Source: Heptranchias perlo (taxonomy: Eukaryota). From it: DNA of 64,000 nucleotides. This document shows, piece by piece, positions 1 through 64,000 of this stretch. The notes below the pieces were generated by a model, which saw only the letters and a program-made list of their open reading frames with translations, searched no databases and had not been told where the DNA came from. Position numbers and translations under genes: made by a program. The stretch covers positions 4,154,001 to 4,218,000 of the forward strand of contig NW_027139581.1 of NCBI RefSeq assembly GCF_035084215.1, given 5' to 3'. Position 1 is the stretch's first letter. The number at the start of each line of letters is the position of its first letter.

Positions 1-2552
1 TGGGGGATTCGGCGATGGTAATGCCGTTGAATGTCAAGGGGAGGTGGTTAGATTCTCTCTTGTTGCCGATGGTCATTGCCTGGCACTTGTCTGGCGCGAA
101 TGTTACTTGCCACTTATAAGCCCAAGCCTGGATTTTGTCCATGTCTTGCTGTATGCGGGCACGGACTGCTTCATTATCTGAGGGGTTGCGAATGGAACTG
201 AACACTTTGCAATCAAAAGCGAAAATCCCCATTTCTTACCTTATGATGAAGGGAAGGTCTTTTCTGAAGCAGCTGAAGATGGTTGGGCCTTGGACACTGC
301 CCTGAGGAACTCCTGCAGCAATGTCCTGGGCCTGAGATGATAGGCTTTCATCAACAGCTACCATCTTCCTTTGTGCTCGGAATGACTCCAGCCACTGAAG
401 AGTTTTCCCCCTGATTCCCATTGACTTCAATTTTACTCGGGCTCCTCGGTGCCACTTTCGGTCAAAAGCTGCCTTGATATCGAGGGCAGTCACTCTCACC
501 TCACCTCTGGAATTCAGTACTTTTGTCCATATTTGGACCAAGGCTGTAATGAGGTCCGGAGCCGAGTGGTCCTGGCGGAACCCAAACTGAGCATCGGTGA
601 GCAGGTTATTGGTGAGTAAGTGCCGCTTGATAGCACTGTCGCCGACACCTTCCATCACTTTGCTGATGATGGAGGGTCGGCTGATGGGGCCGTAATTGAC
701 CGGAGTAGATTTGTCCTGCTTTTTGTGGACAGGACATACCTGGGCAATTTTCCACGTTGTCGGTTAGATGCCAGTGTTGTAGCTGTACTGGAACAGTTTG
801 GCTGGAGGCGCGGTTAGGTCTGGAGCATAAGTCTTCAGCACGACAGCCGGGATGTTGTCGGGGCCCATCGCCTTTGCTGTATCCAGTGCACTCAGCCTTT
901 TCTTGATATCACGTGGAGTGAATCCAATTGGCTGAAGACGGGCTTCTGTGATGGTGAGGATATCGGCAACGCTTCAGCCTTGTCTTTTGAACTCACGTGC
1001 TCGACTCTGTCATCATTGAGGATGGGGATGTTTGCAGAGCCTCCTCCTCACATTAGTTGCTTAATTGTCCACCACCATTCACGACTGGATGTGGCAGGAC
1101 TGCAGAGCTTTGATCTGATCCGTCGTTTGTGGAATCGCTTAGCTCAGACTGCAGCATGTTTCTTCCACTGTTCCACATGCATGTAGTCTTGAGTTGTAGC
1201 TTCACCAGATTGGGACCTCATTTTTAGATATGCCTGGCGCTGCTCCTAGCATGCTTTTCTATACTCCTCATTGAACCAGGGTTAATCCCCTGGCTTGTTG
1301 GTAATGGTAGAGTGAGGAATATGCCGGGCCATGAGGTTACAGATTGTGCTGGAATACAATTCTGCTGCTGCTGATGGCAAACAGCGACTCATAGATGCCC
1401 AGTTTTAAGCTGCAATAACTGTTCTGAATCTATCCCATTCATCATGGTGATAGTGCCACACAACACGTTAGATGGTGTCCTCAGTGCGAAGACGGGACTT
1501 CGTCTCCACGAGAACTGTGCGGTGGTCACTCCTACCAATACTGTCATGGACAGATTCATCTGCGACAGGTAGATTGTTGAGGACGAGGTCAAGTAGGTTT
1601 TTTCCCTTGTGTTCGTTCGCTCACCACCTGCCGCAGGCCCAGTCTGGTAGCTGTGTCCTTCAGGACTCGGCTAGCTCGGTCAGTAGTGCTGCTACCGAGC
1701 CACTCTTGGTGATGGACATAGAAGTCCACCCCCGCCCACCAGAGTACATTTTTTCCCCCTGCTACCCTCAGTGCTTCCTCCAAGTGGTGCTCAACATGGA
1801 GGATGCCTGATTCATCAGCTGAGGGAGGGCGGTAGTTGGTAATCAGCAGGACGTTTCCTTGCCCATGTTTGATCTGATGCCACGGGGTCCGGAGTCAATG
1901 TTGAGGACTCCCAGAGCCAGTCTCTCCTAACTGTATATCACTGTACCGCTACCTCTGGTGGGTCTGTCCTGCCGGTGGGACAGAACACACCCAGGGATGG
2001 TGATGGAAGAATCTGGGTCGTTGGCCGAAAGGTATGATTCTATGAGTATGGCTATGTCAAGCAGTTGCTTGACTAGTCTGTGGGACAGCTCTCCCAATTT
2101 TGGCACAATTCCTCAGCTGTTTGTGAGGTGGACTTTGCAAAGTCGACTGGGCTTGGTTTGCCTTTGTCGTGTCTGGTGCCGGCTGGTCCGCCCGGTTTTA
2201 TTCTTATTGTGATTTTTTTTAAGCTAGATTGCACCACTGAGTGACTTTATTGGCCATTTCATAGTGTGATTAAGAATCAACCACATTGCTGTGGATCTGG
2301 GGTCACTTGAAGGCCAGACCGATTATTGATAGCAGGATTCCTCCCCTAAAAGACATTAGTGAACCAGAAGGGTTTTTCATGACAATCCGGTAGTTTCATG
2401 GCCACCTTCACTGATACTAGTTTTTTTTTAAATTCCAGATTTGATTTAATTAATTGATGTTAAATTCCCCACTTCTTGTGATCGGGATTTGAACTTAAAA
2501 CTACAGATTACTAATTCATTCAAAAATCCACAATGCTACCGCACGCTGGTAC
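1..2552 (-). mobile_element. Degraded non-LTR retrotransposon ('LINE A', CR1/L2 group): tRNA/SINE-like head, then APE endonuclease and RT; runs off the left edge
   Basis: Minus-strand RT motifs (QFGFRQDHSAPD, ALDIKAAFD, GVPQGS; ORF 236-658) and APE motifs (GIVPKLGELSHRLVKQLLDIAILIESYL near 2130-2030; VDFYVHHQEWLGS, ORF 1589-1783), with stops and frameshifts. B-box-like GTTCAAATCCC near 2484-2494. Confidence 0.85.
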
Positions 2553-2558
2553 GACTTA

Positions 2559-4157
2559 TGGTATTATCAGCCCCCATGTATACATGCTGACCATTGTATT
2601 ATCAGCAACCATATTTATCAATTGACAATTGTACCATCAGGCCCCATGTATTATTACTGACCATTGTATTATCAGCCCCAATGTATACTTTCTGATCATT
2701 TTATTATCAGCTCCCATGTATCCTTGTTGACCATTGTATTATTTGACACCAAACATACTTACTGACAATTGTATTATCAGCACCCATGTATCCCGACTGA
2801 CCATTATATTATCAGCCCTCACGAGTACTTACTGACCATTGCATTATCAGCCCCATGTATCCTGACTGAAACATTGTGCTATCTGCCCCATGTATTCTAA
2901 CTGACCGTTGTATTATCAGCTACCATGTATATTTACTGACCATTGCATGATCAACCCCCATGTATCATGACTGACCATTATATTATCAGCCCTCATGTGT
3001 ACTTAGTGACCATTGTATTATCAGCAGCCATGTATATTTACTGACCACATGATTATCAGGCACCAAATATACTGACTGACCATTCTATTATCAGCCCCCA
3101 TGTATTCTTGTTGACCATCGTATTATCAGCCCCCATGTATCCTTAAAGCCCATTTTATTATCAGCCCCATATATCCTTACTGAACATTGTATTATCAGCC
3201 CCATGTATCCTAACTGAACATTGTATTATCAGCCCCATGTATCTTACTGCCCATTAGATTATCGCTCCCATGGATCCTTACAGAGCATTATATTTTCACC
3301 CCCATGTATCCCTGGAGACCATGGCATTATCACACCCCATGTGTCCTTAATACCCATTATATTTTCACCCCCATGTATCCCTAGAGACCATGGCATTATC
3401 ACACCCCATGTATCCTTACTGCCCATTATATTTTCACCCCCATGTATCCCTAGAGACCATGGCATGATCACACCTCATGTATCCTTAGTGACCATTCAAT
3501 TATCACCCACATGTTTCCTCAGTGACAATTGTACTATCACCCACATGTATCATAATTGACCATTGCATTACCTGACTCCAAGTCTTCTTATCGACCATTG
3601 CATTATCACATCCCAACTATCCTTATTGACCGTTGTATTATCAACCCAAACATTCTTAGTGAACATTGCATTATCTGTCCAATTTACACTTACTGACCAT
3701 TGCTGTATCACACCCCATGTATCGTTTCTGACCATTGTAGTGTCAACCTCAGGTATTCTTACTGACCATTGTATTATCAGCCCCGTGGATTTTTACTCAC
3801 CACAGTATTTTCCGCAACCAAGTATCCTGACTGACTATTGCAATACCACCGCTATGTATTCTTACTGACCATTGTATTATCAACTCCAAGTATTCTTACT
3901 GACCATTGTCTTATCTCCATCAAAGTAACCTTACTGACCATTGTATTATCACGCCCATGATTTCTTCCTGACCATTGAATTATCACACTCACGTATCATT
4001 ATTGACCGTTGTATTGTAACTCCCCATGAGTCCTTACTGACCATTTCATTATCACACCCCTTTTATCCTTAATGACCATTGTGTTATCACCCCCGATGCA
4101 TCCTTACTGACGATTGCATTATCGGCCCTCACGTATCCATACTGACGATTGCATTAT
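2559..4157 (+). repeat. Diverged 35-bp satellite (consensus GACCATTGTATTATCAGCCCCCATGTATCCTTACT), ~45 units
   Basis: Direct tandem periodicity; reverse complement of the array at 45972-51600. Confidence 0.93.
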
Positions 4158-5231
4158 CAATTTGAAGTCATTGGGAATCAGGGGGAAGACTCTCCAGTGG
4201 CTGGAGTCATACCTCGCACAAAGGAAGATGGTAGTGGTTGTTGTAGGCCAATCATCTCAACCCCAGGACATTGCTGCAGGAGTTCCTCAGGGCAGTGTCC
4301 GAAGCCCAACCATCTTCAGCTGCTTCATCAATAACCTTCCGTCCATCACAAGGTCAGAAATGGGGACGTTCACTAATGATTGCACAGAGCTCGGTTCCAT
4401 TCGCAACCCCTCAGACAATGAAGAAGTCCGTGCCCGCATGCAGCAAGACCTGGACAACATCCAGGCTTGGGCTGATAAGTGGCAAGTAACATTTGCGCCA
4501 GACAAGTGTCAGGCAATGACCATCTCCCCTTGACATTCAACGGCATTACCATCGCTGTATCCCTCACCATTGACCAGAAACTTAACTGGACCAGCCAGGT
4601 AAATACTATGGGTACAAGAGCAGGTCAGACGCTGGGTATTCTGTGGCGAGTGACTCACCTCCTGATTCCCCAAAGTCTTTCCACCATCTGCAAGGCACAA
4701 GTCAGGAGTGTGATGGAACACTCTCCACTTGCCTGGATGAGTGCAGCTCCAACAACACTCAAGAAACTTGACACCATCCAGGACAAAGCAGCCCGCTTGA
4801 TTGGCACCCCATCCACCACCCTGAACAGTCACTCCCTTCACCACCGGATCACAGTGGCTGCAGTGTGTACCATCCACAGGAAGCACTGCAGCAACTCACC
4901 AAGTCTTCTTCGACAGCACCTCCCAAACCCGTGACCTCTACCACCGAGAAGAACAAGGGCAGCAGGCACATGGGAACACCACCACCTGACATTCCCCTCC
5001 AAGTCACACACCACCCCGACTTGGAAATATATCGCCATTCCTCCATCGTCGCTCGGTTAAAATCCCTGAACTCTCTACCGAATAGCACCGTGGGAGAACA
5101 TTCAACACACAGACTGCAGCGGCTCAAGAAGGCGGCTCGCCACCACCTTCTCAAGCGCAATTAGGGATGGGCAATAAATGCTGGCCTTGCCAGCGAGGCC
5201 CACATCCCATGAACGAATAAAAAAAGAAAAA
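4158..5231 (+). mobile_element. LINE A, 5'-truncated 3' fragment (RT C-terminus, 3'UTR, A-rich tail)
   Basis: GVPQGSV..PTIFSCFINNLP and QSLSTICKAQVRSVMEHS; ends ...cccacatcccatgaacgaataaaaaaagaaaa. Confidence 0.9.
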
Positions 5232-5978
5232 GTATACAGTAAATGGAAGGATAATGAGAGGGTCAGAGGAACAAAGGGATCTTAGAGTGCATGTCCACAA
5301 ATCCCTGAATGTAGCAGGACAGGTAGATAAGTTGGTTAAAAAGGGAGACAGGATACTTTCCTTAATTAGCCGAGGCATAGAATATAAGAGCAGAAAGGTT
5401 ATGCTCGAACTGTATAAAACAATAGTTAGGCTACAGCTAGAGTACTGCATACAGTTCTGGTCACCACATTACAGGAAAGATGTGATTGCACCCGGGAGGG
5501 TACAGTGGAGATTTAAAAAGATAATGCCAGGGCTGGAGAATTTGAGCTATGAGGAAAGATTGGATAGGCTGGGGTTGTTTTCTTTGGAACAGAAGAGGCT
5601 GAGGGGAGATTTAATTGAGGTGTATAAAATTATGAGGGGCGAGATGGAGTGGATAGGAAGGACCTATTTTCCTTCACAGAGGGGTCAGTGACCAAGGGGC
5701 ATTGATTTAAAGTATTGGCGGAAGGATTAGAGGGGACTTGAAATTTTTTTTTCATCCAGAGGGTGGTGGGGGTCTGGAACTCACCACCTGAAAGGGTGGT
5801 CGAGGCAGCAACCTTCATCACATTGAAAGGGAACCAGGATATGCACTTGAAGTGCCGTAACCTACAGGGCGATGGACCAAGAGCTGGAAAGTGGGATTAG
5901 GCTGGATAGCTCTTTATCAACTAGCATGGACAAGATGGGCCGATTGGCCTCCTTCGTCTCATAAATTTCTATGATTCT
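5232..5978 (+). mobile_element. CR1 LINE 3' fragment
   Basis: ORF 5254-5691 has LEYCIQFWSPHYRKD and YEERLDRLGLFSLEQKRLRGDLIEVYKIM, typical of the CR1 ORF2 C-terminus; tail ttctatgattct. Confidence 0.92.
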
Positions 5979-6004
5979 CCCCACCTCAACATCACTCTCC
6001 TCAC

Positions 6005-7345
6005 ACTGACCCCTGCGACAGGTGAAGAGGGGACATTTACCAGACTCCCCACTAAAAACCCTCAGTGTCCCTCTCCAGGATGAAGAGGGGACATTTACCA
6101 CACTCCCCACTATTGACCCTCAGTGTCCCTCTCATGGGTGAAGAGGAGACATTTACCAGACTCCTCACTATTGACCCTCAGTGTCCCTCTCACGGGTGAA
6201 GAGGGGACAATTACCAGACTCCCCACTATAGACCCTCAGTGTCCCTCTCACAGGTGAAGAGGGGACATTTACCAGACCCCCCACTATAGACCCTCAGTGT
6301 CCCTCTCACGGGTGAAGAGGGGACATTTACCAGACTCCCCACTAAAAATCCTCAGTGTCCCTCTCCAGGATGAAGAGGGACATTTACCAGACTCCCCACT
6401 ATTGACCCTCAGTGTCCCTCTCATGGGTGAAGAGGGGACATTTAACAGACTCCCCACTATTGACCCTCAGTGTCCCTCTCACGGGTGAAGAGGGGACATT
6501 TACCAGACTCCCCACTATAGACCCTCAGTGTCCCTCTCACAGGTGAAGAGGGGACATTTACCAGACCCCCCACTATAGACCCTCAGTGTCCCTCTCACGG
6601 GTGAAGAGGGGACATTTACCAGACTCCCCACTATAGACCCTCAGTGTCCCTCTCACGGGTGAAGAGGGGACATTTACCAGACTCCCCACTATAGACCCTC
6701 AGTGTCCCTCTCAGGGCTGAAGAGGGGACATTTACCAGACTCCCCACTATTAACCCTCAGTGTCCCTCTCACGGGTGAAGAGGGGACATTTACCAGACTC
6801 CCCACTATTGACCCTCAGTGTCCCTCTCACGGGTGAAGAGGGGACATTTACCAGACTCCCCACTATAGACCCTCAGTGTCCCTCTCCCGGGTGAAGAGGG
6901 GACATTTACCAGACTCCCCACTATTGACCCTCAGTGTCCCTCTCCCGGGTGAAGAGGGGACATTTACCAGACTCCCCACTGTTGACCCTCAGTGTCCCTC
7001 TCACAGGTGAAGAGGGGACATTTACCAGACTCCACACTGTTGACCCTCAGTGTCCCTCTCACAGGTGAAGAGGGGACATTTACCAGACTCCCCACTGTTG
7101 ACCCTCAGTGTCCCTCTCACAGGTGAAGAGGGGACATTTACCAGACTCTCCACTGTTGATCCTCAGTGTCCCTCTCCCGGGTGAAGAGGGGACATTTACC
7201 AGACTCCCCACTGTTGACCCTCAGTGTCCCTCTCACAGGTGAAGAGGGGACATTTACCAGACTCCCCACTGTTGACCCTCAGTGTCCCTCTCACGGGGTG
7301 AAGAGGGGACATTTACCAGACTCCCCACTATTGACCCTCACTCTC
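6005..7345 (+). repeat. 58-bp minisatellite (CCCTCAGTGTCCCTCTCACGGGTGAAGAGGGGACATTTACCAGACTCCCCACTATAGA), ~23 units
   Basis: 58-bp period read from the register shift between 60-bp lines. Confidence 0.95.
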
Positions 7346-7375
7346 TCACATTGACCTGGTCCTGGACTCGGTCTT

Positions 7376-7728
7376 CCTGTACCAAAATGGCCGCGCATGC
7401 GCCGTGACGCTCCCTCCTCCTGTACCAAGATGGCGGCCGGTTCCCCCGGTAACCCGGGCCTGTGTTCGGGGAGAAGCCTTCAGCTGCCGCCCGGCTGAAG
7501 ACACGAGGGACCAGAGGGTCCTTTTCGTTCCCTGCGGCCGCACTCCATCTTTAAACGACCTACGGCGGGGCCTCTCTCCGGTTTATGAATCTCCGGACCG
7601 GGCGCTCGCCGACCGTCTTCAGACCTCCGACTCCGTCTGTGGACCGCTCAGAGCCTCACCCGCGCCTGCGCGCTGAGCTCCGGGGACAGGTAAAGGGCGG
7701 GGTCTCCCGCGCGGGGCAGCAGGGGCGG
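7376..7728. promoter_or_regulatory. CpG-island promoter module (ZNF-type), inverted homologue of 13920-14230
   Basis: NRF1 GCGCATGCGC 7393-7402; YY1 AAGATGGCGGC 7427-7437; CGCGCCTGCGC; GC boxes; CpG-rich. Confidence 0.6.
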
Positions 7729-8836
7729 TTTTTTTTATTTGTTCACGGGATGTGGGCGTCGCTGGCGAGGCCGACATATATTGCCCATCCCTAATTGCCC
7801 CTTGAGAAGGTGGTGGTGAGCCGCCTTCTTGAACCGCTGCAGTCCGTGTGGTGAAGGTTCTCCCACAGTGCTGTTAGGAAGGGAGTTCCAGGATTTTGAC
7901 CCAGCGACGATGAAGGAACGGCGATATATTTCCAAGTCGGGATGGTGTGTGACTTGGAGGGGAACGTGCAGGTGGTGTTGTTCCCATGTGCCTGCTGCTC
8001 TTGTCCTTCTAGGTGGTAGAGGTCGCGGGTTTGGGAGGTGCTGTCGAAGAAGCCTTGGCGAGTTGCTGCAGTGCATCCTGTGGATAGTGCACACTGCAGC
8101 CACGGTGTGCCGGTGGTGAAGGGAGTGAATGTTCAGGGTGGTGAATGGGGTGCCAATCAAGCGGGCTGCTTTATCTTGGATGGTGTCGAGCTTCTTGAGT
8201 GTTGTTGGAGCTGCATTCATCCAGGCAAGTGGGGAGTATTCCATCACACTCCTGACTTGTGCCTTGTAGATGGTGGAAAGGCTTTGGGGAGTCAGGAGGT
8301 GAGACACTCGCCACAGAATACCCAGCCTCTGACCTGCTCTTGTAGCCACAGTATTTATATGGCTGGTCCAGTTAAGTTTCTGGTCAATGGTGACCCCCAG
8401 GATGTTGATGGTGGGGGATTCGGCGATGGTAATGCCGTTGAATGTCAGGGGGAGGTGGTTGGACTCTCTCTTGTTGGAGATGGTCGTTGCCTGGCACTTA
8501 TTTGGCGCGAATGTTACTTGCCACTTATGAGCCCAAGCCTGGATGTTGTCCAGGTCTTGCTGCATGCGGGCTCGGACTGCTTCATTATTTGAGGGGTTGC
8601 GAATGGAACTGAACACTGTGCAGTCATCAGCGAACATCCCCATTTCTGACCTTATGATGGAGGGAAGGTCATTGATGAAGCAGCTGAAGATGGTTGGGCC
8701 TAGGACACTGCCCTGAGGAACTCCTGCAGCAATGTCCTGGGGCTGAGATGATTGGCCTCCAACAACCACTACCATCTTCCTTTATGCTCGGTATGACTCC
8801 AGCCACTGGAGAGTTTTCCCCCTGATTCCCATTGAC
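7729..8836 (-). mobile_element. Young 5'-truncated LINE A copy with an uninterrupted 346-aa RT C-terminal ORF
   Basis: ORF 7735-8775 with GVPQGSVLGP and MFADD; poly(A) tail appears as a T-run at 7729-7736. Confidence 0.93.
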
Positions 8837-8869
8837 GGTTCCAACCGTCAATGAAACGTCAGAGCCCGC

Positions 8870-9481
8870 TGGCCCGCCCCCTCCGCACACAGTCAGGCCC
8901 CGCCCAAACATGGTCAGGCCCCGCCCAAACATGGTCAAGCCCCGCCCACTCACAGTCAGGCCCCGCCCCCACACTGAGCCAGGACCCGCCCCCCACACAG
9001 TCAGGCCTCACCCCCACTCCCTGAGTCAGGCCCCGCGCCCACTCGCTGTTTCAGGCCCCGGCCCCCACACACACAGTCAGGCCCCGCCCCCACAACACAG
9101 TCAGGTCCCGCCCTCACACACAGTCAGGCCCCACCCACATACAGACAGTCAGGCCCTGCCCCCACAGTCCCCGCCCTCACACACAGACAGGCCCTGCCCC
9201 CCACACAGCCCCCACCACACACAGTCAGGCCCCGCCCAAACATTGTCAGGCCCCGCCCTCACACAGTCAGGCCCCGCCCCCACACTGAGCCAGGCCCCGC
9301 CCCCACTCCCTGAGTCATGCCCCGCCCCCACAACACAGTCAGGTCCCGCCCTCACACACAGTCAGGCCCTGCCCCCACAGTCCCCGCCCTCACACACAGA
9401 CAGGCCCCGCCCCCCACACAGCCCCCGCCCACACATGGTCAGGCCCGGCCTCCCATTCGGAGTCAGGCCCCGCCCCCCACA
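8870..9481. repeat. Irregular GC-box-rich short tandem repeat (CACAGTCAGGCCCCGCCCC, ~20-25 bp)
   Basis: About 25 loose repeats of cagtcaggccccgcc; G-quadruplex-prone minus strand. Confidence 0.85.
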
Positions 9482-9816
9482 CCCGTGAGAGGGATGCTGA
9501 GGGTCGAGAGTGGGGAGTCTGGTAAATGTCCCCTCTTCACCCGTGAGAGGGACACTGAGGGTCTATAGTGGGGAGTCTGGTAAATGTCCCCTCTTCACCC
9601 GTGAGAGGGACACTGAGGGTCTGTAGTGGGGAGTCTTGTAAATGTCCCCTCTTCACCTGTGAGAGGGACACTGAGGGTCTATAGTGGGGAGTCTGGTAAA
9701 TGTCCCCTCTTCACCAGTGAGAGGGACACTGAGGGTCAATCGTGGGGAGTCTGGTAAATGTCCCCTCTTCACCCGTGAGAGGGACACTGAGTGTCTGTAA
9801 TGGGGAGTCTGGTAAA
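9482..9816 (-). repeat. Inverted copy of the 58-bp minisatellite, ~5.5 units
   Basis: gtggggagtctggtaaatgtcccctcttcacccgtgagagggacactgaggg is the reverse complement of the 6005-7345 unit. Confidence 0.95.
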
Positions 9817-10270
9817 TGAGGGGGTTAGCTCATGAGGAAAGGTTGGACAAGTTGGTCCTGTGTGCACTGGAGTTTGGAAGAATGAACGATGATTTCATTG
9901 AAACAGATAAGATCCTGAGGGGACGAGAAGGGATAGATGCTGAGAGGATGTTTCCCCTTGTGGGAGAGACGAGAACTCGGGGTCACAGTTTAAAAATAAG
10001 GGGTCTCCCATTTAAGACGGAGATGAGGAGAATTTTTTTCTCTGAGAGTCGTGAGTCTGTGGAAATCCCTTCCCCAGAGAGCGGTGGAGGCAGGGTCATT
10101 GAATATTTTTAAGGCTGAGTTCGATAGATTCCTGATTAACAAGGAGTCAAATGTGATCGTAGGTAGACGGGAAAGTAGGGTTGCGGTCAGAATCAGATCA
10201 GCCATGATCTTATCAAATGACAGAGCAGGCTCGAGGGGCCGAATGGCCTCCTCCTGCTCTTAATTCATAT
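9816..10270 (+). mobile_element. CR1 3' fragment
   Basis: HEERLDKL...FPLVGETRTRGHSLKI and the CR1 3'UTR ggctcgaggggccgaatggcctcctcctg. Confidence 0.88.
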
Positions 10271-10284
10271 TTTCGGATGTTCCT

Positions 10285-10640
10285 ACCTTTTGTGCTGTAT
10301 GCCTCCATTAATAAAGCCCAGGATCCCGTCTTTTTTTAACGGCCTTCTCAACTTCTCCTGCCACCTTCAAAGATTTGTGTACATACATCCCCAGGTCTCT
10401 CTGGTCCGGCACCCCCTATAAAATGTACTATTTAGTTTATATTTTGCCTCTCCTCATTATTCCTTCCAAACTGTATCACTTCACACTTCTCTGTGTTAAA
10501 TTTAAGCCGCCATGTGTCTGCCCATTTCACCGGTCTGTCTCTGTCCCCCTCACTCTGTTTCTATGCTCCACCTGGTTTACCACATTTCCCAGTTTCTTGT
10601 CATCTTCAAACTGTGAAATTGTGCCCTGTAAACCCAAGTG
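10285..10640 (-). mobile_element. Degraded CR1 ORF2 fragment
   Basis: Reverse-complement similarity to the KWQMKFN-KCEVIH region of other CR1 copies in the window. Confidence 0.7.
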
Positions 10641-10779
10641 CCAACCTCACGTGGACAGGGCCCGCCTGTCCCTTTCATAATGAGTGAGGGGATGAGCTGG
10701 AAATCCCTTGATGAAGTTTTCTGGGGTGGGGGAGAGCGAGCAGTCTCTTTATTCTGATCATTGAGGGCGATCTCCATCA

Positions 10780-11092
10780 CCCAGCGGGCCCCGCGGGTGT
10801 GAAACCGCTCGATGTGGCGCTGGGCCGCGGGCTCTTGTGTTTCTGTCCATTGGATTGATTCCCGCTCCGCCCCGATCCCGCCCGTCGGATCAGTGAAATC
10901 TCCAATTAATCACAGTCAATGGCGACAGGAACTACCCATAACGCCCCGCGGGAGTGAATACGCCCTATCCCGTTTAAAGGGGCCCAGCGCGGAGGCGCGG
11001 AGGAGACGCTGCGCTGTCGCCAGTCGGAGCTGCGGGTCCGGATGCAGGTGGACGGGAGCCGGGGGGCCGGGGATTAATAAACCGGGGGAACA
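10780..11092 (+). promoter_or_regulatory. CpG-island promoter directly 5' of ZNF copy 1
   Basis: ZNF143/Staf-like TACCCATAACGCCCCGCG 10933-10950, CCAAT boxes, GC boxes, TATA-like TTTAAA. Confidence 0.6.
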
Positions 11093-11729
<637 letters not shown>

Positions 11730-12699
11730 CTGCAGGGTTTGGATTCTGCTGTTGTTGCTGCTGTTAATCACATCCAGGACTGAACCATGTTCATTCTGAC
11801 AGTTGGGGTTTGTTTCTGCTGATGTTAATGACCCCGATAACTGGGCTGGAGTTTAATATTCTGGATACATGTTCAATAAATCAGCTTTGTTTTAAACACA
11901 TTGTTGTAGATTTTGGTCTTTCCCACCTGAATGTTTAGCATCACCTGACTGGAGCTCAGAAAGGACAATCTGGGGGAAGGATCGTCCGATGGGAACGGAA
12001 CTTCAGCCCGGACACAGTCCTCCAGGGCCACACTGAGAGGCAAACGGCACTTTGGGCTTTCTTCTCTCTCTTCATTGACAGCAGAGTCGCCGTGTGCGTT
12101 AATCTTGAGGCGTGAGAGTAATGTGTCCCAGCCGCTCTCTTCCATGTTCCAGAGCTCCAGGCACGGAACAGAAGGCTCCTTTACAACTGTGTTTAGATCA
12201 GGAAGAACAACGGGGAATGCTGGAAACATGCTGTAAATCAGAGATTGGTGTAAAACTGGGATCTGTTCCTGACTGAAAGGGAAACGGCAGGTTTAAGTTT
12301 CCAGTCTAAAACTGACTGGGAATTATTTTACAAAGATTGAACCTGTTTGTGTTACAGTCCTGTGTCTACTATATTAAGGCGGGTGTTAACTCATTCAAAA
12401 TAAACCTGTTTAAAATAAATGGGTTAAAGTTTGCATTAAAATAGCGGAGGGAGGAATTGGCAGGAGCCTGTTAAGGGCTGGTACAATTATCCACCAATCA
12501 TTTCATCTCCAGATAAAGAAGGACCTGCAGTGTGTTTCCAGATTCCCTGTTTTATTGATGTGAGTGAGTTAGACACCATTAACCCATTTCGGATCAATAT
12601 GTTTACAGGAGTTTACAGGAGACCGAGGACAAATATCACCCACAATTGAGGGAGACAAAATCAGCCATTAGAGAAGCTGAGATATGTTTGGTGTTTAAA

Positions 12700-12995
12700 G
12701 AGATGGGACGGGTGCTCTGTGAGCCACTTGCCTGGATCTTCAACAGCTCAATAGAGTCAGGGATTGTTCCCTGAGATTGGAAGGTAACTCACTGAGTTCC
12801 CATTCTCAAAAAAGGGAATAAATCCGAGCCAGGGAACAAGAGGCCCGTCAGTGAGACCTCGACCATAGGGAAGATTCTTGAAGGAATCCTAAGAGATTCT
12901 GTTTATGATCACGGGGAAAGAGGAGGGGCCGTTACAGACACTCAACACAGCTTCCAGAAAATAAGGTCGCGTCTTACAAATATGCTTGAATTTTT
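12700..12995 (+). mobile_element. Degraded CR1 ORF2 fragment leading into a CR1-derived minisatellite
   Basis: EPLAWIFNSSIESGIVP*DWK...PILKKGNKSEPGNKRPVS. Confidence 0.8.
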
Positions 12996-13452
12996 GAAGA
13001 AGTTGCTGGGTCACTGGATGAGGATAATCCGGTTCACATTGTCTATCTCAGGGGTTATTTGAAGAAGTTGCTGGGTCAGTGGATGAGGATAATCCGGTTC
13101 ACATTGTCTGTCTCAGGGGTGTTTTTTGAAGAAGTTGCTCGGTCAGTGGATGAGGATAATCCGGTTCACATTGTCTGTCTCAGGGGTGTTTTTTTGAAGA
13201 AGTTGCTAGGTCAGTGGATGAGGATAATCCGGTTCACATTGTCTGTCTCAGGGGTGTTTTATGAAGAAGTTTCTGGGTCAGTGGATGAGGATAATCCGGT
13301 TCACATTGTCTGTCTCAGGGGTGTTTTATGAAGAAGTTGCTGAGTCAGTGGATGAGGATAATCCGGTTCACATTGTCTGTCTCAGGGGTGTTTTATGAAG
13401 AAGTTGCTGGGTCAGTGGATCAGGATAATCCGGTTCACATTGTCTTTCTCAG
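12996..13452 (+). repeat. ~67-bp minisatellite, ~7 units
   Basis: gaagaagttg starts at 12996, 13061, 13128, 13196, 13263, 13330, 13397; encodes FEEV..SVDEDNPVHIV, a CR1 RT motif. Confidence 0.92.
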
Positions 13453-13849
13453 GTGGGTCAAAATTATTTTCTGTGGTGGGCCTGATCCGATATCCTGACA
13501 CTTGGCCTGGGCCACATTAAGCAAAACTTATTAAACTAGAAATAGATCAAGATGAACGATGTCGGTCCTCACAGCACACAGAAAAAATGAGGCCTCGAAG
13601 TTTCTCTCAGAATGACAGGCCTGAACTCGAGTTGGAAAACACAGTTGGAAAACATTGATCAATTGAACCAGACTGGGCGGGGCCTGAGGTGCGAGTTGGT
13701 GAAGGAAAAGTGGCGACCGGTGAACTTCGCTCCCTGTCTGAGGGCCCGGGCACTCGGGTTTCTGTATAATTTATTGATTGATTTTGTTTAATGTTTATTG
13801 TCCCTCCGGCCCCAATCTCGATGCGATGACGAAATTTCTGTTCACCGAT

Positions 13850-14245
13850 TCGGACCTTCAATGGCGGAGAGATTACCCAGAATCCCCCGCGGCCCAGAAA
13901 GTGCCCGATCAGTGACTACAGGAGCCCAGTGCGCAGGCGCGGGACTGGGCTGTGCTCTGAGCATGCGCGGTGCGAGTGGTGGAGACAGACTGAGGCGGAA
14001 CAGGCGGGTCGGGTTCCGGTCGGAGACGGTGGGCGCGGGGGAGGAATTGGACCTGTGGGTGGGCAGGGAAGCTTCATAAACACCCGGTGTAGGCCTCAGG
14101 TCCCGAATAAGAGCCCACAGGCCCCGTGTTCACACCGCGGTGACAGGCCCGACCGGCGTCCGCCCGGGTGAGCGGGGAACTGTCCGCCATCTTGGTCAGA
14201 AGTTGAGGGATCACGGCGCATGCGCTTCCACATTGGTGCAAAGTG
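13850..14245 (+). promoter_or_regulatory. CpG-island promoter and probable non-coding exon 1 of ZNF copy 2
   Basis: ZNF143-like TACCCAGAATCCCCCGCG 13874-13891; ACTACA..CCCA; NRF1 TGCGCAGGCGC and GCGCATGCGC 14216-14225; YY1 CCGCCATCTT 14184-14193; candidate donor GG|GTGAGC at 14168. Confidence 0.65.
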
Positions 14246-15742
14246 TGGGCGGGGCTTCAGGGTCCCAGTGACCGGGAACGAAGAGTGGGCGGGGCTTCAA
14301 GGTCCCAGTGACCGGGATGTGGAGATGCCGGTAATGGACTGGGGTTAACAATTGTAAACAATTTTACAACACCAAGTTATCGTCCAACGATTTTATTTTT
14401 AATCCCAGGAACAAGGTCCCAGTGACCGGGAACGAAGAGTGGGCGGGGCTTCAGTGTCACAGTGACCAGAAACAAAGAGTGGGCGGGGCTTCAGGGTCCC
14501 AGTGACCAGGAACAAAGAGTGGGCGTGGCTTCAGGGTCCCAGTGACCAGGAACAAAGAGTGGGCGGGGCTTCAGGGTCCCAGTGACCAGGAACAAAGAGT
14601 GGGCGGGGCTTCAGGATCCCAGTGACCAGGAACAATGAGTGGGCGGGGCTTCAGGGTCCCAGTGACCAGGAACAATGAGTGGGCGGGGCTTCAGGGTCCC
14701 AGTGACTGGGAACAAAGAGTGGGCGGGGCTTCAGGGTCCCAGTGACCAAGAACAATGAGTGGGCGGGGCTTCAGGGTCGCTGTGACCATGAACAAGGAGT
14801 GGGCGGGGCATCAGTGTCCCAGTGACCGGGCACAATGAGTGGGCGGGGTTTCAGTGTCCCACTGACCAGGAACGATGAGTGGGCGGGGCTTCAGTTTCCC
14901 AGTGACCAGGAACAAGGAGTGGGCGCGGCATCAGTGTCCGAGTGACTGGGAATAATGAGTGGGCGGGGCTTCAGGGTCCCAGTGACCAAGAACAATGAGT
15001 GGGCGGGGCTTCAGGGTCGCAGTGACTGGGAACAAAGAGTGGGCGGGGGTTCAGGGTCCTCGTGACCAGGAACAAAGAGTGGGCGGGGAGACAGGGTCCG
15101 AGTGACCAGGAGCAAAGAGTGGGCGGGGCTTCAGTGTCCCAGTGACCGCGAACAAAGAGTGGGCGGGGCTTCAGGTTCCCAGTGACTGGGAACAAAGAGT
15201 GGGCGGGGCTTCAGGGTCCCAATGACCGGGAGCAAAGTGTGGGCGGGGCTTCAGGGTCCCAGTGACTGGGAACAAATAGTGGGCGGGGCTTCAGGGTGCC
15301 TGTGACTGGGAACAAAGAGTGGGCGGGGCTTCAGGGTCCCAGTGACAGGGAACAAAGAGTGGGCGGGGCTTCACGGTCCCAGTGACCGGGATCAAAGAGT
15401 GGGCGGGGCTTCAGGGTCCTGTGACTGTGAACAAAGAGTGGGCGGGGCTTCAGGGTCCCAGTGATGGGGAACAAAGAGTGTGCGGGGCTTCACGGTCCCA
15501 GTGACCGGAAACAAAGAGTGGGCGGGGCTTCAGGGTCCCAGTGACTGGGAACAAAGAGTGGGCGGGGCTTCAGGGTCCCTGTGACTGTGAACAAAGAGTG
15601 GGCGGGGCTTCAGAGTCCCTGTGACTGGGAACAAAGAGTGGGCGGGGCTTCAGGGTCCCTGTGACTGGGAACAAAGAGTGGGCGGGGCTTCAGTGTCCCA
15701 GTGACTGTGAACAAAGAGTGGGCGGGGCTTCCGGGTCCCTGT
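14245..15742 (+). repeat. 40-bp minisatellite (AGTGACCAGGAACAAAGAGTGGGCGGGGCTTCAGGGTCCC), ~35 units, one GC box per unit
   Basis: Clear 40-bp period, interrupted by a ~90-bp unrelated insert at ~14318-14410. Confidence 0.95.
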
Positions 15743-16016
15743 GCCTCATTTATTTTCCTCTCACTCTGCTCCCAGGGGGTGGAGAACTGAACCCGACCAG
15801 AGTAGAGGGAGGGAGGAAACTGGGAGTGGAGGGAAGAAATGATGGAGATGGTGCGATGGGTTTGGATTTCAGCACAGGGAGGAGGGAGAGTGTGTGGGAC
15901 GGGGATTTACAGTCTGGGGGAATGAGCGTGAAGAATGTTCCATCGAAACTAGAATTGTCTGTTCTGAATTTCTATCCTGTATTTGCAGTGAGGACTTTTG
16001 TAAACTCCTTTTACAG

Positions 16017-16883
16017 GGTATTAGAAGGGGAGGATTTGCAGACGGGAAACTCAAATCAAACATCTCGTCAGGATCTGACAGTCCCTCGATTCATCAGGAC
16101 CTGAATATCATCGGCCTTTGAATGTGGAAGGAGAAATGTTTGTCTGTTGTTTCTGTGGGAAAAGATTTCAAACATCAGTGTGAGTGGAAAATCACCGAGA
16201 CTCTCAGACCCGAGTGAGAGTGTTCCAGTGCACGGAGTGTGGAAAGAGCTTTAACCAGTTACACAGTCTGAAAAAACATCGCACCGTTCACAGCGGGGAG
16301 AAACCGTCCACGTGTTCTGTGTGTGGACGAGGCTTCAACTGATCGTCCAACCTGGAGAGACACAAGGACACCCGGACCACGGAGAAACGGTGGAAATGTG
16401 GGGACTGTGGGAAGGGATTCAATTACCCATCTAAGCTGGAAACTCATCGACGCAGTCACACCGGGGAGAGGCCGTTCATCTGCTCCGTGTGTGGGAAGGG
16501 ATTCACTGATTCATCCACCCTGCTTACACACGAGCGAGTTCACACTGGGGAGAGACCGTTCACCTGCTCCGTGTGTGGGAAGGGATTCACTCAGTCATCC
16601 CACGAGCTGAGACACCAGCGAGCTCACTCCAGGGAGAGGTCGTTCACCTGCTCCGTGTGTGGGAAAGGATTCACTCAGTCATACAGCCTCAGTGAACACC
16701 AACTTGTTCACACTGATAAGAAAACGTTTAAATGTACTAACGGTGAAGAGCTTCAAGAGGACATGGGACCTGCTGAAACATGAACGGGTTCACAGTGGGG
16801 AGAGGCCGTTCACCTGCTCCGTGTTTGGGAAGAGATTCACTCTGTCATCCCACTGGCTGAGACACCAGCGAGTTCACCTGTGA
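16017..16883 (+). pseudogene. C2H2 zinc-finger gene, copy 2 (terminal exon), probably disrupted
   Basis: Acceptor ccttttacag at 16016; [20 protein letters not shown] fingers (ORF 16487-16783); upstream in-frame TGA ~16340; ACG in place of a start codon; frameshift ~16745. Confidence 0.82.
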
Positions 16884-17019
16884 TGCAGGGGTTGGATTCT
16901 GCTGTCATTGCTGCTGTTAATCACATCCAGGACTGAACTGTTCATTCTGACAGTTGGGGTTTGTTTCTGATATTAATAACCCCGAGAACTGGGCTGGAGT
17001 TTAATATTCTGGATATATG

Positions 17020-18020
17020 TACTCCAGAGGGGCTCTGACCGAGGCTCTGTGGAACTGAAGCATAACTTCCTCCCCTTTGTATTCCAGCCCTCGAGATAAA
17101 GGCCAACATTCCATTAGTCTTTGTGATTACTTTTTGTATCTGGGCACTAGCTTTTAGTGATTTGTGTGCACAGACACCCAAATGCCTTTGCTCCTCCACA
17201 GTTCCCAGTCTCTCACTTTAAGAAAATACTCCAATGTTTCCTTCTGGTATCCAAAGTGGATGATCTCACACTTCCCCACACTGAACTCCATCTGCCACAG
17301 TTTTGTCCACTCACTTAATCTGTCCCTTTGTAACTTCCTGCTCCCATCCACACAACTTACTGTGTCTCCTAACTTAGTGTCATCTGGAAACTTGGATATA
17401 AAACTCTCTATTCCTTCATCCAAGTTATTGATAAATATGGTGAAAAGCTGAGACCCCAGTCCAGATCCCTGGGGAACACCACTTGTCACATCCCACCAAT
17501 CAAAGAACGTTCCCTTTATCCCCACTCTCTGTCTCCCACCTCCCAACACAAGTCACAAGGTCACTTTCAATTTTGTGCACTTTTATTTTTGCGAATAATC
17601 TCTTGTGCTGAACCCTATCAAATGCCTTCTGGAAGTCCACACAGACAATGTCCATCGACATTCCCTGTCCAGCCTGTTAGTGACTTCAAAAAACTCATCT
17701 TGATTAGTCAGACATGACCCACCCTTCACAAATCCACGCTGACTCTCTTTGATCAGCTCAGACTTGTTCAAGTCCTCAATCATTCTGTCTCTGGTGATAG
17801 ATTCCAGTAACTTCTCCACTCCTGACGTTAAACTGACAGATCTGTCGTTTCCTTTTCTCTCTCTTCCTCCTCTCTTAAATATTGGAGTGATATTTTCATA
17901 TCCAAAGGCACAATTCCCGAGTCCAGAGAGCTTTGGGTAACTATGACTAATGTTTCTGTAATTTCCCCACCTGTTTCCTTTAATACCCTGAGGGAAAACC
18001 GTCAGGCCCTGGAGATTTCA
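17020..18020 (-). mobile_element. CR1 RT fragment
   Basis: SGVPQGSGLG...FPDDTKLG (ORF 17154-17549); SQRGFVKGGSCLTN. Confidence 0.88.
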
Positions 18021-18367
18021 TTCTTTCTTTGCAGTTATTTATTTATCAATTTCCAGAGATAATTGATTCATATTTTAATACTAAACATTGATTATCAGAT
18101 GGGTTTAATTTGTATTCTTTTAGTTACTTTTTATTGCTCACTTTAGTATAATTCACCTGTTTCTTTCTCTTATTCAATCAGTTTTTATTAATTTCCTTTT
18201 TATTACTCACTCCTTTCATACAAACCTCAGATTCCCCAGTCTAAGTTCCCTCGGTTAACTTGAGGTTTTTACCCCCACCACTAACTGGAAGATCAACTTC
18301 AGGCAACTACTGGGGAGATCACATGACGGGGCACCGGGGAGATCACATGACGGGGCACCGGGGAGAC

Positions 18368-19962
18368 CATAAGAGATAGGAGCAGGAGCAGGCCATTCAG
18401 CCCCTCGAGCCTGCTCCGCCATTCAATGGCTGATCTGATTTTTACCTCAACTCCTCTTTCCCGCCCTTTCCCCATATCCTTTGACCCCCTCGCTGATCAA
18501 CAATTTTCTAACTCAGCCTTGAATGTATTCAATGACTCAGCCTCCACAGCTTTTGGGGTAAAGATTTCCAAAGAATCACGACCCTGTGGGAGAAGAAATT
18601 CCTCCTCATTTCTGTCTTAAACGGGCGACCCCTTATTCTCAGACAATGACCCCGAGTTTTAGATTCCCCCTGAGGGATAACATCCTCTCAGCATCGATCC
18701 TGTCGAGTCCCCTCAGAATCTTGTATGTTTCAATAAGATCTCCTCTCATTTTTCTAAACTGCAATGAGTATGGACCCAACCTGTTCAATCTTTCCTCATA
18801 AGACAACCCTTCCATACCCGGGATCAACCTCGTGAACCTTCTCTGAACTGCCTCCAATGCAAGTATGTCCTTCCTTAAATAAAGGCACCAGAACTGTACG
18901 CAGTACTCCAGGTGTGGTCTCACCAGCACCCTGTACAGTTGTAGCATGACTTCCCTGCTTTTATACTCCATCCCCCCAGAAATAAAGGCCAATATTCTGT
19001 TTGCATGCTGCACCTGTATGTTGACTTTTTGTGTTTCATGTACGAGGACACCCAGATCCCTCTGTACTGCAGCATTCTGTAGTATTTCTCCATAGAAATA
19101 ATATTTTGCTTTTTTATTTTTCCTCCCAAAGTGGATGACTTCACATTTTCCCACATTATATTCCAACTGCAAAATGTTTGCCCATTCACTTAACCCGTCA
19201 ATATCCCTTTGCAGACACTTTGTGTCCTCATCTCAACTTGCTTTTCCACCTATCTTTGTATCATCAGCAAATTTGGCCACAAGACACTCTGTTCCTTCAT
19301 TGAAGTCATTGATATATATTGTAAATAGTTGAGGCCCCAGCACTGAGCCCTGCGGCACCCCACTAGTTACAGATTGCCATTTTGAAAATGACCCTTTTAT
19401 CCTGACTCGTTGTTTTCTGTTAATTAGCAAATCCTCTATCCATGCCAGTATATTACCCCCAACACCATGAGCTCTTCTCTTGTGCAGTAATCTTTTATGT
19501 GGCACCTTATCGAATGCCTTTTGGAAATCCAAATATACTGCATCCATTGGTTCCCCTTTATCCACCCTGCTCGTTACATTCTCAAAGAACTCTAATCAAT
19601 TGTCAGACATGTTTTCCCTTTCATAAAACCATGTTGACTCCCCTTCATTGTATTATGAGTCTCCAAATGTCCTGCTACTACTTCCTTAACAATGGAATCT
19701 AGCATTTTCCCCAATGACAGATGTTAGGCTAACTGGTCTATAGTTACCTGCTCTCTGTCTCACTCCCTTCTTGAATAGGGTGTTATGTTTGCGGTTTTCC
19801 AATCCGCTGGGACCTTTCCAGAATCTAGTGAATTCTGGAAGATTACAACCAATGCATCCACTATCTCTGCAGCCACTTCCTTTAAGACCCTTGGATGCAA
19901 GCCATCAGGTCCAGAGGACTTGTCAGCCTTTAGACCCATTAGTTTACCTGGTACTTTTTCTC
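18368..19962 (-). mobile_element. CR1 LINE, 5'-truncated, with 3' tail
   Basis: KSSGPDGLHPRVLKE, VYLDFQKAFDKVPH, FADDTK, LEYCVQFW, YEERLNRLG; tail at 18368. Confidence 0.93.
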
Positions 19963-20510
19963 TAACCGGTCTCTCTCCGGTGAGACTGTGCCGGTGTGTC
20001 AGTAAATGGGATGATCGAGTGAATCCCTTTCCACACAGAGCTGGTGAACGGATTCTCCCCATTACGAAGATTCAGATGTGGCAGTAGGTGAGATGAGCGA
20101 GTGAATCCATTCCCACACTCAGCTGGCGAACGGCCTCTCCCCGTGTGACTGGGTCGATGAGTTTCCAGCAACTGAATCCCTTCCCACAGTCCCCACATTT
20201 GAACTGTTGATTCCCGGCACATCTGTGTTTGTGTCTCACGGGCCAGACGATTGGCTGAAAGGATTTTCACACACAGAACACGTGACCAGTTTGTCACCGC
20301 TGTGATTGGTGATTTTTCCTTCGACATCCAAAGGCCGATGATATTCAGGTCCTGATGAATCGAGTGACTGTCAGACCTTGACGTGATGTTTGGTTTGAGT
20401 TTCCCATCTGTAAATCCTCCCCTTCTAATATCCTGTAAAAGGAGTTTACCAAAGTTCCTACTTTAATTACAGGATAGAATTTCAGAACAGACAATTCTCG
20501 TTTCTTGTCT
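19963..20510 (-). pseudogene. C2H2 zinc-finger gene, copy 3, degraded and cut off by CR1
   Basis: CGKGFTRSSHLLTHRHSLTGERP; acceptor and upstream region (LVNSFYRILEGEDLQ) homologous to copy 2. Confidence 0.8.
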
Positions 20511-20742
20511 CCAGTTTCAAATTCTACTGTCACATTTTATTTGATTTCACTCCTGTGAAGCACCTTGGGATGTTTTACTTCATTAAATGCTCTGTATAAA
20601 TACAAGTTGTTGGTGTTTCTGTCGAATATTCTGTCCCCTCCTGTCCCTCCTAATCTGTAAATTCCCCATTCCACACACTCTCCCTCCTCCCTCCGTCCTT
20701 ACTGTCTGAAATCAACATTCATTACACCATCTGTGATTTTGT

Positions 20743-20885
20743 ATAAGAAGATAAGAACATAAGAAATAGCAGCAGGAGTAGGCCATTCGGCCCCTCGTGC
20801 TTGCTCCGCCATTCAATATGATCACGGCTGATCTTCGACCTCAACTCCACTTTCCCGCCCGATCCCCAGATCTCTTGATTCCCCG
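20743..20885 (-). mobile_element. CR1 3'-tail fragment
   Basis: ataagaacataagaaatagcagcaggagtaggccattcggccc. Confidence 0.75.
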
Positions 20886-21818
20886 ACAGTCCATCATGAG
20901 GTCAGAATTGAGGATGTTCGCTGATGATTGCACAGTGTTCAGTTTCATTCGCAACCCCTCAGGTAATGAAGCAGTCCGAGCCCGCATGCAGCAAGACCGG
21001 GACAACATCCAGGCTTGAGCTCATAAGTGGCAATTAACATTCACGCCAGACAAGTGCCAGGCAATGACCATCTTCAACAAGAGAGAGTCTAACCACCTCA
21101 CCATAACATTCAACGGCATTACCATCGCCGAATCCCCCACCATCAACATCCTGGAGGTCACCATTGACCAGAAACTAACTGGACCAGTCATATAAATACT
21201 GTGGCTACAAGAGCAGGTCAAGGGCTGGTTATTCTGCGGCGAGTGTCTCACCTCCTGACTCCCCAAAGCCTTTCCACCATCAACAAAGCACAATTCAGGA
21301 GTGTGATGGAATACTCTCCACTTGCCTGGATGAGTGCAGCTCCAACAACACTCAAGAAGCTCGACACCATCCAGGACAAAGCAGCCCTCTTGATTGGCAC
21401 CCCATCCACCACCCGAAACATTCACTCCCTTCACCACCGGCGCACCGTGGCTGCAGTGTGTACCATCCCCAGGATGCACTGCAGCAACTCGCCAAGGCTT
21501 CTTCGACAGCACCTCCCAAACCCGCGACCTCTACCACCGAGAAGGACAAGAGCAGCAGGCACATGGGAATACCACCACCTCCATGTTCCCCTCCAAGTCA
21601 CACACCATCCCGACTTGGAAATATATCGCCGTCCCTTCATCGTCGCTGGGTCAAAATCCTGGAACTCCCTTCCTAACAGCGCTGTGGGAGAACCTTCACC
21701 CGACGGACTGCAGTGGTTCAAGAAGGCGGCTCACCACCACCTTCTCAAGGGCAGTTAGTGATGGACAATAAACGCTGGCCTTGCCAGCGATGCCCACATC
21801 CTATGAACGAAAACAAAA
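20886..21818 (+). mobile_element. LINE A 3' fragment
   Basis: MFADDCTVFS, QSLSTINKAQFRSVMEYSPLAW; same 3'UTR as 4158-5231. Confidence 0.9.
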
Positions 21819-21820
21819 TG

Positions 21821-21948
21821 TAAACCGTGCTGTCGTTGCCCTGGGAGTGTTTGATGGGACAGTGCAGAAGGAGCTTTATTCTGTATCTAACCCGTGCTGT
21901 ACCTGCCCTGGGAGTGTTTGATGGGACAGTGTAGAGGGAGATTTACTC
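21821..21948 (+). repeat. Two copies of a 67-bp unit (TAACCCGTGCTGTACCTGCCCTGGGAGTGTTTGATGGGACAGTGTAGAGGGAG...)
   Basis: Units start at 21821 and 21888. Confidence 0.8.
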
Positions 21949-21949
21949 A

Positions 21950-22600
21950 CATATCCTCTCCATCACCAAGACCGCCTCCTTTCACCTTCGTAACATTGCG
22001 CAGCTCCAGCTCACCTCAGCTCATCTGTTGCTGAAACCCTCATCCATGCATTTGTTGCCTCGAGACTTGACTATTCCAATGATCTCCTGGCCGGCCTCTC
22101 ATCTTCCACCCTCCATAAACTTGAGCTGATCCAAAACTCTGCTCCCCGTATTCCAACTCGCACCAATTCCTGTTCATCCATCACCCCCTGTGCTTGCTTT
22201 TGGTCGGTCTGGGAACACCTCGATTTTAAACTTCTCATCCTTGTTTCCAAATTCTTCCACGGCCTCGCCCCTCCCTATCTCTGTATCCTCCTCCAGCCCT
22301 ACAACCCTCCGAGATTTCTGCCCTTGTCCTAAATCACTCCACCATTGGCGGCCGTGCCTTCAGCTGCCTTGACCCGAATCACTGGAATTCCCTCCCTAAA
22401 CCTCTCCGCATCTCCGCCTCTCTCTCCTCCTTTAAGACGCTCATTAAATCTTACCTCTTTGACCAAGCTTTTGGTCACCTGTCCTAATATCTACTTATGT
22501 GGCTCAGTGTCAAATTTTGTTTGATAATTGCTCCTGTGAAACGCCTTGGGAACTTTTATTATGTTAAAGGCGCTACATAAATGCAAGTTGTTGTTGTTGT
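21950..22600 (+). mobile_element. L2 LINE 3' fragment
   Basis: AETLIHAFVASRLDYSNDLLAGL..STLHKLELIQNSA; tail aaatgcaag(ttg)n. Confidence 0.85.
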
Positions 22601-22839
22601 ATGTAAACTGCTCTGTGCCTGACCTGGGAGTCCTGGATACTGACAAGAGGTGCTCGGACTGATTAAATGTCCCATTTCCAGGCTCTGACACCCATCACCT
22701 CGATGAACACAAAGATTCACCTGAAGAAGGTCACACAAATCCATCAGCTTCTCCCCGGACACAGATACTGAGGGACAGGGAGTGTCCGGGACAGTGACAA
22801 GTCTAACTCAATAAGCTATAAATTGATCCTGGACCTCTT

Positions 22840-23523
22840 AGAATCATAGAATTATCGAAAATTTACGGCACAGATGGAGGCCATTCGGCCCATCGTGTCC
22901 GCGCCGGCTGATAAACGAGCCACCCAGCCTAATCTCATTTTCCCGAGTTTGGTCCGTAGCCCTGCAGGTCACGGCTCTTCTGGTGCACATCCAGGTATTT
23001 TTTTAATGAGTTAAGCGTTTCTGCCTCGACCGCCCTCTCAGGCAGTGAGTTCCAGGCCCCCACCGCCCTGTGGTTGAAAATATTTTCCTCATTTTCGCTC
23101 TAATCCTTCTACTAATAAATTTAAATCTATGCCCCCTGGTTATTGATCCCTCCGCTCAGGGAAATAGGTCCTTCTGATCCACTCTACCTAGGCCCTACAT
23201 AATTTTGTACACCTCAATCAAATCACCCCTCAGCCTCCTCTGTTTCAAGGAAAACAACCACAGACTATCCAATCTGTCATCACAGCTAAAATTCTCCAAT
23301 CCTGGCAAAATCCTTGTAAATCTCCTCTGCACCCTCTCCAGTGCAATTACATCCTTCCTGTAATGTGGTGACCAGAACTGTGCGCAGTACTCAAGCTGTG
23401 GCCTAACTAGTGTTTTATACAGTTCCAGCATAACATCCCTGCTGTTTTATTCTGTGCCTCAGCTAATAAAGGAAAGCATTCCATCTGCCTCCTTAACCAC
23501 CTTATCGACCTCTCCTGCTACCA
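22840..23523 (-). mobile_element. CR1 3' fragment (same subfamily as 55725-58075)
   Basis: LVRPQLEYCAQFWSPHYRKD (ORF 23195-23431). Confidence 0.9.
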
Positions 23524-23529
23524 TGTCGA

Positions 23530-24765
23530 ACGAAGCTAGTTGATTTTTTGAGGAGCTAATTAATGTGGTAGATTAGGAGTGTCTATGGATGTTATTTATA
23601 TGAACTTCCAGAAGGCGTTCGACAAGGTTCCACATAAGAGTCTGTTGACAAAATCGAGAGTGCATGGAATTGGAGACAACCCATTGGCTTGGACAGGGAA
23701 TTGGTTAGGAGGTAGGAGACAGAGAGTGGGGATAATGGGTATGGACTCAAATCAGCAGGATGTGACCAGTGGTGTCCCCAGGGATCTGTACTGGGGATTC
23801 AGCTTTTCACTGTATTTATAAATGACTTGGATGAAGGAATAGACAGCCGAAGTTCGCTGACGACAGTAAGTTAGGAAGCACAATAAATATTGTAGATGGG
23901 AGCAGATAGTTGCAAAGGGACGTTGAAAGATTAAATGAATGGGCAAAACTGTGGCAGATGGAGTTCAATGTGGAAAAGTGTGAGGTCATCCACTTTCGAC
24001 CTAAGAAAGATAGATCAGATTATCTAAATGGTGAGATGCTGGGAACTGTGGAAGAGCAGAGAGATTGTGGGGTCCAAGTCCAGAAATCACTAAAAGCTGA
24101 AGAATTGGTCCAAAAAATAATTGAAAAGACAAATGGAACTTTGAGCCTGATCAAAAAGGGCTGGAACACAAAGGGTGGAAGTTATGTTAAAGCTGTGCTG
24201 AGCTCTGGTTAGACCCCATCTGGAGACTGAATTCAGTTCTGGGCAGCGCACCTCAGGAAGGATATCTGGGCCTTGGAGGGGGTACAGCACAGATTCACCA
24301 GAATGACACCGGGGCTAAAAAGTTTAAATTATGAGGACAGACTGCACAGACTAGGTTTGTATTCCCTTCAGTACAGAAGATTAAGGGCTGATCCAATGGT
24401 CGTATTTAAGATGATTAAAGGATTTGATGGGGAAGATAGAGAGAAACTATTTCCTCTGGTGGGGGAGTCCAGAACAATGGGCCATAACCTTAAAATTAAA
24501 GGTAGTCTGTTCAGGGGTGATGTCAGGAATCATTTCTTCACACAAAGGGCAGTGGAAATCTGGAACCTTCTCCTGCAAAAAGCTGTTGAGGCTCGGGATC
24601 AATTGATAATTTCAAAACTGAGATTGATCGATTTTTGTTCGGGGCGGGTATTAAGTGTTCAAATCCAAGGCGGGTAAATGGAGTTAATATACAGATCGAA
24701 CTTGATCTAATAGAATGGGGGAACACGCTCGAGGGTTTAAATGGCCGACTCCTGTTCCTCTGTTC
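23530..24765 (+). mobile_element. CR1 RT-to-3'UTR fragment
   Basis: FQKAFDKVPH, FADD, YEDRLHRLGLYSL. Confidence 0.9.
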
Positions 24766-25113
24766 CCAAGGAGACGGAAAATGATTCTTAAAATATGATT
24801 CTCTGGTCCTCACTCCACGGGCTGCATGTGTGCCCCGCCCGCCCGCTTTGTGCAAACACATGAAACAAGAGCCTGGCGGACGGGAGCTTCATCCACCCGC
24901 CCCAGGCCGCACCAGAGGACTGAACGGGGCTAAAAACCAACAGGAATCAAGCGGGACTGATCTCCGCGGACTTCCCCACCTCTACCGTCCCTGTTAGTCA
25001 CTAAATCAGGGCGGTGAAAGATGAAAACCGGCCTCACTGTGTTTGTATCACAGAGATGAGGGGATTGGGCAGAACACCAGACCAACACCTTGTGATGATG
25101 GAAAGTCTTCTCT

Positions 25114-26012
25114 TTATTTAATAAATTTAACAATTCCAGTAAAGGGATATTTCACCACATTCTTCAACTCCTCTCTGAATTTAGTCTGGGTCACGGCATA
25201 AATACACGTGTTGGTGCAGCAACTCAGGAGCTGGAGCATAAATCCCAGTTCTTGTACGTATTGAGGTAGATACACAGGAATAAAGTCTAACCCATATAAT
25301 CGGTACCATACAAAAAACAACAGAAACACCGCCCATAACAGGATAAAATTCCCCGATATAACAAACAGTAAAATGATGGATTTCCTTCTCTTCTCCATCT
25401 CTGGGTCACTGGGACTCTCCCCACTGCTGTGGGCCCGGAGTCTCCTGCGGACTCTGCTCGACACTAAAATGTGTCTGACGGTTAAAGCATTGAGCAGCAG
25501 AATCAGAACAAATGGAACAAATGGTGTTACAATATAATGAAGGAATTCAATTACTGCCCACACCTGTGAATCCAGAACATCCAATGATACAAAACAAAAC
25601 CAGGGAGAATTACGAATCCAATATTCACCTCCAAGCATAAAGTACCAGAAAGTGTTCTTCACACAGAACAGCACACTCACTGTTCCCAGAACCACAGCCG
25701 CCGTTTTCTCGGTGCAATATTTTGTTTTCAGCTTCTGGAAACAAATGGCCACAAATCGATCAAAGGTGAAAGTGACTGTGAACCAGACAGAACAGTCTGT
25801 GGCTGCGTAAAGCAGGACGGCGTGGATATTACACACTTTAAAGTTCCACATGAACATAAATTGAGTCCAATAAAGAATAGGAATTTGCCTGAATATCAGA
25901 TCAGTGATAACGACCAGTAGATCCGCCGCTGCCATGGACACCAGGTAACGGGTGACACATTTGGAGAGACCACATCTTCCTCGAGACAGGATCACAATCG
26001 TCACTAAGTTCA
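25114..26012 (-). CDS. GPR139/GPR142-like class A GPCR, exon 2 (second half of TM1 to C-terminus)
   Basis: 299 open codons with 7TM hydrophobicity: MAAADLL (TM2), Cys at start of TM3, TFDRFVAIC (DRY variant), SCCTNTCIY (NPxxY variant). Acceptor tttttcttcctgacag|TG, phase 1. Confidence 0.92.
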
Positions 26013-26569
26013 CTGTCAGGAAGAAAAACAGGGAATTATACTTCAGACTGAGATTAAAAGCAGCAGACTGGTCGAATTCAGGGTGAAATGTTCAATTATT
26101 ATTGAATCCAGGGACAGAATCTTATTCCTTTACCTGTGAAAGAACTTTCTGCTCTGTAGAGGGTTTATTGTAAAACACCGCCCTGGTGTAGCAGGAAACC
26201 AAAACCACCAGCAGGTCCCAGCTCCAATCCAGGGCCTGTACTGGGTCGGCAGTTCGAAGCTCCAATGGCCTCAATGACCTTGTGTTTGGAGGGAAATCGG
26301 ACAGGGTTCCTCGTCCTGGTCACAGTCCTGTGACCCTGCTGGGAACTGCGCATGTCTGGACGATGGATGAACATATTTGGACTGGGCTGTGATTCCCTCC
26401 GAGGGGAAATTGTTCCATTTTTAAAATGACCATCTGAAAACAGGAAAGTCTTGTATTTGTATCACGCCTTTCACGAACTCAGAATGTCCCAAAGCGCTTC
26501 ACAGCCAATGGATTAGTTTTGAAGTGTGATTCAATCAATAATTAATTTCACTGCAATTTGCACCATACA

Positions 26570-26761
26570 GCTGCTTCAACAAACATCCCAAGGAACTTCA
26601 CAGAGGCGTGAGGAAAATGGACGTCAAGCCAAAGAATGAGAGATTCGGAGCAGTGAGGGAAAGCTTGGGTGTGAAGGAGGGTCTTAAAGGGGGAGAGGGA
26701 GGTGGAGAGGATGAAATGTTCTAGGAGAAAATTTCAGAGCGTGAGACGTCCGCGGCTCAAT
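26570..26761 (-). mobile_element. L2 3' end, left flank of the 54-bp array
   Basis: aaggagggtcttaaagggggagagggaggtggagagg is the reverse complement of the L2 3' region at 22405-22450 and 59410-59470. Confidence 0.7.
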
Positions 26762-29700
26762 TCACGGTCACCACTGGTGGAGTGAAGGGAGAGGAGGATG
26801 GACAAGAGACTGGAGTCACGGTCACCACTGGTGGAGTGAAGGGAGAGGAGGATGGACAAGAGACTGGAGTCACGGTCACCACTGGTGGAGTGAAGGGAGA
26901 GGAGGATGGACAAGAGACTGGAGTCACGGTCACCACTGGTGGAGTGAAGGGAGAGGAGGGTGGACAAGAGACTGGAGTCACGGCCTTCATTGGTGGAGTG
27001 AAGGGAGAGGAGGGAGGACAAGAGACTGGAGTCATGACCACCACTGGTGGAGTGAAGGGAGAGGAGGATGGACAAGAGACTGGAGTCACGGCCACCACTG
27101 ATGGAGTGAAGGGAGAGGAGGATGGACAAGAGACTGGAGTCACGGCCACCACTGTTGGAGTGAAGGGAGAGGAGGGTGGACAAGAGACTGGAGTCACGGC
27201 CACCACTGGTGGAGTGAAGGGAGAGGAGGATGGACAAGAGACTGGAGTCACGGCCACCACTGATGGAGTGAAGGGAGAGGAGGATGGACAAGAGACTGGA
27301 GTCACGGCCACCACTGTTGGAGTGAAGGGAGAGGAGGGTGGACAAGAGACTGGAGTCACGGCCACCACTGTTGGAGTGAAGGGAGAGGAGGATGGACAAG
27401 AGACTGGAGTCACGGCCATCACTGATGGAGTGAAGGGAGAGGAGGATGGACAAGAGACTGGAGTCACGGCCACCACTGCTAGAGTGAAGGGAGAGGAGGA
27501 TGGACAAGAGACTGGAGTCACGGCCACCACTGGTGGAGTGAAGGGACAGGAGGGTGGACAAGAGACTGGAGTCACGGTCACCACTGGTGGAGTGAAGGGA
27601 GAGGAGGGTGGACAAGAGACTGGAGTCACGGCCATCACTGGTGGAGTGAAGGGAGAGGAGGATGGACAAGAGACTGGAGTCACGGTCACCACTGGTGGAG
27701 TGAACGGAGAGGAGGGGGGACAAGAGACTGGAGTCACGGCCACCACTGGTGGAGTGAAGGGAGAGGAGGGTGGACAAGAGACTGGAGTCACGGTCACCAC
27801 TGGTGGAGTGAAGGGAGAGGAGGATGGACAAGTGACTGGAGTCACGGTCACCACTGGTGGAGTGAAGGGAGAGGAGGATGGACAAGAGACTGGAGTCACG
27901 GTCACCACTGGTGGAGTGAAGGGAGAGGAGGGTGGACAAGAGACTGGAGTCACGGCCTTCATTGGTGGAGTGAAGGGAGAGGAGGGAGGACAAGAGACTG
28001 GAGTCATGACCACCACTGGTGGAGTGAAGGGAGAGGAGGATGGACAAGAGACTGGAGTCACGGCCACCACTGATGGAGTGAAGGGAGAGGAGGATGGACA
28101 AGAGACTGGAGTCACGGCCACCACTGTTGGAGTGAAGGGAGAGGAGGGTGGACAAGAGACTGGAGTCACGGCCACCACTGGTGGAGTGAAGGGAGAGGAG
28201 GATGGACAAGAGACTGGAGTCACGGCCACCACTGATGGAGTGAAGGGAGAGGAGGATGGACAAGAGACTGGAGTCACGGCCACCACTGTTGGAGTGAAGG
28301 GAGAGGAGGGTGGACAAGAGACTGGAGTCACGGCCACCACTGTTGGAGTGAAGGGAGAGGAGGATGGACAAGAGACTGGAGTCACGGCCATCACTGATGG
28401 AGTGAAGGGAGAGGAGGATGGACAAGAGACTGGAGTCACGGCCACCACTGATAGAGTGAAGGGAGAGGAGGATGGACAAGAGACTGGAGTCACGGCCACC
28501 ACTGGTGGAGTGAAGGGACAGGAGGGTGGACAAGAGACTGGAGTCACGGCCATCACTGGTGGAGTGAAGGGAGAGGAGGGTGGACAAGAGACTGGAGTCA
28601 CGGCCACCACTGGTGGAGTGAAGGGACAGGAGGGTGGACAAGAGACTGGAGTCACGGCCACCACTGGTGGAGTGAAGGGACAGGAGGGTGGACAAGAGAC
28701 TGGAGTCACGGCCACCACTGGTGGAGTGAAGGGAGAGGAGGATGGACAAGAGACTGGAGTCACGGTCACCACTGGTGGAGTTAACGGAGAGGAGGGTGGA
28801 CAAGAGACTGGAGTCACGGCCACCACTGGTGGAGTGAAGGGAGAGGAGGATGGACAAGAGACTGGAGTCACGGCCACCACTGGTGGAGTGAAGGGAGAGG
28901 AGGGTGGACAAGAGACTGGAGTCACGGTCACCACTGGTGGAGTGAACGGAGAGGAGGGTGGACAAGAGACTGGAGTCACGGCCACCACTGGTGGTGTGAA
29001 GGGAGAGGAGGATGGACAAGAGACTGGAGTCACGGCCACCACTGGTGGAGTGAAGGGAGAGGAGGGTGGACAAGAGACTGGAGTCACGGCCACCACTGTT
29101 GGAGTGAAGGGAGAGGAGGGTGGACAAGAGACTGGAGTCACGGTCACCACTGGTGGAGTGAAGGGAGAGGAGGATGGACAAGTGACTGGAGTCACGGTCA
29201 CCACTGGTGGAGTAAAGGGAGAGGAGGATGGACAAGAGACTGGAGACACGGTCACCACTGGTGGAGTAAAGGGAGAGGAGGATGGACAAGAGACTGGAGT
29301 CACGGCCATCACTGGTGGAGTGAAGGGAGAGGAGGGTGGACAAGAGACTGGAGTCACGGCCACCACTGGTGGAGTGAAGGGAGAGGAGGGTGGACAAGAG
29401 ACTGGAGTCACGGCCACCACTGGTGGAGTGAAGGGAGAGGAGGGAGGACAAGAGACTGGAGTCACGGCCATCACTGGTGGAGTGAAGGGAGAGGAGGGTG
29501 GACAAGAAACTGGAGTCACGGCCATCACTGGTGGAGTGAAGGGAGAGGAGGATGGACAAGAGACTGGAGTCACGGTCACCACTGGTGGAGTGAAGGGAGA
29601 GGAGGGTGGACAAGAGACTGGAGTCACGGTCACCACTGGTGGAGTGAAGGGAGAGGAGGATGGACAAGAGACTGGAGTCACGGTCACCACTGGTGGAGTG

Positions 29701-32700
29701 AAGGGAGAGGAGGATGGACAAGAGACTGGAGTCACGGTCACCACTGGTGGAGTGAAGGGAGAGGAGGATGGACAAGAGACTGGAGTCACGGTCACCACTG
29801 GTGGAGTGAAGGGAGAGGAGGATGGACAAGAGACTGGAGTCACGGCCACCACTGGTGGAGTGAAGGGAGAGGAGGATGAACAGGAGACTGGAGTCACGGT
29901 CACCACTGGTGGAGTGAAGGGAGAGGAGGGTGGACAAGAGACTGGAGTCACGGCCTTCATTGGTGGAGTGAAGGGAGAGGAGGATGGACAAGAGACTGGA
30001 GTCACGGTCACCACTGGTGGAGTGAAGGGAGAGGAGGGTGGACAAGAGACTGGAGTCACGGCCACCACTGGTGGAGTGAAGGGAGAGGAGGGTGGACAAG
30101 AGACTGGAGTCACGGCCACCACTGATGGAGTGAAGGGAGAGGAGGATGGACAAGAGACTGGAGTCATGACCACCACTGGTGGAGTGAAGGGAGAGGAGGG
30201 TGGACAAGAGACTGGAGTCACGGCCACCACTGATGGAGTGAAGGGAGAGGAGGATGGACAAGAGACTGGAGTCACGGCCACCACTGTTGGAGTGAAGGGA
30301 GAGGAGGGTGGACAAGAGACTGGAGTCACGGCCACCACTGTTGGAGTGAAGGGAGAGGAGGATGGACAAGAGACTGGAGTCACGGCCATCACTGATGGAG
30401 TGAAGGGAGAGGAGGATGGACAAGAGACTGGAGTCACGGCCACCACAGATAGAGTGAAGGGAGAGGAGGATGGACAAGAGACTGGAGTCACGGCCACCAC
30501 TGGTGGAGTGAAGGGACAGGAGGGTGGACAAGAGACTGGAGTCACGGCCATCACTGGTGGAGTGAAGGGAGAGGAGGGTGGACAAGAGACTGGAGTCACG
30601 TCCACCACTGGTGGAGTGAAGGGACAGGAGGGTGGACAAGAGACTGGAGTCACGGCCACCACTGGTGGAGTGAAGGGACAGGAGGGTGGACAAGAAACTG
30701 GAGTCACGGCCACCACTGGTGGAGTGAAGGGAGAGGAGGATGGACAAGAGACTGGAGTCACGGTCACCACTGGTGGAGTGAACGGAGAGGAGGGTGGACA
30801 AGAGACTGGAGTCACGGCCACCACTGGTGGAGTGAAGGGAGAGGAGGATGGACAAGAGACTGGAGTCACGGCCACCACTGGTGGAGTGAAGGGAGAGGAG
30901 GGTGGACAAGAGACTGGAGTCACGGTCACCACTGGTGGAGTGAACGGAGAGGAGGGTGGACAAGAGACTGGAGTCACGGCCACCACTGGTGGAGTGAAGG
31001 GAGAGGAGGATGGACAAGAGACTGGAGTCACGGCCACCACTGGTGGAGTGAAGGGAGAGGAGGGTGGACAAGAGACTGGAGTCACGGCCACCACTGTTGG
31101 AGTGAAGGGAGAGGAGGGTGGACAAGAGACTGGAGTCACGGTCACCACTGGTGGGGTGAAGGGAGAGGAGGATGGACAAGAGACTGGAGTCACGGCCACC
31201 ACTGGTGGAGTGAAGGGAGAGGAGGATGGACAAGAGACTGGAGTCACGGCCACCACTGGTGGAGTGAAGGGAGAGGAGGGTGGACAAGAGACTGGAGTCA
31301 CGGCCATCACTGGTGGAGTGAAGGGAGAGGAGGGAGGACAAGAGACTGGAGTCACGGTCACCACTGGTGGAGTGAAGGGAGAGGAGGATGGACAAGTGAC
31401 TGGAGTCACGGTCACCACTGGTGGAGTAAAGGGAGAGGAGGATGGACAAGAGACTGGAGTCACGGTCACCACTGGTGGAGTAAAGGGAGAGGAGGATGGA
31501 CAAGAGACTGGAGTCACGGCCATCACTGGTGGAGTGAAGGGAGAGGAGGGTGGACAAGAGACTGGAGTCACGGCCACCACTGGTGGAGTGAAGGGAGAGG
31601 AGGGTGGACAAGAGACTGGAGTCACGGCCACCACTGGTGGAGTGAAGGGAGAGGAGGGAGGACAAGAGACTGGAGTCACGGCCATAACTGGTGGAGTGAA
31701 GGGAGAGGAGGGTGGACAAGAGACTGGAGTCACGGCCACCACTGGTGGAGTGAAGGGAGAGGAGGGTGGACAAGAAACTGGAGTCACGGCCATCACTGGT
31801 GGAGTGAAGGGAGAGGAGGGTGGACAAGAGACTGGAGTCACGACCACCACTGGTGGAGGAAAGGGAGAGGAGGATGGACAAGAGACTGGAGTCACGGTCA
31901 CCACTGGTGGAGTGAAGGGAGAGGAGGATGGACAAGAGACTGGAGTCACGGTCACCACTGGTGGAGTGAAGGGAGAGGAGGGTGGACAAGAGACTGGAGT
32001 CACGGCCACCACTGGTGGAGTAAAGGGAGAGGAGGGTGGACAAGCGACTGGAGTCACGGCCACCACTGGTGGAGTGAAGGGAGAGGAGGATGGACAAGAG
32101 ACTGGAGTCACGGCCACCACTGGTGGAGTGAAGGGAGAGGAGGATGGACAAGAGACTGGAGTCACGGTCACCACTGGTGGAGTGAAGGGAGAGGAGGATG
32201 GACAAGAGACTGGAGTCACGGCCACCACTGGTGGAGTGAAGGGAGAGGAGGGAGGACAAGAGACTGGAGTCACGGCCATAACTGGTGGAGTGAAGGGAGA
32301 GGAGGGTGGACAAGAGACTGGAGTCACGGCCACCACTGGTGGAGTGAAGGGAGAGGAGGGTGGACAAGAAACTGGAGTCACGGCCATCACTGGTGGAGTG
32401 AAGGGAGAGGAGGGTGGACAAGAGACTGGAGTCACGACCACCACTGGTGGAGGAAAGGGAGAGGAGGATGGACAAGAGACTGGAGTCACGGTCACCACTG
32501 GTGGAGTGAAGGGAGAGGAGGATGGACAAGAGACTGGAGTCACGGTCACCACTGGTGGAGTGAAGGGAGAGGAGGGTGGACAAGAGACTGGAGTCACGGC
32601 CACCACTGGTGGAGTAAAGGGAGAGGAGGGTGGACAAGCGACTGGAGTCACGGCCACCACTGGTGGAGTGAAGGGAGAGGAGGATGGACAAGAGACTGGA

Positions 32701-35700
32701 GTCACGGCCACCACTGGTGGAGTGAAGGGAGAGGAGGATGGACAAGAGACTGGAGTCACGGTCACCACTGGTGGAGTGAAGGGAGAGGAGGATGGACAAG
32801 AGACTGGAGTCACGGTCACCACTGGTGGAGTGAAGGGAGAGGAGGATGGACAAGAGACTGGAGTCACGGTCACCACTGGTGGAGTGAAGGGAGAGGAGGG
32901 AGGACAAGAGACTGGAGTCACGGTCACCATTGGTGGAGTGAAGGGAGAGGAGGGTGGACAAGAGACTGGAGTCACGGCCATCACTGATGGAGTGAAGGGA
33001 GAGGAGGATGAACAAGAGACTGGAGTCACGGTCACCACTGGTGGAGTGAAGGGAGAGGAGGGTGGACAAGAGACTGGAGTCACGGTCACCACTGGTGGAG
33101 TGAAGGGAGAGGAGGGAGGACAAGAGACTGGAGTCACGGCCATCACTGATGGAGTGAAGGGAGAGGAGCGTGGACAAGAGACTGGAGTCACGGCCACCAC
33201 TGGTGGAGTGAAGGGAGAGGAGGATGGACAAGAGACTGGAGTCACGGCCACCACTGGTGGAGTGAAGGGAGAGGAGGATGGACAAGAGACTGGAGTCACG
33301 GCCACCACTGGTGGAGTGAAGGGAGAGGAGGGTGGACAAGAGACTGGAGTCACGGCCATCACTGGTGGAGTGAAGTGAGAGGAGGGAGGACAAGAGACTG
33401 GAGTCACGGTCACCACTGGTGGAGTGAAGGGAGAGGAGGATGGACAAGTGACTGGAGTCACGGTCACCACTGGTGGAGTAAAGGGAGAGGAGGATGGACA
33501 AGAGACTGGAGTCACGGTCACCACTGGTGGAGTAAAGGGAGAGGAGGATGGACAAGAGACTGGAGTCACGGCCATCACTGGTGGAGTGAAGGGAGAGGAG
33601 GGTGGACAAGAGACTGGAGTCACGGCCACCACTGGTGGAGTGAAGGGAGAGGAGGGTGGACAAGAGACTGGAGTCACGGCCACCACTGGTGGAGTGAAGG
33701 GAGAGGAGGGAGGACAAGAGACTGGAGTCACGGCCATCACTGGTGGAGTGAAGGGAGAGGAGGGTGGACAAGAGACTGGAGTCACGGCCACCACTGGTGG
33801 AGTGAAGGGAGAGGAGGGTTGACAAGAAACTGGAGTCACGGCCATCACTGGTGGAGTGAAGGGAGAGGAGGGTGGACAAGAGACTGGAGTCACGACCACC
33901 ACTGGTGGAGGAAAGGGAGAGGAGGATGGACAAGAGACTGGAGTCACGGTCACCACTGGTGGAGTGAAGGGAGAGGAGGATGGACAAGAGACTGGAGTCA
34001 CGGTCACCACTGGTGGAGTGAAGGGAGAGGAGGGTGGACAAGAGACTGGAGTCACGGCCACCACTGGTGGAGTAAAGGGAGAGGAGGGTGGACAAGCGAC
34101 TGGAGTCACGGCCACCACTGGTGGAGTGAAGGGAGAGGAGGATGGACAAGAGACTGGAGTCACGGCCACCACTGGTGGAGTGAAGGGAGAGGAGGATGGA
34201 CAAGAGACTGGAGTCACGCTCACCACTGGTGGAGTGAAGGGAGAGGAAGATGGACAAGAGACTGGAGTCACGGCCACCACTGGTGGAGTGAAGGGAGAGG
34301 AGGATGGACAAGAGACTGGAGTCACGGTCACCACTGGTGGAGTGAAGGGAGAGGAGGATGGACAAGAGACTGGAGTCACGGTCACCACTGGTGGAGTGAA
34401 GGGAGAGGAGGATGGACAAGAGACTGGAGTCACGGTCACCACTGGTGGAGTGAAGGGAGAGGAGGGAGGACAAGAGACTGGAGTCACGGTCACCACTGGT
34501 GGAGTGAAGGGAGAGGAGGGTGGACAAGAGACTGGAGTCACGGCCATCACTGATGGAGTGAAGGGAGAGGAGGATGAACAAGAGACTGGAGTCACGGTCA
34601 CCACTGGTGGAGTGAAGGGAGAGGAGGGTGGACAAGAGACTGGAGTCACGGTCACCACTGGTGGAGTGAAGGGAGAGGAGGGAGGACAAGAGACTGGAGT
34701 CACGGCCATCACTGATGGAGTGAAGGGAGAGGAGGGTGGACAAGAGACTGGAGTCACGGCCACCACTGGTGGAGTGAAGGGAGAGGAGGATGGACAAGAG
34801 ACTGGAGTCACGGCCACCACTGGTGGAGTGAAGGGAGAGGAGGGTGGACAAGAGACTGGAGTCACGGCCACCACTGCTGGAGTGAAGGGAGAGGAGGGAG
34901 GACAAGAGACTGGAGTCACGGCCATCACTGATGGAGTGAAGGGAGAGGAGGGTGGACAAGAGACTGGAGTCACGGTCACCACTGGTGGAGTGAAGGGAGA
35001 GGAGGGTGGACAAGAGACTGGAGTCAGGGCCACCACTGCTGGAGTGAAGGGAGAGCAGGATGGACAAGAGACTGGAGTCACGACCACCACTGCTGAAGTG
35101 AAGGGAGAGGAGGATGGACAAGAGACTGGAGTCACGGCCATCACTGGTGGAGTGAAGGGAGAGGAGGATGGACAAGAGACTGGAGTCACGGCCACCACTG
35201 GTGGAGTGAAGGGAGAGGAGGGAGGACAAGAGACTGGAGTCACGGCCACCACTGGTGGAGTGAAGGGAGAGGAGGGTGGACAAGAGACTGGAGTCACGGT
35301 CACCACTGGTGGAGTGAAGGGAGAGGAGGATGGACAAGAGACTGGAGTCACGGCCATCACTGGTGGAGTGAAGGGAGAGGAGGATGGACAAGAGACTGGA
35401 GTCACGGCCATCACTGGTGGAGTGAAGGGAGAGGAGGGTGGACAAGAGACTGGAGTCACGGTCACCACTGGTGGAGTGAAGGGAGAGGAGGGTGGACAAG
35501 AGACTGGAGTCACGGCCATCACTGGTGGAGTGAAGGGAGAGGAGGATGGACAAGAGACTGGAGTCACGGCCATCACTGGTGGAGTGAAGGGAGAGGAGGA
35601 TGGACAAGAGACTGGAGTCACGGCCATCACTGGTGGAGTGAAGGGAGAGGAGGGTGGACAAGGGACTGGAGTCACGGTCACCACTGGTGGAGTGAAGGGA

Positions 35701-38700
35701 CAGGAGGGTGGACAAGAGACTGGAGTCACGGCCACCACTGGTGGAGTGAAGGGAGAGGAGGGTGGACAAGAGACTGGAGTCACGGTCACCACTGGTGGAG
35801 TGAAGGGAGAGGAGGATGGACAAGAGACTGGAGTCACGGTCACCACTGGTGGAGTGAAGGGAGAGGAGGGTGGACAAGAGACTGGAGTCACGGCCACCAC
35901 TGGTGGAGTGAAGGGAGAGGAGGATGGACAAGAGACTGGAGTCACGGTCACCACTGGTGGAGTGAAGGGAGAGGAAGATGGACAAGAGACTGGAGTCACG
36001 GCCACCACTGGTGGAGTGAAGGGAGAGGAGGATGGACAAGAGACTGGAGTCACGGTCACCACTGGTGGAGTGAAGGGAGAGGAGGATGGACAAGAGACTG
36101 GAGTCACGGTCACCACTGGTGGAGTGAAGGGAGAGGAGGATGGACAAGAGACTGGAGTCACGGTCACCACTGGTGGAGTGAAGGGAGAGGAGGGAGGACA
36201 AGAGACTGGAGTCACGGTCACCACTGGTGGAGTGAAGGGAGAGGAGGGTGGACAAGAGACTGGAGTCACGGCCATCACTGATGGAGTGAAGGGAGAGGAG
36301 GATGAACAAGAGACTGGAGTCACGGTCACCACTGGTGGAGTGAAGGGAGAGGAGGGTGGACAAGAGACTGGAGTCACGGTCACCACTGGTGGAGTGAAGG
36401 GAGAGGAGGGAGGACAAGAGACTGGAGTCACGGCCATCACTGATGGAGTGAAGGGAGAGGAGGGTGGACAAGAGACTGGAGTCACGGCCACCACTGGTGG
36501 AGTGAAGGGAGAGGAGGATGGACAAGAGACTTGAGTCATGGCCACCACTGGTGGAGTGAAGGGAGAGGAGGATGGACAAGAGACTGGAGTCACGGCCACC
36601 ACTGGTGGAGTGAAGGGAGAGGAGGGTGGACAAGAGACTGGAGTCACGGCCATCACTGGTGGAGTGAAGGGAGAGGAGGGAGGACAAGAGACTGGAGTCA
36701 CGGTCACCACTGGTGGAGTGAAGGGAGAGGAGGATGGACAAGTGACTGGAGTCACGGTCACCACTGGTGGAGTAAAGGGAGAGGAGGATGGACAAGAGAC
36801 TTGAGTCACGGCCACCACTGGTGGAGTAAAGGGAGAGGAGGATGGACAAGAGACTGGAGTCACGGCCATCACTGGTGGAGTGAAGGGAGAGGAGGGTGGA
36901 CAAGAGACTGGAGTCACGGCCACCACTGGTGGAGTGAAGGGAGAGGAGGGTGGACAAGAGACTGGAGTCACGGCCACCACTGGTGGAGTGAAGGGAGAGG
37001 AGGGAGGACAAGAGACTGGAGTCACGGCCATCACTGGTGGAGTGAAGGGAGAGGAGGGTGGACAAGAGACTGGAGTCACGGCCACCACTGGTGGAGTGAA
37101 GGGAGAGGAGGGTGGACAAGAAACTGGAGTCACGGCCATCACTGGTGGAGTGAAGGGAGAGGAGGGTGGACAAGAGACTGGAGTCACGACCACCACTGGT
37201 GGAGGAAAGGGAGAGGAGGATGGACAAGAGACTGGAGTCACGGTCACCACTGGTGGAGTGAAGGGAGAGGAGGATGGACAAGAGACTGGAGTCACGGTCA
37301 CCACTGGTGGAGTGAAGGGAGAGGAGGGTGGACAAGAGACTGGAGTCACGGCCACCACTGGTGGAGTAAAGGGAGAGGAGGGTGGACAAGCGACTGGAGT
37401 CACGGCCACCACTGGTGGAGTGAAGGGAGAGGAGGATGGACAAGAGACTGGAGTCACGGCCACCACTGGTGGAGTGAAGGGAGAGGAGGATGGACAAGAG
37501 ACTGGAGTCACGGCCACCACTGGTGGAGTGAAGGGAGAGGAGGATGGACAAGAGACTGGAGTCACGGTCACCACTGGTGGAGTGAAGGGAGAGGAGGATG
37601 GACAAGAGACTGGAGTCACGGTCACCACTGGTGGAGTGAAGGGAGAGGAGGATGGACAAGAGACTGGAGTCACGGTCACCACTGGTGGAGTGAAGGGAGA
37701 GGAGGGAGGACAAGAGACTGGAGTCACGGTCACCACTGGTGGAGTGAAGGGAGAGGAGGGTGGACAAGAGACTGGAGTCACGGCCATCACTGATGGAGTG
37801 AAGGGAGAGGAGGATGAACAAGAGACTGGAGTCACGGTCACCACTGGTGGAGTGAAGGGAGAGGAGGGTGGACAAGAGACTGGAGTCACGGTCACCACTG
37901 GTGGAGTGAAGGGAGAGGAGGGAGGACAAGAGACTGGAGTCACGGCCATCACTGATGGAGTGAAGGGAGAGGAGGGTGGACAAGAGACTGGAGTCACGGC
38001 CACCACTGGTGGAGTGAAGGGAGAGGAGGATGGACAAGAGACTGGAGTCACGGCCACCACTGGTGGAGTGAAGGGAGAGGAGGGTGGACAAGAGACTGGA
38101 GTCACGGCCACCACTGCTGGAGTGAAGGGAGAGGAGGGAGGACAAGAGACTGGAGTCACGGCCATCACTGATGGAGTGAAGGGAGAGGAGGGTGGACAAG
38201 AGACTGGAGTCACGGTCACCACTGGTGGAGTGAAGGGAGAGGAGGGTGGACAAGAGACTGGAGTCAGGGCCACCACTGCTGGAGTGAAGGGAGAGCAGGA
38301 TGGACAAGAGACTGGAGTCACGACCACCACTGCTGAAGTGAAGGGAGAGGAGGATGGACAAGAGACTGGAGTCACGGCCATCACTGGTGGAGTGAAGGGA
38401 GAGGAGGATGGACAAGAGACTGGAGTCACGGCCACCACTGGTGGAGTGAAGGGAGAGGAGGGAGGACAAGAGACTGGAGTCACGGCCACCACTGGTGGAG
38501 TGAAGGGAGAGGAGGGTGGACAAGAGACTGGAGTCCCGGTCACCACTGGTGGAGTGAAGGGAGAGGAGGATGGACAAGAGACTGGAGTCACGGCCATCAC
38601 TGGTGGAGTGAAGGGAGAGGAGGATGGACAAGAGACTGGAGTCACGGTCACCACTGGTGGAGTGAAGGGAGAGGAGGGTGGACAAGAGACTGGAGTCACG

Positions 38701-41700
38701 GTCACCACTGGTGGAGTGAAGGGAGAGGAGGGTGGACAAGAGACTGGAGTCACGGCCATCACTGGTGGAGTGAAGGGAGAGGAGGATGGACAAGAGACTG
38801 GAGTCACGGCCACAACTGGTGGAGTGAAGGGAGAGGAGGATGGACAAGAGACTGGAGTCACGGCCATCACTGGTGGAGTGAAGGGAGAGGAGGGTGGACA
38901 AGGGACTGGAGTCACGGTCACCACTGGTGGAGTGAAGGGACAGGAGGGTGGACAAGAGACTGGAGTCACGGCCACCACTGGTGGAGTGAAGGGAGAGGAG
39001 GGTGGACAAGAGACTGGAGTCACGGCCACCACTGGTGGAGTGAAGGGACAGGAGGATGGACAAGAGACTGGAGTCACGGCCACCACTGGTGGAGTGAAGG
39101 GAGAGGAGGATGGACAAGAGACTGGAGTCAGTGCCACCACTGGTGGAGTGAAGGGAGAGGAGGGTGGACAAGAGACTGGAGTCACGGTCACCACTGGTGG
39201 AGTGAAGGGAGAGGAGGATGGACAAGAGACTGGAGTCACGGCCACCACTGGTGGAGTGAAGGGAGAGGAAGGTGGACAAGAGACTGGAGTCATGGTCACC
39301 ACTGGTGGAGTGAAGGGAGAGGATGATGGACAAGAGACTGGAGTCACGGTCACCACTGGTGGAGTGTAGGGAGAGGAGGGTGGACAAGAGACTGGAGTCA
39401 CGGACACCACTGGTGGAGTGAAGGGAGAGGAGGATGGACAAGAGACTGGAGTCACGGTCACCACTGGTGGACTGAAGGGAGAGGAGGGTGGACAAGAGAC
39501 TGGAGTCACGGCCACCACTGGTGGAGTGAAGGGAGAGGAGGATGGACAAGAGACTGGAGTCACGGCCACCACTGGTGGAGTGAAGGGAGAGGAGGGTGGA
39601 CAAGAGACTGGAGTCAGGGCCACCACTGGTGGAGTGAAGGGAGAGGAGGATGGACAAGAGACTGGAGTCACGGCCACCACTGGTGGAGTGAAGGGAGAGG
39701 AGGATGGACAAGAGACTGGAGTCACGGCCACCACTGGTGGAGTGAAGGGAGAGGAGGATGGACAAGAGACTGGAGTCAGGGCCACCACTGCTGGAGTGAA
39801 GGGAGAGCAGGATGGACAAGAGACTGGAGTCACGACCACCACTGCTGGAGTGAAGGGAGAGGAGGATGGACAAGAGACTGGAGTCACGGCCACCACTGGT
39901 GGAGTGAAGGGAGAGGAGGGAGGACAAGAGACTGGAGTCACGGCCATCACTGATGGAGTGAAGGGAGAGGAGGGTGGACAAGAGACTGGAGTCACGGTCA
40001 CCACTGGTGGAGTGAAGGGAGAGGAGGGTGGACAAGAGACTGGAGTCACGGCCATCACTGGTGGAGTGAAGGGAGAGGAGGATGGACAAGAGACTGGAGT
40101 CACGGCCATCACTGGTGGAGTGAAGGGAGAGGAGGGAGGACAAGAGACTGGAGTCACGGCCACCACTGGTGGAGTGAAGGGAGAGGAGGATGGAGAAGAG
40201 ACTGGAGTCACGGTCACCACTGGTGGAGTGAACGGAGAGGAGGGTGGACAAGAGACTGGAGTCAGGGCCACCACTGGTGGAGTGAAGGGAGAGGAGGATG
40301 GACAAGAGACTGGAGTCACGGCCATCACTGGTGGAGTGAAGGGAGAGGAGGATGGACAAGAGACTGGAGTCACGGCCATCACTGGTGGAGTGAAGGGAGA
40401 GGAGGGAGGACAAGAGACTGGAGTCACGGCCGCCACTGGTGGAGTGAAGGGAGAGGAGGATGGACAAGAGACTGTAGTCACGGCCACCACTGGTGGAGTG
40501 AAGGGAGAGGAGGATGGACAAGAGACTGGAGTCACGGCCACCACTGGTGGAGTGAAGGGAGAGGAGGGTGGACAAGAGACTGGAGTCACGGCCATCACTG
40601 GTGGAGTGAAGGGAGAGGAGGGAGGACAAGAGACTGGAGTCACGGCCACCACTGGTGGAGTGAAGGGAGAGGAGGGTGGACAAGAGACTGGATTCACGGC
40701 CATCACTGGTGGAGTGAAGGGAGAGGAGGGAGGACAAGAGACTGGAGTCACGGCCATCACTGGTGGAGTGAAGGGAGAGGAGGGAGGACAAGAGACTGGA
40801 GTCACGGCCACCACTGGTGGAGTGAAGGGAGAGGAGGGTGGACAAGAGACTGGAGTCACGGCCATCACTGGTGGAGTGAAGGGAGAGGAGGGAGGACAAG
40901 AGACTGGAGTCACGGCCACCACTGGTGGAGTGAAGGGACAGGAGGATGGACAAGAGACTGGAGTCACGGCCATCACTGGTGGAGTGAAGGGAGAGGAGGG
41001 TGGACAAGAGACTGGAGTCACGGTCACCACTGGTGGAGTGAAGGGAGAGGAGGGTGGACAAGAGACTGGAGTCACGGTCACCACTGGTGGAGTGAAGGGA
41101 GAGGAGGGTGGACAAGAGACTGGAGTCACGGCCACCACTGGTGGAGTGAAGGGACAGGAGGGTGGACAAGAGACTGGAGTCACGGTCACCACTGGTGGAG
41201 TGAAGGGAGAGGAGGGTGGACAAGAGACTGGAGTCACGGCCATCTTTGGTGGAGTGAAGGGAGAGGAGGGTGGACAAGTGACTGGAGTCACGGCCACCAC
41301 TGGTGGAGTGAAGGGAGAGGAGGGACAAGAGACTGGAGTCACGGCCATCACTGATGGAGTGAAGGGAGAGGAGGATGGACAAGAGACTGGAGTCACGGTC
41401 ACCACTGGTGGAGTGAAGGGAGAGGAGGATGGACAAGAGACTGGAGTCACGGCCACCACTGATGGAGTGAAGGGAGAGGAGGATGGACAAGAGACTGGAG
41501 TCACGGTCACCACTGGTGGAGTGAAGGGAGAGGAGGGTGGACAAGAGACTGGAGCCACGGCCACCACTGGTGGAGTGAAGGGAGAGGAGGATGGACAAGA
41601 GACTGGAGTCACGGTCACCACTGGTGGAGTGAAGGGAGAGGAGGATGCACAAGAGACTGGAGTCACGGCCACCACTGGTGGAGTGAAGGGAGAGGAGGAT

Positions 41701-41878
41701 GGACAAGAGACTGGAGTCACGGCCACCACTGGTGGAGTGAAGGGAGAGGTGGATGGACAAGAGACTGGAGTCACGGTCACCACTGGTGGAGTGAAGGGAG
41801 AGGAGGATGGACAAGAGACTGGAGTCACGGCCATCACTGGTGGAGTGAAGGGAGAGGAGGGTGGACACGAGACTGGAT
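26762..41878. repeat. 54-bp minisatellite (GTCACGGYCACCACTGGTGGAGTGAAGGGAGAGGAGGRTGGACAAGAGACTGGA), ~280 units, intronic
   Basis: Register constant over 15.1 kb except one 3-bp deletion near 41322; higher-order blocks of 18 and 60 units. Confidence 0.98.
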
Positions 41879-42130
41879 TTACAGGAATAGAGTGTTGAGA
41901 TTGAAGGGCGGCCCGGAGTTGGTGCACGATGGGATACAGGCAGCATTGTTTTAGGTGAATTGAAGTTTACAGAAGATGGAGGATGGGAGTCCAGCCGGGG
42001 GAGTATTTTTATAATCGAGTCTGGAGGTGATAAAGATTTGAATGAGGCTTTCAAATGTTGATGTTAGGGAGGAGGCAGGTGATGTCACAGCGGCGGTCTT
42101 TGTGATGCGGAATAAATGCGGTGGGAAACA
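41879..42130 (-). mobile_element. Degraded L2 ORF2, right flank of the 54-bp array
   Basis: aatcgagtctggaggtgataaagatttgaatgaggctttca matches the reverse complement of the ETLIHAFVTSRLDY segment of the other L2 copies. Confidence 0.7.
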
Positions 42131-42149
42131 AGCGGTTTCTGCAGGCTAT

Positions 42150-42757
42150 TTGTCCTGGTATTGGTGAACTAACCCTGGGGTCCGTACTTCAAATCCCACC
42201 AACGTAAATCGTGAAATTTAATTGAAGAAATCTGGTAATTCTATCGCAAAAATAGCCATGCAAAACTGCGAAACGGTCTCTAAAACCTAACTGCATCCCA
42301 CTCTACCCAGACCGACCTACATGTAACTCCATTCCCGAATGAGTGATTGACATTTGATGCCCTCTGATGTTGTCCAGCAAGGCAGCCAATTGTAAACAAT
42401 CGCTACAAGTTTCAATGATTGCAATAAATTCAGATGGATCTGCCATCAGCGACCGAGGGATCGTAAGACTAAACCAATCTCAGTCCGTTCAGCATTTCAC
42501 AGTTCTCTTCAATAATATCTGAGAGATAGTTCTCAAGATGGACATTTGTCCTGAAGACCAGTTAAGCACAAGCCTGACATAATCGTACTCACAGAATCAT
42601 GTCAATGAGCAAACATCGCTGATTCCTCCATCTCCATCTTGTCCCACCAGCAGCATAGACCCAAAAGATGTCCAGACCAATGATACAAGGGGGCAGGGAT
42701 GGAGGAACGCAGAGTTACTGAGACAGGGAGGGGTGTAGCTCTGTTGGAAATTGAACA
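42150..42757 (+). mobile_element. Old LINE A 5' fragment (SINE-like head + APE N-terminus)
   Basis: Colinear with the reverse complement of 1900-2550: ttcaaatcccacc, cctacatgtaactcca, aagcctgacataatcgtactcacagaatcat. Confidence 0.7.
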
Positions 42758-42759
42758 CG

Positions 42760-43507
42760 CGGAGAACAATCCCAGCTTCTCCAGTCTCTCCACATAATTG
42801 AAGTCCCTTAACCCTGGTATCATTCTAGTAAATCTCCTCTCCACCCTCCCCAGGACCTTGACTTCCTTCCTGAAGCGAGATGCCCAGAATTGGACACAAT
42901 TGGACAGCTGAGGCCTGACCAGTGATTTATGACCAGTGGTTAGACAACACTTGGAGCACTGTGCGCAATTGTGGTCTCCATATTATATGAAGGGTTCAGA
43001 TGCACTGGAGAGAGTGCAAAAATAATTACAAGGATGATACCAGAACTGAGAGGACATAGTTATCAGGAAAGGCTCAACAGGCTGGGGCTCTTTTCTCGAA
43101 AAAAGGGAAGGCTGAGGGGGGACATTGTAGAGATCTTGAAAATTTTTGAGGGCTTGGTGAGGTGGACGGAGAGAAAATGTTCCCATTTGTCGCGGGGGGC
43201 TGAGGTGGATGGCGGTCAACACTGGGGGTCATAAATATAATATAGTCACCAATCAATCCAACAAGCAATTCAGGAGAAACTTATTTACCCAGAGAGTGTT
43301 TTGAATGCAGAACTTGCTACCACAAGGAATAGTTGAAGCGAATAGAATAGATGCATTTAAGGGGAAGTACATGAGGGAGAAATAAATTGAAGGATATGCT
43401 GATAGGGTGAGATGAAGTCGAATGGGAGGAGGCTCGTGTGGAGCATAAACACCGGCATAGACCAGTTGGGCCGAATGGCCTGTTTGTGAGCTGTAGTTTC
43501 TATGTAA
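42760..43507. mobile_element. Two CR1 fragments (minus ~42760-42930; plus ~42940-43507 with tail)
   Basis: RFTRMIPGLRDFNYVERLEKLGLFS; YQERLNRLGLFS. Confidence 0.8.
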
Positions 43508-44640
43508 CACAAGGATAAGAATTTTTAAATTGAGACGTTGCTCGACCGGGAGCCAATGTCGGTCAGGAAGCACAGGGGTGATGGGTGAATGGGATTTAAT
43601 GTCAGTTAGTAAACGGGCAGCAGAGTTTTGGATGAGCTCAAGTTTATGGAGGGTGGTGGGTGGGATGGCGGCCAGAAGAGCATTGGAAAAGTCGAGTTTG
43701 GAGGGAACAAAACCATGGATCAGGAATTCAGCAGAAGATGGGCTGAGGCTGGGGCAGAGACAGGCGATGTTCGGGAGGTGGAAGTAGGCGGTCTTGGTGA
43801 TGGAGAGAATATGGAGTCAGAAGCTCAGCTCAGGGTCAAACAGAACGCCTACTGGTCCGGTTCAGCCTCAGACTGTGGCCAGGGAGGGGGATGGAATCAG
43901 TTGTGAATGAACGGAATTTGTGATTGGGGCCGAAGACAATGGCTTCAGTCTTTCTAATGTTTGAATGGATGAAATTTTTGCTCATCCAGTACTGGATGTC
44001 GGACAAGCAGTGTGAGAAATCAGAGAGAGTGAAGGGGTGGAGAGAGGCGGTGGTGAGGGACAGCTGGGTGTCATTGACATGTGGAATCTGACTTTGTGTT
44101 TTCGGATGATGTCACCGAGGGTAAGCTTGAATATGTGAAATAGGAGGAGGCCAGGGATTGTTCCTTGTGGGACACCAGAGATAACGGTGTGTGGGCGGGA
44201 AGATGAATCATTGCAGGAGATTCTCTGGCCAAGCCTGGATCAAAAGGAATGGAACCAGGCGAGGGCAGTTGGAAAACGGACGAGAGGCGTTGGAGGTGGC
44301 TGGTGTGGACACCCGTGTCAAAGGCTGCAGACGGGTGGAGAAGGAAGAGGAGGGATAGTTTTCCACGGTCAGTCACATGGGATGTCTTTTGTGACTTTGA
44401 TTCGGGCCGTTTCAGTGCTGCGTCAGCGGTGGAAACCTGATTGGAGAGGTTGCTAATGCATTTGCAGGAAAGATGGGCACAGATTTTGGAAACGACAACA
44501 CGTTCAAGGAGAGGAAAGGGAGGTTGGAGATGGGGGCCGGAATTTACAAGGACCGAGGGGTCATGGATTTTTTTTTGAGGATGGGGTGATGACGGCAGAT
44601 TTGAAGAGGAGACGAGAGAGAACCGTGAATAAAAGGGTTA
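43508..44640 (-). mobile_element. Degraded L2 ORF2 fragment
   Basis: DRGKLSLLFLLHPSAAFDT, GVPQG region, HWLPVEQRLNLKIL. Confidence 0.82.
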
Positions 44641-45398
44641 ACTTTGCCCCTTTGGACATTACATTTGGACATTGTAAGTTTAAACTGCAAAGGCAGCAAT
44701 GTGCAGAAACTTTGAGAAGCTTCAGTTTTCAACAACAACTGATCTGAATGAAAGTAACGATGAGCAGAAGCTTCGAAAAGCTTCGAACTGGCTTTTGTTT
44801 CTCAAAACAACTGATCAGAACCTTAACAGATAACAACTTGGAAAAAACAATGCTGAAACAGTTAGAAACCCCTGGGAAAGACAATTCAAGTTACTTGTTC
44901 ACAGGTAACAGGAGTTTTAAGGTCTGCTGGTTATAGTTAATGACACTGATCTGTGGAAACCAGCGCTAACAGATAGGTCACCAATACACTCTGAAATATT
45001 GGACAATATCCAATAATGATTCAGCTCCAGGCAGCTGTCTTACTCTATGAACACATATTTCTGATCCGATACTAGGGTTCAGTGCAGAGAGCAGACGGCA
45101 AACTGTTCAATAAAGAGAATCGTCCACCAACATTCCTTGTGTACGAGACTCAAATAACAGGCAAATCCTAAAAAATGACCATCAGTTGAAGAAAGTCATA
45201 AAAAGGACAGACTGTTCATTGGACTGGGACCAATGAATCGGGAACTGTTCACATGTTACATGAAGGAAACAAGGTGCATTACCAGACATTGAACAAGAGG
45301 ATTACACTGAATACAATTAATAACCGGGTCTAAAGGACAAGGACAGTAAATACAGTTAAATATGGTTTACAGAATTAATTGCTGAAATAATGACTTAC

Positions 45399-45495
45399 CA
45401 GGAACACCAACAGCAGCGAGGAGCGGATAGTAAAACTTTTGTACATGATAAATTGCCCACAGAATCCGAAGCTCAGTTGGAACAAACAAGAACAT
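45399..45495 (-). CDS. GPCR exon 1 (MFLFVPTELRILWAIYHVQKFYYPLLAAVGVP + G)
   Basis: ATG 45495-45493 after an upstream in-frame stop; donor CCTG|GTAAGT; phase 1 joins exon 2 to complete TM1 (YYPLLAAVGVPVNLVTIVIL); 97+899 nt = 331 aa + stop. Confidence 0.88.
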
Positions 45496-45585
45496 GATTT
45501 CATTATCTGTGAGATCCAATGATCACTGTTTGTTCTGGAGGCAAAGCTGCATCAAACACTCTGCTGTGACGCCTTGAAAACAGTC

Positions 45586-45710
45586 CTTATTTATGGCCTG
45601 AGGGAACTCTCCAGTGAGACAATTAAACGACACATTGACATTAATTAAGGTCAGTAAACAAACAGGTCGGCTTAATCCCTCAACACCATCACTCCATATT
45701 GACAATTATA
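45586..45710 (-). promoter_or_regulatory. Putative GPCR proximal promoter
   Basis: TATA-like CATAAATAAG 45595-45586; O/E-like GCCTGAGGGA and TCTCCAGTGA; homeodomain TAATTG at 45620-45625 and 45703-45708; TTAATTAA 45641-45648; TAATCC 45673-45678. Confidence 0.5.
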
Positions 45711-45971
45711 GATAAACAAGCATTTTACTGATGTGACGTGAAGCTACCGAAAGTTCTGAATATTAGTAAAAGAAAATGACGTAAAAAAGAAAATATGAAT
45801 CCCGCAGTCTTACAGTGCTGATGTGAAGAGAGAGCAGCTTCACTGACAGAGTTCAGATTATTTCTGTGATATGAATTCAGCCGGCAATTTCAGAATGTTT
45901 CAAATACGTTTTCTGGGGTGGAGTAAACAAAAGTGCAAAAGACAACAAGGATAGATTGAAGCAGATCAAGT

Positions 45972-48900
45972 AATGGTCAGTCAGGATATATTGGGACTGA
46001 TAATATAATGGTCAGTAAGGATACATGGGGGCTGATAATACAATGGTCAGTAAGGATACATGGGGACTGATAATACAATGGTCAGTTAGGGTACAGGGGG
46101 ACTGATAATATAATGGTCAGTAAGGATACATTTGGTGTGATAATGCAATGTCCTGTACGGATACATGTGGGTGACAACTGAATGTTCCTCAAGGATTCTT
46201 GAATGCAGATAATGCAATGATCAGTGAGGAAACACGGGGTTTGCTAATGCAATGGTCAGAAAGAACACATTTGTATGATAATGTAACGGTCAGCATGAAC
46301 ACAGCGGAATGATAATACAGCAGTCAGGAAGAATACCTGGGGTTTATCCGACAATGGTCAGTAAGGATGCGTGGAGTGTGATACTGCCATGGTCAGTAAC
46401 TGTAAATGGGGCAGATAATATAATGATCACTAATAATGTGTAGGGGTGATAATGCAACGGTCAGCACGGATACTTGAGATGTGATAATGCAATGGTCGAT
46501 AAGGATACTTGGATGCAGATGATGCAATGGTCAATTATGATACATGGGGGTTATAATACAATGGGCAGTAAGGATACTTGGGGGCTGATAATATAATGGT
46601 CAGTAAGGAGAGATGGGATTGATAATACAATGGTCAGTAATTATACATGGGGTGTGATAATGCAATGGCAATAAGGATACATCGGTGGTAATAATACAAT
46701 GATCAGTAAAAATACACGGGGGTGATAACACAATGATCCATAATAATACACGGGGCTGATAATACACTATTCATTAAGGAAACATTGGGCCCTTAATTCA
46801 ATCGTCGGTTAGAATACATGGGATCTGACATTTACATGCTCATTTAGGATATTTTAGGCAAATAATGCAATGGTCAGTGAGGAGACATGGGGGCTGATAA
46901 TGGAGTGGTCTGTAAGAACACATGGTGGTGGTAATACAATGGTCAGTAAAGATAATTGGACACAGATATTACAATTGACAGTACGAATACATGCGAGTGA
47001 TAATGCAATGGTCAGTAAGAATACATGACGGTTCATAATACAATCGTCAGTCAGGATACATGGGATTGATAATACAGTGGTCAGTAAGTATACATGGGGG
47101 CCGATAATACAGTGGTCAGCAAGTATACATGGGGCCTGAAAATACATGGGGGCTGAAAATACAATGGCCAGTTAGTATACACGGGGGCCGATAATACAAT
47201 GGTCAGTCAGTCAAGATGGGTGCTGATAATATAATGGTCAGTAAGTATACATGGGGTCTGATATTACAATGGTCAGTAAGGATACATGGGGGCTGATAAT
47301 ATAATGGTCAGTAAGGATACATGGGGTCTGATAGTACAATGGTCAGTAAGGACACATAGGGGCTGATAATACAATGGTTTCTAAGGATGCATGGGGTCTG
47401 ATAATACGGTAGTTACTAAGGATGCATGGGGCCTGACAACACAATGGTCAGTAATTATACATGGGGGCTGATATTACAATGGTCAGTCAGGATACATGGA
47501 GACTGATAATATAATGGTCAGTAAGTATACATGGAGTCTGGATTTACAATGGTCAGTAAGTATACATGGGGGCTGATAATAAAATGCTCAGTGACTATAC
47601 ATGGGGTCTGATATTACAATGGTTAGTCAGGATACATGGGGGCTGATAATACAATGGTCAGTAAGGATACATGGGGTCTGATAATATACTGGTCAGGAAG
47701 TATACATGGGGTCTGATAATACAATGGTCAGTAAGGATACATGGGGGCTGATAATACAATGGTCAGTATGGATACATGGGGTCTGATAATATACTGGTCA
47801 GGAAGTATACATGGGGTCTGATAATACAATGGTCAGTAAGGATACATGGGGGCTGATAATATACTGGTCAGGAAGTATACATGGGGTCTGATAATACAAT
47901 GGTCAGTAAGGATACATGGGGGCTGATAATACAATGGTCAGTCACGATACATGGGGGCTGATAATACAATGGTCAGTCACGATACATGGGGGCTGATAAT
48001 ACAATGGTCAGTAATGATACATGGGGGCTGATAATACAATGGTCAGTCACGATACATGAGGGCTGATAATACAATGGTCAGTATGGATACATGGGGTCTG
48101 ATAATATACTGGTCAGGAAGTATACATGGGGTCTGATAATACAATGGTCAGTAAGGATACATGGGGGCTGATAATACAATGGTCAGTCACGATACATGGG
48201 GGCTGATAATACAATGGTCAGTCACGATACATGAGGGCTGATAATACAATGGTCAGTATGGATACATGGGGTCTGATAATATACTGGTCAGGAAGTATAC
48301 ATGTGGTCTGATAATACAATGGTCAGTAAGGATCCATGAGGGCTGATAATACAATGGTCAGTATGGATACATGGGGTCTGATAATATACTGGTCAGGAAG
48401 TATACATGGGGTCTGATAATACAATGGTCAGTAAGTATACATGGGGTCTGATAATACAATGGTCAGTAAGGATACATCGGGGCTGATAATACAATGGTCA
48501 GTAAGTATACATGAGGGCTGATAATACAATATTTACCAAGGATACATGGGGGCTGATGGTTACAAAGGATGCATGTGGCCTGAAAATATAATGGTTACGA
48601 AGGATTCATGGGGCCTGATAATTCAATGGTCAGTAAGGATGCATGGGGCCTGATAATACAATGGTTACTGAGGATACATGGGGGCCGATAATAGTGGTCA
48701 GTGTGTAGACATGGGGGCCGATAATACAATGGTCAGTAATTATCCACGGGGAGTATTAATACAATGGTCAATAAGTATACAAGGGTGCTGACAATACAAT
48801 GGCCAGTACGTATACATGGGGGCTGATAATAGAATGGCCAGTAAGTTTACACGGCGGCTGATAATTGAATGGTCAGTAAGTGTACACGGGGGCTGACAAT

Positions 48901-51600
48901 ACAATGGCCAGTACGTATACATGGGGGCTGATAATACAATAGTCTTTAAGTACACATGGGAGTGATAATATAATGGTGAGTAAGGATACATGGGAGTGAT
49001 GATAGAATGGTCCGTACGTATACATGGCGGATGATAATAAAATGCTCAGTAAGTATACATGGCGGCTGATCATACAATGGTCAGTAAGTATACATGGGGG
49101 TTGATAATACAATGGTCTTTTAAGTATACATGGGGGCTGATAATACAATTGTCAGTAAGTACAAATGGGGGCTGATAATACAATGGTCAATAAGTATACG
49201 CGGCGGCTGATAATGCAATGGTCAGTAAGTGTACACGTGGACTGATAATACAATGGTCAGTAAGGATACATGGGAGTGATAATACAATGGTCAGTAAGTA
49301 TACATGGGGACTGATAATACAATGGTCAGTAAGGATACATGGGAGTGACAATACAATGGTCAGTAAGTATACATGGGGTCTGATAACACAATGGTCAGTA
49401 AGGATACATCGGGGCTGATAATACAATGGTCAGTAAGTATACATGGGGTCTGATAACACAATGGTCAGTAAGGATACATCGGGGCTGATAATACAATGGT
49501 TTCTAAGGATGCATGGGGTCTGATAATACGGTAGTTACTAAGGATGCATGGGGCATGACAACACAATGGTCAGTAATTATACATGGGGGCTGATATTACA
49601 ATGGTCAGTCAGGATACATGGAGACTGATAATATAATGGTCAGTAAGTATACATGGAGTCTGGATTTACAATGGTCAGTAAGTATACATGGAGGCTGATA
49701 ATAAAATGCTCAGTGACTATACATGGGGTCTGATATTACAATGGTTAGTCAGGATACATGGGGGCTGATAATACAATGGTCAGTAAGGATACATGGGGTC
49801 TGATAATATACTGGTCAGGAAGTATACATGGGGTCTGATAATACAATGGTCAGTAAGGATACATGGGGGCTGATAATACAATGGTCAGTATGGATACATG
49901 GGGTCTGATAATATACTGGTCAGGAAGTATACATGGGGTCTGATAATACAATGGTCAGTAAGGATACATGGGGGCTGATAATATACTGGTCAGGAAGTAT
50001 ACATGGGGTCTGATAATACAATGGTCAGTAAGGATACATGGGGGCTGATAATACAATGGTCAGTCACGATACATGGGGGCTGATAATACAATGGTCAGTC
50101 ACGATACATGGGGGCTGATAATACAATGGTCAGTAATGATACATGGGGGCTGATAATACAATGGTCAGTCACGATACATGAGGGCTGATAATACAATGGT
50201 CAGTATGGATACATGGGGTCTGATAATATACTGGTCAGGAAGTATACATGGGGTCTGATAATACAATGGTCAGTAAGGATACATGGGGGCTGATAATACA
50301 ATGGTCAGTCACGATACATGGGGGCTGATAATACAATGGTCAGTCACGATACATGAGGGCTGATAATACAATGGTCAGTATGGATACATGGGGTCTGATA
50401 ATATACTGGTCAGGAAGTATACATGGGGTCTGATAATACAATGGTCAGTAAGGATACATGAGGGCTGATAATACAATGGTCAGTATGGATACATGGGGTC
50501 TGATAATATACTGGTCAGGAAGTATACATGGGGTCTGATAATACAATGGTCAGTAAGTATACATGGGGTCTGATAATACAATGGTCAGTAAGGATACATC
50601 GGGGCTGATAATACAATGGTCAGTAAGTATACATGAGGGCTGATAATACAATATTTACCAAGGATACATGGGGGCTGATAATATAATGGTTACAAAGGAT
50701 GCATGTGGCCTGAAAATATAATGGTTACGAAGGATTCATGGGGCCTGATAATTCAATGGTCAGTAAGGATGCATGGGGCCTGATAATACAATGGTTACTG
50801 AGGATACATGGGGGCCGATAATAGTGGTCAGTGTGTAGACATGGGGGCCGATAATACAATGGTCAGTAATTATCCACGGGGAGTATTAATACAATGGTCA
50901 ATAAGTATACAAGGGTGCTGACAATACAATGGCCAGTACGTATACATGGGGGCTGATAATAGAATGGCCAGTAAGTTTACACGGCGGCTGATAATTGAAT
51001 GGTCAGTAAGTGTACACGGGGGCTGACAATACAATGGCCAGTACGTATACATGGGGGCTGATAATACAATAGTCTTTAAGTACACATGGGAGTGATAATA
51101 TAATGGTGAGTAAGGATACATGGGAGTGATGATAGAATGGTCCGTACGTATACATGGCGGATGATAATAAAATGCTCAGTAAGTATACATGGCGGCTGAT
51201 CATACAATGGTCAGTAAGTATACATGGGGGTTGATAATACAATGGTCTTTTAAGTATACATGGGGGCTGATAATACAATTGTCAGTAAGTACACATGGGG
51301 GCTGATAATACAATGGTCAATAAGTACACGCGGCGGCTGATAATGCAATGGTCAGTAAGTGTACACGTGGACTGATAATACAATGGTCAGTAAGGATACA
51401 TGGGAGTGATAATACAATGGTCAGTAAGTATACATGGGGTCTGATAACACAATGGTCAGTAAGGATACATCGGGGCTGATAATACAATGGTCAGTAAGTA
51501 TACATGGGGTCTGATAACACAATGGTCAGTAAGGATACATCGGGGCTGATAATACAATGGTCAGTAAGTATACATGGAGTCTGATAATACAATGGTCAGT
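45972..51600 (-). repeat. 35-bp satellite (ATGGTCAGTAAGGATACATGGGGGCTGATAATACA), ~160 units, with a ~2.12-kb higher-order duplication
   Basis: Tandem periodicity; identical ORFs 48740-48991 and 50870-51121. Confidence 0.96.
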
Positions 51601-52065
51601 TAGAAAGCATGAGGCAGATCTTGCCAGAAATTGTTCGGAGCGTCGAATCAAAGTTCACCGCCGCTCCTTCGATTTAAATTAACGAAATTCCTTCCGGCGG
51701 GCTCTTCGGCGTCGAATTGTTTGAATTGGACCATGAATCCAATCCTGCTCTGTCCCCCGAGCCTCTGAGCAGCGTTCGTTGCCGCGGCTGGAAATGTCTG
51801 TGAGAGGAGAAGACACGCCCACAAAATCTGTCAGGAAGTGAAGTCACGCCCACAGCTCCAGCCTTCATTGCTCAAAGAGCTGAGCAGACTTCTCATTGAA
51901 AGTTAGTGTTCTTCATGCAATTGTAAATTCAAAATAAACTTTTTATAAAAAGCCGAATTTAAATGCATTTTTAAAAAGCAGTGGAAACTTAAATAAACAG
52001 TCTTTAAAAAGGAGTGTAAAATAAAATGAACTGTTTTTGAAAAGGCTGTTTTTGCACTGAGAAAA

Positions 52066-53030
52066 ATGATGGAACAGCAAAAGATGAATGAGAAGAGGTG
52101 AAACAAATGTTGTGATGAAGACCTCTCCACACTCCTCAATGAGGTTGAGGTGAGGCTTCGGCGGCTTCTGGGGAACGGAAGTCTCGGGCGGCACAGAAAG
52201 TTAGCGTGTTGGTGTGGAAGGAGGTGGCACAGGTTCTGAGCACTAACAGCATCGTGTCACGGAGAGCGGAACAGGGCCGCAAAAAATCAATGATTTAATG
52301 CAGTCGGCTAGGATGTATAGAGAGTTTTTGAAATTCAAAAGTTCAGATTTAATTGTGCTGAGTTTTCCTAATGCACAAACACAGGGTGTTTCTGGGTGGT
52401 GTGGTCAAGGTTCAATCCAATGGCAACTGGTCGTAAAACTCAGTTGCCATTGTGGACGGGCCTCACTAAATGCTTTTCGAGATCTTTTATCCCTACTCCA
52501 GAGATTTGAGGTGTTAAATTACAATTAGTGAATTAGACCCTGTCTCCAAACCCCCAACTTATCTCTCTCACACAAACAAGCACAAACTGATTTTTATTGT
52601 TCAATGTCCTGTAGTGTAAAATGGCTTTTAATAACCGTGAGAGGTCGAAGACCGGCGGCGGTTCAGCCTTTATGAGGGAGATGACCGAGCATGAAGAAAG
52701 GGCCACTCAGCTGCAGGGCAACACTTCCAGTTTAGTGTCTGGTGACCGATCAGACACTGGAGCGAGGAAAGGTGAGTTTCACATTCCTCTATTGGCCAGC
52801 TGCATGTTTAAAACCTGCGTGTTGTCTGAAGGATGGGAAAAGGAGATTCGAGTCTGACCATGCTCGTGCAGCGTGTGGGCGTCTGTGATGTGACCGATGA
52901 ACATGCTTCACCAGTGGAACATTTTGTTCTTCCTTCCCACAGATGCACAGCCGTCTGAGGACACTCGGGCTGCAGAAGGTGGTGACTCGGCGGCTGCAGA
53001 GAGTGATGGTGTTTTTGCTGCAGAGGGAAA
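52066..53030 (+). pseudogene. Myb/SANT-like DNA-binding gene of PIF/Harbinger type (NAIF1/MSANTD-like), three exons, disrupted
   Basis: DEDLSTLLNEVEVR..VWKEVAQVLSTNSIVSRRAEQGRKK.NDL; exon 2 (52615-52771) KMAFNNRERSKTGGG..MTEHEER with AG/GTGAGT borders; exon 3 from 52943; stops, frameshifts, mutated first donor; followed by a CR1 tail ~53030-53145. Confidence 0.75.
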
Positions 53031-53196
53031 AAAAATCAGGGCTACGGGGGGGGCAGTGGGAATAACTGGAATGCTCTTGCATGGAGCCGGCACGGACCGA
53101 ATGGCCGAATCGCCTCCTTCCGTGCTGTCACCTTTCCATGTTTCTCTGATGCAAATTGAAGAAGATTTACAGTGAGCAGTATCAAAATGCAACAAC

Positions 53197-53279
53197 TACC
53201 AGGAGTGGGGTACGAACCCACGCGGGTATAAAGCCATGGGAGTTTCAGTCCAACGCTTTAACCACTCGGCCATCCTGGT
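53197..53279 (-). tRNA. tRNA-Leu(TAA)-derived pseudogene; anticodon now reads GAA
   Basis: ACCAGGATGGCCGAGTGGTTAAAGCGTTGGACTGAAACTCCCATGG...GTGGGTTCGTACCCCACTCCTGGTA, 83 nt, long variable arm, intact acceptor stem, TTTT terminator; B-box A58>T and D- and anticodon-stem mismatches. Confidence 0.85.
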
Positions 53280-54000
53280 CGTTTCGCAGTTTGGCGTGGT
53301 GTGTAATATTCTTGAGTCTCACTGCTTCATTTACATTGTCAGTCAAAGTCCAGGATGAAATGATGTGTGGAGCGGGGAAAGTGTGACAGAGAGAAACTCT
53401 GAAAAGCGTTGAAGAAGTGACACACACGCTCTGACACATGACACACACACACACACACACACAGCCACGGACACCTCTATGTGTGAGTGTGTGATGTGTC
53501 TGTCCGTGCGATCCGCGTCCGTGCCGGCTTCAATTTTTAATGAAATGACCCATTTGATGTCAGTTTGTTGAACTTTCCACGGGCCACTGTTGAAAGAAGA
53601 CTCACCGTTCACATTTCCATCTCTCTGTTGGTTAAGATCCAGAATAAAGTGATGTGGGGTGCGAGGAAAAGAGTGATAAAGAGAGACACTCAGAAAGAGA
53701 GAGAGACACTGGGACAGAAAGAGACTCTCTCGGTCTGTCTGAGTCTGTGTCAGTCTCTCTCCCTCCATCTGTCCAATACCCGCAGATTTGAGACTCACGG
53801 GGTCAAAGAAGGAAACAGATTGGAGAAAATTGAGCCTGTGTCCTGTTTCAAAACCGACTCCCAGGAAAACGGCTCCGGTTGAATCGTTAAATGGTCCAAG
53901 TGTTTCCGGCCAGTTTGACCTCCTCCCTGAGATGGCGAGACACGGGGACGTGGCGCGATTAAAAGGCTTCGGAAAAATCATTTCCAATTGGATATTCTCC

Positions 54001-54052
54001 ATCGTGGTGAGATATCCCCCCTCAGCCAGGGATTTAGCTCCCCGACGGGGAG
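54001..54052 (+). pseudogene. tRNA-Asp remnant with internal deletion
   Basis: gtggtgagatatcccccct...ctccccgacggggag. Confidence 0.55.
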
Positions 54053-54296
54053 GAAGCATTTTGAAGACGCCAACTACAAATTTTACTTCTTTGCCTCGCT
54101 TCGTCTTCAAAAGCGACAGAGAAAAATAGAACAGAAAAAGAATGAAACAGGTGATTGTCACTTTCAGAATATTATTGAGCGGAGACTGTTTGGGGACTGA
54201 ATTCTTGGGGCCCGTCTGTTGCAGAGCACAAATGTGTTCCGATCTGTTTCCTTCTTTGACCCTGTGATTCTCAGATCTGCGGGTATTAGAGAGAGG

Positions 54297-54456
54297 NNNN
54301 NNNNNNNNNNNNNNNNNNNNNNNNNNNNNNNNNNNNNNNNNNNNNNNNNNNNNNNNNNNNNNNNNNNNNNNNNNNNNNNNNNNNNNNNNNNNNNNNNNNN
54401 NNNNNNNNNNNNNNNNNNNNNNNNNNNNNNNNNNNNNNNNNNNNNNNNNNNNNNNN
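54297..54456. other. Assembly gap (160 N)
   Basis: Run of N. Confidence 1.
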
Positions 54457-54671
54457 AGACACCTTGAAACATGAAGGTGGGGGGAGAGATTTAACGATTA
54501 TTCCTGTGTGTGTAATATACCTGTTTGTGTGTGTGTCTCACTTTTTCCAACGTTCTCTCTTTCTCTCTCTGTCACTCTCTCCCGCGCTCCCCACATCACG
54601 TTATTCTGGACCTTGACGAACAGAGAGATGGAAATGTGAAAGGTCAGTCTTCTTTCAACAGTGGCCCGTGG

Positions 54672-54716
54672 AAACCAGGGTTCAATTTCCCGACCGGGAG
54701 GTTATTGTTTTTTTGC
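54672..54716 (+). pseudogene. 3' half of a tRNA-Asp-like gene followed by a T-run
   Basis: accagggttcaatttcccgaccgggag then ttgttttttt. Confidence 0.5.
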
Positions 54717-54889
54717 CTTTAAAAGCTTCACTTTCATTTCTCTTGCAATTTATCTCCAAGTGGAGGTTTACCAGAAAGATCCCACATACAACAATGAAAT
54801 GGATGGTCAGTCAATCTGCGTTTTGGTGGTGTTAGTTGAGGGAGGAAAGATAACTTCCTTAATAATGGATTCTAACATTTTCATTTTAG

Positions 54890-55145
54890 GCACAGACACA
54901 CACAGCCATGTACACACGCAGACACTGATACACCGATAGATACTCACACACAAAGGTACACACACTGAGAGACAGACACACACAAAGGTACACAGACAGA
55001 GAGACAGACACACACAAAGGTACACAGACAGAGAGACAGACACACACAAAGGTACACACACTGAGAGACAGACACACACAAAGGTACACAGACAGAGAGA
55101 CAGACACACACAAAGGTACACAGACAGAGAGACAGACACACACGC
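54890..55145. repeat. CA/GA compound microsatellite organised as ~30-bp units
   Basis: cacacaaaggtacacagacagagagacaga repeats. Confidence 0.9.
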
Positions 55146-55262
55146 GTAGATTGAAACGCAGAGATGAAAGGTCATCAAATAAATGGATAAAATAGGTTCA
55201 CTGAAATTTGAAGCGTGTCTCCCGCCGTCTCTGGTGAGTGTCCTTTCTGTGGCCACGCCGGC

Positions 55263-55334
55263 TCCTCGTTAATACAGTGCTGAGTATCCCCGCCTGTCAC
55301 TCGGGGGACCGCGGGTCAATTCGCACGACGGGGA
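55263..55334 (+). tRNA. tRNA-Asp(GTC) pseudogene
   Basis: TCCTCGTTAATACAGTGCTGAGTATCCCCGCCTGTCACTCGGGGGACCGCGGGTCAATTCGCACGACGGGAG follows vertebrate tRNA-Asp-GTC with broken A and B boxes. Confidence 0.85.
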
Positions 55335-55724
55335 GATTATAAATTTGCTGCCTTTAAATGGTTCGCATTCATTTCTCTTGCAGTTTTCTGAGTGCTTCTG
55401 TGTCTTTCCTTCTCTCTGTCACTCTTTCCTCATCCCCAACAGCATTTTAGTCAGGACTTTGACGAACAAAGTGATGAAAAATGACACAGAGCCGCAGAAC
55501 TGGTCCAGTTGTCAGCCGTCGCTCAGTGGGGAGCACTCTCGGCAGCGAGCACACAATCTGCTGAAAGAAGGCTTGTCTTTCACATTTCCATCTCTTTGTC
55601 AGTAAAGATGAAATGATGTGGGGAGCGGGGGAAAGAGTGACAGAGGGAAAGAACGATAGAGAGACACTCGGAAAAGCTTTGAAGAAGTGAGACACACACA
55701 GACAGACACATGAGACACACAGCC

Positions 55725-56590
55725 ATCATAGAATCTAAGAAAATTTGCGGCACAGAAGTAGGCCATTCGGCCCATCGTGTCCACGCCATCTGAGAAACGA
55801 GCCACCCAGCCGAATCCAACCTTCCCGCATTTGGTCCGTAGCCCTGCAGGTCACGGCTCTTCAGGTGCACATCCAGGTATTTTTGAAATGAGTTGAGGGT
55901 TTCTGCCTCTATCACCCTCTCAGGCAGTGAGTTCCAGATCCCCACCACATTCTGGGTGGAAATGTTTTCCACATTTCCGCTCTAATCCTTCTACCAATCA
56001 CTTTAAATCTATGCCCCCTGGTTAATGAACCCTCCGTTAATGGAAATAAGTCCTTCCTATCCACTCTATCAAGGCCCCTCATAATTTTGTACACCTCAAT
56101 CAAATCTCCCCTCAGCCTCCTCTGTTCCAAGGAAAACAACCCCAGCCCATCCAATCTGTCATCATAGCTAAAATTCTCCAGTCCTGGTAACATCGTTCTA
56201 AATCTCCTCTGCACCCTCTCTAATGTAATTACTTCCTTTCTGTAATGTGGTGACCAGAACTCTGCGCAGTACTCAAGCTGTGGCCTAACTAGTGTTTTAT
56301 ACAGTTCCAGCATAACCTCCCTGCTTTTATATTCTATGCCTCCTCTAATAAAGGAAAGTATCCCGTATGCCTTCTTAACCACCTTATACCTGTCCTGCTA
56401 CCTTCAGGGATCGGTGGACATGCACTTCAAAGTCCCTCAATTCCTCGACACCTTTCAGTATCCTCCCATTTATTGTGTATTCCCTTGCCTTGTTTGCCCT
56501 CCCCAATTGCATTAACTTTACACTTCCCTGGACTGAACTCCATTTGCCACCTATTTGCCCACCTGACCAGTCCATTCATATCTTCCTGCT
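55725..56590 (-). mobile_element. CR1 3' fragment
   Basis: ORF 55912-56382 LVRPQLEYCAEFWSPHYRK. Confidence 0.92.
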
Positions 56591-58075
56591 TTCGTTTTCC
56601 AAAATTCACTGGATACAGGCGTATTGCCAGAGGATTGGAGGACTGCTAATGTTGCACTGTTGTTTGAAAAGGGACCGAAAGATAGGCCAGTCATTCTCAC
56701 CTCGTGGTGGGCAAATTATCGGAATCAATTCTGAAGGACAGGATAAACTGTCATTTAAAAGGACAGTCAAGGACAGTCAGCACGGATTTGTTAACGGGAG
56801 GTTGCGTCTGACTGACTTGATTGAATTTTTCGAGGAGGTGACCGGGAGGATCGATGGGGGTAGCGCAATTGATGTAGTGTACATGGATTTTAGGATGGCT
56901 TTTGACAAGGTCCCACATGGCAGATTGGTCAAAAAAGTAAAGGCCCATGGGATCCAAGGGAATGTGGCAAATTGGATCCAAAATTGGCTCAGTTGCAGCG
57001 AGGAAAGGGTTAACGTCGACGGGTGTTTTTGTGACTAGAAGGCTGTTTCCAGTGGGGTGCCGCAGGGCTCCGGTATTAGGCTCTTTGCTTTTTCTTGTGC
57101 ACATTAACGATTTGGACTGAAACGTAGGGGGCATGATTAAGAAATTTGCGGATGACACAAAGATATGCCGTGCGGTTGATAGTGAGGAAGAAAGCTATAG
57201 ACTGCAGGAAGATATCAATGGATGGTCAGATGGGCAGAAAAGTGGCAAATGGAATTCAATCCGGTGAAGTGTGAGGTAATGCATTTGGAAAGGGCAAACA
57301 AGGCAAGGGAGTACACAATAAATAGGATGATACTGAGAGGTGCAGAGGAATTGAGGGACCTTGGAGTGCATGTCCACAGATCTCTGAAGGTAGCAGGACA
57401 GGTGGATATGGTGGTTAAAAAGACATACGGAATGCTTCGCTTTATTAGCCGAGGCATAGAATGCAAAATCATGGATGTTATGTTAGAACTGTATAAAACA
57501 CTAGTTAGGCCACAGCTTGAGTACTGCGCACAGTTCTGGTCACCAAATTACAGGAAGGATGTAATTGCACGAGAGAGGGTGCAGAGGAGATTTAGTAGGA
57601 TGTTGCCAGGATTGGAGAATTTTAGCTATGATGACAGATTGGATAGGCTGGGGTTGTTTTCCTTGGAAAAGAGGAGGCTGAGGGGTGATTTGATTGAGGT
57701 GTACAAAATTATGAGGGGCCGAGATAGAGTGGATAGGAAGGACCTATTTCCCTTGGCGGAGGCGTCAATAAGCAAGGAGCATAGATTTAAAGTGATTGGT
57801 ATTATTTTTCGGATTAGAGCGGAAATGAGGGGAAAAAAAAATTCACCCAGAGGTTGGTGGGGGTCTCGAACTCACTGCCTGAAAGAGTTGTTTGAGGCAG
57901 AAACCCTTAACTCATTTCAACAATACCTGGATGTGCACCTGAAGAGCCGTGACCTGCAGGGCTACGGACCAAATGCGGGAAAGTGGGATTAGGCCGGGTG
58001 TCTCGGTTCTCAGCCAGCGCAGACAGGAAAGGCCGAATTGCCTCCTTCTGTGCCATAAATTTTCAATGCTTCTAT
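56591..58075 (+). mobile_element. CR1 RT-to-tail fragment
   Basis: SQHGFVNGR, VYMDFRMAFDKVPH, FADD, ORF 57222-57992. Confidence 0.93.
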
Positions 58076-58939
58076 AAACAATAAAATGTATTGAGATATT
58101 GAAGCAGACTGTAAATATTGTATTGGACATTGAAATTCCTCCAGAGCCGATGAATGAGATGAAGTGGTAAAATAATGGGATAACACTGGAACAGAACAGG
58201 GGGTTGAAATTAAAGTAAAGAGGGGCACAGATATTTGGATTTTCAATGTACAGGGTTAGGTTCCTTTGAGTTAACAATTAAATTGGGCTGGGGGGAAATA
58301 ATACTCAGCAAAAAATTATCCATAAGGTGGATATTAGCAACAGGATAACTGGAGAATCTTTAAAGTCCATGATTTCTTGATAATATGGCACACTTTAATT
58401 TCCTGTACAGGGTATTATGATTTTCTTTGTCTATATCATAATGTATAATATTAACCCAATGAAACTTGGAGCAATATGTACTTGTCTATCTGTGCTTATG
58501 TAAATCTGATGATGATAAAATATAAACTCAGGATGATCTTCGGCAGCCAAGGAGAAAGTTGAGGGTTAAAGTGAAAATTGAACCAGAGTGGTTTCACTCA
58601 GGTTCAAGAGGAGGGACTTTAAGAATATGGTTTAAAACTAGTTAAGTGTCCCACCTCGCATAGCTCGCATAGCGCCCGAGACATTTAGCAAGAGGGTGAT
58701 GTTGAGGGGGGCATGGTTCAGCGTCTCAAGAGATGTGGGAACCAATGACCTCCGCATTCCTCAGAGGAACAAATAGCTTGTAAACAGCGATAAAGGTTAA
58801 TAACTACTCATATCGGAATCACGTGGAAGTAATTATTGGAGGATTAAAAACCCCTTTGTTGCCACAGTAACAGAAAAATCTGCTAATATTGTGTATCATT
58901 TGTCGTTCGGGTTCTAATTATTTGTGGTGCATTGACCAC

Positions 58940-59620
58940 ATTAAACAGCTGACTGTTCGCAAACTTGGCGCCCGATTTGACCCTCGGCTGAGCCTCCAAC
59001 CCTGTGTCGTCTTCATCACCAAGACCGCCTACTTCCACTTCCGTCACATCGCCCGTCTCCGCCCTTGCCTCAGCTATCCATGTCTTTGTTACCAATAGAC
59101 TCAACTATTCCATTGATCTCCTGGATTATCTCGCACGTTGCACCCTCTGTAAACTTGAGCTCATCCAAAACTTTGTTGCCCATATCCTATCTCGCACCAA
59201 GTCCCGTTCACCCATCACCCCTGTACTCGCTGACCCACATTGGCTCCCAATCCAACAATGCTTCTATGGCCTCACCCCTCCCTTTCTTTGTAACTTCCTC
59301 CAGCACTAAAACCCCCTGAGATCTCTGTTCCTCTTGCGCATCCCCGATTTTAATCGCTCCACCATTGGCGGTCGTACCTTCGGCTGTCTACGCCCTACAC
59401 TGTGGAGTTCCCTCCCTAACCCTCTCTGCTTCTCTATCTCTCTCTCCTCCTTTAAGATGCTCCTTAAAACCTTCCTCTTTGATTAAGCTTTTGGTCACCT
59501 GTCCTAATATCTCCTTATGTGTCTTGGTGTCAAGTTGTGTTTGATAATCGCTTCTGTGAAGCGCCTTGTGGAGTTTTATTGCGTTAAAGGCGCCATATAA
59601 ATGCAAGATGTTGTTGTTTT
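58940..59620 (+). mobile_element. L2 3' fragment
   Basis: ITKTAYFHFRHIARLRP, KLELIQNF, HWLPIQQ; tail aaatgcaagatgttgttg. Confidence 0.87.
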
Positions 59621-59758
59621 TATTGTTAACAGAATTTAGCATGTGACTGCGGCGGACCATAACGTGAGAGGAGACTGCGAGGTGCGCCTGGTCACTGCAC
59701 AGTCATTTCGCCTCTGGAGCTTGACATGAAAAGATAGAGGTCGCTTTTCTCTGATGGG

Positions 59759-59774
59759 ACACTAGGTGGCGCAG
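59759..59774 (+). promoter_or_regulatory. CTCF-like motif just beyond the IgM membrane poly(A) site
   Basis: ACACTAGGTGGCGCAG versus consensus CCASYAGRKGGCRS; overlaps a tRNA/SINE A-box-like sequence. Confidence 0.45.
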
Positions 59775-59939
59775 TGGATCCTTAACTGAAGGGTCCTGGG
59801 TTCAAACACAACCCAAACAGGACGGATGCAAAATATCTGTCAGGGAAAAAGAATTGAGATCGGCAAAATATAACAGTGTGGCTTAATCTTGGAGAAAGAA
59901 ATTCAGCAAAGTCCAAATTAGTCCATTTGTCATTCAAGA

Positions 59940-59945
59940 TTTATT
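59940..59945 (-). terminator. Poly(A) signal for membrane IgM
   Basis: AATAAA on minus, ~470 nt after the TM2 stop. Confidence 0.6.
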
Positions 59946-60415
59946 AACAATTTAAAAGTTTACAATTTACAAAGAAGTTTTAAAAAGTTAACACGAACTG
60001 AATGTAACAACTTAGTGTCACATTGAGAATAGAACAGAGCCGGTCTGAGCTGCCAGCTGTCTTCACAACTGTAATAGACAGCAGAGAATGAAAACAGAGG
60101 CTCAACATAAAGGGAAGGAAACAACTGTGGATAAGGAATGAGAAAAGTTAATTATTTACACATGAATTATTAAAACAAAGGTGAAAGCGGACTCAAACTC
60201 TAAGAATCATTTACATTAGAGCGATGGTTATCTCACACATTAATAAACATTTCAATCAGAAAGACGGAAATCCCGTTTATGTTTTTCTCAGCTATAGATG
60301 TCGATATATTAACTGACGGCGTTTCACTTTGAGAATCACCAGGAGGAATTCTTCTTTTCATAATATAGAGATGTTAATAAACAGATGTGCAAAATCCACG
60401 CCGAAATTCAACCGA

Positions 60416-60424
60416 TCACTTTAC
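60416..60424 (-). CDS. IGHM: IgM TM2 exon (V-K-stop)
   Basis: ccctcttttacag|GTA AAG TGA; completes the KVK cytoplasmic tail. Confidence 0.9.
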   Translation of the reverse strand, partial: VK

Positions 60425-60563
60425 CTGTAAAAGAGGGATAAAAGAATGAAGCAGATATTTAATGGTCCGTGCATTTATTTCAGGGTTTTTATGAATGAAA
60501 CTTTTAGAGGCTTTTCAAACCGCTTCATTCAGATCAAAGTGTCACTGGATTGAATCTTCTCAC

Positions 60564-60691
60564 CTTCACCAGAGTGACGACAGCGCTGTAGAAAATGCTC
60601 AGGAAGAACAGAATGATGAATGTGGAAGCGGTTGTCCAGATGTTGCCGCTCTCTTCCTCATAGTCTTCAACCCAGGCCTGGTTTATGGAAT
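60564..60691 (-). CDS. IGHM: IgM TM1 exon (DSINQAWVEDYEEESGNIWTTASTFIILFFLSIFYSAVVTLVK)
   Basis: Acceptor ctcctctccatccccgtag, donor AAG|GTGAGA; acidic spacer plus antigen-receptor TM motif WTTASTF..LF.LS.FYS; phase 1 matches the Cmu4 internal donor. Confidence 0.93.
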
Positions 60692-62104
60692 CTACGGGGA
60701 TGGAGAGGAGGAAATATATTCAGATCGTTTATTAAACCAGGATATATTATTATTATTAGTTTCTTTCTATCCTTACTGTATTATATTGGTCTCTAATTTA
60801 ATTTCCAAGGTGTATCTTTTGTTCAGTTAATCCCGCTCAGTAATCTGTCTCTGTTCCTAACTTCACAGCCTCGCTTCCTTTATGATCCTCATACATTCCG
60901 TGTTGGTAAAGGTGATTTTTTTTCTTAATTGTCAGACACTAATGTATTTTCAATCGATTTCGTAGATCGATCATTCGGGGATATTATGGTGAGATATCGA
61001 GGGATGTTCAGTGATTTATGTCGATTATTTTATCGATAGGTTTCGATAACTCCTATTTGACGGCTGGCATGGTGCTGGGTAAGAGATCGGATGTTAGTTC
61101 CAATCTTGGTCGTTTATTTGTGATGGAAATACTTTGAACATTATCTATCTGTATCAGTTTCCAACTGAGATCATTGCTTCAGTGCATGTATAGGACCGGA
61201 ATAGGGAGCAGGAAGATGTTATGGTATCAAAGTTTCTCAGAATACCAAGAACTGGGTTTTAGAAAATAGGTCCATTTCGTGTATTTTTAACGATCAGTTC
61301 AGTGAGATTAGTTAGTTTTCCCACTTCAGGATATGAAAGTGGCTTTTCCCGGCTGTCAGAAATTCGGACAGCTCTGGGCACGGCCTGTGACAATGAACGA
61401 CCACCTGCTCTGGAATATTGATCTCCAGCGGTTTCTAATGTGCTCTGTTTCAGGGCAATCGTTATCACCTCAAAGACTAGGTCAATGTAGTTTAGATTAT
61501 TGACGCCAAACCTCTCATCTCAAGTTTAGTCAGGCAATGTTTTCTCAATCCCCCTGAATAGATATTTTTATTCATAAATAGTTATTTAATAAGTTGATTT
61601 ATTTGATGTAAAGCGACGTTTATATTTGCAGACCATGTGGTTCTGTTATTTAGAAACTGACTGCCCGCTGGTCCCGGGGGTTCGTGGACAACAGAAGGGC
61701 AGTGTCTGTCTCTCTTTCATGAGGACAGGAGAGATGGTCTGTGCCGACCAATGCCCTTCCGTCACTACTGTCTACATTCAATGCAGTGAAGATAGAAATG
61801 CAACATTTTATTGGATAGAAATGATCCTCTGCATGTTGCTTTAATGGTCTTCTGTTAAATTAGTTGGAGTGGCCTCACACTGGTTCCCAACGGGCATTGT
61901 CTAACAGCTCAAAACTGGCTTCAATCGGAAGAAATCGGTGTAATGACGAAGAGAAGCCGCAATGTATTGTTTTTGTGGGAATTGGAAACAGCCATTGTAT
62001 TGTGTATGGAAGCGGTTTTCTTATGTTAGGGTTAAGGGGTCTGGTAGTGGAAGCACCTTTAGTCTGCATTTAGCTTGTGCTGTGAATAAGCTGGAAGGGC
62101 GGAA

Positions 62105-62482
62105 TATAGAAGGTTAACGGGTGATTTGAATGAGATTTTTAAGATTTTGAAAGGAATTGATAGGGTAGATAGAGAGAAACTTTTCCCGCTGGCGGGGGAG
62201 ACTAGGACAAGGGGACATAACCTTAAAATCAGAGCCAGGCCATTCAGGAGAGACGTTAGGAAACATTTCTTCACACACCGGGTGGGAGAAGTGTGGAACT
62301 CTCTCCCACAAAAAGCAGTCGATGCTCAATTAATAATTTTAAAGCTGATTTATTTTTGCTAGCCAAGGGTATTACGGGATCTGGAGCCAAGACGGGTGGA
62401 TGGAGTTAGGATACAGATCAGCCATGATCTCAATGAATGGCGGAACAGGCTCGAGGGGCTGAATGGCCTCCTCCTGTTCTTG
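62105..62482 (+). mobile_element. CR1 3' fragment in the Cmu4-TM1 intron
   Basis: FKILKGIDRVDREKLFPLAGETRTRGHNLKI. Confidence 0.88.
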
Positions 62483-62593
62483 CGTTCCAACGGAATGTTG
62501 GCGCATTGGGTCTCCAAAGGGAACATATCCTGCTCCCGACCAACAAAAATAATTCAATTCCCATACATTTGACTCGTTAACAGAAAAAGGGTC

Positions 62594-62599
62594 TTTATT
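62594..62599 (-). terminator. Poly(A) signal for secreted IgM
   Basis: AATAAA on minus, ~35 nt after the stop codon. Confidence 0.8.
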
Positions 62600-62632
62600 T
62601 GCTTTTAATTAAGGAATTGAAAAAAGATAATC

Positions 62633-63024
62633 TCATTGACAAGAATTCACGGTGTCCATCAGTACAAGGGAAATGTTCACAAAACTCGGTTTACCGCTCG
62701 ATTTATTAACCGTTCTGCTCATTATCTTCAAGGGAATGGCTTCATGTCCGACCACACAGGAGTAAGAAGCACCGCTGGTCCAATCCTCCGTCTTAATGGA
62801 TAACATGCTGTACATGAAGAAGGAGCTACTGTCGTTCTCCGCCATCACCTCAGTGTTCTTGTAGCCGCTGGAATTCAGCGTCTTGTTATTAACGGTCCAC
62901 TTGACAAAGATCTCTCTGGGAGAGAAACCTCTCACTAAGCAGGTGAGGGTCATAGACCGCTGAGCGGAGATTTCTTCTGCTAACGGGAGGAGGACAAACA
63001 CAGACGGTTCCTGTGAATTTGGAT
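62633..63024 (-). CDS. IGHM: IgM heavy-chain Cmu4 exon with secretory tailpiece
   Basis: C1-set domain ([37 protein letters not shown]); tail [20 protein letters not shown] with NIS sequon and penultimate Cys, matching shark mu chains; acceptor tttttttctgtag; internal donor AGC G|GTAAAC at 62695/62694. Confidence 0.95.
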
Positions 63025-63391
63025 CTACAGAAAAAAATGTTTGGATATTAATAAGTGAGAGGCGATCATAGAGGGAATAAAGCGCAGCTTTAGGTTGTGA
63101 AGATTCACTTTGCACTCGGAGATATCGTTCCCTTGCCTAATTTTAAAAACTCTGTTTGTTGCTTTGTGCACGAGTCACTTAAGGTGACATCTCTCCTCTC
63201 CTCTACGTGCCTTGAGAAGGCCATCGTTTGAGAAATGTAACTGAGTGGCTTGTAGATAATTTGAGAGGACAACTCCATCGTCCTGGAGCAAAGCCACATG
63301 TGGCGAAGATCGCATAGGGGTGATAGCCTCCCTTCGGATATAGACAGTAAAAGGAAAATGGACAAAAAGTTCGGATTTTTAACAGTCAGTT

Positions 63392-64000
63392 CAGGAACAT
63401 AGGAACAGAAGGAGGCCATTCAGGCCCTCGAGCCTGTTCCGCCATTGAATTATAACATGGCTGATCTGTGTCTCAACTGCATTTACCCGCTTGGTTCCAT
63501 ATCTCTCAATAACTTTTATTACAGTATCATAATATGGTACAGCACAGAAGGAGGCCATTCGGCCCAACGTACCTATTCCGGCTCTTTGAAAGTGCAATCC
63601 AATTATTCCCATTACCCTGCTCTTTCCCGATAACTGTCCATTTTTTTCATTTCAAGTATTAACCAATTCCGTTTTGAAAGTTACGATTGAATCTGCTTCC
63701 ACCACCCTTTCAGGCAGAACATTCAGATCATTACATCTCGGTGCGAAAAAAATGTTTCCTCATGTCGCCTCTGGCTCTTTTGCCAACCACTTTAAATCTG
63801 TGTCCTCTGGTTACCAAACCTTCTGCCACTGGAAACAGTTTCTCCTTATTTACCTGATCAAAACCCTTCATGATTTTGAACACCTCCATAACATCTCCCC
63901 TTAACATTCTCTGTTCTAAGGAGAACAATCCCGGCTTCTCCAGTCTCCAAATAACCGAAATCTCTCATCCCTGGTGCCATTCTAGTAAATCTCGTCTGCA
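63392..64000 (-). mobile_element. CR1 tail and CR1 3' fragment in the intron upstream of Cmu4
   Basis: FSLEQRMLRGDVMEVFKIMKGFD (ORF 63731-63928); 3'UTR ggccattcaggccctcgagcc. Confidence 0.85.

Follow-up and report, generated by a model that had tools for sequence, protein, structure and literature searches.

A large GPR139-related receptor family of sharks and skate, seen from a locus of Heptranchias perlo, as a putative chemoreceptor repertoire

Events in which a non-sensory G-protein-coupled receptor (GPCR) was recruited for sensory use are already known. Rodent vomeronasal FPRs are a co-opted sensory repertoire that arose from a non-sensory receptor, and the TAARs and adorb, as described in the excerpts of the literature drawn on here, likewise go back to a non-sensory class A receptor that was duplicated and diversified. 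High-entropy extracellular segments also mark the class A expansions of lophotrochozoans that are regarded as candidate chemoreceptors (available text of PMC11886862). Cartilaginous fishes are said to have few GPCRs (PMC8455134, in the parts drawn on here), the whole known chemosensory repertoire of the catshark is given as 65 genes (PMC6368271, likewise in part), and a trade of discrimination for sensitivity has been invoked for sharks, with their few olfactory receptors despite large olfactory organs (available text of PMC10116579).

The receptor gene of the shark Heptranchias perlo that is described here belongs to a family that resembles these systems, in that it too is an expansion of class A receptors with high-entropy extracellular segments and would be a sensory repertoire of non-sensory origin. 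It differs from TAARs, FPRs, adorb and V1Rs/V2Rs in having another ancestral receptor, in matching only 7tm_1 in Pfam and in having a putative sensory expression, and from the lophotrochozoan expansions in being an independent, vertebrate family that is nested among vertebrate orphan genes. We read it as an undescribed and putative family of chemoreceptors whose most likely site is the microvillous olfactory neurons, and would give this reading a probability of about 0.48; the evidence at the level of the family is strong and that from the promoter modest.

The gene lies in a window of 64 kb (the 64,000 nucleotides of contig NW_027139581.1, assembly GCF_035084215.1, that were analysed) and is intact on the minus strand, with a spliced frame of 331 aa that ends in a single terminal stop (Table 1). 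The intron sits in TM1, after P32, and exon 2 matches Pfam 7tm_1 (E 3e-18) and no other Pfam family at E<=0.001. Exon 1 aligns in tblastn with the N-terminus of a Heptranchias perlo paralogue, P0005, at 81% identity over 32 aa, and exon 2 is 93-94% identical to Heptranchias P0005 and P0006; as P0005 agrees with the receptor gene in length and start and is matched by both exons, the gene model is confirmed. Furthermore, in 90 exon-1-like paralogues short starts fall most often, in 14 cases, on a Met that lies 33 aa ahead of exon 2. AF2 predicts P0005 with confidence as a 7TM bundle (pLDDT 90.8), and the best Foldseek match of this model is human GPR139 (7vug) at 23% identity.

Most of the receptor intron is occupied by a 54-bp VNTR of 280 copies (94% match, 26762-41877), which yields spurious ORFs of up to 5109 codons. 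Elsewhere in the window there are probable further zinc-finger remnants near 11385-11852 and 19962-20462, and an assembly gap in the form of a 160-base N run at 54297-54456. No second paralogue and no copy of the promoter was found in the 64 kb.

Table 1. Features of the receptor gene, its upstream region and its neighbours, in window coordinates; negative numbers are positions relative to the receptor ATG
Feature	Position	Strand	Remark
Homeodomain site TAATTG (-213)	45703..45708	-	overlaps TATA-like TATAATTG
TAATCC	45673..45678	+	motif match
Palindromic homeodomain site TTAATTAA (-153)	45641..45648	.	motif match
Homeodomain site TAATTG (-130)	45620..45625	-	adjoins distal O/E-like site
O/E(EBF)-like site, distal	45608..45619 (including 45608-45617)	.	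two overlapping 6-of-8 matches; background level
O/E(EBF)-like site	45596..45605	.	6 of 8, one perfect half site; background level
TATA-like box CATAAATA (-100)	45588..45595	-	frequent in background
Initiator-like GTCACA	45565..45570	-	28 nt past TATA-like box
Putative 5' leader	45501..45552	-	upstream ATGs at -57 (9-codon ORF) and -8
Coding exon 1	45399..45495	-	ATG at 45495; 32 codons + 1 nt, for the N-terminus and the first half of TM1
Intron, phase-1 GT-AG, 19.4 kb	26013..45398	-	GT donor at 45398, AG acceptor before 26012
Coding exon 2	25114..26012	-	remainder of TM1 through helix 8 to the stop; class A 7TM
IgH gene 3' end: last C1 domain and secretory tail	62633-63022	-	15 kb upstream of receptor
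IgH transmembrane exons	60564-60691, 60416-60424	-	same gene as C1 domain at 62633-63022
C2H2 zinc-finger gene	16343-16783	+	Pfam; downstream of receptor

The first-pass annotation had placed the receptor in a lineage-expanded, GPR139-related family and had stated that shark annotations list many GPR139-like paralogues, and both points hold. In a homologue search 2647 of 4042 candidates matched at E<=1e-3, and the best 120 matches listed are all from sharks and all named 'probable GPR139' or similar; 56 come from Heptranchias, 53 from Heterodontus and 11 from Pristiophorus, at 70-94% identity in all but one. Exon-2 cores within these 120 that are less than 95% identical to each other, and which at that divergence represent different genes and not isoforms, number 48 of the 56 in Heptranchias, 47 of the 53 in Heterodontus and all 11 in Pristiophorus. 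The matches listed are those of the nearest subfamily only and these counts are lower bounds, so that there are at least 48 distinct cores in H. perlo and at least 47 in H. francisci. A 50%-identity library gave a further view of the family, with 931 matches, 116 of them at E<=1e-30, and full-length members down to 36% identity; 44 'deep' representatives from this library are presumed to be chondrichthyan, and three weak matches from it were left out of all analyses.

Thirty of the 120 database models are without a true exon 1 and several begin in transposon-derived frames, which may hint at thin transcript support in the annotation. In the open literature, as distinct from subscription journals, we found no description of the expansion. 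It is not named in the available main text of a survey of tandem genes in rays (bioRxiv 2025.06.08.657570), and GPR139 and GPR142 are absent from the supplement files searched of PMC8455134 (12 of 24) and PMC12361510 (11 of 12).

The database name of these relatives would suggest an ordinary single-copy orthologue of GPR139 (or GPR142), that is a brain receptor for amino acids or peptides. GPR139 is indeed the closest solved receptor by both sequence and fold, which places the gene within the broad GPR139/142-related class A receptors, and the intron in TM1 may share its position with that of GPR139, presumably a two-exon gene too. However, human GPR139 scores only 45.9 bits against exon 2, at about 25% identity, when the best relative scores 456 bits; single-copy genes of Pleurodeles (125.5 bits) and Latimeria (108 bits) score higher than the human receptor, and each shark species has dozens of closer paralogues (at least 48 and at least 47 in the two species counted above). 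The gene is therefore not the single-copy GPR139 orthologue, a reading to which we attach next to no credence.

The label 'GPR139-like' is thus apt for a GPR139-related family, but the nearest bony-vertebrate relatives of the shark genes are two other single-copy orphans and not GPR139 or GPR142. The nearest of all by score (Pleurodeles P0237, which gives the 125.5-bit match, Xenopus P0393, Acipenser P0409) is a gene with one match per species in 20 amphibians and sturgeon (P0237, P0390-P0409), at about 30% identity to the receptor, and is a candidate for the bony-vertebrate counterpart of the shark family; unlike that family it is single-copy and has a conserved outer face. It is kept in frogs, salamanders, caecilians and sturgeon, and no amniote or teleost occurs among 25 matches. 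The second orphan (P0256, P0249, P0347, P0358, P0377) occurs in teleosts, sturgeon, bowfin, coelacanth, amphibians, turtles and sharks, and has in common with the shark family its relation to GPR139/142, the DRF motif and about 29% identity; it differs in not being expanded, in forming a separate clade and in lacking W6.48. It is misnamed GPR139, and no bird or mammal is found among the named matches of the 120 listed for it. Orphans called 'GPR210' appear beside GPR139/142 in Rinne et al. 2019 (available text of PMC6504862), and from the taxon lists it would be our guess that the two single-copy orphans correspond to 'GPR210' subtypes.

A tree of 41 chosen rows with two unnamed outgroups, the rows being other than named GPR139 or GPR142 sequences, nests the receptor gene with genes of Heptranchias, Heterodontus and Pristiophorus in clades supported at 97/86, 100/99 and 100/100. 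The skate Leucoraja falls inside the shark expansion, and the amphibian-sturgeon gene is its weak sister (85/57). The second orphan forms a clade of its own (100/99) with its own shark members from Scyliorhinus and Stegostoma.

Membership of the known chemoreceptor families was considered and rejected. The coding region has an intron, unlike the intronless olfactory receptors (ORs), and in Pfam matches 7tm_1 only; for V1R/ORA, V2R, TAAR and T2R it again holds that 7tm_1 is the only match at E<=0.001, and that the nearest solved relative is GPR139. Look-alikes in the Atlas are FMRFamide-receptor-like and Srw-like clusters of invertebrates.

The paralogues have diverged in a strongly one-sided manner. 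The ratio of extracellular to intracellular column entropy is 3.30 in H. perlo (p 9e-14), 2.51 in H. francisci, 2.60 across all 120 listed paralogues and 1.81 in the 44 deep representatives. Two control sets of single-copy orthologues give 1.18 (p 0.13) and 0.66, the latter for the amphibian/sturgeon gene. Nearly fixed in the 120 paralogues are ICL1 and the intracellular halves of TM2, TM3, TM6 and TM7, and hypervariable are ECL1-3 and the tops of TM6 and TM7; conserved intracellular and varied extracellular loops are the reverse of what is seen in the single-copy amphibian gene. A variable outer face with a kept G-protein face would be expected of a ligand-diversified repertoire with one signalling output, and together with the large lineage-specific repertoire gives the family, as far as sequence goes, the features of an olfactory one. 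This extracellular bias, which was not part of the first-pass annotation, speaks for chemoreception more strongly than the promoter.

In most GPCRs loops are more variable than helices, and it may be asked whether the expansion has been passive, that is a product of segmental duplication in repeat-rich Ig and zinc-finger regions followed by drift, in which case the receptors would have a redundant neural or endocrine role and the upstream motifs would be due to chance. The repeat-rich setting, with its VNTRs and LINE fragments, fits such an origin, as does the scaling of elasmobranch tandem duplication with genome size (bioRxiv 2025.06.08.657570, available text). It would nevertheless seem improbable given that the reading frame is intact, that the subclade of the receptor spans Heptranchias, Heterodontus and Pristiophorus (100/99), that the intracellular loops are strongly kept as the extracellular ones vary, and that the cluster of homeodomain sites described below has a p of about 0.002.

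In GPR139, activation by Trp/Phe needs F109, H187, W241 and N271 (available text of PMC5430874), which align with Y101, H191, W259 and F290 of the receptor. As compared with the GPR139 structures 7vug and 9m42, F3x33, H5x43 and W6x48 are kept or conservatively changed (Y101, H191 and W259), and in the 120 near paralogues these positions are occupied by Y/F (114), H (113) and W (all 120), with variation in the deep members. Unlike in GPR139, to which the identity in structural alignment is about 23-25%, N271 (N7x38) has become F290, R244 (R6x51) is F and P6.50 is V; since these three are not kept Trp/Phe agonism cannot be assumed, and amino-acid-like ligands would be a lead and not a result. 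The shark family is furthermore unlike the single-copy GPR139 in being multi-copy with a hypervariable outer face.

Two motifs that had been singled out as altered, DRF (117-119) and NTCIY (300-304), are present but are not special to the receptor gene. DRF is found in 115 of the 120 listed paralogues, F follows DR in 42 of the 43 members of a single-copy sister gene, and human GPR139 shares the lack of a proline at NPxxY; as features common to single-copy relatives or GPR139, they were rejected as marks of a chemoreceptor. The very short N-terminus that had also been remarked upon is confirmed for the receptor gene, in which it is free of sequons, but does not extend to the family: 51 of the 120 listed paralogues, from three shark genera, have a 14-residue repeat ahead of TM1, in 1 to 5 tandem copies. 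The repeat unit is mostly Met-first with an N-V-T (N-x-T) sequon, followed by a hypervariable aromatic segment, and is absent from both single-copy sister genes.

All of the motifs that the first-pass annotation described upstream of the gene (TAATTG twice, TTAATTAA, TAATCC and the O/E-like and TATA-like sites) were found at the positions claimed, and the absence of a CpG island was borne out in a region with a GC content of 40% and a CpG o/e of 0.35 that is unrepeated elsewhere in the window. Its description as an 'olfactory-receptor-style promoter' survives for the homeodomain sites and fails for the O/E-like and TATA-like sites, which are at background level. There are 3 non-redundant TAATT[AG] sites in 215 bp, palindromes being counted once, when the shuffle mean is 0.24 (p 0.0017, for a motif and window picked after the fact), and this number was reached by none of 68 unique-sequence tiles and by none of 34 that are AT-rich. 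Paired O/E-like sites at 2 mismatches, which occur in 14 of 68 tiles and in 3 of the 34 AT-rich ones (shuffle p 0.08), are not above chance, nor are TATA-like sites (19 of 68 tiles), and the 215 bp before the ATG contain no O/E site at 0-1 mismatch and no exact YYYCARRRR. Among the upstream motif classes tested against background, only the homeodomain cluster exceeds chance. We take TAATCC to be a K50-type homeodomain site. Homeodomain sites are bound by many factors, and a claim of an OR-style promoter that rests on them is therefore weak.

A candidate transcription start near 45567 is plausible from the spacing of the TATA-like box and the initiator-like GTCACA. However, the putative leader has two upstream ATGs, of which the one at -8 is out of frame and overlaps exon 1, and a CAG at -14 could serve as a splice acceptor. 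The receptor ATG is also preceded by three TGACG half sites that are CRE-like (45734-45739, 45777-45782 and 45567-45571). The unique proximal region ends at a 35-bp satellite (45971-51600), which starts 475 bp before the ATG and recurs near the start of the window, at 2561-4159, in opposite orientation. Two further ideas were tried and rejected: that the leader is a decayed copy of the 14-residue N-terminal repeat, as 389 of 476 background tiles score as high, and that the long predicted N-termini of paralogues are a read-out of upstream DNA, as 9 of 105 were matched elsewhere in the window and these mostly in transposon frames. Promoters of ORs are typified by O/E and homeodomain sites (PMC3247239) and those of V1Rs are marked by O/E-like sites (PMC3247230), as stated in the available text of both papers. 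The 215 bp before the ATG are assumed here to be the promoter and need not be, given that mouse OR start sites average 4.2 kb from the ATG (PMC3247239, same text).

The surroundings of the gene suggest another possible role, in immunity, which is the chief competitor of the olfactory reading. The family could consist of leukocyte chemoattractant or pattern-recognition GPCRs, comparable to FPR/MRGPR, that reside in duplication-prone Ig and zinc-finger regions and are perhaps under the control of EBF1 and the IgH enhancer, and EBF factors such as EBF1 also drive B-cell genes. An IgH gene, presumably of the IgW/IgNAR type rather than IgM to judge from its tail, ends upstream on the same strand and a C2H2 zinc-finger gene lies on the other side (Table 1); immune receptors would be expected to vary on their outer face just as much, and the repeat seen in 51 of the 120 listed paralogues would make a glycosylation-type N-terminal stalk. 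We nonetheless consider an immune family unlikely, as no octamer, Ets core or CASSTG E-box is found within 470 bp upstream and the one significant motif class, homeodomain sites, is not a typical lymphoid signature, and the neighbourhood may reflect shared duplication-prone chromatin only. From the literature, the spleen-specific expression of catshark or1 and or4 (available text of PMC11979771) would favour immunity, and the lack of any mention of GPR139/142 in one small supplement file of a paper on nurse-shark lymphoid tissue (PMC13007054) would count against it.

On the olfactory reading, which we prefer, the large shark-and-skate class A GPCR family descends from a GPR139/142-related orphan receptor, and each paralogue would bind its own set of water-borne ligands. 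The aromatic core of the GPR139 pocket being largely kept in the subfamily, amino acids, their derivatives and short peptides would be a first guess at these ligands, and signalling would probably run via Gi/o or Gq and PLC. Least certain are two steps, namely that expression would be sparse and in microvillous Go/TRPC2 neurons of the olfactory rosette, and that a short TATA-type promoter with clustered homeodomain (Lhx2-type) and weak O/E sites would give expression in olfactory neurons. The family would then represent unrecognised olfactory receptors alongside the V2Rs. That it is a major olfactory family of sharks and rays, larger than the V2R repertoire, which is expressed in receptor-unlabelled microvillous neurons by the same homeodomain/O-E logic as mammalian ORs and V1Rs, is put forward as a tentative and putative extension, one that may well not hold.

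The olfactory neurons of the catshark are described as all Go/TRPC2 microvillous, in an almost continuous monolayer in which ORs are unexpressed (available text of PMC10116579), and the vomeronasal analogy therefore fits better than the odorant-receptor one. In the same text, the label of v2r1, a putative co-receptor of V2Rs, is given as 5.94 cells per mm, that of taar1a as 2.76 and that of ora2 as 0.45, and four cross-reacting V2R probes label 0.7-1.1 cells per mm each. If somata measure some 10 micrometres, which is our assumption, most catshark olfactory neurons would be without an assigned receptor, a conclusion that those authors do not draw; the gap could instead reflect the sensitivity of the in situ hybridisation. 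Several OR-like genes of the catshark have their expression not in the nose but in the spleen (two of them), the stomach and the ampullae, and no GPCR is found among the 50 genes that are most abundant in and specific to brain plus olfactory tissue, V2Rs being absent too (PMC11979771, in the parts drawn on here).

Chemoreception outside the nose would fit the expansion of the family and the diversification of its outer face equally. The receptors might serve in taste buds, in solitary chemosensory cells of the skin or gill, or in enteroendocrine cells of the gut, for which it may be relevant that GPR142 has a nutrient-sensing role and that the aromatic-amino-acid pocket is partly kept. We hold such a role to be doubtful, because the homeodomain-rich proximal region suits olfactory neurons better and so large a repertoire is more usual in olfaction. 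The few taste receptors of sharks, with 6 TAS1R and no T2R in the available part of one survey (PMC6368271), and the expression of catshark v2r-like genes in scattered oral and gill epithelial cells (available text of PMC11979771), are nevertheless in keeping with extra-nasal sensing.

The family has sat hidden under one database name, 'probable GPR139'. Should it prove to be immune or gut-sensory, it would still be a large undescribed radiation of vertebrate GPCRs. If it is olfactory, a single subfamily with about 50 or more diversified members in each species would change the account of sharks as animals with few olfactory receptors, and the small olfactory repertoire of cartilaginous fishes would be an artefact of searching for the four known families only. 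Sharks may thus have many more sensors for smell, or for other chemical cues, than has been thought.
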